NCBI GenBank assembly: GCA_964016885.1 | Contig: OZ024765.1 | Span: 13,826,001-13,890,000 of the forward strand | Direction of reading: 5' to 3' | Length of the DNA: 64,000 nucleotides | Origin: Eledone cirrhosa | Taxonomy: Eukaryota | In this document: piece by piece, positions 1 to 64,000 of the stretch | Numbering within the stretch: position 1 is the first letter of the stretch | Layout of the letters: every line of letters begins with the position of its first letter | The notes under the pieces: generated by a model | Told to the model about the DNA's origin: nothing | Seen by the model: only the letters and a program-made list of their open reading frames with translations | Databases searched by the model: none | Made by a program: the position numbers and the translations under genes

Positions 1-1711
1 GTTATGTTACATAAAGAGACAAGATCCAGACCTCCTTCATTGACTGAAGGGAGTGGAACTTGTCAAATAAGACAGAATTATATAGACAAAGAATGGTTGT
101 AAAATATAAGAGACAAACTTGTGTATAACAATATAGACAGAATTATATAGACAAAGACTGGTTGTAAAATATAAGAGACAAACTTGTGTATAACAATATA
201 GACAGAATTATATAGACAAAGACTGGTTGGAAAATATAAGAGACAAACTTGTGTATAACAATATAGACAGAATTATATAGACAAAGACTGGTTAGAAAAT
301 ATAAGAGACAAACTTGTGTATAACAATATAGACAGAATTATATAGACAAAGACTGGTTGTAAAATATAAGAGACAAACATATGTATAACAATACAGACAA
401 AGATTAATTGTAGACTAAACTAGACTAACATTTGTGTAATAACATAGATAGGGTTATATAGACAAAGACTGTTATCGAATTTACTAGGCAAACTTGTATA
501 TAACAATAGATAAAGTTATATAGACCAAGATTGGTTGTAATATATAGAAAACAAACTCGTGTATAACAATATAGACAGAATTATATAGACAAAGATTGGT
601 GTAGAATTTACAAGACAAACTTATGTAATATAAGCAATAACATAAACAATGTTATATAGACAAAGACTGGTTGTAAAATAAATAAGACAAACATGTATAT
701 AACAACATGTATAGAATTATATAGACCAGGAGTGTTATAGAACATACTATATAAAATTGTATTTAATAACATAGACAGAATTAGATAGACAAAGACTATT
801 GTTGAACATACAAGATAAACACGTTTAATTACAAACAGAATTATATAGGCAAACATTTGTGTAGCATTTACTAGACAAACTTGTGCATAACAACATATTT
901 AGGGTTATATAGACAAAGACTATTGTGTAATATACTAGACAAACAAATGTATAACAACATGGACAGAATTATATAGACACTGTTATAGAATATACTATAC
1001 AAACTTATGTATAATAAGTAATAATGTAGATGGGGTTATATAGACAAATGTTGGTTGTAAAATGTATGAGACAAACTTCAGTTTAATAACATAGACAAAA
1101 TTATATACACTAAAATTGGGTGAATAACATACTAGACAAACTTCTGTATAACAATATAAACAGAGTTATATAGACAAAGACTGTTGTAGAATATACGAAA
1201 CAAACTCACATGTAATAAGAAAGACAGCATTATAAAAACAAAGATTGGTTGTATAATATACCAAAGAAACTTGTGTATAAAACCATAGACAGAAATATAT
1301 AGACAAAGACTGGTTGTAGAACATACTAGACAAACTTGTGTGTAACACCTAATAACATAGATAGGGTTATATAGACAAAGATTGGTTGAAGAACATACTA
1401 GAAGGGATGACAGGAGATAAGACAATATTGACAAGATAGTAAATAATTCAGGGATGACATCTTGACAAACAGGGCCAGCAATATCATGTCCTGTCATAGT
1501 ATATTACTGACAACAGATGAGAGTTAATGTTGACAACACAGGGTTGGTTGACATGTTGACAGAGAGAACCAGAGTAACATGTCCTGTCATAATATATTAC
1601 TGACAGCATATATGACAATTAGTATTGACAAGACAATCAACAATACAGGGATGACATGTTGACAAACAGAGCCAGCAATAATAACATGTCCTCTCATAGT
1701 ATATTACTTAC

Positions 1712-1853
1712 GAAACAGTGGCTTAAAACAGCCATGTATATCCAGTATGAGTTTCACACTTTTACTAACATCATATTTGTCAGTTATGAATATTTGGATC
1801 TTGTTGGCTTGGAAACCATTTGGGAAATATACAGTTTCAGTAGCAGAAAATTT
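1712..1853 (-). CDS. Cassette 4 small exon
   Basis: 142 nt paralog. Confidence 0.88.
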
Positions 1854-2544
1854 CTGAAAATATTGAAAATCATGTGAATCATTCTAAATATCATTATAGA
1901 ACCTTCTGCATAATTATTATGCTCCCACTGTCAAAATATACTAAGTATTATAATACGTAAAATACTAAAATATCAAATGTGTTTGTAGATATTTTCATTT
2001 ACTGCTAAATTATTTCAGGATGTTAAGAGTTGAAGAAATTAATTTAATAAAAAAATATTTAGTAATCTACATAAATTATTTATAATGTGAAGTCTCCTAT
2101 AAAATGACAGCTATATCACTGAGTTTGAGAAGTTAAGGGTCAAAAGACTTGCTTAAGGGAGGTTTCGTCTCTGAAAACCTTCAGCTGTCCAGCTCACCCG
2201 AGAGTTTCTTACGACTTTGATAATTTTATTTTTAAAATGTTCTATAATCTGAAAATTATTTATATGAAGTCCCCTATATAATACAGTGACATAACTGAGT
2301 TAAAGAATTAATTAAATATTTGTTAATTTTATATAAAAATTATTTAGTAAACTTTGTTAACTATTTATAATATGAAGCCCCCTATAAAAGACAGAGACAT
2401 AATATGAAGTCCTCTATAAGAGACAGCAACCTAACATGAAGTCCCCTATAAAAGATAGCAACATAATATGATGTCCCCTATAAAAGACAGCTATACAATG
2501 TGAAGTCCCCCATAATATGACTGTGACATAAATGAGTTAAATAC

Positions 2545-3122
2545 CTTTCCAAATGCTTGGAAATGTTCTTGCTCTATTTTCCTGTACATTAACATAAAAC
2601 CTTTGATGTTTGTATGAACAATTAACTGTAAACTGGCCAAAGACACATCATAATTCTCACTGAGTTGGACGGTAATAACAACAAGTGGAGCTGAACTCTC
2701 AAACACCTCCTGGTCACGTCTACCTTGGACTCCAACGGGTCTTAAACGATATGTTGGTACAGTCTTGTCTGTAGTTTTTATCCACTCATCTTTGATGTAA
2801 ACTGGAGTTGATAAACCATTGCCTTTAACACAAGCCACCTCTCCCTCTGTTGGTGATGTTGTGGTGGTTTTTGGTGCTGTCATTGTTGTTGTGGTGGTTG
2901 TTGGTGTTGTTATTGTGGCTGTTGTTGTTGTTCTTGTTGCTGTGGTTGGTGTTGTTGTTGCTGTTGTTGGTGTTGTTCTTGTTGCTGTTGTTGGTGTTGT
3001 TGGTGTTGTTCTTGTTGTTGATGATCTCTCTGTTGTTATTGTTGTTGGTGTTCTTGTTATAGCTGTTGTTGTTGTTGTTGGTGTTCTTGTTATAGCTGTT
3101 GTTGTTGTTGTTTGTGGAACTT
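2545..3122 (-). CDS. Cassette 4 large exon
   Basis: Paralog; gttag/gtattt. Confidence 0.88.
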
Positions 3123-4633
3123 CTAACAACAAGAGATGATATTTTCAACATGGTTAATTATATGAGCTATATAAAGGTTTTATATATGGTTGATATTGTG
3201 TAGATTATGTTGTTATGTTACATAAAGAGACAAGATCCAGACCTCCTTCATTTACTGAATGGAGTGGAACTTGTCAAATAAGACAGAATTATATAGACAA
3301 AGACTGGTTGCAAAATATAAGAGACACACTTGTGTATAACAATATAGACAGAATTATATAGACAAAGACTGGTTGTAAAATATAAGAGACACACTTGTGT
3401 ATAACAATATAGACAGAATTATATAGACAAAGACTGGTTGTAAAATATAAGAGACAAACTTGTGTATAACAATATAGACAGAATTATATAGACCAAGACT
3501 GGTTGTAAAATATAAGAGATAAACTTATGTGTAATAACATAGATTGGGTTCTATAGACAAAGACTGTTGTAGAACTTACTAGACAAACTTTTGTTTAGTA
3601 AGATAGATAGGTTATATAGACACATACTATTGTATAGTATACAAGAAAAACTTGTATATAACAAAAACTTGTGTATAACAACTATTAACATAGATAAGGA
3701 TATATAGACAAAAATTGATTGTAGAATTTACTTTAAAACCTTGTGTATAACAATATAGGCAAGACACAGACTATTGTAGAATATATTAGACAAACATGTG
3801 TATAACAATATAGACAGTATTGTATAGATAGAGACTATTTTAAAACATGCTTGACAAACTTGCGTTAAATAACATAGGTAGAATTATATAGACACTATTG
3901 TATAATATTCAAGACAAACTTGTGTATTATAAGTAATAACATAGATAGGATTATATAGACAAAGACTGATTGTAAAATATACAAGACGAACTTCAGTTTA
4001 ATAACATAGACAAAAATTATATACACAAAGATTGGGTGAATAACACAGTAGACAAACTTCTTTTTACCATAAAAACAGAGTTATATAGACAAAGACTGTT
4101 GTAGAATATATGAAACAAACTCACATGTAATAAGAAAGACAGCATTATAAAAACAAAGATTGGTTGTAGAATATACGAAAGAAACTTGTGTATAAGACCA
4201 TAGACTGAAATATATACACAAAGACTGGTTGTAGAACATACTAGACAAACTTGTGTATAACACCTAATAACATACATAGGGCTATATAGACAAAGATTGG
4301 TTGAAGAACATACTAGAAGGAATGACAGGAGATAAGACAATGTTGACAAGATAGTAAATAATTCAGGGATGACATCTTGACAGACAGGGCCAGCAATATC
4401 ATGTCCTGTCACAGTTGATGAGACAGTTAATGTTAACAGTACAGGGATGACATGTTGACAGACAGAACCAGAAGTAACATGTCCTGTTGTAGTATATTAT
4501 TGACAGGCATATATGACAATTAGTATTGACAAGACAATCAACAATACAAAGATGATATATCGACAGAGAGGGATGACATGTTGACAAACAGAGCCAGCAA
4601 TAATAACATGTTCTCTCAAAGTATATTACTTAC

Positions 4634-4775
4634 GAAACAGTGGCTTAAAACAGCCATGTATATCCAGTATGAGTTTCACACTTTTACTAACATCATATCT
4701 GTCAGTTATGAATATTTGGATCTTGTTGGCTTGGAAACCATTTGGGAAATATACAGTTTCAGTAGCAGAAAATTT
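4634..4775 (-). CDS. Cassette 3 small exon
   Basis: 142 nt, KFSATETV...LDIHGC. Confidence 0.88.
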
Positions 4776-5467
4776 CTGAAAGTATTGAAAATCATGTGAA
4801 TCATTCTAAATATCATTATAGAACCTTCTGCATAATTATTATGCTCCCACTGTCAAAATATACTAAGTATTATAACACGTAAGATACTAAAATATCAAAT
4901 GTGTTTGTAGATATTTTCATTTACTGCTAAATTATTTCAGGATGTTAAGAGTTGAAGAAATTAATTTAATAAAAAATATATTTAGTAATCTACATAAATT
5001 ATTTATAATGTGAAGTCTCCTATAAAATGACAGCTATATCACTGAGTTTGAGAAGTTAAGGGTCAAAAGACTTGCTTAAGGGAGGTTTCTTCTCTGAAAA
5101 CCTTCAGCTGTCCAGCTCACCCGAGAGTTTCTTACAACTTTGATAATTTTATTTTTAAAATGTTCTATAATCTGAAAAATATTTATATGAAGTCCCCTAT
5201 ATAATACAGTGACATAACTGAGTTAAAGAATTAATTAAATATTTTTTAATTTTATATAAAAATTATTTAGTAAACTTTGTAAACTATTTATAATATGAAG
5301 CTCCCTATAAAAGACAGAGACATAATATGAAGTCCTCTATAAGAGACAACAACCTAACATGAAGACCCCTATAAAAGACAGAAACATAATATGAAGTCCC
5401 CGGTAAAAGACAGCTATACAATGTGAAGTCCCCTATAATATGACTGTGACATAAGTGAGTTAAATAC

Positions 5468-6088
5468 CTTTCCAAGTGGTTGGAAATGTTCTTGCTCTAT
5501 TTTCCTGTACATTAACAAAAAACCTTTGATGTTTGTATGAACAATTAACTGCAAACTGGCCAAAGACACATCATAATTCTCACTGAGTTGGACGGTAATA
5601 ACAACAAGTGGAGCTGAACTCTCAAACACCTCCTGGTCACGTCTACCTTGGACTCCAACGGGTCTTAAACGATATGTTGGTACAGTCTTGTCTGTAGTTT
5701 TTATCCACTCATCTTTGATGTAAACTGGACTTGATAAACCATTGCCTTTAACACAGGCCACCTCTCCCTCTGTTGGTGATGTTGTGGTGGTTGTTGGTGC
5801 TGTTATTGTTGTGGTGGTTGTTGGTGTTGTTCTTGTTATTGCTGTGGCTGTTGTAGATGTTGTTGGTGTTGTTCGTGCTGTTGTTGTTGCTGTTATTCTT
5901 GTTATTGCTGTGGCTGTTGTAGATTTTGTTATTGTTGCTGTTGTTGGTGTTGTTGGTTTTATTGCTGTGGCTGTTGTTGTTGTTGTTGCTGTTGTTGTTG
6001 GTATTGTTGTTGATGTTGATGCTGTTGTTGGTGGTGTTGTTGCTGTTATTGTCGTTGTTGTTGGTGTTGTTGCTGTTGTTGGTGGCGG

Positions 6089-6122
<34 letters not shown>

Positions 6123-6861
6123 TTTGTTGTTGTTGGTGGTGTTGTTGTTGTTGGTGTTGTTGCTGTTGTTGTTGTTGTTGTTGGTGTTCTTGTTGCTGTT
6201 GTTGGTGTTGCTGTTGTTGTCGTTGTTGCTTTTGTTGCTGGTGTTGTTGTTGTTGTTGATCTTCCTGTTGTTATTGTAGTTGGTGTTCTTGTTATAGCTG
6301 TTGTTGTTGTTGTGGTGGTTGTTGGTGTAGTTCCTGTTGAAGTTGTTGGTGTTGTTGTTGTTGTTGCTGTTCTTGTTGCTGTGGTTGGTATTGTTGTTGC
6401 TGTTGTTGATGTTGTTCTTGTTGCTGTTGTTGGTGTTGTTCTTGTTGCTGTTGTTGGTGTTGTTCTTGTTGTTGCTGTGGTTGGAGTAGTTCCTGTTGTT
6501 CTTGTTGAAGTTGTTGGTGTTGTTGCTGTTGTTGATGATCTCTCTGTTGTTATTGTTCTTGGTGTTCTTGTTATAGCTGTTGTTGTTGTTGTGGTGGTTG
6601 TTGGTGTAGTTCCTGTTGAAGTTGTTGGTGTTGTTGGTGTTGTTGTTGCTGTTGTTGGTGCTGTTCTTGTTGCTGTCGTTGGTATTGTTGTTGCTGTTGT
6701 TGGTGTTGTTCTTGTTGCTGTTGTTGGTGTTGTTCTTGTTGCTGTTGTTGGTGTTGTTCCTGTTGGTGTTGTTCTTGTTGTTCTTGTTGTTGATGAACTC
6801 TCTGTTGTTATTGTTGTTGGTGTTCTTGTTATAGCTGTTGTTGTTGTTGTTTGTGGAACTT
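5468..6861 (-). CDS. Cassette 3 large exon (~365-aa Thr-rich mucin tract + F5/8C-like N-half)
   Basis: Open frame of ACA/CCA/GCA codons; gttag/gtattt. Confidence 0.88.
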
Positions 6862-8548
6862 CTAACAACAAGAGATGATATTTTCAACATGGTTAATTAT
6901 ATGAGTTATATAAAGGTTTTATATATGGTTGGTATTGTGTAGATTATGTTGTTATGTTACATAGAGAGACAAGATCCAGACCTCCTTCATTTACTGAATG
7001 GAGTGGAACTTGTCAAATAAGACAGAATTATATAGACAAAGACTTGTTGTAAAATATAAGAGACAAACTTGTGTATAACAATATAGACAGAATTATATAG
7101 ACAAAGAATGGTTGTAAAATATAAGAGACAAACTTGTGTATAACAATATAGACAGAATTATATTGAAAAAGACTGGTTGTAAAATATAAGAGATAAACTT
7201 ATGTATAACAATACAGACAAAGATTAATTGTAGACTAAACTAGACAAACATTTGTGTAATAACATAGATAGGGTTATATAGACAAAGACTGTTATCGAAT
7301 TTACTAGGCAAACTTGTATATAACAATAGATAAAGTTATATAGACCAAGATTGGTTGTAATACATAGAAAACAAACTCGTGTATAACAATATAGACAGAA
7401 TTATATAGACAAAGATTAGTGTAGAATTTACAAGACAAACTTATGTAATATAAGCAATAACATAAACAATGTTATATAGACAAAGACTGGTTGTAAAATA
7501 AATAAGACAAACATGTATATAACAACATGTATAGAATTATATAGACCAGGAGTGTTATAGAACATACTATATAAAGTTGTATTTAATAACATAGACAGAA
7601 TTAGATAGACAAAGACTATTGTTGAACATACAAGATAAACACGTTTAATTACAAACAGAATTATATAGGCAAACATTTGTGTAGCATTTACTAGACAAAC
7701 TTGTGCATAACAACATACTTAGGGTTATATAGATAAACACTATTGTGGAATATACTAGACAAACAAATGTATAACAACATGGACAGAATTATATAGACAC
7801 TGTTGTAGAATATACTATACAAACTTATGTATAATAAGTAATAATGTAGATGGAGTTATATAGACAAATGTTGGTTGTAAAATGTACGAGACAAACTTCA
7901 GTTTAATAACATAGACAAAATTATATACACTAAAATTGGGTGAATAACATACTAGACAAACTTCTGTATAACAATATGAACAGAGTTATATAGACAAAGA
8001 CTGTTGTAGAATATACGAAACAAACTCACATGTAATAAGAAAGACAGCATTATAAAAACAAAGATTGGTTGTATAATATACCAAAGAAACTTGTGTATAA
8101 AACCATAGAGAGAAATATATAGACAAAGACTGGTTGTAGTACATACTAGACAAACTTGTGTGTAACACCTAATAACATAGATAGGGTTATATAGACAAAG
8201 ATTGGTTGAAGAACATACTAGAAGGGATGACAGGAGATAAGACATTATTGACAAGATAGTAAATAATTCAGGGATGACATCTTGACAAACAGGGCCAGCA
8301 ATATCATGTCCTGTCATATTATATTACTGACAACAGATGAGAGTTAATGTTGACAACACAGGGTTGACATGTTGACAGAGAGAACCAGAGTAACATGTCC
8401 TGTCATAATATATTACTGACAGCATATATGACAATTAGTATTGACAAGACAATCAACAATACAGGGATGATATCTTGACAGACAGGGATGACATGTTGAC
8501 AAACAGAGCCAGCAATAATAACATGTCCTCTCATAGTATATTACTTAC

Positions 8549-8690
8549 GAAACAGTGGCTTAAAGCAGCCATGTATATCCAGTATGAGTTTCACACTTTT
8601 ACTAACATCATATTTGTCAGTTATGAATATTTGGATCTTGTTGGCTTGGAAACCATTTGGGAAATCTACAGTTTCAGTAGCAGAAAATAC
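8549..8690 (-). CDS. Cassette 2 small exon
   Basis: 142 nt, same splice sites as paralogs. Confidence 0.88.
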
Positions 8691-9376
8691 CTGAAAATAT
8701 TGAAAATCTTGTGAATCATTCTAAATATCATTATAGGACCTTCTGCATAATTATTGTGCTCCCACTGCCAAAATATACTAAGTATTATAATACGTAAGAT
8801 ACTAAAATATCAAATGTGTTTGTAGATATTTTCATTTACTGCTAAATTATTTCAGGATGTTAAAAGTTAAAGAAATTAATTTAATAAAAGAATATTTAGT
8901 AATCTACATCATTTATTTATAATGTGAAGTCTCCTATAAAATGACAGCTATATCAGTTAGAGAAGTTAAGGGTCAAAAGACTTGCTTAGGGGAGGTTTTT
9001 TCTCTGAAAACCTTCAGCTGTCCAGCTCACCCGAGAGTTTCTTACGACTTTGATAATTTTATTTTTAAACTGTTCTATAATCTCAAAAATATTTATATGA
9101 AGTCCCCTATAAAAGACAGTGACATAACTGAGCTAAAGAATTAATTAAATATTTGTTAATTTTATATAAAAATTATTTAGTAAACTTTGTAAACTATTTA
9201 TAATATGAAGCCCCTATAAAAGACAGAGACATAATATGAAGTCCTCTATAAGAGACAGCAACCTAACATGAAGTCCCCCATAAAAGACAGAAACATAATA
9301 TGAAGTCTCCTATAAAAGACAGCTATACAATATGAAGTCCCCTATAATATGACTGTGACATAAGTGAGTTAAATAC

Positions 9377-9906
9377 CTTTCCAAATGCTTGGAAATGTTC
9401 TTGCTCTATTTTCCTGTACGTTAACATAAAACCTTTGATGTTTTTATGAACAATTAACTGCAAACTGGCCAAAGACACATCATAATTCTCACTGAGTTGG
9501 ACGGTAATAACAACAAGTGGAGCTGAACTTTCAAACACTTCTTGGTCACGTCTACCTTGGACTCCAACGGGTCTTAAACGATATGTTGGTACAGTCTTGT
9601 CTGTAGTTTTTATCCACTCATCTTTGATGTAAACTTCACTTGATAAACCATTGCCTTTAACACAAGTCACCTCTCCCTCTGTGGGTTTTGTTGTGGTGGT
9701 TGTTGGTGCTGTTATTGTTGTGGTGGTTGTTGGTGTTGTTATTGTTGTTGTTTTTGTTGTTGGTGTTGTTATTGTTGCTGTTGTTGGTGGTATTGTTGCT
9801 GTTGTTGGTGTTGTTCTTGTTGCTGGTGTTGTTCTTGTTGAAGTTGTTGGTGTTGTTGATGATCTCTCTGTTGTTATTGTTGTTGGTGTTGTTGTTTGTG
9901 GAACTT
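9377..9906 (-). CDS. Cassette 2 large exon (Thr-rich + F5/8C-like N-half)
   Basis: Paralog of cassette 1; gttag/gtattt. Confidence 0.88.
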
Positions 9907-11696
9907 CTAACAACAAGAGATGATATTTTCAACATGGTTAATTATATGAGTTATATAAAGGTTTTATATATGGTTGATATTGTGTAGATTATGTTGTTAT
10001 GTTACATAAAGAGACAAGATCCAGACCTCCTTCATTTACTGAATGGAGTGGAACTTGTCAAATAAGACAGAATTATATAGACAAAGAATGGTTGTAAAAT
10101 ATAAGAGACAAACTTGTGTATAACAATATAGACAGAATTATATAGACAAAGACTGGTTGTAAAATATAAGAGACAAACTTGTGTATAACAATATAGACAG
10201 AATTATATAGACAAAGACTGGTTGGAAAATATAAGAGACAAACTTGTGTATAACAATATAGACAGAATTATATAGACAAAGACTGGTTAGAAAATATAAG
10301 AGACAAACTTGTGTATAACAATATAGACAGAATTATATAGACAAAGACTGGTTGTAAAATATAAGAGACAAACTTATGTATAACAATACAGACAAAGATT
10401 AATTGTAGACTAAACTAGACAAACATTTGTGTAATAACATAGATAGTGTTATATAGACAAAGACTGTTATCGAATTTACTAGGCAAACTTGTATATAACA
10501 ATAGATAAAGTTATATAGACCAAGATTGGTTGTAATACATAGAAAACAAACTCGTGTATAACAATATAGACAGAATTATATAGACAAAGATTGGTGTAGA
10601 ATTTACAAGACAAACTTATGTAATATAAGCAATAACATAAACAATGTTATATAGACAAAGACTGGTTGTAAAATAAATAAGACAAACATGTATATAACAA
10701 CATGTATAGAATTATATATACCAGGAGTGTTATAGAACATACTATATAAAATTGTATTTAATAACATAGACAGAATTAGATAGACAAAGACTATTGTTGA
10801 ACATAAAGATAAACATGTTTAATTACAAACAGAATTATATAGGCAAACATTTGTGTAGCATTTACTAGACAAACTTGTGCATAACAACATATTTAGGGTT
10901 ATATAGACAAAGACTATTGTGTAATATACTAGACAAACAAATGTATAACAACATGGACAGAATTATATAGACACTGTTATAGAATATACTATACAAACTT
11001 ATGTATAATAAGTAATAATGTAGATGGGGTTATATAGACAAATGTTGGTTGTAAAATGTACGAGACAAACTTCAGTTTAATAACATAGACAAAATTATAT
11101 ACACTAAAATTGGGTGAATAACATACTAGACAAACTTCTGTATAACAATATAAACAGAGTTATATAGACAAAGACTGTTGTAGAATATACGAAACAAACT
11201 CACATGTAATAAGAAAGACAGCATTATAAAAACAAAGATTGGTTGTATAATATACCAAAGAAACTTGTGTATAAAACCATAGAGAGAAATATATAGACAA
11301 AGACTGGTTGTAGAACATACTAGACAAACTTGTGTGTAACACCTAATAACATAGATAGGGTTATATAGACAAAGATTGGTTGAAGAACATACTAGAAGGG
11401 ATGACAGGAGACAATATTGACAAGATAGTAAATAATTCAGGGATGACATCTTGACAAACAGGGCCAGCAATATCATGTCCTGTCATAGTATATTACTGAC
11501 AACAGATGAGAGTTAATGTTGACAACACAGGGTTGACATGTTGACAGAGAGAACCAGAGTAACATGTCCTGTCATAATATATTACTGACAGCATATATGA
11601 CAATTAGTATTGACAAGACAATCAACAATACAGGGATGACATGTTGACAAACAGAGCCAGCAATAATAACATGTCCTCTCATAGTATATTACTTAC

Positions 11697-11838
11697 GAAA
11701 CAGTGGCTTAAAACAGCCATGTATATCCAGTATGAGTTTCACACTTTTACTAACATCATATTTGTCAGTTATGAATATTTGGATCTTGCTGGCTTGGAAA
11801 CCATTTGGGAAATATACAGTTTCAGTAGCAGAAAATAC
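11697..11838 (-). CDS. Cassette 1 small exon: C-half of F5/8C-like domain (VFSATETVYFPNGFQASKIQIFI...LILDIHGCFKPLF)
   Basis: tttcag/gtaagt; ends LDIHGC, like the discoidin LELYGC terminus. Confidence 0.88.
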
Positions 11839-12456
11839 CTGAAAATATTGAAAATCTTGTGAATCATTCTAAATATCCTTATAGGACCTTCTGCATAATT
11901 ATTGTGCTCCCACTGCCAAAATATACTAAGTATTATAATACGTACGATACTAAAATATCAAATGTGTTTGTAGATATTTTCATTTACTGCTAAATTATTT
12001 CAGATGTTAAGAGTTAAAGAAATTAATTTAAAAGAATATTTAGTAATCTACATCATTTATTTATAATGTGAAGTCTCCTATAAAATGACAGCTATATCAG
12101 TTAGAGAAGTTAAGGGTCAAAAGACTTGCTTAGGGGAGGTTTTTTCTCTGAAAACCTTCAGCTGTCCAGCTCACCCGAGAGTTTCTTACGACTTTGATAA
12201 TTTTATTTTTAAACTGTTCTATAATCTCAAAAATATTTATATGAAGTCCCCTATAAAAGACAGTGACATAACTGAGCTAAAGAATTAATTAAATATTTGT
12301 TAATTTTATATAAAAATTATTTAGTAAACTTTGTAAACTATTTATAATATGAAGCCCCTATAAAAGACAGAAACATAATATGAAGTCTCCTATAAAAGAC
12401 AGCTATACAATATGAAGTCCCCTATAATATGACTGTGACATAAGTGAGTTAAATAC

Positions 12457-12911
12457 CTTTCCAAATGGTTGGAAATATTCTTGCTCTATTTTCCTGTACA
12501 TTAACATAAAACCTTTGATGTTTGTATGAACAATTAACTGTAAACTGGCCAAAGACACATCATAATTCTCACTGAGTTGGACGGTAATAACAACAAATGG
12601 AGCTGAACTTTCAAACACCTCTTGGTCACGTCTACTTTGGACTCCAACGGGTCTTAAACGATATGTTGGTACAGTCTTGTCTGTAGTTTTTACCCACTCA
12701 TCTTTGATGTAAACTGGACTTGATAAACCATTGGCTTTAACACAGGCCACCTCTCCCTCTGTTGGTGCTGTTATTGCTGTTGTGGTGGTTGTTGGTGGTT
12801 GTGTTGGTATTATTGGTGCTCTTCTTGTTGTTGTTTCTATTGGTGTTGTTGTTGTTGTTATAGATATTCCTGGTGTTGTTCCTGTTACTATTGTTGTTGA
12901 CTTTGTGGCTT
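12457..12911 (-). CDS. Cassette 1 large exon: short Thr-rich tract + N-half of F5/8C-like domain
   Basis: gctag/gtattt; PTEGEVACVK.NGLSSPVYIKDEW...FGK. Confidence 0.88.
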
Positions 12912-14473
12912 CTAGCAACAAGAGATTATTTTTAACATGGTTAATTTTAGAAAACATTTCCAAATATTAACAACCACATGACAGACAGGGCCAGATTTAT
13001 AGGGGTCAGTGAATAAGGACCCCTTGAAACCCCCTGAAAATTCATAGCTATATTTTCCAAACAGGGTCTGTTTTCACCCTTTAACATTTAAACCAGCTGT
13101 AACTGGCTGCTCATACTTATGTTAAGGTATTGTTATCAAAATAAATAATATCAAAATCTCATAGATTCGATATTATGTGAGATAAAGCATTTACTGAGGA
13201 AATAAAATAGTATATATAGAGTAATGTACATGTTAAAGGGTTAAAAAGCTTGTTGTTGTATGAGGGTCGCAGCTAAGCTGGTGTCCCAGCACATGCATAG
13301 AACATTTATTTATTTATTGGTAATTATATTTGAAGACCCCCCCTATGTCACAAATGACCATGGGATTTGCCCCTAGAAAGTTCCCCTCCGAGGCACAAGT
13401 CCGGGCAAGGTTGTTTCTGGAAGACCAGCAGTCACCCATGTATACCAGTCTCCCCCCTCTCCACACCACTGATGTTGTCCAAGGGAAAGGCAATGGCTGA
13501 TACAGCTTGGCACCAGTGACATCACAATTTACTCTATATATACACCCTCTATACTAAACATATCCACTCTATACTCAATATATACACTATATACTCAATA
13601 TATACACTATATACTCAATATATACACTCTATACTCAATATATACACTATATATATCCAATATATACACTATATATTCTATTTATACACCCTATATACTC
13701 AATATATACACTCTATACTATATATACACTATATATATATAGTGTTGTCCAAGGAAAAGTGCTACAGCTGATAGGTTGTGAATATATAGAAATATATATC
13801 AGCTGATATATATATACAGCTGATATATATATACAGCTGATATATATTTCTATATATTCACAACCTATATAATATCAACCTTTATATAAAACCTATATAT
13901 AGTTGATATAATTATAATAATTATTTCTACTTTTGGCACAAGGCCATAAATTACCCAGTGCATTACTGGTACTTTATTTTATCGACCCCGTAAGGATGAA
14001 AGGTAAAGTTAACCTCGGCGGGATTTGAACTCCGATCATAAAGGGAGGTAACTCTATGCTACAAAGCATGGTGTCTGACCCTCTACCAATACTGCCAATC
14101 CAAATTATAATAATGTGGTGTTAATATAATTACTGTGGTGAAGGTACATGGCTTAGTGGTTAGAGCATTGGGCTTGCAATTGAAAGGTTGTGAGTTCGAT
14201 TCTCGGACCAAGTGATGTGTTGTATCCTTGAGCAAGACACTTTATTTCATGTTGCTCCAGTTTACTCAGCTGAAGCACTTTCCCTTGGACAACACTATAT
14301 ATATATATATATATTGTATATATAGTGTATATATTACCTTTGGTAATGGAGTAGTTATATTTTGTGTTGTTCACTTTCTAATTAAATAGCTCTGTTCTAT
14401 ACATAGAGCACTCTTTTTTCCTTTGTTTTTCCTTCGGAATTACCTAACACACACACACAGATATATATATATA

Positions 14474-14524
<51 letters not shown>

Positions 14525-14746
14525 TTATTTAACACCATAGGGCAGTGCATGTGTTTTAATTGACAATGAGACCCACACAAAATACAATGATATGATTTCA
14601 CATCAAGAATCATACACAAGCAAATGCAAAGATGGAGTATTAGAAATATACTGAAAAGTAAACTGAAAAATAATTAGAGCCCCAGCATGGCCTCACCCTG
14701 TTGGTTGGACCAGGAGATAGAAGAGAAAAAATATTAATCTTCCTAC

Positions 14747-14794
14747 CTTGTACTGTTGTTCCTATAATTCCTAATGATCCTCTTGTTCCATTGG
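14747..14794 (-). CDS. Candidate 48-nt linker micro-exon (NGTRGSLGIIGTTVQ)
   Basis: tttttacag/gtagga, phase 1-1. Confidence 0.6.
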
Positions 14795-14824
14795 CTGTAA
14801 AAAGAAGAATTAAACTTATAAAGC

Positions 14825-15560
14825 TTATCTTCAATTTGGTATTTGTTCCAACCCTTACCTATGGTCATGAATCTTAGGTAATGGCCGAAAGAATATGATT
14901 GTGAATACAAGCAACTGAAATGGGGTTCCTCTGAAGGGTCATGGAGTAACATTACTTGATAGAGTGTGCAGCTCAGAGATCAGAGAGTCACTCCAGGTAG
15001 AGCCACTACTTCTCTGAATTGAGAGATCACAGCTCTGATACTATGGACATGTGGTTAGAATGTCTTAGGAAAGAATTGCTGGAGATATTTGTAGCTTGGA
15101 GATTAGAGAATCACTCCAGGTAGAGCCAATACTTCTCTGAATTGAGAGATCACAGCTCTGATACTATGGACATGTGGTTAGAATGTCTCAGGAAAGAATT
15201 GCTGGAGATATTTGTAGCCCAGAGATTAGAGAATCACTCCAGATAGAGCTGCTACATCTCTGAATTGAGAGATCACAGCTCCGATACTATGGACATGTGG
15301 TTAGAATGTCTTAGGAAAGAATTGCTGGAGATATTTGTAGCTTGGAGATTAGAGAATCACTCCAGGAAGAGCTGCTACTTCTCCAAATTGAGAGATCACA
15401 GCTCCGATACTATGGACATGTGGTTAGAATGTCTCAGGAAAGAATCACTCGACAGATTTTACAGGCAAAACCAACCATCAGGAGACCCAGAGGTAGACCC
15501 CAAACAAGATGGTTGGATAACATCCCTGAGCTTGGCTGGTCTTGCTTGGGGATCCAACCA
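14825..15560 (+). mobile_element. RTE-like LINE 3' fragment with internal ~123-bp tandem re-duplications
   Basis: LRYYGHVVRM...RPRGRPQTRWLD; gagatcacagctc block repeated four times. Confidence 0.75.
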
Positions 15561-15821
15561 GATCAGTTGAACACCATGGAAACCAGGATAAGCATCAGCC
15601 TAATGAGCCTCCAGGTTTGAGAGACTTTTACCTGGCAATGGACTGGTGTCCTGTCCAGGGGTGAGTTTTGTACTCTCAGTCAATTAACACCACAGACACC
15701 AGGATAAGCACTGGCCCAATGAACCTCTAGGCTTGAGACAGACTTAGAGACTTTTTGTTAAGCTTAAGATATTCTGTGTGTAAGAGAGAGGTTAAGATGT
15801 AATATCAAAGTTTTTTTTTAA

Positions 15822-16040
15822 CCCTTTAGCATCTAAATTACTTTATATTTACTATTGTATTTTCATAGTAAACACTTTATTTCACATAATTATCTCATAA
15901 TATTGAATCTATGAGATTTTGATATTATTTATGTTGTGAACAATTCCTTAACATCATTATAAGTGTCCAGGTATGGCCGGTTTGAACAGAAAGAGGTAAG
16001 AGAATTCTGTCCGGATATGGCCAGTTTAAATGCTAAAGGG
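15822..16040 (-). mobile_element. TTAA-flanked MITE (piggyBac-like, CCCTTTAGCAT TIR)
   Basis: TTAA-CCCTTTAGCAT...ATGCTAAAGGG-TTAA. Confidence 0.75.
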
Positions 16041-16079
16041 TTAAATATACTTTTATCAAATCAAAGCAGTAATACTTAC

Positions 16080-16118
16080 ATGTCACTACAGGGGTATGAG
16101 GAGACTTTGTGGAAATAC
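16080..16118 (-). CDS. Candidate 39-nt linker micro-exon (ISTKSPHTPVVT)
   Basis: ttgtag/gtaagt, phase 1-1, S/T/P-rich. Confidence 0.6.
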
Positions 16119-16256
16119 CTACAATAAGAATGTATAGTTAAAATAGTATTTATGGAGAGACACAAGATGATTATAATCATCATCATCATCATCATTACCG
16201 TTTTACATCCATTCTTCCCCGCTAGCATGGATTAGACGGGTTGTCCTGTTGTGGAC

Positions 16257-16290
<34 letters not shown>

Positions 16291-16291
16291 A

Positions 16292-16784
16292 TCTAAACTA
16301 TAATAAAGTAAGGAGTGTGGGACTGCGTCCAGAATATATTTTTTTATCCCGTTTGTAAAATAAGTTGGATTACTTTGAATAAATAATGAATGAATATTAC
16401 ATAATTTATCTACTAAATTTCGTTATTCTTCATTAAATATAAATAATTTTGTGGCTTATTTTAAGATTCACTTCTTTAAAATTTTCAAACGTCAACACTT
16501 CCGGTTAGCGATCACTTAAATAAACATTCATATATTTCCGTCACTAATTTTCTCCTAATGCAGTTTATATATAATATCATCCTTTTTTAATGTATCATGG
16601 ATTTTTAATGTATCATGATTACATAAAACAGTGTAACGCAGTCTTCGTTCAATTTCTGTGTATATTGTCAATTACGATTTTATTTGATGTATCATATCTT
16701 CATGTATATAGACTTGCGTATAATATCAATATACACACTACATATGCTAGCAGAAAACCACCCGAATGGTGGTTTTTCTGCTAG
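16292..16784 (+). mobile_element. Putative non-autonomous Helitron
   Basis: A|TCTAAACTATAATAAA 5' end, terminal hairpin ending CTAG|T. Confidence 0.5.
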
Positions 16785-17659
16785 TAATAGTAATAAACGA
16801 AAGATATATACTTTATATCATCTCTATTTACTTTATTATATATATATTAATGGAGGTACATGGCTTAGTGGTTAGATCATTAGCCTTGCAATCAAAAGGT
16901 TGTGAGTTCAACTCTCAGACCAGGTGATGTGTTGTTTCCTTGAGCAAGACACTTTATTTCACATTGCTCCAGTTTACTCAGCTGTAGAAATGAGATGATA
17001 GGGACTGGGGTCCCTTTAGCAGAAAAATAATATTATGCCTACATGGCATAATATTAATAAGAAAGGATATATTGTTATTGTTGTTATTTGTTATAGTGAA
17101 AAAGAGACAAAGTTAGCCACAAAGTAAATGTTTGTTGAATTAGTCGTAAAGCCTTCGTTAACATTTTTACATGTTTTATTCACAACTAATTACAAAGAGT
17201 TAAGTTGAGTTGACATGTCAAGGTAAAGAACAAACAAAATTAAAAGTTAAGAAGTGAATGTGACATTGTGCCAGGCCTAAGGTGGCCGACAGGCCAAAGT
17301 GAAACTCTCACCGTCACATTATTGCATGTTCACCTTTCAGAGTCCAAAGCAGCAAGAGAGAGATTTATGAATCGCCGCGGGGAATTTTTCCCTCTGGGCA
17401 GAAGTCGAGACACATTCTCCTACGCTGGCGGCGATTGGCTGAACTGAGCCAAACAACGCACGGAGAATGTATCCATGAGCCCTCGGCATGTAGGTCACTA
17501 CATCCCTATCATTCCACTGCAAAGTGGTCGTGGAGGTGCCACGGCAAAAAAAAAGCACCCAGCACTCACTGTAAAGTGGACGTGTAGGCACCACGGAAAA
17601 AAAGCACCCAGCCCACACTGTAAATGAGGTTGGTGTTAGGAAGGGCATCATCATCATCA

Positions 17660-17990
17660 TCATTTCATTTTACGTCCGCTTTTTCCTGCTTGCAAGGGTG
17701 GGACGGGAACTGATTTTGGCTTGATTTCTACAGCTGGATGCCCTTCCTAACACCAACCTCATTTACAGTGAGTGCTGGGTGCTTTTTTGCCGTGGCACCT
17801 CCACGACCACTTTGTAGTGGAATGATAGGGACCCAAGTCCCTATCATCTCATTTCTACAGCTGAGTAAACTAGAGCAATGTGAAATAAAGTGTCTTGCTC
17901 AAGGAAACAACACATCACCTGGTCTGAGAATTGAACTCACAACCTTTCGATTGCAAGGCCAATGCTCTAACCACTAAGCCATGAGCCTCC
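17660..17990 (-). mobile_element. tRNA-headed SINE family A with RTE-type tail (other copies ~14140, 16852, 39020-39347, 55462-55790, 56585-56908)
   Basis: A box TGGCTTAGTGG, B-box-like GAGTTCAATTC, tail CCCACCCTTGCAAGCAGG...GGACGTAAAA(TGA)n. Confidence 0.85.
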
Positions 17991-18793
17991 AGCTGTAGAA
18001 ATGCCACATTCACTTCTTAACTTTTAATCAAGCCAGAATCAGTTCTCAACCCACCCTTGCAAGCAGGGAAAAGCGGACGTATGATGATGATGATTTTGAA
18101 GATGCAAAGTTTTATGTATAACATAACCCAAAACATTTCCTCTTCAGACAAAATACATATGAGATGTATAATTTTTTGAAACAATCATTGGTTTAATTAG
18201 ATGACTTTGGCATTGTGATTATTAGTGGCTTCACAGATAATCAACTATTAATTTGACAGTAGTGTCTTAATGTTAGGTTCTTATATAAAATTATATTGAA
18301 AGATTTTAATTTAAATAGGAGACTTTTAAATAAGGGAGGTTTTGTTTCATAAAACCTGAGGTTCTTTTGGCTGGGTTAATAAAAATTGTTGTGGGATTTA
18401 CTAAAATTATTGTTTCAGTGCTAAGATAATGGTTTCTCATATAGGCACAAGGTCAGCAATTTTGGGGGAGGGGGAAGTTGATTAAATCGACCCTAGTGCG
18501 TGACTGGTACTTTATTTTATCGACCCTGAAGGATGAAAGGCAAAGTTATTTGAACTGAGATCATAAAGAGCCATAACTCTATGCTGCAAAGCATGGCACC
18601 CGACCCTCCACTGATACTGCCAATCCACTGCCCTTATTCAGTGCTAAGATAATAACGTAAAAATGATCCTTATATAAAATGTTGGAGGATTATTATTTAA
18701 ATAAAAACCCTTTAAAATGAATGAAAACAAGGAACAATTTTCGGTAGGTTACCATCAAAAGGGTTAAAGAAAGAAAGAAATAGATTAACTTAC

Positions 18794-18910
18794 TGAAGTT
18801 TTTACACAGTTTTTCATCAATAGAGTCGTTACAGTCACTAAACCCATCACACACTTTCTGTTTGTCAATACATGCACCATTGGTGCAGGCGAATTCTCCA
18901 AGTGTGCAAC
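18794..18910 (-). CDS. Exon: LDLa repeat 6
   Basis: CTLGEFACTNGACI...CDGFSDCNDSIDEKLC; gccag/gtaagt. Confidence 0.92.
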
Positions 18911-18937
18911 CTGGCAAAAAAGAAAATATATATATAT

Positions 18938-19278
18938 CAATGTGCATGAACGACCAAGCATAGATGAGTTGAGAGAGAAACTGGGTATAACAGGGATAAG
19001 TTGTGGTGTGCAGGAGAGAAGACTGAGATGGTATGGACATGTGATGCGCATGGAGGATGACCACTGGGCAAAGAAGTGCCAAGAAATGTCAGTAGAAGGA
19101 AGATGCAATAGAGGAAGACCACGAAAAACATGGGTGGAGGTGGTGAGAGCAAACCTCAGATCGCTGAAGCTCACGGAGGAGATGACGAAGGACCGTGACA
19201 AGTGGAGAGATGCTGTGCTGAATAGGACACATCCCACCCTTGCAAGCAGGGAAAAGCGGACATAAAATGATGATGATG
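18938..19278 (+). mobile_element. 5'-truncated RTE LINE 3' end (also ~25165-25695 -, 30228-30660 -, 37183-37630 +)
   Basis: RRLRWYGHVMRM...RGRPRKTW; (TGA)n tail. Confidence 0.9.
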
Positions 19279-19419
19279 TGTATATATATAGGCCATATTG
19301 AAACGAATCTTTAAAAAACTACCAAGACTGGAAGTTCAATATATGATTACAGGGTTACTAACTATAACTAAAACCTCTGAGTACATGGAAGCTATGAAAA
19401 GATTCAACAACAGAAACTT

Positions 19420-19690
19420 CTATTTGCAGTAGCCTGGGGTTCAAAGGCCCTCAACTCTTTAGTAAGTTGCCAAGAAACTTGAGAGATCTGCATGGTGTGG
19501 AAGTGGATATTTTCAAGAAACATCTTGACACTCTGCTATCCAGGATCTCAGATGAACCCACAACACAGAATGAAGGTAACCTAAGGGCAACCACAATGAA
19601 CTCCCTCCTACATCAATGGTCAGCCAACACAGTCAACGAAGGCGGTGCTCCAGCATGGCCTCAGCCGAATAGCTGGAACAGGTAAAAGAA
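19420..19690 (+). mobile_element. Non-LTR retrotransposon 3' fragment
   Basis: GPQLFSKLPRNLR...FKKHLD.LL.RISDEP C-terminal pattern. Confidence 0.6.
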
Positions 19691-19868
19691 TACACAAATA
19701 GGTCATCATCATCATCATTGTTTAATGTCTAGGTTATCATGTTATGATCCTAGACAAGCCCTGTGGCCACATCTTACTAATATGTTCTTTACAGAGTGGA
19801 CTGGGTGCTTTGTATTGTGACACCAACACTACCACATTACAGGGTGGACTGGGTGCTCTGTGTGGTGA

Positions 19869-19925
19869 AAGAAGAAGAAGAAGAAGAAGAAGAAGAAGAA
19901 GAAGAAGAAGAAGAAGAAGAAGAAG

Positions 19926-19972
<47 letters not shown>

Positions 19973-19996
19973 AAACAACAACAACAACAACAACAA
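19869..19996. repeat. (GAA)n(CAA)n compound microsatellite
   Basis: Direct. Confidence 0.98.
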
Positions 19997-20013
19997 GTAG
20001 AACTATTACTTAC

Positions 20014-20124
20014 GACATATCTCATCATCACCATCAAGGCAGTCAGCAACTCCATCACATATAAATTGCTGAGGCATACATTGACAGGACTTACAGGTAA
20101 ACTCTGTATTTGAACAGGTACAGT
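20014..20124 (-). CDS. Exon: LDLa repeat 5
   Basis: CSNTEFTCKSCQCM...CDGVADCLDGDDEIC; cttcag/gtaagt. Confidence 0.92.
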
Positions 20125-20933
20125 CTGAAGAAGAATGGGAAGATACATTTAACCCTTTAGCATTTAAACCGGCCGTATCTGGCCTTAATTCTCTCACCTC
20201 TTTCTGTTCAAACTGGCAGTAACCAGTCATATCTGGCCATAATTCCCTCACCTCTTTCTATTCAAACTGGCTGTAACCAGTCATATCTGGCCATAATTCT
20301 CTCACCTCTTTCTGTTCCATCTGGCTGTAACCAGCCACATCTGGTCATAATTCTCTCACTTCTTTCTGTTCCATCTGGCTGTAACCAGCCACATCTGGTC
20401 ATAATTCTCTCACCTCTTTCTGTTCCATCTGGCTGTAACCAGCCACATCTGGTCATAATTCTCTCACCTCTTTCTGTTCAAACTGGCTGTAACCAGCCGC
20501 TCATATTGTTCTCAAAATAAATAATATCAAAATCTCATAGATTTGATATTGTGTGAGATAATTATGTGAGATAAAGCCAAAGACACTTTCGGGCGAGCGA
20601 GACACAGTCTCCCAATCATTCCTGCATCAAATGGAACCAAACCGTCTAACCCATGCTAGCGTGGAAGATGGACATTAAACGATGATGATGATGATGATGA
20701 TGATGAAAGTCTTTACCGTGAAAATATAATAGTATATATAGAATGATGTAAATGTTAAAGGGTTAAATTGACTGTATCCGGTCAGAATTCTCTCACCACT
20801 TTCTGTTCAAACTAGCTGTGACTGACCACTCATACTGATGTTAAGGAATTGTTCTCAAAATGAATAACATCAAAATCTCATAGATTCAATATTATGTGAG
20901 GTAAAGCCTTTACTGTGAAAATACAATAGTATA

Positions 20934-21960
20934 TGACTTTCGGAAACATTTTTCCATGCTCAGAGTTGCTGAAGCATGGAACAAACTACCTGCATCAGTT
21001 GTTAGCTGCCGTGACACTGCATCCTTTAAAACCTCCATGGAACAAACTACCTGCATCAGTTGTTAGCTGCCGTGACACTGCATCCTTTAAAACCTCCATG
21101 GAACAAACTACCTGCATCAGTTGTTAGCTGTCGAGACACTGCATCCTTTAAAACCTCCATGGAACAAACTACCTACATCAGTTGTTAGCTGTCGAGACAC
21201 TGCATCCTTTAAAACCTCCATGGAACAAACTACCTGCATCAGTTGTTAGCTGCCGTGACACTGCATCCTTTAAAACCTCCATGGAACAAACTACCTGCAT
21301 CAGTTGTTAGCTGTCGAGACACTGCATCCTTTAAAACCTCCATAGAACAAACTACCTGCATCAGTTGTTAGCTGTCGAGACACTGCATCCTTTAAAACCT
21401 CCATAGAACAAACTACCTGCATCAGTTGTTAGCTGTCGAGACACTGCATCCTTTAAAACCTCCATAGAACAAACTACCTGCATCAGTTGTTAGCTGTCGA
21501 GACACTGCATCCTTTAAAACCTCCATGGAACAAACTACCTGCATCAGTTGTTAGCTGTCGAGACACTGCATCCTTTAAAACCTCCATAGAACAAACTACC
21601 TGCATCAGTTGTTAGTTGTCGAGACACTGCATCCTTTAAAACCTCCATAGAACAAACTACCTGCATCAGTTGTTAGTTGTCGAGACACTGCATCCTTTAA
21701 AACCTCCATAGAACAAACTACCTGCATCAGTTGTTAGCTGTCGAGACACTGCATCCTTTAACACCTCCATGCTTCCTGAGATTCGCCAACACTACACCTG
21801 ATACCCCCCCCCCCCTCCATACACATACACACATGTATATCCTGACACATACACTGTTCATTTCCCTGACATTTGTACATTATTCTATGTACTATACATG
21901 CACCTTTGATGAGTTGTAGTGCACCTGAGCACTGTACACAATAATTTCATTATTATTATA
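20934..21960 (+). mobile_element. CR1/L2-like LINE 3' end with a 61-bp segment amplified ~13x (20975-21770)
   Basis: RVAEAWNKLPASVVSC..TASFK unit; ends in an (ATT)n-type tail. Confidence 0.75.
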
Positions 21961-21994
21961 TATAGAGTAATGTAAATGCTAAAAGATTAAAAGA

Positions 21995-22313
21995 CCACCA
22001 CCACCACAACCACAACCACCGCTGCCACCCCCACCACAACCACCCCCCACCAACAACACTACAACCACCCCCACCAACAACACCACCACCACCACCACCA
22101 CCCCCACCAACAACCACCACCACAACCACCCCCACCAACAACAACACCACCCCCCACACACCCCACCACCAACAACACCACAACCACCACAACCAACAAC
22201 ACCACAACCACCACAACCACCACAACAACCACCACCACAACCCCCCCCCCCACCACCACCACCACAACCACCACTACCACCACCACCACCACAACCACCA
22301 CCACCACCACCAC
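21995..22313. repeat. (CCA/CAA)n low-complexity tract
   Basis: Direct. Confidence 0.95.
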
Positions 22314-22376
22314 AGTCCTTCTCCAGTCATTGCAGTTTTCATAATAATCCAAAACAATACAGAAATACCAACTCAC

Positions 22377-22493
22377 TGCATTCAATTTCATCAGAACCAT
22401 CCCCACAATCATCATGGCCGTCACATTGAACAGGGAGGGGCAGACATTTGCCAGTCAAGCATCGGAAATGTCTGGGGTTCTCACATCTGATCG
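22377..22493 (-). CDS. Exon: LDLa repeat 4 ([17 protein letters not shown]...[16 protein letters not shown])
   Basis: LDLa consensus; ttctag/gtgagt. Confidence 0.93.
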
Positions 22494-22788
22494 CTAGAAA
22501 ACAAATAGATTTATCAGAAATGCTGGCATATATTGAATGTATGTATACACCCTACCCATATATATATATGTACATACACATAATCATATATATATATATT
22601 GAACTTTACAACACCACCTGCCTCTTTGAGGTCAAATACCAACCCTACTAGCATCTACAAACTGACCAATGAGAATTAAGACTATTCCTGCTGACAACAT
22701 TAAATTATTCCTAACAAGCTCATATGTCCCAAAGCTCTGATACCATCAACACTATAAACACAGAGCTGGGATATCTAAGAACTGACTA

Positions 22789-22844
22789 ACTGCCTGATGA
22801 GGTCATAGCCATTCAATGGCTATCATCGAAATATATATAGCAGT
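22789..22844 (+). ncRNA. Minimal type I hammerhead ribozyme
   Basis: ACTGC-CTGATGA-stem II(ATAGCCAT/ATGGCTAT)-GAAA-TATATA-TA-GCAGT, then AATAAA. Confidence 0.8.
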
Positions 22845-22950
22845 AAATAAAGGATTATGAGTTCATGCAATTGACTTATGTTTCGTCACTATATATATAT
22901 ATATATATACAAAATATTGACAAATGAAAAATATTCTCATAATTAAAATA

Positions 22951-23020
22951 TATACTTTATTATATATATTTCAAAGGTACTGTGTTGTTTTTTCAGTACG
23001 TTCTCATCAGACAAAATATA
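22951..23020 (-). ncRNA. Type I hammerhead ribozyme
   Basis: TATTTTGT-CTGATGA-(GTACTG/CAGTAC)-GAAA-TATATA-TA-ATAAAGTA. Confidence 0.7.
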
Positions 23021-23104
23021 TGATTAATCAGAGCACTCTTTTTTCCTGTACCTTTCCGATGGAATTACTTCACACATATATATATATATGTATAGATAGA
23101 TAGA

Positions 23105-23421
23105 TATACTATAAGGATAAGGAACAAGGATTCAGTGTTGCATCATACCATATTTAATAACACATTACATATGTTTCACTATCAATCAGCCCGAGGCAAG
23201 ATCCATTATAGATCAAACCTAACTCTGTAATCGAAAGGTCGTCAGATATGCTTAGTATACAAGTTCGTCTCCAAGCATATCTGACCACCTTTCTATTCCA
23301 GAGACAGGTTCGATCTATAATAGATCTTGCCCCGAGCTGATTGATAGTGAAACATATGTAATATGTTATTAAATATGTTATGATGCAACACTGAATCCTT
23401 CTTCCTTATCCTTATAGTATT
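23105..23421. ncRNA. Inverted repeat carrying a hammerhead pair (minus 23161-23250 with CTGACGA; plus 23276-23365 with CTGACCA variant), long stem II
   Basis: CATAT-CTGACGA-...-GAAA-CATATG-TA-ATGTG; ~145-bp arms. Confidence 0.7.
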
Positions 23422-23495
23422 ATACTCTGCTCTGAACGAGCATCAAGTGCTCAACCGGCATACCGCCTATGGACACATTTTTCTAGCAACCATAC

Positions 23496-23548
<53 letters not shown>

Positions 23549-23553
<5 letters not shown>

Positions 23554-23791
23554 AAAAAGAGATGAAATCGAAAATGCAACTGAAGTCTTATTTTTTTTTT
23601 AAATATATATATTTATTTGGTTCCTTTACCGGTTTCGCAGTTGTGAGAAAAACCACAGACCCTCCATCTCAACTCACCTTTTGAAAAGCAGAAGAACTGC
23701 GAAACCGGTAAAGGAACCAAATAAATATATATATTTTTTAAAAAAAATAAGACTTCAGTTGCATTTTCGATTTCATCTCTTTTTCTTTATA
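23549..23791. ncRNA. Inverted repeat (~93-bp arms) with degenerate hammerhead at 23677-23714 (+)
   Basis: CCTT-TTGAAAA-GCAG/CTGC-GAAA-CCGG-TA-AAGG; core mutated. Confidence 0.55.
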
Positions 23792-24106
23792 CTTCCACTC
23801 GTGTAGGACACCTCGGTTATTTTTCATTTTGTAAAAAAAACCTCACTTTCTAATATATATATATATATATACAAATGGAAATTTAGTAAAATCAAAGTTT
23901 GGACTGTGGCCAAGCTAACGATATACAATTAGGAATGTGCAGCAAAGCACTCGATAAGGTTGTGTCACCTTAGAGTAATAACATACGTTAGATAGCTTGA
24001 CAAATTGAAAACTGCGACAGGTGAGCCCAGCCACATGAAACCAAAGCAGCGAAAAAAACCAATCAGGTATTGACAAACATATATATTTATATATATATGC
24101 ATGTGC

Positions 24107-24138
<32 letters not shown>

Positions 24139-24203
24139 TTGAAGTATTTCCGTAGGAAAGGTAAAGGAAAAGAGAGTGCTCTATGTAGGCTACAGAGCTT
24201 TTT

Positions 24204-24406
24204 AGTTATGTAATAAACAACATAAGATAATTATTTCATTTACCAAAGGTTTCACGAAGACAGACGAGCTTGGCACATGTCGGCCTTCAATCATCAGAAT
24301 AATATTAATTTCATTCTGACGATTGAAGGCAGACGTATGTGCCAAGCTCGTCTGTCTTCGTGAAACCTTTGGTAAATGAAATAATTATCTTATGTTGTTT
24401 ATTACA

Positions 24407-24411
<5 letters not shown>
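24204..24411. ncRNA. Inverted repeat carrying a hammerhead pair (minus 24235-24302, plus 24311-24379)
   Basis: TCATT-CTGACGA-(GAAGGCAGACG/CGTCTGTCTTC)-GAAA-CCTTTGG-TA-AATGA. Confidence 0.8.
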
Positions 24412-24476
<65 letters not shown>

Positions 24477-24545
24477 ACAAAAATAAAGGTTTGGGTGAGG
24501 AAGAAGTGTAAAATAAAGTTAGAATGTAGCTAGATCAATATTTAC

Positions 24546-24668
24546 CATCACATTTAGCTTCATCAGATCTGTCGGCAGGGCCACAATCTAATTCTCCGTC
24601 ACATGAAAACTTGGCTGGAATACAACGGCCACTGTCACAGGCAAATTCATTGTCACTACATTTGATTT
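24546..24668 (-). CDS. Exon: LDLa repeat 3
   Basis: [14 protein letters not shown]...CDGELDC...SDEAKC; ctgcag/gtaaat. Confidence 0.93.
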
Positions 24669-25894
24669 CTGCAGAAGAAAGAAAGAAAATAAGAAGAAAG
24701 TAAAACAAAAGGAAAAAAGGAAAGAAAAAGAAAGAAGAAAATAAGAAGAAAGTAAGACAAAAGAAAAAAAGAAAGTAAGAAAAAAAGAAAAAAAAAAGAA
24801 GTATCGGTAGAGCATCAGACATGCTTTGCAGCATAGTTATGGCCCTTTACATACTGAATTCAAATCCTGCCGAGGTTAGCTTTGCCTTTCTTCCTTATGG
24901 GTTGATAAACAAAGTACCAGTAATATACTGGGGTTGATTTAATTCGACTTTCCCCATCACCCAAATTGCTCGCCTTGTGCCCACCAAATTGCATATATAT
25001 ATATATGTGTGTGTGCGTTTGTTTTGATTGAGTATTGATCTGTTGCATGCGGTTCGCAGATGATTTGCCCAAAGTCACCTGTGGAAGCTGTGGGCCCTGA
25101 CTCCAGCATCGAGCTGCTCGTCAGACAGGTGGTTCAACATAAAATAAAGTGGTGTATCATCATCATCATCATCATCATTTTACGTCCGCTTTTCCCTGCT
25201 TGCAAGGGTGGGATGGGTCCTATTCAGCACAGCATCTCTCCACTTGTCACGGTCCTTCGTCATCTCCTCCATGAGCTTCAGCGATCTGAGGTCTGCTCTC
25301 ACCAGCCCCACCCATGTTTTTCGTGGTCTTCCTCTACTGCATCTTCCTTCAACTGGCATTTCTTGGCACTTCTTTACCCATCGGTCATCCTCCATGCACA
25401 TCACATGTCCATACCATCGCAGTCTCCTCTCCCGCACACTACAACTTACCCCTCTTAAACAGTTTCTCTCTCACCACCTCCACCCAAGTTTTTCGTGGTC
25501 TTCCCTCTTATACCCAGTTTCTCTCTCAACTCATCTATGCTTGGTCGTTCACGCACCTTGACATTGCACATCCAATGGAACAGGCTTGCTTCATTTCTCT
25601 CCAGCATATCCTCTGTAGTTGCTGCACATGTCTCACTACCATGCAGCATCGCACATCTCACACAGGCATCATATAACCGTCCTTTCGTACGCAGGGAGAA
25701 TATATATATATATTTAAATATTTTAATTTAAATAAACCATTATCTTTTCAACCTTTCGGACACTCATTTGCATACTCACTCATAATTTTCTATCACCCTC
25801 AATAAATGTAATATCTCCACTATCCAGGAAGCTCCAACCGTTAAGGTTGTCTTTTTTTCCGGGCATGTCAATATTTATTTATAAAACAAATCTG

Positions 25895-25960
25895 TATTTT
25901 ATCTGATGAAAGCGCACCATAATTTGCCTTGGTGGTCCTTGAAATATGTATAATAAAATA
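25895..25960 (+). ncRNA. Type I hammerhead ribozyme
   Basis: TATTTTAT-CTGATGA-AAG..CTT-GAAA-TATGTA-TA-ATAAAATA; downstream tail homologous to 52750-52870. Confidence 0.72.
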
Positions 25961-26093
25961 AATATGGTTTTATAAATATAGTTTTCATTTATTAATATAT
26001 TGTGTATTTACTCCACTAAAACTGTTGAGTGCTTTATATCAGTTATAAAAAATGTTTAAGCTTGTTGAATCCCAACAAATTAAATATAACCTC

Positions 26094-26145
<52 letters not shown>

Positions 26146-27710
26146 GACTATTAAGGGCTGATTTCAAATCTATTACATGTTCAATAAAGTAAAATATCAG
26201 TCATACACTGGGGTTGATTTAATCGACTTTACCCTCCTCCAAATTGCTGGCCTTGTGCTTAAAACAGAAACCATTATTACACCCAACTCCAAAGGTGGTG
26301 GTGGAATGGCAGAGTCGTTAGAGCATCAGATAGAACATGTTGTGGTGTTCAGTCCTGGCTGTTCCCACTCTGAATTTGAATCCTTTCTAGATCAACCTTG
26401 CCTTTCATTCTTTCGGTGTCGGTCAAACAGAGTACCAGTTACGTACTGGGGTCGATATATTAGATTTTCCGCTTCCTCTAAATTACTGGCTTTGAGTCTA
26501 TGTGAGAAATCATTATTAAGCATAGAGTTACGGCCCTTGCCATTCTGAGTTCAAATCCCGCCGAGGTTAACTTTGCCTTTCATCCTTACGGGGTCGATAA
26601 AATAAAGTACCAGTAATGCACTGGGTATTTGCTGGCCTTGTGTCAAAAGTAGAAACAATTATTACACCTGTCTAGGGCAGTGGATTGGTAGAATCGGTAG
26701 AGCGTCAGACATGCTTCACAGCGTAGAGTTATGTCCCTTTGCGTTCTGAGATCAAATCCCACCGAGGTTAGCTAAATAAAGTACCAGTAATGCTCTGGGG
26801 TCAACTTTGCCCCCCCCCCCCTCAAATTGCTGGTCTAGTGCCTAAAGTAGAAACAATTATAATACAAATAGCTGAATATTCCATAGAAACGTGAAACGCT
26901 AACAGAATTCTCAGGGAGATTCAGCGTGACGCAATGTATAACAGGTACAGTCAATAAATAATCACACGTTTCTTACTATGTATTTCCTTATCGATTATAT
27001 CGATTAGGATATTCCAGTGAACGAAGAACTATATCGATTAGGATATTCCAATGAACATTCACCGTCGAAACCGACGGAAGGCCTTTTTATCTTTTTTCTT
27101 AATTTCATTGGTAAAAAGATGGCGAATTGGCAGAGTCGTTACAGTGCTTTGTAGTATATCGTTCTAGCTCTCTGCTCTCCAATCCAGTCTAAGTCAACTT
27201 TGCCTTTCGCCCAGTCGAGTTCGATAAAAAAAAAAGTACCAGTCTAGTACTGAGATCGATTCTTCCATTCTCTCTCTCTCTCTCTCTCTAACACACACAC
27301 AGTCACTCACTCACACACACTTTGTATCCTTCGCTGGAAGAAATCTGCTGTACTCAGACATGAAGAAGTAATGGTGCCTGGCCAAACTTCCAAATGCTCA
27401 AGAAACGCCATATGTCACTACGGTGCCCTTACGACCCCCTCAGAAGATACGGAACCATACGATACCACTATTTCAGTTATCATATCAGGTCTTATGGTGT
27501 TTTGTCCCGGTCCAAGTAGAGTAAACATTGTTTGAGAGAACGTTATTAAAACCTTATACGCCATTTGTAATATAAAATAAAGGGACTTAACTTTGAATGT
27601 ATTTCAATAAATAAATAAAAAATAAAGAGGAGATCACTCTTAATGTCAGCAAGAAAATATATTTCATAAATATGTATAATAAATAAATAAATGTATAAAT
27701 ATATATATTA

Positions 27711-28940
27711 CAGGGGAAAATGCGGGCGCATGTAAAGAAATATTCTTAAATTAATAAACCTAGAAAAGTAAAGGACAAGTTATTACACCTGGAAAAGTAA
27801 AGGACAAGAAAACTTCTTCTTAAAACTTCTTAAAATATTGCAGCTATAGTATAAATTTGAATAATAAAAAATATTTGATTTAAATATACATAGAAAGTGA
27901 TAAATTCTAATAATACAGTTGACTCTCTAATTGATAATAATACTAATTTATGATCATTTATTTAATTTTGTGATCCTAATTTACACCATAGTGGTTGGGT
28001 CATTAAATAAATATACTCTATTTTACTTTACTAAATGGGACTGAAAAAATGAGTGACAATTATAAACATCAAATAAAACAAAATTTTGGCGTGTAAATGA
28101 CACTAACAATTAATTAATAATTAATTAGGGAGCCAACTGTAATGATAAATAATAACAAATTATAATTGTTTAATAATGAAATTTAAGACCTGTCAGAGAT
28201 CAAAATAACCAATCTACATTTTTAGGTAGAGTAAAATTAGACTACAATTAAAAATTAAACATTGTCTAATTCAACAGTTCATCTAATGAATTGATGAATT
28301 CACTATGATTGATTGATTCACTATAAATGAATAATTGATGAATTGACTTTTACCTAATTTTGCCCCTTGAGATGTTGAATTTTACTATATTATAAAAGAA
28401 ATCTGTAATACTCATAAAAAGTGCAATTATATAATGCACTGTTTTTGATTTATTTTACTGCATTATTTTATAACTAAATTTTTAAAAATATAATTTGATT
28501 AAGAGTGAACATTTTTAAATATCTTATAACATAAATTAATAAATTGTACATATTAATTATTATTATTATTAATTATTATTATTAATTATTATTATTATTA
28601 ATTATTGTACAAATTATTGTACAAATTTTATTTTAAAAAGATTAATTTGTATACACCAAGAAAAAAATTAAGTATACAGTAGTCAACTCTCCCTATAAGA
28701 CAGTCATTTTTCCAGTCCTTTAAAGTGATATTTTTTTAACAATTAACCTATAATTATTTATTTTTAGTTTTATAATCTAAATATTTTTTTTCAAATTTAG
28801 ACTTTAGCTGCAATATTTTAAGAAGTTTTAAGAAGAAGTTTTCTTGTTCTTTACTTTTCCAGGTGTAATAACTTGTCCTTTACTTTTCTAGGTTTATTAA
28901 TTTAAGAACATTTCTTTACATGCGCCCGCATTTTTCCCTG
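27711..28940. mobile_element. Non-autonomous Tc1/mariner-type element, ~135-bp TIRs, TA TSD
   Basis: TA|CAGGGGAAAATGCGGGCGCATG...CATGCGCCCGCATTTTTCCCTG|TA; very AT-rich interior. Confidence 0.85.
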
Positions 28941-29065
28941 TAATCCACTTTTTTTCCAGGCAATGCAAGGATATTATATTAATATTAATAAAAATATTTA
29001 TCAACAAATAAGTTAAATAATAATAATAAATAATAATGAATAGGAAGAAGAGCAGATAGGAAAAG

Positions 29066-29138
29066 TAATCAGGGTGGGAATCGAACCCACGACCTTCAGA
29101 TTGCCGGTCTGCTGCTCTACCGACTGAGCTACCTGACC
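29066..29138 (-). tRNA. tRNA-like gene or pseudogene, anticodon GGC (nominally Ala)
   Basis: 73-nt cloverleaf, A box TAGCTCAGTCGG, B box GGTTCGATTCC, TTTT 2 nt downstream; C at position 33 and a mismatch in the anticodon stem. Confidence 0.65.
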
Positions 29139-29849
29139 ACAATTCACTATTGCACAATCTATCACTATTTTAATGTATTAGAAATTAGAAACAAACTAAG
29201 CGTTACTTATGTATGTAGTTCCTTACACTCTTTTGGTCCTCACTTATTTTTATGTAACTTTTTTTCTACTGAACCAAATTTCAATATTTTTATATCAAAA
29301 AGTAGCTTATCTGTGGTCCTATAAAGTGCAAAAAACCGCATCCAATTCTATCAAAAATTGAATTAGTGACAAAGCTTTGAAGGTGTCGCGAGTGACTGAA
29401 ATGGGACCTTAAGAATATTATACACCTACTAGGTGTATGATATAAATAAATGTGTGCGCGTGTGATTGTGTGAATGTATGAATGTGTGCGTGTGTGAATG
29501 TGTGCGTGTTTGTATGAACGTGTGTGTATGTGTGTGTGTGTGAGAATGTGTGTGTGAATGTGTAAATGTGTGTGTGTGTGTGAATGTGTGTGTTTGTGAA
29601 TGATGGGGCCAAAACGGTCTTGGAGAGCCCTAAAAATAGTCAAGGGTGTTGGCCTACTCCCAACCTCAAACAAGTCATAGATGTGGCTCTAATCCCTAAA
29701 ACAGTCTTGGAGAGCCTTAAAACTGCCATGAATGTTGCTTTAGTCCCAAATTCTAAACAATCCTCGAGAGCCTTAAAAGGTACTATAGGGGCTGCTCATC
29801 CCTTCTCTAACTAAACAGTAAAAAATCAGAAATATGTATTGATACTTAC

Positions 29850-29963
29850 GACAATCCATCTCATCAGTTTGATCCAGACAGTCAAACATGCCATCACAGA
29901 CGTAGTCATTAGATATACATTTACCATTGCCACACATAAATTCATTAGTTTTACACTGGTAGG
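29850..29963 (-). CDS. Exon: LDLa repeat 2 ([37 protein letters not shown])
   Basis: LDLa consensus; phase 1-1; ttgcag/gtaagt. Confidence 0.93.
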
Positions 29964-30811
29964 CTGCAAAAGAAGAAAGGATTTTGTTTAAATTTGAAAA
30001 TAACCTGAGGAGTTTTGGTCTTGAAATTACGATGGGTTTCCCTCCACCTAACTTATTTGTATGTACACACTTCTTACAGACCCCATCACCCTCTCCCTAC
30101 CCCCTCCCATAGAGCCATTGCCTTTTCCTTCCTTTTCTGCTTTCATAACCACAAAAGACACTTGAATATTTAATGTCACTTTACTTTGTGTATTGAGTAC
30201 TGTTTTTATTTGCTTATATATGTTCATCATCATTTTACGTCCGCTTTTCCCTGCTTGCAAGGGTGGGACGGGTCCTATTCAGCACAGCATCTCTCCATTC
30301 ATCACGGTCCTTCGCCATCTCCTCCGTGAGCTTCAGCGATCTGAGATCAGCTCTCACCACCTCAGCCCATGTTTTTCGTGGTCTTCTTCTACTGGGATTT
30401 CTTGTCATCCTCCATGTGCATCACATGTCTATACCATCACAGTCTTCTCTCCCGCACACCACAACTTATCCCTCTTATACACAGTTTCTTTCTCAACTCA
30501 TCTATGCTTGGTTGTTCATGCACATTGACATTGCACATCCAACAGAACATGCTTGCTTCATTTCTCTCCAGCCATCGCATATCTTCTGCAGCTGCTGCCC
30601 ATGTCTCACTACCATGCAGCTTCACGCATGTCACACAGGCATCATATAACTGGCCTTTCGTTCAATATTTGAATAAACTATAGTGTTTGTTTTTCAAAAT
30701 AAATAAATTTTACGAGCGGTAACTATATATTTATCACCATTACAAATTGGGAGCCATGACATGGTTAGCGTCAAGGAAAAAAAAAAACAATTGTAAAGTT
30801 TAATAACTCAC

Positions 30812-30969
30812 TGCAGTTGTGTTCGTCTGAACCATCCCTGCAATCCATGCTGCCGTCACATTTGTACTTGAAGTCGATACAGTCACCATTGTTACACTTT
30901 GTCTCATTAACCAGACATTTTGTCGAGCAATTGGAAGTCAAGCAGTGGAATTTTCCGTTGTAACAAGTG
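30812..30969 (-). CDS. Exon: E3 end + LDLa repeat 1
   Basis: C.NGDCI...KCDGSMDCRDGSDE.NC; ttgcag/gtgagt. Confidence 0.93.
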
Positions 30970-31160
30970 CTGCAAAAGAATTGATCACCATTAACATCCA
31001 TAATATGTTCTGTATATGTGTGTGAGAGAGTGTGTGTGTGTGTGCGTGTGTGTGTGTGTGTGTCTGTGTGTGCAAAAGGCAAACAGAAATAACAAAGCAA
31101 ACGATACAGTACATTGAAGAAGTATATTATTAGTTTTACGCTTGATATAGTAGGAAAAGA

Positions 31161-31200
31161 GTCTTAACGTTTCAGACACTAGTCCTTCATCAGAAAATAG
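31161..31200 (-). ncRNA. Minimal hammerhead motif (family shared with 40695-40732)
   Basis: CTGATGA-AGGACTAGTGTCT-GAAACGTTA; weak stem I. Confidence 0.55.
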
Positions 31201-31264
31201 AATAAGAAATTAAAGAGTAAATAGAAAGACTGAGGAGACGGGCAGTGGCAGAAACGAATGAGTG

Positions 31265-31941
<677 letters not shown>

Positions 31942-31998
31942 GTCTGAGATTCATGTAAAGATTATATTTTGACAAATAAAAGGTAACTGAAATCTTAC

Positions 31999-32092
31999 CA
32001 ATTGTTACATTCTGATGTGATTATCGACCCAGGAGGGTACTGCCTCCCATTTTCATAACATTTACACTCAGAGGCTGGGATACATTTGTTGC
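31999..32092 (-). CDS. Exon: TIL3 end/E3 (NKCIPASECKCYENGRQYPPGS...CNN)
   Basis: gtcag/gtaaga; phase 1-2. Confidence 0.9.
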
Positions 32093-32369
32093 CTGACAAC
32101 ATGGTAGATAACATCAGTGTTAGTATGGTAGCAATAGAACAGGCATGAGTGATAGTATGGCAGTGATAGTATGATAGGTATAGTACAGACATGTATGTTA
32201 GTATGGTAGCAATAGAGCAGACATCACTGATAGTATGGCAGTGATAGTATGATAGGTATAGTACAGACATGTATGTTAGTATGGTAGGCATAGTATGGTT
32301 GTTTATGTTAGTATAAAAGGAGTAGAACATACCTCAGTTAGTATGACAGCAGTAGTATAGACATGTATA

Positions 32370-33880
32370 TTAGTATGGCAGGAATAGAACAGGACTTAAT
32401 GATAGTGTAGGAGAAATAGAACAGCTCTTTATGTTAGTATGGCAGGAATAGAACAGGACTTAATGATAGTGTAGGAGAAATAGAACAGCTCTTTATGTTA
32501 GTATGGTAGGTATAGAAGAGGTCTTAATGATAGTGTGGGAGAAATAGAACAGCTCTTTATGTTAGTATGGTAGATATAGAAGAGGCCTTAATGATAGTGT
32601 GGGAGAAATAGAACAGCTCTTTATGTTAGTATGGTAGATATAGAAGAGGCCTTAATGATACAGTGGGAGAAATAGAACAGCTCTTTATGTTAGTATGGTA
32701 GATATAGAAGAGGCCTTAATGATAGAGTGGGAGAAATAGAACAGCTCTTTATGTTAGTATGGTAGATATAGAAGAGGCCTTAATGATACAGTGGGAGAAA
32801 TAGAACAGCTCTTTATGTTAGTATGGTAGATATAGAAGAGGCCTTAATGATAGAGTGGGAGAAATAGAACAGCTCTTTATGTTAGTATGGTAGATATAGA
32901 AGAGGCCTTAATGATAGAGTGGGAGAAATAGAACAGCTCTTTATGTTAGTATGGTAGATATAGAAGAGGCCTTAATGATACAGTGGGAGAAATAGAACAG
33001 CTCTTTATGTTAGTATGGTAGATATAGAAGAGGCCTTAATGATACAGTGGGAGAAATAGAACAGCTCTTTATGTTAGTATGGTAGATATAGAAGAGGCCT
33101 TATTGATAGAGTGGGAGAAATAGAACAGCTCTTTATGTTAGTATGGTAGGTATAGAAGAGGCTTTATTGATAGCGTGGGAGAAATAGAACAGCTCTTTAT
33201 GTTAGTATGGTAGATATAGAAGAGGCTTTATTGATAGCGTGGGAGAAATAGAACAGCTCTTTATGTTAGTATGGTAGATATAGAAGAGGCCTTAATGATA
33301 CAGTGGGAGAAATAGAACAGCTCTTTATGTTAGTATGGTAGATATAGAAGAGGCCTTAATGATAGAGTAGGAGAAATAGAACAGCTCTTTATGTTAGTAT
33401 GGTAGATATAGAAGAGGCCTTAATGATACAGTGGGAGAAATAGAACAGCTCTTTATGTTAGTATGGTAGATATAGAAGAGGCCTTATTGATAGAGTGGGA
33501 GAAATAGAACAGCTCTTTATGTTAGTATGGTAGGTATAGAAGAGGCTTTATTGATAGCGTGGGAGAAATAGAACAGCTCTTTATGTTAGTATGGTAGATA
33601 TAGAAGAGGCTTTATTGATAGAGTGGGAGAAATAGAACAGCTCTTTATGTTAGTATGGTAGATATAGAAGAGGTCTTAATGATAGAGTGGGAGAAATAGA
33701 ACAGCTCTTTATGTTAGTATGGTAGATATAGAAGAGGCCTTAATGATACAGTGGGAGAAATAGAACAGCTCTTTATGTTAGTATGGTAGATATAGAAGAG
33801 GTCTTATTGATAGAGTGGGAGAAATAGAACAGCTCTTTATGTTAGTATGGTAGATATAGAAGAGGTCTTATTGATAGTGT
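32370..33880. repeat. 64-bp minisatellite, ~23 copies
   Basis: tagtatggtagatatagaagaggccttaatgat...gaacagctctttatgt. Confidence 0.97.
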
Positions 33881-33981
33881 GGTGGGAATAACAGGATTAG
33901 AACATCAACTTATGTTAATATGACATATGACTCTTTTGTGTGTAAGAAATGTGAAAATGTAAATATTTGGTGACAACTTAC

Positions 33982-34131
33982 GTTCTTGGACATAACCCGA
34001 TGGACAGAAACATCCTTCAATACAATGTGTGGACTGACAGAATTTCTCTGGTTCGTCTCCGATGTTACGACATGTTGCCTGGCATGGTGGACCACATGAT
34101 ATATATCTGAAGCCATTTTCACACTGAATAG
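33982..34131 (-). CDS. Exon: TIL3
   Basis: IQCENGFRYISCGPPCQATC...CIEGCFCP; tttcag/gtaagt. Confidence 0.93.
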
Positions 34132-34152
34132 CTGAAATATATATATATATAT

Positions 34153-34293
34153 CAGTGGCAAAGGGTAACCTGGAAAGTAGGGCATACAGTCCAATCGCCA
34201 TGATGGAAAGTGGGGCTGTGCAGCCTTAGCCCCCCCCCCCCCCTCCCAATTCCCTCTAAATGACCCTCCCGGTCAAAGCCACATGTAGTTTTA

Positions 34294-34354
<61 letters not shown>

Positions 34355-34598
34355 TGTGTGTGTTATCTTTTTATATATCTACGATTTAGTAAGCAGTCAA
34401 AATTTTGCTTGCCCCAAAGCTGTCGTGTGTTTGTGTGTATGAGTGCGTGTGTATGTGTGCGTGTGTGTGTGTTATCTTTTTTTGTGTCTACGATTTAGTA
34501 AGCAGCCAAAATTCTGCTTGCTTCAACCGACGCAATTGATCAACTCAAGATTCTACAATGCATGCACGGCATGCGTTGTATGCACGGACCCTTCGCCC

Positions 34599-34601
<3 letters not shown>
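34153..34601. mobile_element. hAT-like MITE inserted in (TA)n
   Basis: TIRs CAGTGGCAAAGGGT / ACCCTTCGCCCCTG. Confidence 0.6.
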
Positions 34602-34641
<40 letters not shown>

Positions 34642-34939
34642 TTTCAAGTCATAAGGGACCTAAATCGATTAGGATATTATTTGAACACATATATATATAT
34701 ATATATATGTAAAAGGAAGGGGTGAGTATGAAAAATGTAAGAAGAGATAAAGAGAGAGAGATACATTTTTCATACTCACTTTTTACCTACATCTTGCTCC
34801 ACATCCCCTTCTTCGTCATATTTAAGTTTATCATGTTATTATTTGTGTATATAAATATTGAGATTTGTTGTAATAAATCACTACCAAAACTGGAATTGAA
34901 CCATCAAGACAGTTGAGGTATGTCATACATCAATTCATG

Positions 34940-35004
34940 TATTTTATCTGATGAGGACGTACTGAAAAAACAGCACAGTACCTCCGAAATATATATAATA
35001 AAAC
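34940..35004 (+). ncRNA. Type I hammerhead ribozyme
   Basis: TTTTAT-CTGATGA-GGA(GTACTG/CAGTAC)TCC-GAAA-TATATA-TA-ATAAAA. Confidence 0.78.
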
Positions 35005-35370
35005 ATACTGATGTTTGTGCATTGCCCTATGTACTGTACATGCACTTTTTTGATGAGTTGTGGTGCACCTGGGCACTGTACACAATATTTCATTATTGTT
35101 ATTGTTATTATATCATGACTCATACACTGTTCATTCTCCTGACACTTTATTATTCTATGTACTATACATGCACCTTTGATGAGTTGTAGTGCACCTGAGC
35201 ACTGTACACAATAATTTCATTATTATTATATAGTTTGATTATGTGAATGTATTCATTTATAAATATTTTGAATAATCTTATTAACTCCAGAAAACTTCCT
35301 TGTAGAGTGCTTTTAATCTATTGTAAAACTATATTCATTGAGTAATCAATGAATCATATTAATCTTTGGT

Positions 35371-35397
<27 letters not shown>

Positions 35398-35401
<4 letters not shown>

Positions 35402-35785
35402 GTTTCTACTTTAGGCACAAGGCCAGCAATTACCCAGTGCATTACTGGTACTTTATTTTATCGACCCCGTAAGGATGAAAGGCAAAGTCAACCTCGGCGG
35501 GATTTGAACTCAGATCGTAAAGGGACGTAACTATGCTGGAAAGCATGGCGTCCGACCCTCTACCGATACTGCCAATCCACCGCCTATATATATATAATTG
35601 TTTCTACTTTAGGCACAAGGCCAGCAATTACCCAGTGTATTACTGGTACTTTATTTTATCGACCCCGTAAGGATGAAAGGCAAAGTCAGCCTCGGCGGGA
35701 TTTGAACTCAGATCGTAAAGGGACGTAACTCTATGCTGGAAAGCATGGCGTCCGACCCTCTACCGATACTGCCAATCCACCGCCT
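35398..35785 (-). mobile_element. Two tandem copies of tRNA-headed SINE family B (many more at ~13920, 18430, 24800, 26190-26860, 38430-38860, 41710, 44830, 55040-55410, 56100-56530)
   Basis: GGCGGTGGATTGGCAG...GAGTTCAAATCCCGCC...AAATAAAGTACCAGT. Confidence 0.85.
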
Positions 35786-36161
35786 ATATATATATATATA
35801 ATAAGAACAAAGTAGAGGTGTTATATAGGAGATTTATGCTCAATCCTGGTTACAAATGTTTCTCAAGCAGCTGGCTCGTGATCTGGGATGGCACCTCCAG
35901 ACCAGACTCCAAGTCTACCTGATCCTCAGACCAGTGTTAACACAACAAAAATCACATCAAATCTGTGGACGATATATATTACATATTTCAGATATATATT
36001 ACATACTTTATAATATATATTAAATATATATTATATATATTACATACTTTATAATATATATTAAATATATATTATATATATTACATATTTTATAATGTAT
36101 ATTAAATATATTATATATATTACATACTTTACATATATATTACATATATAAAGCTACTTAC

Positions 36162-36271
36162 GACACAAATGTTGGTGTCTCCATTTAACATGGTGTCCAT
36201 TTTTGTTGCATTCTTCCACGAAATTTGCAATGGCCGTACACAAACATTCACAGTCTCCACCACTGTCACAG
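36162..36271 (-). CDS. Exon: C8-3 second half ([21 protein letters not shown]...WRHQHLC)
   Basis: [13 protein letters not shown] motif characteristic of D3 assemblies; cttcag/gtaagt. Confidence 0.95.
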
Positions 36272-36852
36272 CTGAAGATATATATATAGAGAAATATAAC
36301 TGATGGGAAACAAGACAAACAAACATTGGAATCCTCATGGAATCCTTCATAGATCTATCTCACATAACATTTACATTACTATATATATACTATTGTATTT
36401 CCACAGTAAAGGCTTTACCTCACATAATGTCTCACATAACATTTACATTACTCTATATATACTATTGTATTTTCACAGTAAAGGCTTTACCTCAGATAAT
36501 ATCTCACATAACATTTACATTACTCTATATTTACTATTATATTTTCACAGTAAAGGCTATACCTCACATAAATATCTCACATAATATCAAATCTATGAGA
36601 TTTTGATATATATTTTGAGAATGATACCTTATCATCAAAATGAGTGGCTAGTTATGGATGGTTTGAATAGAAAGAGGTGAGATAATTCTAACCAGATATG
36701 GCTGGTTTAAATCCTTCATAGATTTAAACATTGGGTGTTCCAGTTGTTTGATAAACAGAATGACCTGTTTATAGAATTTATGTGTATGTGGCTGATTAAA
36801 GTTTCACCCTAAATGGGATCTACTAAAACTTATATATATACTGTAGACTTAC

Positions 36853-36986
36853 CCACAAGCGTCATCCATGCAATCCTTGTGATATATTCTTGCTTTGTCT
36901 TCTGATATGGTGTCTCTACATGCTTTAAAAAGTGGTCCCATTATAATTGAACAAGACTCTTCTGCCCAGAAACGTCGTTTATTGCC
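36853..36986 (-). CDS. Exon: C8-3 first half (RRFWAEESCSIIMGPLFKAC...CMDDAC)
   Basis: WAE..CSI....F..C motif; ctgcag/gtaagt. Confidence 0.92.
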
Positions 36987-37588
36987 CTGCAGGAGAAATA
37001 TTAATCCTTTAACATTTATAAACTATTGTATTTTGGGGGCAAAGGCTTTATCTCACTTAATTATCTCACATAGCATTTACATTACTCTATATATACTATT
37101 ATATTTTCATGGTAAAGGCTTTTCCTCACATAATATATCACATAACATTTACATTACTCTATATTTACTATTGTATTTTCATTGGGCAGCAACTGCAGGG
37201 GATATGCGACGGCTGGAGAGAAATGAGGCAAGCATGCTCTGTTGGGTGAGCAATGTCAATGTGCGTGAACGACCCAGCATGGATGTGTTGAGAGAGAAAC
37301 TGTGTCTGAGAGGGATAGAATGTAGTGTGCGAAAAAGGAGACTGCGGTGGTATGGACATGTGATGCGCATGGAGGATGACCGATGAGTGAAGAAGTGCCA
37401 GGAAATGCCAGTTGAAGGAAGACGTGGTAGAGGTAGACCACGAAAAACATGGGCAGAGGTGGTGAGAACAGACTTCAGATCGCTGAAGCTCACAGTGGAG
37501 ATGACGAAGGACTGTGACAAGTGGAGAGATGCTGTACTGAATAAGACCCATCCTACCCTTGCAAGCAGGGAAAAGCGGACGTAAAATA

Positions 37589-37627
<39 letters not shown>

Positions 37628-38167
37628 GTAAAGGATTTACCTTATATAATTATGTCACATAATATCGAATATATGAGATTTTGATATTATTCATTTTGAG
37701 AACAATGCCTTAACATTAATAGGAGTGGCCAGTTTCGAACAGTTTGACCAGAAAGAGATGAGAGACTTCTGGTCCGATACAGCCAGTTTAAATGATAAAG
37801 GGTTAACAAAGATTTTTACATATAATAATGATGGAAGGTTTTTAGATAAATATAAACACTTTAGAATAGAGAGTTTTGCATTGAAGAACCAGGGGTGGTT
37901 TCAGACAGACCTGCCAACCTCTAAAAACCCAAACGAGGCATTCCAGAAAAAGAAAGTGCCTCCACATGGGGAGAAATGAGGCAAAATGGGGAGATTTTAA
38001 TTAATGAAAGCAAAATGGAGAGATTTTAATTAATGAAAGCTATACCCATTTTTAAAAGAGAAGACATCTCTCCCTCTCACACCACAAAGTGGGTGGGAGA
38101 TCTCCCCATCCTATGAGGAGAGTTGACAAGTCAGTTTCAGGCATAAAGACTACTAAAAACTCCTTAC

Positions 38168-38376
38168 CTCACATGGAGAGAATTTATCTGCTGGTTTGTC
38201 TTGATTAATCTTTGGACAGTCATTTATTCTCCAGCTGTGGCCAAATGAAGAATCTTTGGAGAGAAGCATTCCATCAGGAGAAGCAAAGTCATCTTCTGTG
38301 TCCCCATTGTAGTTACCACATAGTCCCTCTACCTCATTCCTCCAGGTTTTGTTCAAATGGAGGTAAACACGAGTCC
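38168..38376 (-). CDS. Exon: VWD3 end (GTRVYLHL...EGLCGNYNGDTEDDF...FGHSWRINDCP)
   Basis: GLCGNY.G...DDF motif; aacag/gtaagg. Confidence 0.95.
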
Positions 38377-38950
38377 CTGTTAAGTGAAATATCAAGAGTG
38401 GGTCATTATTTGTTGTTCTCATGTCTAGGGTGGTAGATTGACCGGATTGTTAGAGTGTCATACAACATGCTTTGCAGAATATAGTTACATTCATTTAACT
38501 TCTAAGTTCAAATCTTGCCTTTCATGCTTACAGGGCCAATTAAATAAAGCACCAGTAATGCACTGGGGTCGATTTAATCGACTTTCCTCTCCCCCAAATT
38601 GTTGGTCATGTGCTTAAATAAAAAACCATTATTCCCATGTCTAGGATGGTGGATTGGTATTACTGTTAGAGTGTTGGACAAGATGTTTTGTGGCTTATAG
38701 TTGTGCCTATTTAATTTCTAAGTTCAAATCCTGCCACAGTTATCTTTGCCTTTCATCCTTACGTGGTCGAAATAAAGTACCAGTAATGCACTGGGGTCAA
38801 TTTAATCGACTTTCCACTCCCCCCTAAATTGTTGTTGTTGACCTTGTGCCTATAGGAGAAACCAAACTTTTTTTTTTCATATAAAGCGTGAAACTAATAA
38901 GACTTTTTGAACCTCTGTTTTGTTATTTCCTTGAATTGTATATATGTATA

Positions 38951-39001
<51 letters not shown>

Positions 39002-39427
39002 ATATCATCATTTTTCATCAATTCATTTTACGTCCGCTTTTCCCTGCTTGCAAGGGTGGGACGGGAACTGATTCTGGCTTGATTTCTACAGCTGGATGCC
39101 CTTCCTAACACCAACCTCATTTACAGTGAGTGCTGGGTGCTTTTTTGCCGTGGCACCTCCACGACCACTTTGCAGTGGAATGATAGGGACCCCAGTCCCT
39201 ATCATCTCATTTCTACAGCTGAGTAAACTGGAGCAATGTGAAATAAAGTGTCTTGCTCAAGGAAATAACACATCACCCGGTCTGAGAATTGAACTCACAA
39301 CCTTTCGATTGCAAGGCTAATGCTCTAACCACTAAGCCATGTGCCTCTATATATATATATTTATAGAGAGAGGGAGAGAGAGAGAGAGAGAGGGAGAGAG
39401 TGACAGATGGAAGTGAAAATTACTTAC

Positions 39428-39769
39428 CAAAATCCCACTGAATGATCAAGCCAAATTTGGTGACAATATGGAGGAACATCCCAGCGGTATAAATATTAAT
39501 ATCAACTCCATTATACTCATTGTTCTGCAGTCCGACATCATTCACACTCACGTTGCCACCATGGATTAAATGAATCTTTGTCTTCCAGATCTTAATGTTC
39601 ACAGATTTTGTACACGTCACCCCGGAGGTTCCACATTTGATGTTCTCTGCTGATATTATGAATGTGTCGTCTTTCGACTTGGATAGAACGTAGTCACAGG
39701 ATCCCATAAAAGTGAAGTGTTTTCCGTCGAATGTTGTGTAGTGAGGGTCCCCAGAGGCCCAACATGTGG
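39428..39769 (-). CDS. Exon: VWD3 (TCWASGDPHYTTFDGKHFTFMGSCDYVL...ENIKCGTSGVTCTKSV...)
   Basis: Classic mucin/VWF D3 motifs; tattag/gtaagt. Confidence 0.95.
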
Positions 39770-40098
39770 CTAATAAAAGAAAGAAACATACAGAGGTTTA
39801 TGTTTAACCTTCAGCACAGTGAATTATTTCATGAATTACTTTCCTTGACACTGTATTATTTATTAAGGGGCGATTACTCTATCAACGACATAAGGCACCT
39901 AGAGCACACATATATGTAACTCTTTAGCATTTAAACTGGCTGTATCTGGCCAGAATTCATTCACCTCTTTCTGTTCAAACCAGCCATAACTGGCCACTCA
40001 TACTGATGTTAAGGTACATTTGGAAAGAGGATTTTTAAATGATACAATAACTAAAACCAATTGAAACTCCCAGCACTATTCAGGGCCTCTCAGTTTAA

Positions 40099-40309
40099 CC
40101 CTTTAGCATTTAAACTGGCCATATCTGGCCAGAATTTTCTTACCTTTTTCTGTTCAAACTGACCACTCATACTGATGTTAAGGTATTGTTATCAAAATAA
40201 ATAATATAAAAATCTTGCAGATTCGATATTTTGTGAGATAATTATGTGAGATAAAGCCTTTACCGTGAAAATATAATAGTATATATAGAGTAATGTAAAT
40301 GCTAAAGGG
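40099..40309 (+). mobile_element. Complete TTAA MITE (piggyBac-like)
   Basis: TTAA-CCCTTTAGCATTTA...TAAATGCTAAAGGG-TTAA. Confidence 0.8.
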
Positions 40310-40536
40310 TTAACTTGGCCATATCTGGCCAGAATTCTCTCACCTCTTTCTGTTCAAACAGGCCATATCAGGCCGCTCATACTGATATTAAGGTATTGTT
40401 TTCAAAATAAATAATATCAAAATCTAGTGGATTCGATATTATGTGATATAATTGTGTAAGTTAAACCCTTTACTGCAAATGTTGATATATGATTATATAT
40501 ATATAATAGGTGAAATGTACAGAAAATATTATTTAC

Positions 40537-40586
40537 CTGAACAACCAAGTTCTCTTTCTTTTATCCAAGTTCGATCATAACATTTT
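40537..40586 (-). CDS. Small exon: E' end (KCYDRTWIKERELGCS)
   Basis: ctgtag/gtaaat; phase 2-1 fits both neighbours. Confidence 0.85.
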
Positions 40587-40694
40587 CTACAGAATAAATG
40601 TAAATAGGGATATAAGATAAACGGAAAAACAAAACAAACGATACAGTACATGGAAGGAATATATTAGTTTAATGCTTAAAATAGCAGGGAGAGA

Positions 40695-40732
40695 GTCTTA
40701 AAGTTTCAGACACTAGTCCTTCATCAGAAGAC
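40695..40732 (-). ncRNA. Minimal hammerhead motif
   Basis: GTCTT-CTGATGA-AGGACTAGTGTCT-GAAACTTT-AAGAC. Confidence 0.6.
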
Positions 40733-41537
40733 AGAGTTAGAAATAGAAGATAAATAGAAAGTAAAGTATGATAAGGGGAGTTAAATGTATGAGATAAATT
40801 TGGGCAAATAAGTATTTACAAGGACAAATATAGGGTTAGAATCCTGGACCTTGTGAAAGAGAACTTCTTATTGTAGAACATGACTGAGATATTATTATAT
40901 AAATATTCAAATGTCATACAGGATTAAATGTGTGATGAGTAATTAAGAGGATTGACTGAAAAGTTCATAAGCTGACTATGAAGGAATGATGCTAGAGCTG
41001 TGAAATCTTGCACACATTATTTTCAACTTTTCTTATTACTAACTGCATTGTTTCATTCCAGGAACTATGTTGAAAAATAAACCTCATATGGTCATTCCAT
41101 GAGAGTATCTTGGTTAGCCTATGAAGAAGTGATGCTAGAGCTGTGAAATCTTACATGTATTATTTTCAACTCTTCTTATTAATAACTGCATTGTTTCTTT
41201 CCAGGGACTATGTTGAAAAAATAAATCTCATTTGGTCATTCCATGAGAGTATCTTGGTCAGCCTAGGGAACTTTTATAGGGTGGGTGGAAACAAAATCCC
41301 TATTCAAAATTGTGAATACTTTCAAGAGGAGTATTAACTAGTAGATATGCCTGCCTTGGAAGAAGGTGCACCTCTCGTATGGGGAAATAACCATTGCGTC
41401 ATCAAGTATGAAATTTGTAGAAATTTTTTTTTTTTCTACAAATCTCTACAAATTTCATACTTAACGATCCATTATTTACAGGGACAAATGTAAGATTAGA
41501 CCCAAGACTTTGTGATTGCAAAGTCAACTTTACTTAC

Positions 41538-41629
41538 AGTTCTGTACAACCAATCTTGATCTTTTCTTTTTGTTTATACCATTTTCCTTTATAAGAACAT
41601 GGACATTCCTTTGATTCTATACAAGTTCC
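41538..41629 (-). CDS. Exon: TIL'/E' (GTCIESKECPCSYKGKWYKQKEKIKIGCTE)
   Basis: Not in ORF track; bridges phase 0 to phase 2; gtatag/gtaagt. Confidence 0.9.
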
Positions 41630-42053
41630 CTATACAGAATAGACAAGACATAGAGATAAATATATATATACAAGCATATATACACAATATAATCTGTTCT
41701 TATAATAAATTGTTTCTACTTTTGGCACAAGGCCAGCAATTACCCAGTACATTACTGGTACTTTATTTTATCGACCCCGTAAGGATGAAAGGCAAAGTTA
41801 ACCTCGGCGGGATTTGAACTCAGATCGTAAAGGGACGTAACTATGCTGCAAAGCATGGCGTCCGACTCTCTACCGATACTGTTAATTCACCGCCTTCTGT
41901 TCTTATAATAAATATTTGCTCTACGGGTTTATATATATATTTTTCGTATATATATATATATTATATATATATTTTTGGCCGTATATATATATATATTATA
42001 TATATATTTTTGGCCGTACTCGAAAACGAGTTGGCAGCCACCATGTATATATG

Positions 42054-42084
<31 letters not shown>

Positions 42085-42397
42085 CTTGGTGTTGGGTTTG
42101 GTAATGGAGGCAGTGATGATAGTGGTGGGGTGGGGGGGGATAATGTTAGTGGTGGTGGCAGTTGTGGTGGTAGGTGAGGTGATAGTGGTGACAGTGATGG
42201 GGGTAATTTTGGTAGTGGTGCTGGAGGCAGGGGGGGGGGCATGGGTAATAGTGGTGGTGATTGTGGTGGTGGTGGTGGTGGTGGTAATAGTGGTGGTGAT
42301 TGTGGTGGTGGGGGCGGTGGTGGTGGTGATGATGATGAAGGTGGTGGTTCTGGTGGTAGTAACAGTGTGTGTGTGTGGGGGGGGGGGGGGTACTTAC

Positions 42398-42593
42398 ATC
42401 AGGTGACAACACAAGTCCTTCATCACAGCCACATCCTTCAAAGAGGGCATGTTTCGGGCAGATGTTAATCTCGTCAATGTTAAGACATGTTGTCTGGCAT
42501 TTTGTGACATCAGTCAACCATTTCTGATTCTTGGGACAAATAATTTCCTCTTCACATTCGGAACCGCAGTTCCAGTTTCCCATCATACAGGTA
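42398..42593 (-). CDS. Exon: E2 end and TIL' (TCMMGNWNC...CPKNQ...[14 protein letters not shown])
   Basis: TIL pattern; ttaaag/gtaagt. Confidence 0.88.
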
Positions 42594-42629
42594 CTTTAAA
42601 TATAGGAAATAATAAACATATATATACAC

Positions 42630-42749
<120 letters not shown>

Positions 42750-42766
42750 ATATATATGTATGTGTG

Positions 42767-42817
<51 letters not shown>

Positions 42818-43457
42818 ATATATGTGTGTATATATGTGTGTATATAAATATATTTATATATGTGTGTGTGTTTTTATGTGTGTATATGTGTATGTGTGTT
42901 TATGGTTGCGCGCGAGTGTGTGAGTGAGTGTGTTTTTTTGTGAATGTGTCTGTTGATTTTTGGCATATAGTTGATTAGTTTAAGAGTAGTTCGAAGATAA
43001 TTGTAAGATATGCACTCAGTATTTTGAATCTGTCTACAGAATTCTCTAAACCTTTGTCACTTAGTAGAACCTTAATGAATTTAGCTTTTAAAGAATCTCC
43101 CTTTCCTTTAATTCTATCTACCATGACTGACCCCCCACTGATCTTATAGACATCTGTTAGCTTAAGAGAAACTTAATGACAAGGAATGGTATGCCATCCG
43201 GAACCTGTTTATAGAATTCTGTCTGCCTTTGTTACTCTAAAAACAAAAATTAATAAAAATAAACTATAGCTTTGTAGAATTAGCTTTTAATGAATTCCCT
43301 TTTCTATCAACCAATGACCTACACCCATCCCACTCCCCACCCTCTCCTACCACTTGTAGAGACCTATAAATACCATATTTATTTTTTGATACCCAGATTC
43401 CTGATGATTTTTAAAGAATGAAACAGTTCTAGTCCTGTAGAATCTCATCTATATTAA

Positions 43458-43506
<49 letters not shown>

Positions 43507-43541
43507 ATATAAGATCAAAAGATGGTTAAATGAGTTCCAAG

Positions 43542-43612
43542 TATTTTATTATGTGCATTTCAAAAACAAATATCATCATGGGATGATATCTGCGTTCTCA
43601 TCAGATAAAATA
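43542..43612 (-). ncRNA. Type I hammerhead ribozyme
   Basis: TATTTTAT-CTGATGA-(GATATCATC/GATGATATT)-GAAA-TGCACA-TA-ATAAAATA. Confidence 0.72.
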
Positions 43613-43723
43613 GGGAGACATGATATGAAGCTTAAAAAACACTTGTGAATAGTGAAGTTTTAAATCAACCTGCTTTATTGTGCTACAATAAAACTCACCT
43701 CCTATATATATATATAAATTAAT

Positions 43724-44443
43724 GAAGAAGAAGAAGGCAAAGAAGAAGAAGAAGAAGGCAAAGAAGAAGAAGGCAAAGAAGAAGAAGGCAAAGAAGAAGA
43801 AGAAGGCAAAGAAGAAGAAGAAGAAGAAGAAGAAGAAGAAGAAGAAGAAGAAGAAGAAGAAGAAGAAGAAGAAGAAGAAGAAGAAGAAGAAGAAGAAGAA
43901 GAAGAAGAAGGCAAAGAAGAAGAAGAAGAAGAAGAAGAAGAAGAAGAAGAAGAAGAAGAAGAAGAAGAAGAAGAAGAAGAAGAAGAAGAAGAAGAAGAAG
44001 AAGAAGGCAAAGAAGAAGAAGAAGAAGAAGGCAAAGAAGAAGAAGAAGAAGAAGAAGAAGAAGAAGAAGAAGAAGAAGAAGAAGAAGAAGAAGAAGAAGA
44101 AGAAGAAGAAGAAGGCAAAGAAGAAGAAGGCAAAGAAGAAGAAGAAGAAGAAGAAGAAGAAGAAGAAGAAGAAGAAGAAGAAGAAGAAGAAGGCGAAGAA
44201 GAAGAAGAAGAAGGCAAAGAAGAAGAAGAAGAAGAAGAAGGCAAAGAAGAAGAAGGCAAAGAAGAAGAAGGCAAAGAAGAAGAAGGCAAAGAAGAAGAAG
44301 AAGGCAAAGAAGAAGAAGGCAAAGAAGAAAAAAAAAAGAAGAAGAAGAAGAAGAAGAAGAAGAAGAAGAAGAAGAAGAAGAAGAAGAAGAAGAAGAAGGA
44401 GAAGAAGAAGAAGAAGAAGAAGAAGAAGAAGAAGAAGAAGAAG
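43724..44443. repeat. ~720-bp (GAA)n array with GGCAAA interruptions
   Basis: Direct. Confidence 0.98.
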
Positions 44444-44451
44444 ATAGTTAC

Positions 44452-44713
44452 CAATTTGTGCATTTCCTCCTCATTACGGCACCAGCTTCATATATCTTGT
44501 TTCCGTTCATCTTGTCGTAACATGGACATTTGTCATGGCGGACGCATTTCATGTTATTATTCAAGACTCTGCCGGAGTCTGGTTGACAAGCACAGCCAGG
44601 GACACACTCTTCTTCACAGGAAGGATTCAATGCCTCTCTATCTCGACAGTTACCATTGCAGGAACTTGAACATTCTAGATAGTGAAGCCCGGAACCAGGT
44701 TCACACCCATAGC
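44452..44713 (-). CDS. Exon: TIL2-E2
   Basis: YLECSSSCNGNC...CVPGCACQP...CVRHDKCPC; atcag/gtaact. Confidence 0.92.
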
Positions 44714-45019
44714 CTGATAGGAAAATAGAATGTAAAGAAAAATAATGAGATCCTTCCTTCCTCTCGTATCTTCGAAGCATGTGGTTATATGACAGTTTCC
44801 CATTTCTTTACACAGTCCTTTGCATTATTAGTGGATTGGCAGTATCAGTAGAGGTTCGGACGCCATGCTTTCTAGCATAGAGTTACGTCCCTTTACGGAC
44901 TGGGTTCAAATCCCTCCAAGGTTAACTTTGCCTTTCATCCTTACGGGGTCGATAAAATAAAGTACCAGTAATGTACTGGGTAATTGCTGGCCTTGTGCCA
45001 AAAGTAGAAACAATTATTA

Positions 45020-45262
45020 TTAAATTCTGCGAGATCTGTTAAGCTGCACTGGTTGGGTAGTAGAGGGCAAACAAGGCAATGCTGCATCATATGGCCCTCT
45101 TCTCTGCATTCGCAGATGGTTGGGCCCCGGTCTTGTAGCACGCCGTCTGGCCATAGCAACTTTTGGTCGTCACATTCCTGTTCTCAGGCAATTGAATGTC
45201 TTCCACCGGACCGATGGTGCTTCTGAGCCAGGATGGAGGGAGGGCTTCAGAAGGGGGGATTC
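45020..45262 (-). mobile_element. Non-LTR retrotransposon C-terminal fragment with zinc-knuckle
   Basis: WKTFNCLRTG...CEC...HCLVCPLLP, frameshifted. Confidence 0.55.
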
Positions 45263-45304
45263 CCATGTCAATGAGATGAATAAGAAATATAAAAATATGT
45301 AACT

Positions 45305-47805
45305 GTAAAGTGGTCGTGTTGGTGACATGACAAAAAACACCCAGTCCACATTGTAAAGTGGTTGTGTAGGTGTCATGAGAAAAGAACCCAGTCCACATTG
45401 TAAAGTGGTTGTGTAGGTGTCATGAGAAAAGAACCCAGTCCACATTGTAAAGTGGTTGTGTAGGTGTCATGAGAAAAGAACCCAGTCCACATTGTAAAGT
45501 GGTTGTGTAGGTGTCATGAGAAAAGAACCCAGTCCACATTGTAAAGTGGTTGTGTAGGTGTCATGAGAAAAGAACCCAGTCCACATTGTAAAGTGGTTGT
45601 GTAGGTGTCATGAGAAAAGAACCCAGTCCACACTGTAAAGTGGTCGTGTTGGTGACATGACAAAAAACACCCAGTCCACATTGTAAAGTGGTTGTGTAGG
45701 TGTCATGAGAAAAGAACCCAGTCCACATTGTAAAGTGGTTGTGTAGGTGTCATGAGAAAAGAACCCAGTCCACACTGTAAAGTGGTTGTGTAGGTGTCAT
45801 GAGAAAAGAACCCAGTCCACATTGTAAAGTGGTTGTGTAGGTGTCATGAGAAAAGAACCCAGTCCACATTGTAAAGTGGTTGTGTAGGTGTCATGAGAAA
45901 AGAACCCAGTCCACACTGTAAAGTGGTTGTGTAGGTGTCATGAGAAAAGAACCCAGTCCACATTGTAAAGTGGTTGTGTAGGTGTCATGAGAAAAGAACC
46001 CAGTCCACATTGTAAAGTGGTTGTGTAGGTGTCATGAGAAAAGAACCCAGTCCACATTGTAAAGTGGTTGTGTAGGTGTCATGAGAAAAGAACCCAGTCC
46101 ACACTGTAAAGTGGTTGTGTAGGTGTCATGAGAAAAGAACCCAGTCCACATTGTAAAGTGGTTGTGTAGGTGTCATGAGAAAAGAACCCAGTCCACATTG
46201 TAAAGTGGTTGTGTAGGTTACATGAGAAAAGAACCCAGTCCACATTGTAAAGTGGTTGTGTAGGTGTCATGAGAAAAGAACCCAGTCCACATTGTAAAGT
46301 GGTTGTGTAGGTGTCATGAGAAAAGAACCCAGTCCACATTGTAAAGTGGTTGTGTAGGTGTCATGAGAAAAGAACCCAGTCCACACTGTAAAGTGGTTGT
46401 GTAGGTGTCATGAGAAAAGAACCCAGTCCACATTGTAAAGTGGTTGTGTAGGTGTCATGAGAAAAGAACCCAGTCCACACTGTAAAGTGGTTGTGTAGGT
46501 GTCATGAGAAAAGAACCCAGTCCACACTGTAAAGTGGTTGTGTAGGTGTCATGAGAAAAGAACCCAGTCCACACTGTAAAGTGGTCGTGTTGGTGACATG
46601 ACAAAAAACACCCAGTCCACATTGTAAAGTGGTTGTGTAGGTGTCATGAGAAAAGAACCCAGTCCACATTGTAAAGTGGTTGTGTAGGTGTCATGAGAAA
46701 AGAACCCAGTCCACACTGTAAAGTGGTTGTGTAGGTGTCATGAGAAAAGAACCCAGTCCACACTGTAAAGTGGTCGTGTTGGTGACATGACAAAAAACAC
46801 CCAGTCCACATTGTAAAGTGGTTGTGTAGGTGTCATGAGAAAAGAACCCAGTCCACATTGTAAAGTGGTTGTGTAGGTGTCATGAGAAAAGAACCCAGTC
46901 CACACTGTAAAGTGGTTGTGTAGGTGTCATGAGAAAAGAACCCAGTCCACACTGTAAAGTGGTTGTGTAGGTGTCATGAGAAAAGAACCCAGTCCACACT
47001 GTAAAGTGGTCGTGTTGGTGACATGACAAAAAACACCCAGTCCACATTGTAAAGTGGTTGTGTAGGTGTCATGAGAAAAGAACCCAGTCCACATTGTAAA
47101 GTGGTTGTGTAGGTGTCATGAGAAAAGAACCCAGTCCACATTGTAAAGTGGTTATGTAGGTGTCATGAGAAAAGAACCCAGTCCACACTGTAAAGTGGTT
47201 GTGTAAGTGTCATGAGAAAAGAACCCAGTCCACACTGTAAAGTGGTCGTGTTGGTGACATGACAAAAAACACCCAGTCCACATTGTAAAGTGGTTGTGTA
47301 GGTGTCATGAGAAAAGAACCCAGTCCACATTGTAAAGTGGTTGTGTAGGTGTCATGAGAAAAGAACCCAGTCCACATTGTAAAGTGGTTATGTAGGTGTC
47401 ATGAGAAAAGAACCCAGTCCACACTGTAAAGTGGTTGTGTAGGTGTCATGAGAAAAGAACCCAGTCCACACTGTAAAGTGGTTGTGTAGGTGTCATGAGA
47501 AAAGAACCCAGTCCACACTGTAAAGTGGTTGTGTAGGTGTCATGAGAAAAGAACCCAGTCCACACTGTAAAGTGGTTGTGTAGGTGTCATGAAAAAAGAA
47601 CCCAGTCCACATTGTAAAGTGGTTGTGTAGGTGTCATGAGAAAAGAACCCAGTCCACATTGTAAAGTGGTTGTGTAGGTGTCATGAGAAAAGAACCCAGT
47701 CCACACTGTAAAGTGGTTGTGTAGGTGTCATGAGAAAAGAACCCAGTCCACATTGTAAAGTGGTTGTGTAGGTGTCATGAGAAAAGAACCCAGTCCACAT
47801 TGTAA
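45305..47805. repeat. 47-bp minisatellite, ~53 copies, SINE-derived
   Basis: gtaaagtggttgtgtaggtgtcatgagaaaagaacccagtccacatt. Confidence 0.97.
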
Positions 47806-48239
47806 TAACTCAGGCAGACAACCTACACATAAGCAAACACCCAACAGTATAGATAGGAGTATTAAACACGACAGTGATGGCTGCACAGCGCATAGACAGT
47901 TGAGGGAGTTCGGGAACCCTAGGGACCACAGCACATACGGACTGAACAGTAATAACTCCATGGACCGGGAGGGGCAAACCATAGATACTGAAGTAGATAA
48001 CCCAGCCCAGAGCTCTAGGGCTAATACCAAGATTAAGAGTAACAGCAATGATACGTCAGGATACTCGGGTAGCGGGACAGGGACGGAAAATACGGCTAGA
48101 AAACGTGCCCAGAACAACTTAGAGAGCGAAGGCCATTCCACAGACTTAAGTAATAGTTCTATGCATAGGGATAGAATGGGGGGGGGTCAATTAGGAGTAG
48201 GGCTTAACCGGAGAGAGCAGCTTAACAATGCAAGCACCA

Positions 48240-48700
48240 CTAATAGCAGACGACGAAATAGAAATAGATCTAAAAATGTCGCATGATTTAATGCACCATA
48301 CTTGAAGCATGTACGCACTAACATGCCAGGTCTCTTCTTCAGGGCATTGGACGAATGTTTCCCGGCTTCACACAGGTAAAGACAAAATTTTCAATCGGCA
48401 CACCGTGAAGTTCTCATTTTCCATGGCACCCAACATGGCGGACTACATGGCCAAGACCAATGCGCTGAAATTAAGGACACCTCATGGGCACACCGATCAG
48501 ACACCAGACCCGCCAGGGGAGCTGCGGGGAGAGCACACGGATTGGCGGACTCAAAGGCAATGGCATTGAATACGACCTCAGCTGGGGTATTGTTCAGCAT
48601 GCGAATGCGTACTCGGCTGGAGAAAGGAAGTGCAAGTTATGCCTGTCCGAGGCTATGGAGATAATGATTTCTTTATTAACCACAAGGGTTTACATAAAGT
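48240..48700 (+). pseudogene. Degenerate Penelope-like retroelement (RT thumb/linker and GIY-YIG C-terminal region)
   Basis: RNRSKNVA*FNAPY...ECFP..H..KIFNRHTVKFSFSMAPNM and NGIEYDLSWGIV...KCKLCLSE match PLE motifs; stops, frameshifts and internal deletion. Confidence 0.7.
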
Positions 48701-49651
48701 AGACATTAAGGACAGTGCAGGACAATAAAACTTAAGGGCCCTGGTGATACCGGATCGATCTGCATAACGCACCACCGGCACCGCAGAACCAGGTGGAGCG
48801 CATGCAATGGACAACAATTGAACACTGCATATCTATGAATGCATGACAGCACAAGCTGATAGCAGTGACAGTTCAAACGTTGCCCCCCTCGTAGAACACC
48901 ATAATGGCACCGCCACACCAATTTGCAGACGCCGGCTCATTACAAGTAGGACTGGGTCTACAAACATATGTGTGGTTTTAAATTTTCAAATTTCTAAATT
49001 TTCAAACTTTTAAATTTTTAAATTGTTGATTTCCGATATTCGATTCGCGGTGCTTAATCTGCTACTTGGATGATGGACATGATGCTGGTCTTAAGGTTAA
49101 TATCACAGCTAATTGTAATGTTAATTTTAATTTTAATTTTAATTTTAATTTTAATTTTGATTTTGATTTTGATTTCAAGTTTTAATTTTGTCGTTCCATG
49201 CCGCCGATATACATACGCACACAATGCATGCCGCTGGCACATTTCTTCATACATACACTCCACGTGCATTCCATATATATTGTTATGAAGCACATACCCT
49301 TTATATTTCATGTATACACCAAACCTATGCACATCCTATATATACTTTTATGAAATGGATGTTACACATAACCACAATATATATATAACTTGTTTGTGAA
49401 TGCATGCACGGACCACACCTATCCACAAGCAACGAGACCTGCATCATGCGCAGGCTCCTACCCAGTGCCTTAGCCCAACAACCCCCATGTATATCATATA
49501 AACATTTGCACCACAGCCCACAACTAGTGGGAGTGGGAGGATAGGGTAGGGGTAGTGGATTGGGGTGTATATTTGGATAAGAGGTGCCTACTGACTGTAG
49601 GTTTCGCTTTGTACGCAAGGCAGGTCTTCTGTATATATATTTATCACTTAC

Positions 49652-49883
49652 CACACATGTCTATCAAAGTACTGTTTTGTCTCCAGTTAATTATTTGTCC
49701 ATATTCAGCACACTTCCTTGAGTACGACTCCAGAGCAATACACATAGGCTTAATGTCACTGGAGAGACACATCTCATACTTGCACATCTTGTAGTAGTAG
49801 ACATAGTCAACATAACTGAAGCATTTTGAAAACAGATTCTCATCTTTAAGGAATTTACATGTTGTTTCAGCATTCTCCTTTGC
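49652..49883 (-). CDS. Exon: C8-2 (AKENAETTCKFL...YYYKMCKYEMC...INWRQ...C)
   Basis: C8 cysteine pattern; aaatag/gtaagt. Confidence 0.9.
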
Positions 49884-49949
49884 CTATTTATGGAGTGAGA
49901 AAAAGAGAGAGGATAAAAAATAGTCATAAATATATACACATCTTATCTT

Positions 49950-50605
49950 TAACACTTTAGCATTTACATTACTCTATATATACTATTGTATTTTCACAGT
50001 AAAGGCTTTACCTCACATAATATCTGACATAACATTTACATTACTCTATATATACTATTGTATTTTCACAGTAAAGGCTTTACCTCACATAATATCTCAC
50101 ATAACATTTACATTACTCTATATATACTATTGTATTTTCACGGTAAAGACTTTACCTCACATATTATCTCATATAACATTTACATTACTCTATATTTACT
50201 ATTGTATTTTCACAGAAAAGGTTTTACCTCACATAATATCTCACATAACATTTACATTACTCTATATATACTATTGTATTTTCACAGTAAAGGTTTTAAC
50301 CCACATAATATCTCACATAACATTTACATTACTCTATATATACTATTGTATTTTTACGGTAAAGACTTTACCTCACATATTATCTCACATAACATTTACA
50401 TTACTCTATATATACTATTGTATTTTCACAGTAAAGGCTTTACCTCACACAATTATCTCACATAATATCGAATCTATGAGATTTTGGTATTATTTATTTT
50501 GAGAACACTACCTTTACGTAAGCACGAGGAGCCAGTTATCGCTGGTTTGAACAAAAAGAGGTGAGAGAATTCTGGCCGGATATGGCCGGTTTAAATGCTA
50601 AAGGG
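49950..50605 (-). repeat. TTAA MITE with a ~70-bp internal segment tandemly amplified (similar at 36360-36590, 56940-57515)
   Basis: cacataacatttacattactctatatatactattgtattttcacagtaaagg repeated inside MITE ends. Confidence 0.8.
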
Positions 50606-50874
50606 TTAATATAGTAAATTCCTGATAGAGTTGTAAGGATGCTGTAGAGACATATGGTGTTTCTTAACGTTTTTAAACCTGGCAGAACCCATTCCCTCTT
50701 CAGGTATGAACACAGCAGATTTCTTTCATGTGCATATATATATATGTAAGGTTTGTATTGTATAGTCCCATAACTCTTGATGGAGTTGAAGGGGCTCCAT
50801 AGTGGCATACGCAATTTCATGAGCATTTCTTTGAAAGCCTGGTGTGGAGCCACATTTTTTCATCTCCTCTCACT

Positions 50875-51410
50875 CTAGTCTGACCTAAACTGGCCTAAAA
50901 TGGTCAGAACTGGTCTAAACTGGACTGAACTGGTCTGGTTTAGTCTGGTCATAATTATTATGAAAATAGTTCAACAAATCAAGCATATAAGCCACATTTT
51001 TTAATCTCCCTTCACTCTAGCCTAGTCTGAACTGGCCTAAACTGGACTAAAAACTGGATTAAACTGGACTAAAAACTGGACTAAACTGGCCTAAAAACTG
51101 GACTGAACTGGCCTAAAAACTGGACTGAACTGATCTGGTTTAGTCTGGTCATAATTATTATGAAAATAGTTCAACAAGTCAAGTGTATAAGCCACATTTT
51201 TCCATCTTCTCTCACTCTGGTCTGGTCGTGTCTGCCCTGAATTTGCCAGAACATGCCTGAACTGGTCTGAATTAGTCTCAACTGGCCTCAACTGATCTGA
51301 ATTGGTCTGAACTGACCTGAATTAGTCTAAACTAGTCTGAACTTGCCTGAACTGGTCTAAATTGGCTTGAATTGGTCTGAACTAACTTGATCTAGTCTTG
51401 CTTCGTCTAG
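50875..51410. repeat. Degenerate 10-bp (aactggtctg-like) arrays in three larger units
   Basis: Direct. Confidence 0.8.
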
Positions 51411-51460
51411 CCATAATTATTATGAAAAACATCCACCAAATTGAAGATATTTCCACTTAC

Positions 51461-51622
51461 ATAATAGAAATCAGAACAGGGGTCCCCAGTGTGTCTGGGT
51501 GTATCAATACACATCTTGTCTCGGTAAATTTCAAGGAACTTTTCCACAGTTTCTGGGGCTCCATTCTTCCCGGTTATCTCATCTGCTCGTTTGTAGTTGA
51601 ATTTACCACACAAACCTTGGAT
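51461..51622 (-). CDS. Exon: VWD2 end (IQGLCGKFNYKRADE...)
   Basis: GLCG.FN motif; gctag/gtaagt. Confidence 0.9.
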
Positions 51623-51674
51623 CTAGCAATGAAATAACATCAATTAAATTTATATACATATACATGGTGTTGGG

Positions 51675-52372
51675 TTGGGAAGGGCACCCAGCCGTAGAAA
51701 ACCCGCCAGACGTGTAGGTGTCACGACAATAAAACACACAGTCCATGCTGTAATGTGGCCGTGTAGGTAACACGGTAAAAACCTCCCAGTCCACACTGTA
51801 AACGTGGTTGGTGTTAGGAAAGGCATCCAGCCGTAGAAAACCCGCCAGACATGTAGGTGTCATGACAATAAAACACACAGTCCACGCTGTAATGTGGCCG
51901 TGTAGGTAACACGGTAAAAACCTCCCAGTCCACACTGTAAACGTTGTTGGTGTTAGGAAGGGCATCCAGCCGTAGAAAACCCGCCAGACGTGTAGGTGTC
52001 ACGACAATAAAACACACAGTCCACGCTGTAATGTGGCCGTGTAGGTAACACGGTAAAAACCTCCCAGTCCACACTGTAAACGTGGTGTTAGGAAGGGCAT
52101 CCAGCCGTAGGAAACCCGCCAGACATGTAGGTGTCACGACAATAAAACACACAATCCATGCTGTAATGTGGCCGTGTAGGTAACACGGTAAAAACCTCCC
52201 AGTCCACACTGTAAACGTGGTTGGTGTTAGGAAGGGCATCCAGCCGTAGGAAACCTGCCAGACAGTCCTGAGCAAGACAACCAATCTTGCCTCAAGTGGG
52301 ACAATTCCCGTCCAGACCCATGCAAGCGTGGAAGATGGACGTTAAACGATGATGATGATGATGATGATGATG
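51675..52372 (+). repeat. ~139-bp unit x4 plus RTE-type tail, homologous to 61395-61645
   Basis: Direct homology, ending ggacgttaaac(gat)n. Confidence 0.85.
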
Positions 52373-52391
52373 AACCAGTAATTCCAATTAC

Positions 52392-52709
52392 CTTATTTTC
52401 AAAGAATGGATACAGTTTAATGTAAAGTTGATGGTTTGGGTTGAAGAGAACTCGGAAACCAAATCCCTCGACTAAGATGAATTGAAGGGTAGCTTTCTTT
52501 ACATAGATGTAACGTGAGAGATAGGGCAGTACAGGGTTAACTTCATCATTAACACTGATTTGGTTGCCATCCAATGTAATGGTCACTCCATAAGCAGATA
52601 TTGTGACCTTCATTAAACAGTTTTGTTTTACTGTCCACCCAGTTGAGCAGGGTCTGTAGGCTGCAGTGATTCTCAAATTGGCACGTTTGTCAGTATAAGT
52701 TCTGATTGG
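52392..52709 (-). CDS. Exon: VWD2 core
   Basis: 106 open codons (PIRTYTDK...FRVLFNPNHQLYIKLYPFFENK); tttcag/gtaatt. Confidence 0.9.
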
Positions 52710-52838
52710 CTGAAAAAAGAAAAATATATATATATATATGCAAAAGTACTATTTAAATTGTTGGGATACAACAAGCAAATATTATTATAACTGATATAAA
52801 GCACTCGACAAATATTTGGAGTAGATATACAATATTAA

Positions 52839-53090
52839 TAAATGGAAACTATATTTATAAAACCATATTTATTTCATTATATATATTTCAAGGATACCAA
52901 GTTAAATCATGGTATGCCTTCATCAGACAAAATACAATATATAACAGTTTTACAACAGTTTTACAATATCTATTTGTAAAACTGTTATATATTGTATTTT
53001 GTCTGATGAAGGCATACCATGATTTAACTTGGTATCCTTGAAATATATATAATGAAATAAATATGGTTTTATAAATATAGTTTCCATTTA
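52839..53090. ncRNA. Near-perfect inverted repeat with hammerhead pair (minus ~52869-52934, plus ~52995-53059)
   Basis: TATTTTGT-CTGATGA-AGG(ATACCA/TGGTAT)CCTT-GAAA-TATATA-TA-ATGAAATA in both arms. Confidence 0.8.
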
Positions 53091-53123
53091 TATATATATA
53101 TATATACATATATAGTTTCCATT

Positions 53124-53156
<33 letters not shown>

Positions 53157-53285
53157 ATAATATATATTATATATATATATAATATATATTATATATATAT
53201 GTATATGTATATATATATATAAAGAGAGAGAGAGAGAGTGAGAGAGAGAGAAAGGGGGAGAGAAATATGTGAATATATATATTAA

Positions 53286-53323
<38 letters not shown>

Positions 53324-53469
53324 TAAATATATATGCATATATATGTATATATGTATTAAGTATATATTCATATATATATATATCATCATCATCATCATTT
53401 TATGTCTGCTTTTCCCTAATATATATATATATTTGTGTCTGTTTATATATATATATATGCGTGTATGTG

Positions 53470-54125
<656 letters not shown>

Positions 54126-54245
54126 CGGTTTCAACACACGTTTTCAGATAAAGAATCTTGCTAAACAAATTCAGAAACGATATATATATATATAGGAGGA
54201 GAAGGAGGAGCCAGGAAATGTGAAACAAGAACAGAAAAGACGAAC

Positions 54246-54387
54246 CTGGACCAAGTCATAGCGACAAGCAGAGGGTTCAAACTTGAATATTTCTCCGTCA
54301 AATGTGTTGAAATGAGCTCTCTCTAAAATACTGCAGGTACCAGCGCATTTATCTTTTGTACATTCCCATCGACCCCTTTCACATGTG
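54246..54387 (-). CDS. Exon: E1 end / VWD2 start (TCERGRWECTKDKCAGTCSILERAHFNTFDG...)
   Basis: HF.TFDG VWD motif; ttacag/gttcgt. Confidence 0.92.
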
Positions 54388-54485
54388 CTGTAAGAGACGA
54401 TGAAATCGAAATAAGTTATAATAATAGGTGCTCTGGGAATGATAAAAAACACACACAGACAAATACATAGCCAAAACTCCAAGAC

Positions 54486-54962
54486 TTACAAATATATACA
54501 ACATACAAAAGATAGCACTACTAGGTACTGTATATATATTATATAGAGTACCACAGGACTTACAAATATATACAACATACAAAAGATAGCACTAGTAGGT
54601 ACTGTATATATATTATATAGAGTACCACAGGACTTACAAATATATACAACATACAAAAGATAGCACTACTAGGTACTGTATATATATTATATAGAGTACC
54701 ACAGGACTTACAAATATATACAACATACAAAAGATAGCACTACTAGGTACTGTATATATATTATATAGAGTCCCACAGGACTTACAAATATATACAACAT
54801 ACAAAAGATAGCACTACTAGGTACTGTATATATATTATATAGAGTACCACAGGACTTACAAATATATACAACATACAATAGATAGCACTACTAGGTACTG
54901 TATATATATTATATAGAGTCCCACAGGACTTACAAATATATACAACATACAAAAGATAGCAC
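54486..54962. repeat. 74-bp minisatellite, ~6.5 copies
   Basis: Direct. Confidence 0.95.
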
Positions 54963-55817
54963 TTCTGCAGTATATTTACACTATATGTGTCAAAGCATGG
55001 CATCTGACACTCTACCAATACTGTCAATCCAACAATAATTGTTTCTACATTTGGCACAAGGCCAGCAATTACCCAGTGTATTACTGGTACTTTATTTTAT
55101 CGACCCTGTAAGGATGAAAAGCAAAGATAACGTCGGCGGGATTTGAACTCAGACCATAAAGGGCTGTAACTCTTTGCTGCAAAGCACAGCGTCCGACCCT
55201 CTACCGATACTGCCAATCCACCGCCCTTTAGAGTTTCTACTTTTGGCACAAGGTCAGCAATTTCCCCAGTGCATCACTGGTACTTTATTTTATTGACCTC
55301 GTAAGGATGAAAGGCAAAGTTAACCTTGGCGGATTTGAACTCAGAACGCAAAGGGTCGTAACTATGCTGGAAAGCATGTCCGACTCTCTACCGATACTGA
55401 CAATTCACCATAATAAGGATAATAATGGTTTCTTATATAAGAAGAAGGACCATCATCATCATTTCATTTTACGTCTGCTTTTTCCCTGCTTGCAAGGGTG
55501 GGACGGGAACTGATTCTGGCTTGATTTCTACAGCTGGATGCCCTTCCTAACACCAACCTCATTTACAGTGAGTGCTGGGTGCTTTTTTGCCGTGGCACCT
55601 CCACGATCCCTTTGCAGTGGAATGATAGGGACCCCAGTCCCTACCATCTCATTTCTACAGCTGAGTAAACTGGATCAATGTGAAATAAAGTGTCTTGCTC
55701 AAGGAAACAACACATCACCCGGTCTGAGAATTGAACTCACAACCTTTCGGTTGCAAGGCCAGTGCTCTAACCACTAAGCCATGTGCCTTCATTATGATAA
55801 TAATAATAATAACATAC

Positions 55818-56058
55818 CATTCATTGCATTTCACCTTGACTTTGTCCCCAGCTTGGTGTTGTTTGCCGTGGTACTCACAGGAGCAGTTGTTGGGAACAAC
55901 ACACTTGCCATTGTCCAGGACAGTTCCAGGGGTACACTCACACCCTGGAGAGCACTGAGTGTAGCAAGAATCTGGTTTGATACTGTAGAGATTTTGACAG
56001 GATAATTTACATATGGAGGCACATTCGGAGTAGATGAAACCAGCAGGGCAACTTTTGG
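55818..56058 (-). CDS. Exon: TIL1-E1 (KSCPAGFIYSECASICKLSC...GCECTPG...CSCEYHGK...KCNE)
   Basis: TIL cysteine spacing; tttcag/gtatgt. Confidence 0.92.
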
Positions 56059-57568
56059 CTGAAATTTAGACAGAATAAATAAATAATAAACAAATAATGG
56101 TTTCTTATATAGGCACAAGGCCAGCAATTTTGGGGAGGGGAAAGTCGATTTAATCGACACCAGTGCGTGGCTGGTACTTTATTTAATCGACCCCGTGAGG
56201 ATGAAAGTCAAAGTTAACCTTGGCGGGATTTGAACTCATATCATAAATGGCCGTAACTCTATGCTGCAAAGCATGGCGTCTGACTCTTTACCGATACTGC
56301 CAATCCACCGCCCTGAACTCAATAATAATAATAATTGTTTCTACTTTTTGGCACAAGGCCAGCAATTATCCCAGTGTATTACTGGTACTTTATTTTATTG
56401 ACCCCGTAAGGGTGAAAGGCAAAGTTAACCTCGGCGGTATTAGTGCCGTAACTCGGCAGGATAAGGGCCCTAACTCTATGCTGCAAAGCATGGCATCCAA
56501 CACTCTGCCGATCTTGCCAATCCACTGCCCTAAATAAAGCCTTTACCATGAAAATACAATACTATATCATCATCATCATCATCATTTTACGTCCGCTTTT
56601 TCCCTGCTTGCAAGGGTGGGACGGGAGCTGATTCTGGTTTGATTTCTACAGCTGGATGCCCTTCCTAACACCAACCTCATTTACAGTGAGTGCTGGGTGC
56701 TTTTTTGTCGTGGCACCCCACGACCACTTTGCAGTGGAATGATATGGACCCCAGTCCCTATCATCTCATTTCTACAGCTGAGTAAACTGGAGCAATGTGA
56801 AATAAAGTGTCTTGCTCAAGGAAACAACACATCACCCGGTCTGAGAATTGAAGTCACAACCTTTCGATTGCAAGGCCAATGCTCTAACCACTAAGCCATG
56901 TGCCTCCATATATATATATATAAAATAATATAAATATTGTGAGATATTATGGGAGGTAAAGCCTTTACTGTGAAAATTCAATAGTATATATAGGGTAATG
57001 TAAATGTTATGTGAGATATTATGTGAGGTAAAGCCTTTACTGTGAAAATACAATAGTAGATATAGAGTAATGTAAATGTTATGTGAGATATTATTTGAGG
57101 TAAAGCCTTTACTGTGGAAATACAATAGTATATATATAGAGTAATGTAAATGTTATGTGAGATATTATGTGAGGTAAAGCCTTTACTGTGAAAATACAAT
57201 AGTATATATAGAGTAATGTAAATGTTATGTGAGATATTATGTGAGGTAAAGCCTTTACTGTGAAAATACAATAGTATATATAGAGTAATGTAAATGTTAT
57301 GTGAGATATTATGTGAGGTAAAGCCTTTACTGTGAAAATACAATAGTATATATAGAGTAATGTAAATGTTATGTGAGATATTATGTGAGGTAAAGTCTTT
57401 ACTGTGAAAATACAATAGTATATATAGAGTAATGTAAATGTTATGTGAGATATTATGTGAGGTAAAGCCTTTACTGTGAAAATACAATAGTAGATATAGA
57501 GTAATGTAAATGGTAAAGTTGATTAAATCGACCCCAGTGTGTTACTGGTACTTTATTGTAATACTTAC

Positions 57569-57725
57569 GACAGAGCTCCTGCGTCCTCCACTGCACAATT
57601 ACACCTTCATTAGAACATTCTAGAGCATAGGCAGAGAAAATCCTGCAGGCTCCATCTTTATTGTCGGTATCATCGCTGAAGCAGATGTAGTTGACACAGA
57701 GGTCAAACCAGCGATTGACGTCAAC
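57569..57725 (-). CDS. Exon: C8-1 (VDVNRWFDLCVNYIC...AYALECSNEGVIVQWRTQELC)
   Basis: C8 AYA.EC...WR...C motif; ttcag/gtaagt. Confidence 0.92.
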
Positions 57726-57785
57726 CTGAACGTCAATAGATAAATAAATTTATTAATAATTAACAGGTATTCATGCCAGCCCTTG

Positions 57786-57986
57786 TGATGATGTAAATGA
57801 TGATGATGATGATCAAATGATGATGGTGATGATGATGCAAATGATGATGGTGATGGTGATGATGATGATGATGATGATGATGACGATGATGATGCAAATG
57901 ATGGTGGTGATGATGATGATGATGATGATGATGATGCAAATGATGGCGATGATGATGATGATGGAGGTGATGGTGGTTATGATGAT
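57786..57986. repeat. (GAT)n microsatellite
   Basis: Direct. Confidence 0.95.
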
Positions 57987-59227
57987 TTGGCATCATCCTG
58001 CCAAAAACTTTTTTTACCTTTTTCAGGACCCAAATTAAGGGGCCCTATATATATATATATATATTATGGTGGCTGCCAACTCGTTTTCGAGTACGGCCAC
58101 TACTTTATATCCATGTAGGAGAACCCCTACCGATGCGCTGAACGAGTGTGACTTTTTAGTCCAGCCAGCGACTTGAAAACTCTGGTACAAACACTACACT
58201 TGTGACAATTATTGACACATAGTGCTAGGCCCATGGTACCATGTGACGACAAGTGCAGAGAGATCTCCAGATATAAAGCAATGCCTGTGTCGTGAAGCTT
58301 TTATAGTGAGCAAAGGCACTGCACAAAGCCAGTCCCACTCTCTTAACCAAGATGATATTTACCAAAAAGAAGAACAAGTCAACATCATTGGATACCATCA
58401 GGGTTGCAGGTGTTATATCAGAGTTTTCCTTCTCCTAGAATTCTGCCTTGACAAAGGCTAGGGGGTCATCTCTCTCGGTGATTTTGGATGGCCATTGACT
58501 CTTAAGAGCTCCTTTGCCCTTTGACAGGTTTTGTTTTTAGTCCTGCAGGATGTCCAAAGTCACCCTCCTCACCAAGAAACCTTGGTGAGGTTGCCAGTTT
58601 AGTCGCCAACGACCCAACCTTGAGACAGGTTGTACTGGGATACATGTTACCAGTAGCACCAACTGGTGACCTGACACATATATATACACACACATATATA
58701 TATATATACCGTGGAGGCATGTGGCCTTGTGTAAGATTGTTGGACTTACGATCATTATGTCGTGGGTTTGATTCCTGGGTTGTGTGTTGTGTTCTTGTGC
58801 AAAACACTTCATTTCAAGTTGCTCCAGTATACTCAGCTGAAAATGAGTACCAGCAATAGCTGGGGGTTTAAACCCTGCAATGGACTAGCATCCTGTCCAG
58901 GGGGGAGTCTTGTACTCTCAGTCGCTTCACACCATGAACCCAGCATAAGCACTGGCCTAACGAGCCTTCTATCTTAAGACAGACTTTAACCCTGCAATGG
59001 ACTAGCATCCTGTCCAGGGGGGAGTCTTGTACTCTCAGTCGCTTCACACCATGAACCCAGCATAAGCACCGGCCTAACGAGCCTTCTATCTTAAGACAGA
59101 CTTTAGACTTTTATATATATATATATATATATACACACACTTACATACACATACACACACACATACACACTTACACACACTCATACTCTCCAGACTCCAC
59201 AGTGTTAAGTAAGATCTCTTCACTCAC

Positions 59228-59341
59228 CTTCCTGTTACATTCACTAAACTTGTAAGATTTGATGCTGCTACATATTTGAATGGCGGTTTGTTCCCTGTAT
59301 TTGTTGATACACTGTCTTGGGAACCTCTCTGAAGGGATACA
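59228..59341 (-). CDS. Exon: linker/start of C8-1 ([38 protein letters not shown])
   Basis: ttccag/gtgagt; phase 0-0. Confidence 0.85.
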
Positions 59342-59467
59342 CTGGAATAGAAAGGAAAAGAACCACATTTAGGGAGACTCAGGTGTACCCCTATGATGAC
59401 ACACGCTATGTTAGTGCCCCTTCTAATTACCTCCCTTTCAATGAGATACTCAATACAATTGCTACAT

Positions 59468-59728
<261 letters not shown>

Positions 59729-59905
59729 AGGTTTACATATATATATATAAAGTCACAGATATATATGTGTTTTGCAACGGGTCACTTTTTTGCAACAGGT
59801 CCTTTCCTTTCTAACTTGACCGCTGCCACGTCACGATTCTTAGCCATTTTTAAATGTATTCTTGGCGCGATCACTTTGGAAAATTAATTGTCTAAATTTG
59901 AGCTA

Positions 59906-59983
59906 ACTTCCTGATGAATCCGAAGCTCTAGATATCCCCTGTTATCGGATGTCTTAAAATACGGACGAAACCATGGTAGAGGT
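59906..59983 (+). ncRNA. Type I hammerhead ribozyme with extended stem II
   Basis: ACTTC-CTGATGA-A(TCCG...CGGA)C-GAAA-CCATGG-TA-GAGGT, between two (TA)n arrays. Confidence 0.72.
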
Positions 59984-60260
59984 AATTAAATATGTACACA
60001 TTTCTTCTAGTTTATTTTACACCTAATTCTGTTTAGTTGACTGTATATCTGGTCGATTTATACATGCTGTCGAAATGTTCGATAAATACTCCGTCGTAAC
60101 CGCCGCTAAGGGGCTGCTTTCGGTTATTTGTCGGAGATTTCTTCATAGGAGCCTTTATTCTTATAGCTTGGTCTAATTGATTTTTTATATGGTTAATTAT
60201 GCTAATTGGGAGAGGAAACGGTATATATTTTATCTAGTGATTCTATAGACATGTTTTATG

Positions 60261-60517
<257 letters not shown>

Positions 60518-60584
60518 CTATATATACATATATATATATATATTAGAAAAGGGAAGTAAGGTTCAATACAAAACAGTGGATGTA

Positions 60585-60957
60585 GAGAAAAGATGAAGTT
60601 GGAAATAGCACGGAAAATATATTTAAGGGTCTGTTTTTCTTTTTTTTATCCTTTCTTTGATTCGTCAAAGTGACATTATTGAAAGAATGACATTATTGAA
60701 AAAATGAGAGGGACAATTCTTTTAAAAGAAAGTTTCATAATTTGATAAGATGAAATTTTAATAATACATCGGAACAAGTAATACTTTATATACTTTATAT
60801 ACTTTATAAAACTTTTTTTAAAAAGAATTGTCCGTCTCATTTTTTCAATAAAGTCATCTTTTCAATAATGTCTCTTTGAAGAATCAAAGAAAGGAACAAA
60901 AAGAATAACAGACCCTAAAATATATTTTATGTGCTATTTCCAACTTCATCTTTTCTC
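60585..60957. repeat. Imperfect inverted repeat, ~165-bp arms
   Basis: gagaaaagatgaagttggaaatagcac... / ...gtgctatttccaacttcatcttttctc. Confidence 0.85.
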
Positions 60958-61354
60958 CATATATATATATATCATCATCATCATCACCGTTTTACGTCCG
61001 TTCTTCCACGCTAGCATGGGTTAGACGGGTTGTCCTGTTGTGGGCAGTGTCTAGTCGGCTGACCATGCCTTGCTCATACAAGAACTGATTTTGGCTTGAT
61101 TTCTACAGCTGGATGCCCTTCCTAACACCAACCTCATTTACAGTGAGTGCTGGGTGCTTTTTCCATGGCACCTCCATGTCCACTTTACAGTGTGGGCTGG
61201 GTGCTTTTTTGCCATGGCACCTCCACGACCACCTTGCAGTGGGAGGGTGTGGGGGCATATTGTCTATATGCTTCAGCTTGTACCCGTGGGAGGTCGAGTA
61301 CTCTGTATTACTGCATATATATATATATAAATACATATATATACATATATATAC

Positions 61355-61394
<40 letters not shown>

Positions 61395-61396
<2 letters not shown>

Positions 61397-63487
61397 TCAT
61401 CATCATCATCATCAACGTTTAACGTCCGTGTTCCACGCTTGCATGGGTTTGGACGGGGGTAGTCCCACTTGAGGCAAGAGTGATTGTCTTGCTCGCATAG
61501 GACTGTCTGGCAGGTTTTCTACAGTTGGATGCCCTTCCTAACACCAACCACATTTACAGTGTGGGTCTGGGAGGTTTTTACCGTGTTGCCTACACGGCCA
61601 CATTACAGCGTGGACTGTGTGTTTTTTTGTCGTGACACCTACACGATCTCATTTGTTTCGGCCTCGATGGCGCGGCACCAACATAACTTTACATAGAACG
61701 GGGTGGTGTGGATCGGGTGGGGGTGGTGGGACGGGGTGTATTTGTTAGAGATGCCTACTGGCTGGAGTAGGTTTTACTATATATTTAGGTAAGGCGGGTC
61801 TTCTCTGTTACTGAGTACCGCCAAAGGTCTCGGTCCAGTGACATTGTCTTGGAGAGGTGTAAGTGTGTGATGTCGGAGTTTATCAGCTCGTCCCAGGTTT
61901 TTCTAGGTCTGCCTATTCCGTGACTACCGTCTATCTTTATTGCCCTGCACTTTGTTATACAGCTATCGACTTTCATGCGCATCACGTGTCCATACCAACG
62001 TAGCCTTCTCTCGAGTAGACAACATCTGATCCCTCTTATCTCTAATTTATTCCTTAGTTCGTTTATGCTTTGCCGTTCACGTATATTACTGTTACACATC
62101 CAGCGGAGCATGCAAGCTTCGTTCCTCTCTAGTCTGCGTATATCCTCTGCACACAATGCCCAGGTCTCACTGCCATGCAGCATTGCTGTTCGTATGCAGG
62201 CATCGTACAACCTGCCTTTCATTTTTAGTGAGAACCCTTTAGCAGCTAATAGTGGTATAAGCTCTCTGAACTTTTTCCAACCAGTTCTGACTCTAGCTAC
62301 AGTACTTTCAGAGCACCCTCCCCCACTGCTGATTTTATCGCCCAGGTAACGGAAGCTGTCCACTATTTCTATAGAACCCTCTGCGCAATTGAAAGAGCTA
62401 GTATTTTGTGGGCACTTGCTGCTACTTATTGCACCAGAGCACCGGCCACATGTAAAATCTATGTTCTTAGTTAGCCTACCTGTGATCCCACTACATCTTT
62501 TATGCACCCATACTTTGCATTTAGGACATAAAATGGAGTTTCTACCTACGCCTTTCCTACACACCGAGCACGACCATTTCCCAGAAGGGACCGCCGCCTT
62601 GTTTTCTTTCCTACAAACTAGTACTTTGGTCTTAGCCAGGTTAATTTTAAGTCCTTTTGACTCTAGGCCGTGCTTCCATGTTTGGAATTTCTTCTCTAGC
62701 TCGGCCATTGATTCCGCTATGAGTGTCAGGTCGTCTGCGTATAGGAGTTCCCATGGGCAGCCTGTCTTGAACTCCTCTGTTATGGCCTGAAGGGCAATAA
62801 TAAATAGTAGTGGACTGAGAACAGAGCCCTGATGGACGCCGACTTTTACGCTAAACTCTTCACTATATTCGTTGTTAATTCTAACCTTGCTGACTGTTTC
62901 TTTATACATGGCTTGTATAGCCCTCACAAGCCATTCGTCAACGCCTAGTTTTCTAAGAGCCCACCAGATAATGGAGCGGGGGACTCTGTCGAAGGCTTTC
63001 TCCAAGTCGACAAAAGCTAAGTAGAGGGGTTTACCTTTAGCTAGGTACTTCTCTTGTAGTTGTCGTACTATGAAAAGAGCGTCTGTGGTACTTTTGCCTG
63101 ACACAAACCCGAACTGCATTTCATCTAGGTCAATTCTCTCTCTGATTAGTTGCGCTATTACTCTTTCCGTGACCTTCATGACCTGGTCGATTAATTTAAT
63201 GCCTCTATAGTTACTCCTATCTAGGGCGTCTCCTTTACCCTTATAACAGTTAACGATGATGCTGCTATGCCAGTCCTTCGGAACAACCCCGTTTTGTACG
63301 ACTTGGTTAACTATGCGGGTGACCATGGTGTGTCCCACCGTGCCAGATGCCTTCAGCATCTCAGCAACTATTTCCGAAGGCCCAGCCGCCTTACCAGTCT
63401 TCATATCCTTGATTGCCTTACTTATTATACTCCCCTCGACTAACACTGCTGGTCCCTCTATTGGGTCGATATGGGGGAGACTGACTG
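61395..63487 (-). mobile_element. 5'-truncated RTE-clade LINE with open RT ORF (61785-~63485) and 3' UTR ending (GAT)n
   Basis: KAAGP, NYRGI, QFGF, FVDLEKAFD, GVHQGSVLSP, YADD, RRLRWYGH; internal PHD-like Cys cluster. Confidence 0.95.
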
Positions 63488-63513
63488 TATATATATATAT
63501 ATATATATATATA

Positions 63514-63624
63514 CAAGGGTCAGCTGAAATGTTCATGGGCTGACTATGAAGAAGTAAGACTAGAGCTTTTGGTCATTCCATAAGAGTATCTTGGTCAGCC
63601 TATGAACATTTCAGCTGACCCTCA
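63514..63624. mobile_element. Mariner-like MITE (related longer copy ~40945-41280)
   Basis: TA|CAAGGGTCAGCTGAAATGTTCAT...ATGAACATTTCAGCTGACCCTCA|TA. Confidence 0.7.
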
Positions 63625-63674
63625 TATATAAAACATAACAATATCACTCAGAATTAAATATATAAACATCATAC

Positions 63675-63760
63675 TGGGTGTAGACTGTCTGGGATTATGT
63701 AGGAATTGGCAAATTCTTCGGAACTGGTCACATTCTTGTTGTCTCGTGTGATGAAGTCAT
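63675..63760 (-). CDS. Exon: end of VWD1 (DDFITRDNKNVTSSEEFANSYIIPDSLHP)
   Basis: ttacag acceptor, gtatga donor; DDF...FANSY VWD C-terminal pattern; ends phase 0. Confidence 0.85.
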
Positions 63761-64000
63761 CTGTAAGTAGCATAAGATTTCAAGAATGTAAGAATATGAG
63801 ATTATTAGAATATTAGAAGGCTGTTTAATTTATCTTCTACATTTTAAAGGTTTCCAATTTAACCCTTTAGCTTCTTGGCTCTGGTTCTAGAAATATAGCC
63901 ACCAATTCTAAAGAGTTCCTATTTTGTATATAAGAACCTTATGTTACATTACTATCTTAGTAATGAAATCCCTCAATTAACCCTTTAGCATTTAAACCGG

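What the first reader, a model, noticed from the sequence alone, without database searches (positions are those of the whole stretch)
22600..24470. Ribozyme hotspot: about seven hammerhead motifs and three hairpins in one 2-kb intron
Seen: the intron between LDLa exons 3 and 4 is almost entirely back-to-back ribozyme elements of about five families separated by (TA)n spacers. Inference: serial insertion into TA microsatellites, each event leaving fresh target.
Basis: partly seen in the sequence, partly recalled or inferred. Interest (0 to 1): 0.7.

Follow-up and report, generated by a model that had tools for sequence, protein, structure and literature searches.

The report
Stacked jumping-gene ends in an intron
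This 2-kb intron is filled by seven pieces of different high-copy repeats carrying six intact hammerhead-ribozyme motifs, which were likely pasted one after another into TA repeats by Penelope-type jumping-gene enzymes; it is an extreme case of a known kind of element that is common in this genome, and the ribozymes are predicted to be folded shut in the host RNA.

Summary
The 2,052-nt intron between two LDLa exons has six intact type I hammerhead cores (1000 shuffles: mean under 0.01), one mutated core, one half motif, and three long inverted repeats (not hairpin ribozymes). It consists of seven pieces from seven repeat families, each multi-copy, each found elsewhere without the others, and each ending in a microsatellite (115 of 120 copies). 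Piece A is the pseudo-LTR of a Hydra-clade Penelope-like element. F is part of a non-coding ~600-nt hammerhead unit. B, C, E and G show the Penelope footprint but were not tied to an ORF. Hammerheads are common here (42 per 500 kb), and copies abut other families 8 times more often than uniform placement predicts, so this seven-piece chain is the extreme tail of a genome-wide pattern. Serial insertion is likely, but its order and the 'fresh target' step were not shown (no empty allele obtained). Plant SaTar arrays are a published precedent for the architecture. This scan has already reported the same element system on other DNA of this genome.

The parts
24546..24668 (-). Host LDLa exon upstream of the intron
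   Evidence: Pfam PF00057 3.6e-12; splice sites; single copy in the assembly
22377..22493 (-). Host LDLa exon downstream of the intron
   Evidence: Pfam PF00057 6.3e-12; splice sites; single copy in the assembly
22558..24476 (.). Whole array with its (TA)n spacers; about 133 nt of the intron lie outside it
22600..22889 (+). Piece A: 5'-truncated pseudo-LTR of a Hydra-clade Penelope-like element; hammerhead core at 22794, predicted cut after 22839
   Evidence: 1618 first-look candidates, best copies 98-99% identical; follows RT and GIY-YIG frames in L116 and L117; runs into the 5' UTR and ORF in L207, L208, L210
22910..23025 (-). Piece B: 5'-truncated end of family B, short 3' end; core at 23010, predicted cut after 22961
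23030..23075 (+). Piece G2: last 46 nt of the tail of a sister family of G, joined 5'-to-5' to B through a 5-nt fold-back and no TA
   Evidence: 14 of 14 other copies end in (CA)/(TA)n, and 3 of 14 passed my hammerhead descriptor upstream; the junction was seen in no other of 40 scored hits
23106..23498 (.). Piece C: two-armed insertion. Minus arm 23106-23272 (intact core 23245, short end); plus arm 23273-23498 (core mutated to CUGACCA, 78-nt tail 23421-23498)
23551..23850 (.). Piece E: two-armed insertion. Minus arm to 23642 (half ribozyme, short end); plus arm 23641-23850 (U3-A8 core at 23681, 59-nt tail)
23871..24079 (-). Piece F: 3' part of a non-coding ~600-nt unit; the family's long-stemmed type I hammerhead lies just upstream of where this copy starts
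   Evidence: unit 612 nt in L071 and 598 nt in L073, longest ATG frame 54-58 aa
24140..24410 (.). Piece G: two-armed insertion. Minus arm with 63-nt tail 24140-24202 (core 24297); plus arm with short end (core 24316)

Best explanation
The block is a non-nested stack of seven pieces from seven repeat families, likely written into (TA)n tracts in six or seven separate events by Penelope-like (Hydra-clade) retrotransposon enzymes. Shown: the separate families, the fixed microsatellite-bounded 3' ends, the two alternative 3' ends (with or without a tail), the 5'-to-5' arm pairs, and the link of family A to an RT-GIY-YIG ORF. Inferred from published Penelope biochemistry: the endonuclease nicks AT-rich DNA on both strands, each nick primes reverse transcription at one of two internal start sites downstream of the hammerhead, both cDNAs stop early and are joined 5'-to-5', which gives a hairpin with TA on both sides. 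Inferred: each insertion splits one TA tract into two, which lengthen by slippage and take later insertions, so pieces pile up side by side. The hammerheads are passengers and probably do not cut the host pre-mRNA.
For: Family A follows RT and GIY-YIG frames and precedes an ORF with RWR, ADKT/ADKS, YRDD, CxCx5C and YIGST motifs in 3 of 15 ORF loci. There the element continues with a short AT-rich word, not (TA)n, so the tract is not encoded by the element. 3' ends are followed by a microsatellite in 115 of 120 copies (A 19/19, B 17/19, C 16/19, E 19/19, F 14/14, G 16/16, G2 14/14). There are two end classes: B 12 copies at 51-62 nt and 10 at 143-154 nt past the cut site (of 27); G 13 at 31-40 and 10 at 96-103 (of 26). 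All 3 window hairpins pair one short with one long end. Same-family neighbours are mostly 5'-to-5' without TA (83 of 103); different-family neighbours are mostly linked through TA (44 of 48). The two arms of one insertion agree at shared polymorphic sites more than random arms in E (15% vs 33% mismatch) and G (4% vs 15%), permutation p 0.0005 each. Neighbour rate is 30 of 208 sides against 0.0175 uniform. Predicted stem I pairing is 0.0 for all 6 motifs with 150 or 300 nt of context.
Against: No ORF-linked copy was found for B, C, E, F, G or G2; the one search aimed at G upstream sequence found none in 20 loci. No empty allele was obtained, so order and target regeneration are untested. The arm test was not significant for B (p 0.27) or C (p 0.40), and two E insertions had discordant arms (6 of 14 and 7 of 12 sites). 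Private differences of the window pieces are all 0-1.4%, so there is no clear ladder of ages. Flank enrichment of cores was absent for B (0.026 per kb) and C (0.081 per kb) against 0.084 background. Pfam recognised only one of 11 retroelement frames, weakly (GIY-YIG, E 0.0027, below cut-off). Hydra membership rests on motifs and a by-eye comparison with the paper's alignment, not a tree.
Confidence: 0.82

Rival explanations
1. Passive concentration. The same elements inserted independently into a TA-rich, weakly constrained spot; earlier insertions did not create targets for later ones. The elements are the same, only the 'fresh target' step is dropped.
For: Hammerhead count per 10 kb follows TA-tract count (Spearman 0.52, p 1e-4). 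In the background sample only 2 of 485 merged TA tracts have an insertion on both sides, and 5 links were found among 59 insertions. Focal copies were chosen as best matches, so they are young and may be biased.
Against: Only about 133 nt of the intron lie outside the array, too little for several separate old tracts. A copy's side has a neighbour 2.7 times more often (0.144) than a background TA-tract side (0.054). Tracts at A 3' ends have a median of 16 units (n 19) against 8 for background tracts of 5 or more units (n 856).
Confidence: 0.2
2. The three hairpin pieces are MITEs (non-autonomous DNA transposons) that target TA, as in plant SaTar arrays, and the hammerheads are incidental.
For: Long inverted repeats flanked by TA; the plant precedent for such arrays is made of Mutator-like elements (PMC5907723, passages).
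Against: Arm lengths and the central junction vary from copy to copy, single arms are common, and the outer ends are asymmetric (tail on one side only). Each arm reads as a hammerhead pointing outward.
Confidence: 0.04
3. The array was kept or built by selection as a regulatory module of the LDLa gene: host-sense hammerheads cut the pre-mRNA, or the long hairpins serve as editing or splicing signals.
For: Three intact cores lie on the host-sense strand (23010, 23245, 24297), and the three hairpins would form 99-146 base pairs in the pre-mRNA (-146 to -234 kcal/mol).
Against: The pieces are 95.7-99.3% identical to dispersed copies, so they are recent. One core is mutated. The motifs are predicted to be sequestered. 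Penelope hammerheads with weak palindromic helix III cut poorly alone and need a dimer or the element's protein (PMC4209133, PMC11167929).
Confidence: 0.06
4. One multi-copy composite element, or an assembly artefact.
For: No contig or read piece listed spans the whole block.
Against: Each family occurs alone elsewhere; the B|G2 junction is unique among 40 scored hits; both flanking exons are single copy; the pieces carry private differences. Short-read contigs are expected to break in such repeats.
Confidence: 0.03

Closest known systems
Hydra clade of C-terminal EN+ Penelope-like elements (Craig et al. 2021, PMC8557442; passages, section 11 and supplement rows read)
   Same: RT followed by a GIY-YIG endonuclease, RW[KR], DK[TS] and CxCx5C motifs, a hammerhead in the pseudo-LTR, (TA)n insertion preference, inverted 5'-truncated copies, an optional tail. 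Hydra-1_Obim and two octopus Naiads are listed there with (TA)n preference.
   Different: Family A's protein and ribozyme differ from the Hydra-1_Obim entries seen in the supplement. Tails here are 59-100 nt against 30-40 bp. The passages read do not describe mixed-family arrays. Only family A was tied to an ORF.
Minimal type I hammerheads of Penelope-like elements (Cervera and De la Pena 2014, PMC4209133; parts 1-2 of 4 read)
   Same: Type I topology, short helix I, small palindromic helix III, the U3-A8 core variant, pairs on opposite strands 100-700 bp apart, mostly from truncated elements.
   Different: Helix II is up to 61 nt in C and 77 nt in F. The density here (about 2 x 10^5 by extrapolation) exceeds the 2,000-9,000 per genome quoted there.
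Poseidon PAc mechanism (Frangieh et al. 2024, PMC11167929; parts 1-2 of 4 read)
   Same: AT-rich cleavage and extension on both strands, two internal start sites that define the tail, hammerhead not needed for insertion and active only with the protein.
   Different: A different clade, shown in vitro; nothing was assayed here.
Plant SaTar arrays (Valdes Franco et al. 2018, PMC5907723; passages read)
   Same: Mixed-family, non-nested arrays joined by (TA)n; about 30% of elements linked to another (here 30 of 104 focal copies); occasional fusions with no spacer.
   Different: SaTars are Mutator-like DNA transposons in plants. These pieces are retroposed, 5'-truncated and ribozyme-bearing, in an animal.
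Metazoan non-LTR retrozymes (Cervera and De la Pena 2020, PMC7229834, passages; Li et al. bioRxiv 10.64898/2026.07.22.740005, part 1 of 5)
   Same: F is a non-coding unit with a type I hammerhead that occurs in partial head-to-tail tandem.
   Different: The F unit (about 600 nt) is longer than the 150-450 bp quoted; no dimer with two complete ribozymes was seen; circular RNA was not tested.

Membership tests
Type I hammerhead ribozyme | CUGAnGA (or U3-A8) core, GAAA and UH triplet in type I order with stems I-III | tested here: met
   6 motifs; shuffle means 0.003 and 0.009. Stems II of B, C and G lack tight closing pairs next to the core.
Type I hammerhead ribozyme | Match to an Rfam hammerhead model | tested here: not met
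   No hit at gathering score or E<=10. That Rfam models miss these minimal forms is my recollection, not tested.
Type I hammerhead ribozyme | Stem pairing kept while sequence changes | tested here: met
   Across 21 families stem I sequences differ but pair (selected for by the descriptor); helix III, of which only the outer pair is required, is palindromic in 13 of 21 families and 22 of 42 background motifs. No formal covariation test was run.
Type I hammerhead ribozyme | Self-cleavage | not testable with these tools
   No assay; folding predicts sequestration in context.
Hydra-clade Penelope-like element (piece A) | Single RT plus C-terminal GIY-YIG ORF between pseudo-LTRs | tested here: met
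   A lies 3' of the ORF in L116 and L117 and 5' of it in L207, L208, L210; all copies seen are frameshifted.
Hydra-clade Penelope-like element (piece A) | RWK, DKT and CxCX5C motifs | tested here: met
   RWR at the expected place in 5 of 15 loci, ADKT or ADKS in 7 of 15, CNCRDPSLC in 11 of 15; definition from section 11.
Hydra-clade Penelope-like element (piece A) | Absence of the CCHH motif; placement in the Hydra clade by phylogeny | not tested
   Only a by-eye comparison with the supplement's alignment.
Hydra-clade Penelope-like element (piece A) | (TA)n insertion preference | tested here: met
   19 of 19 copies.
Penelope-mobilised sequence (pieces B, C, E, G, G2) | Fixed 3' ends with optional tail, variable 5' truncation, 5'-to-5' inverted copies | tested here: met
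Penelope-mobilised sequence (pieces B, C, E, G, G2) | Own RT-EN ORF (autonomous) or none (rider) | tested here: inconclusive
   None found in the fetched loci; only G was searched upstream on purpose.
Non-LTR retrozyme (piece F) | Non-coding tandem unit with a type I hammerhead | tested here: inconclusive
   Partial tandems in 2 of 14 loci, hammerhead in 4 of 14; no long ORF; no two-ribozyme dimer seen.
Non-LTR retrozyme (piece F) | Expressed as circular RNA | not testable with these tools
   No run on record as RNA holds the stretch.
Hairpin ribozyme | Loop A and loop B conserved motifs | tested here: not met
   No Rfam hit; a scan with recalled motifs gave one 2-mismatch match inside E's hammerhead and no loop B match.
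MITE / SaTar (Mutator-like) | Fixed terminal inverted repeats at both ends of a unit of fixed size | tested here: not met
   Arms vary in length, single arms are common, and ends are asymmetric.

The most novel reading that the evidence does not exclude
Hydra-type Penelope enzymes build self-extending, non-nested arrays in animal genomes: every insertion splits and lengthens a TA tract that attracts the next one, so a ~150-nt intron grew to 2 kb within a short time. The B|G2 junction is a single event in which the two nicked strands were primed on RNAs of two different families, which would show that the enzyme can load two independent templates. This would be an animal retroelement counterpart of plant SaTar arrays and a measurable driver of intron growth.
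Probability: 0.35. Interest if true: 0.55.

Novelty: new member of a known kind. Interest (0 to 1): 0.3.

Why it matters
Each ingredient is published: Penelope hammerheads, TA targeting, inverted arms, tails, and microsatellite-linked arrays in plants. What this locus adds is a compact test case. Seven recent pieces sit between two single-copy exons, so one long PCR across individuals and species could read out the insertion order, test whether insertions regenerate their own target, and decide whether B and G2 arrived together. It also shows how an intron can grow more than tenfold without nesting. A role in regulating the host gene is unlikely.

Tried and rejected
Rfam scans found no ribozyme in the block or in F-family loci. 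No RNA holder was listed. Laying four runs of the same species label gave no presence/absence information: repeat-derived contigs swamp the block and no listed piece spans it. No laying of other organisms' runs was obtained, so the congener test is open. The assembly holds no second copy of either exon that could show an empty allele. The Penelope ORFs beside E copies in L078, L093 and L095 belong to other families; no E copy follows them. A search for a G-linked ORF led only to TG/TA-rich upstream sequence. The first adjacency and chain counts used a library contaminated with flanking SINE sequence and are superseded. The B-tail row was faulty (the probe included TA) and is superseded. Three of the five different-family 5'-to-5' junctions proved to be one family split by my clustering; two remain (window B|G2, and L075). 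A scrambled (type SGC) hammerhead, a lead from earlier notes, was considered for F; F fits ordinary type I order with long stems. The fixed 3' end of A resembles a reversed half hammerhead, but it is simply the sequence that leads into the 5' UTR.

Full report
Observation. The block lies in a 2,052-nt intron (22494-24545) of a minus-strand gene, between two exons that match Pfam Ldl_recept_a. Rfam finds no ribozyme there. A descriptor of my own (core, GAAA, UH triplet, stems I-III) finds six intact type I hammerhead cores at + 22794, - 23010, - 23245, + 23681, - 24297 and + 24316. The strict and relaxed forms each find five; shuffles average 0.003 and 0.009 per block. The motif at 23681 has the U3-A8 core described for Penelope-like elements (PMC4209133). 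A seventh core at + 23281 is mutated and a half motif lies at - 23636. All six would cut after UA. The three hairpins are long inverted repeats, each holding the ribozyme on both arms.

Seven families, not one element. Searches of the own genome gave 1618 (A), 3116 (B), 1218 (C), 192 (E), 2667 (F), 1625 (G) and 2161 (B/G2 junction query) first-look candidates, of which 40 were scored each time; these are lower bounds, not copy numbers. In the fetched loci each family stands without the others in this order. The 3' end in ribozyme sense is followed by a microsatellite in 115 of 120 other copies. The five exceptions are two B copies and three C copies, one of which shows the long tail.

What the pieces are. 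Copies of A extend 5' through a TA/TG-rich UTR into GIY-YIG and RT frames (Pfam GIY-YIG only at E 0.0027). In 3 of 15 loci fetched with the RT sequence, A also stands upstream and runs directly into the 5' UTR and an ORF. The ORF motifs RWR, ADKT, YRDD, CxCx5C and YIGST fit the Hydra clade as defined in section 11 of PMC8557442, where almost all families insert into (TA)n; I took this lead from earlier notes of the scan and checked the motifs, but built no tree. F is the 3' third of a unit of 598-612 nt with no long ORF, seen in partial tandem in 2 of 14 loci and with a long-stemmed type I hammerhead in 4 of 14; it resembles a retrozyme. B, C, E, G and G2 were not tied to an ORF. They share the Penelope footprint: two alternative 3' ends, variable 5' truncation, and 5'-to-5' arm pairs (83 of 103 same-family neighbours). 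E copies tend to start at one 5' position, which suggests a short non-coding RNA, though the query biases this.

Mechanism. Frangieh et al. (PMC11167929) showed for another Penelope protein that it cuts and extends both strands of AT-rich DNA, starts at two internal sites whose spacing is the tail, and does not need hammerhead cleavage. That accounts for hairpins with one short and one long end, as in all three here. Arms of one insertion share polymorphisms more than random arms in E and G (p 0.0005 each) but not significantly in B or C, so both arms usually come from one source. The B|G2 junction is the exception: two families joined 5'-to-5' through a 5-nt fold-back with no TA. It is either one event with two templates or a second insertion that lost the spacer; I cannot tell which.

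Is it a hotspot? I fetched 50 stretches of 10 kb at round coordinates on the larger contigs (chosen by me, not drawn at random). They hold 42 cores (4 after shuffling), about 2 x 10^5 genome-wide by extrapolation, and at most 3 in any 1.9 kb. Ten neighbouring stretches hold 9 cores in 100 kb, so the surroundings are average. The block, at 6 in 1.9 kb, is about 38-fold denser. With a cleaned library of 18 families, 59 insertions lie in the 500 kb; among 104 focal copies 74 stand alone, 29 are in pairs and 1 in a triple, and the window's chain of 7 is the longest in 182 loci. A geometric model with the observed neighbour rate (0.144 per side) expects about 3 such chains per genome and uniform placement about 1e-5; the figure is rough because the library is incomplete and the background sample shows a lower link rate. 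So the block is a rare extreme of a general tendency and needs no special mechanism.

Fresh target. For: the element itself does not encode (TA)n, tracts at A 3' ends are longer than background (median 16 against 8 units), different families are joined through TA in 44 of 48 cases, and only about 133 nt of the intron lie outside the array. Against: TA-rich regions hold more motifs anyway, B and C flanks show no enrichment of cores, ages do not separate clearly, and no empty allele was obtained. The step is likely but unproven.

Effect on the host. Three intact cores are in host sense. Folding predicts that stem I does not form for any of the six with 150-300 nt of context, and that C, E and G make hairpins of 99-146 base pairs. 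Published minimal Penelope hammerheads cut weakly and as dimers. Cleavage of the pre-mRNA is therefore unlikely; editing of the hairpins is possible but untested.

Comparison and novelty. Mixed-family, non-nested arrays joined by (TA)n are described for Mutator-like elements in plants, with about 30% of elements linked (PMC5907723). My searches of the held library listed no paper on such arrays of Penelope ends in an animal; a recent octopus repeat annotation has no occurrence of 'ribozyme' in its main text (PMC13282606, passages). Arkhipova et al. 2013 (PMC3846280, passages) describe inverted pseudo-LTRs, tails and junction palindromes; Eckert et al. 2023 (PMC10085705, passages) was read for the permuted-ribozyme lead. 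Most subscription papers and bioRxiv supplements are outside the library. That the genome is an octopus or close relative comes from earlier notes of the scan and my recollection of its SINE, not from a test here. The scan has reported this element system many times on other pieces of this genome. Verdict: real, explained by known biology, unusually dense; interest 0.3.

Noticed in passing
window 29065-29138 (-): tRNA gene scored 66.3 bits by Rfam and called tRNA-Ala with anticodon GGC by ARAGORN; that anticodon is rare in eukaryotes by my recollection. It lies near mirror-image repeats at 27751-27835 and 28816-28900.
   Followed up: no
window 25903, 34948, 35929, 43401, 43604, 52926, 53003, 59911: Eight further type I hammerhead hits in the window; 52926/53003 form another two-armed insertion and 43401/43604 a tail-to-tail pair across TA.
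   Followed up: partly
L121:3-1772 with L093:2300-2450: A Hydra-type copy with long open RT and endonuclease frames separated by one stop; its upstream hammerhead (family of window 25903 and 53003 by resemblance) leads straight into the reading frame.
   Followed up: partly
L120:890-4560 and L123:4169-5999: A second, Neptune-like Penelope lineage (label by my reading of motifs) with its own hammerhead, next to Hydra-type fragments; these loci are piles of several ORF-bearing elements.
   Followed up: no
L075:1316-1709: A second 5'-to-5' junction of two different families with no TA spacer, one of them family F.
   Followed up: partly
L224 versus L230: Within family G2 the core occurs both as C3-G8 and as U3-A8, a compensatory change inside one family.
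   Followed up: no
window 1-13000: A unit of about 3-3.5 kb repeated four times, made of 65-nt and 32-nt minisatellites and a (TGT)n tract.
   Followed up: no
window 20975-21771, 32366-33882, 45304-47805: Homogeneous intronic or intergenic minisatellites: 61 nt x 13 (97%), 64 nt x 24 (96%), 47 nt x 53 (95%).
   Followed up: no
L206:1-620: A diverged F-like sequence sits directly upstream of the 5' UTR of a family A ORF, in place of A's own pseudo-LTR.
   Followed up: no
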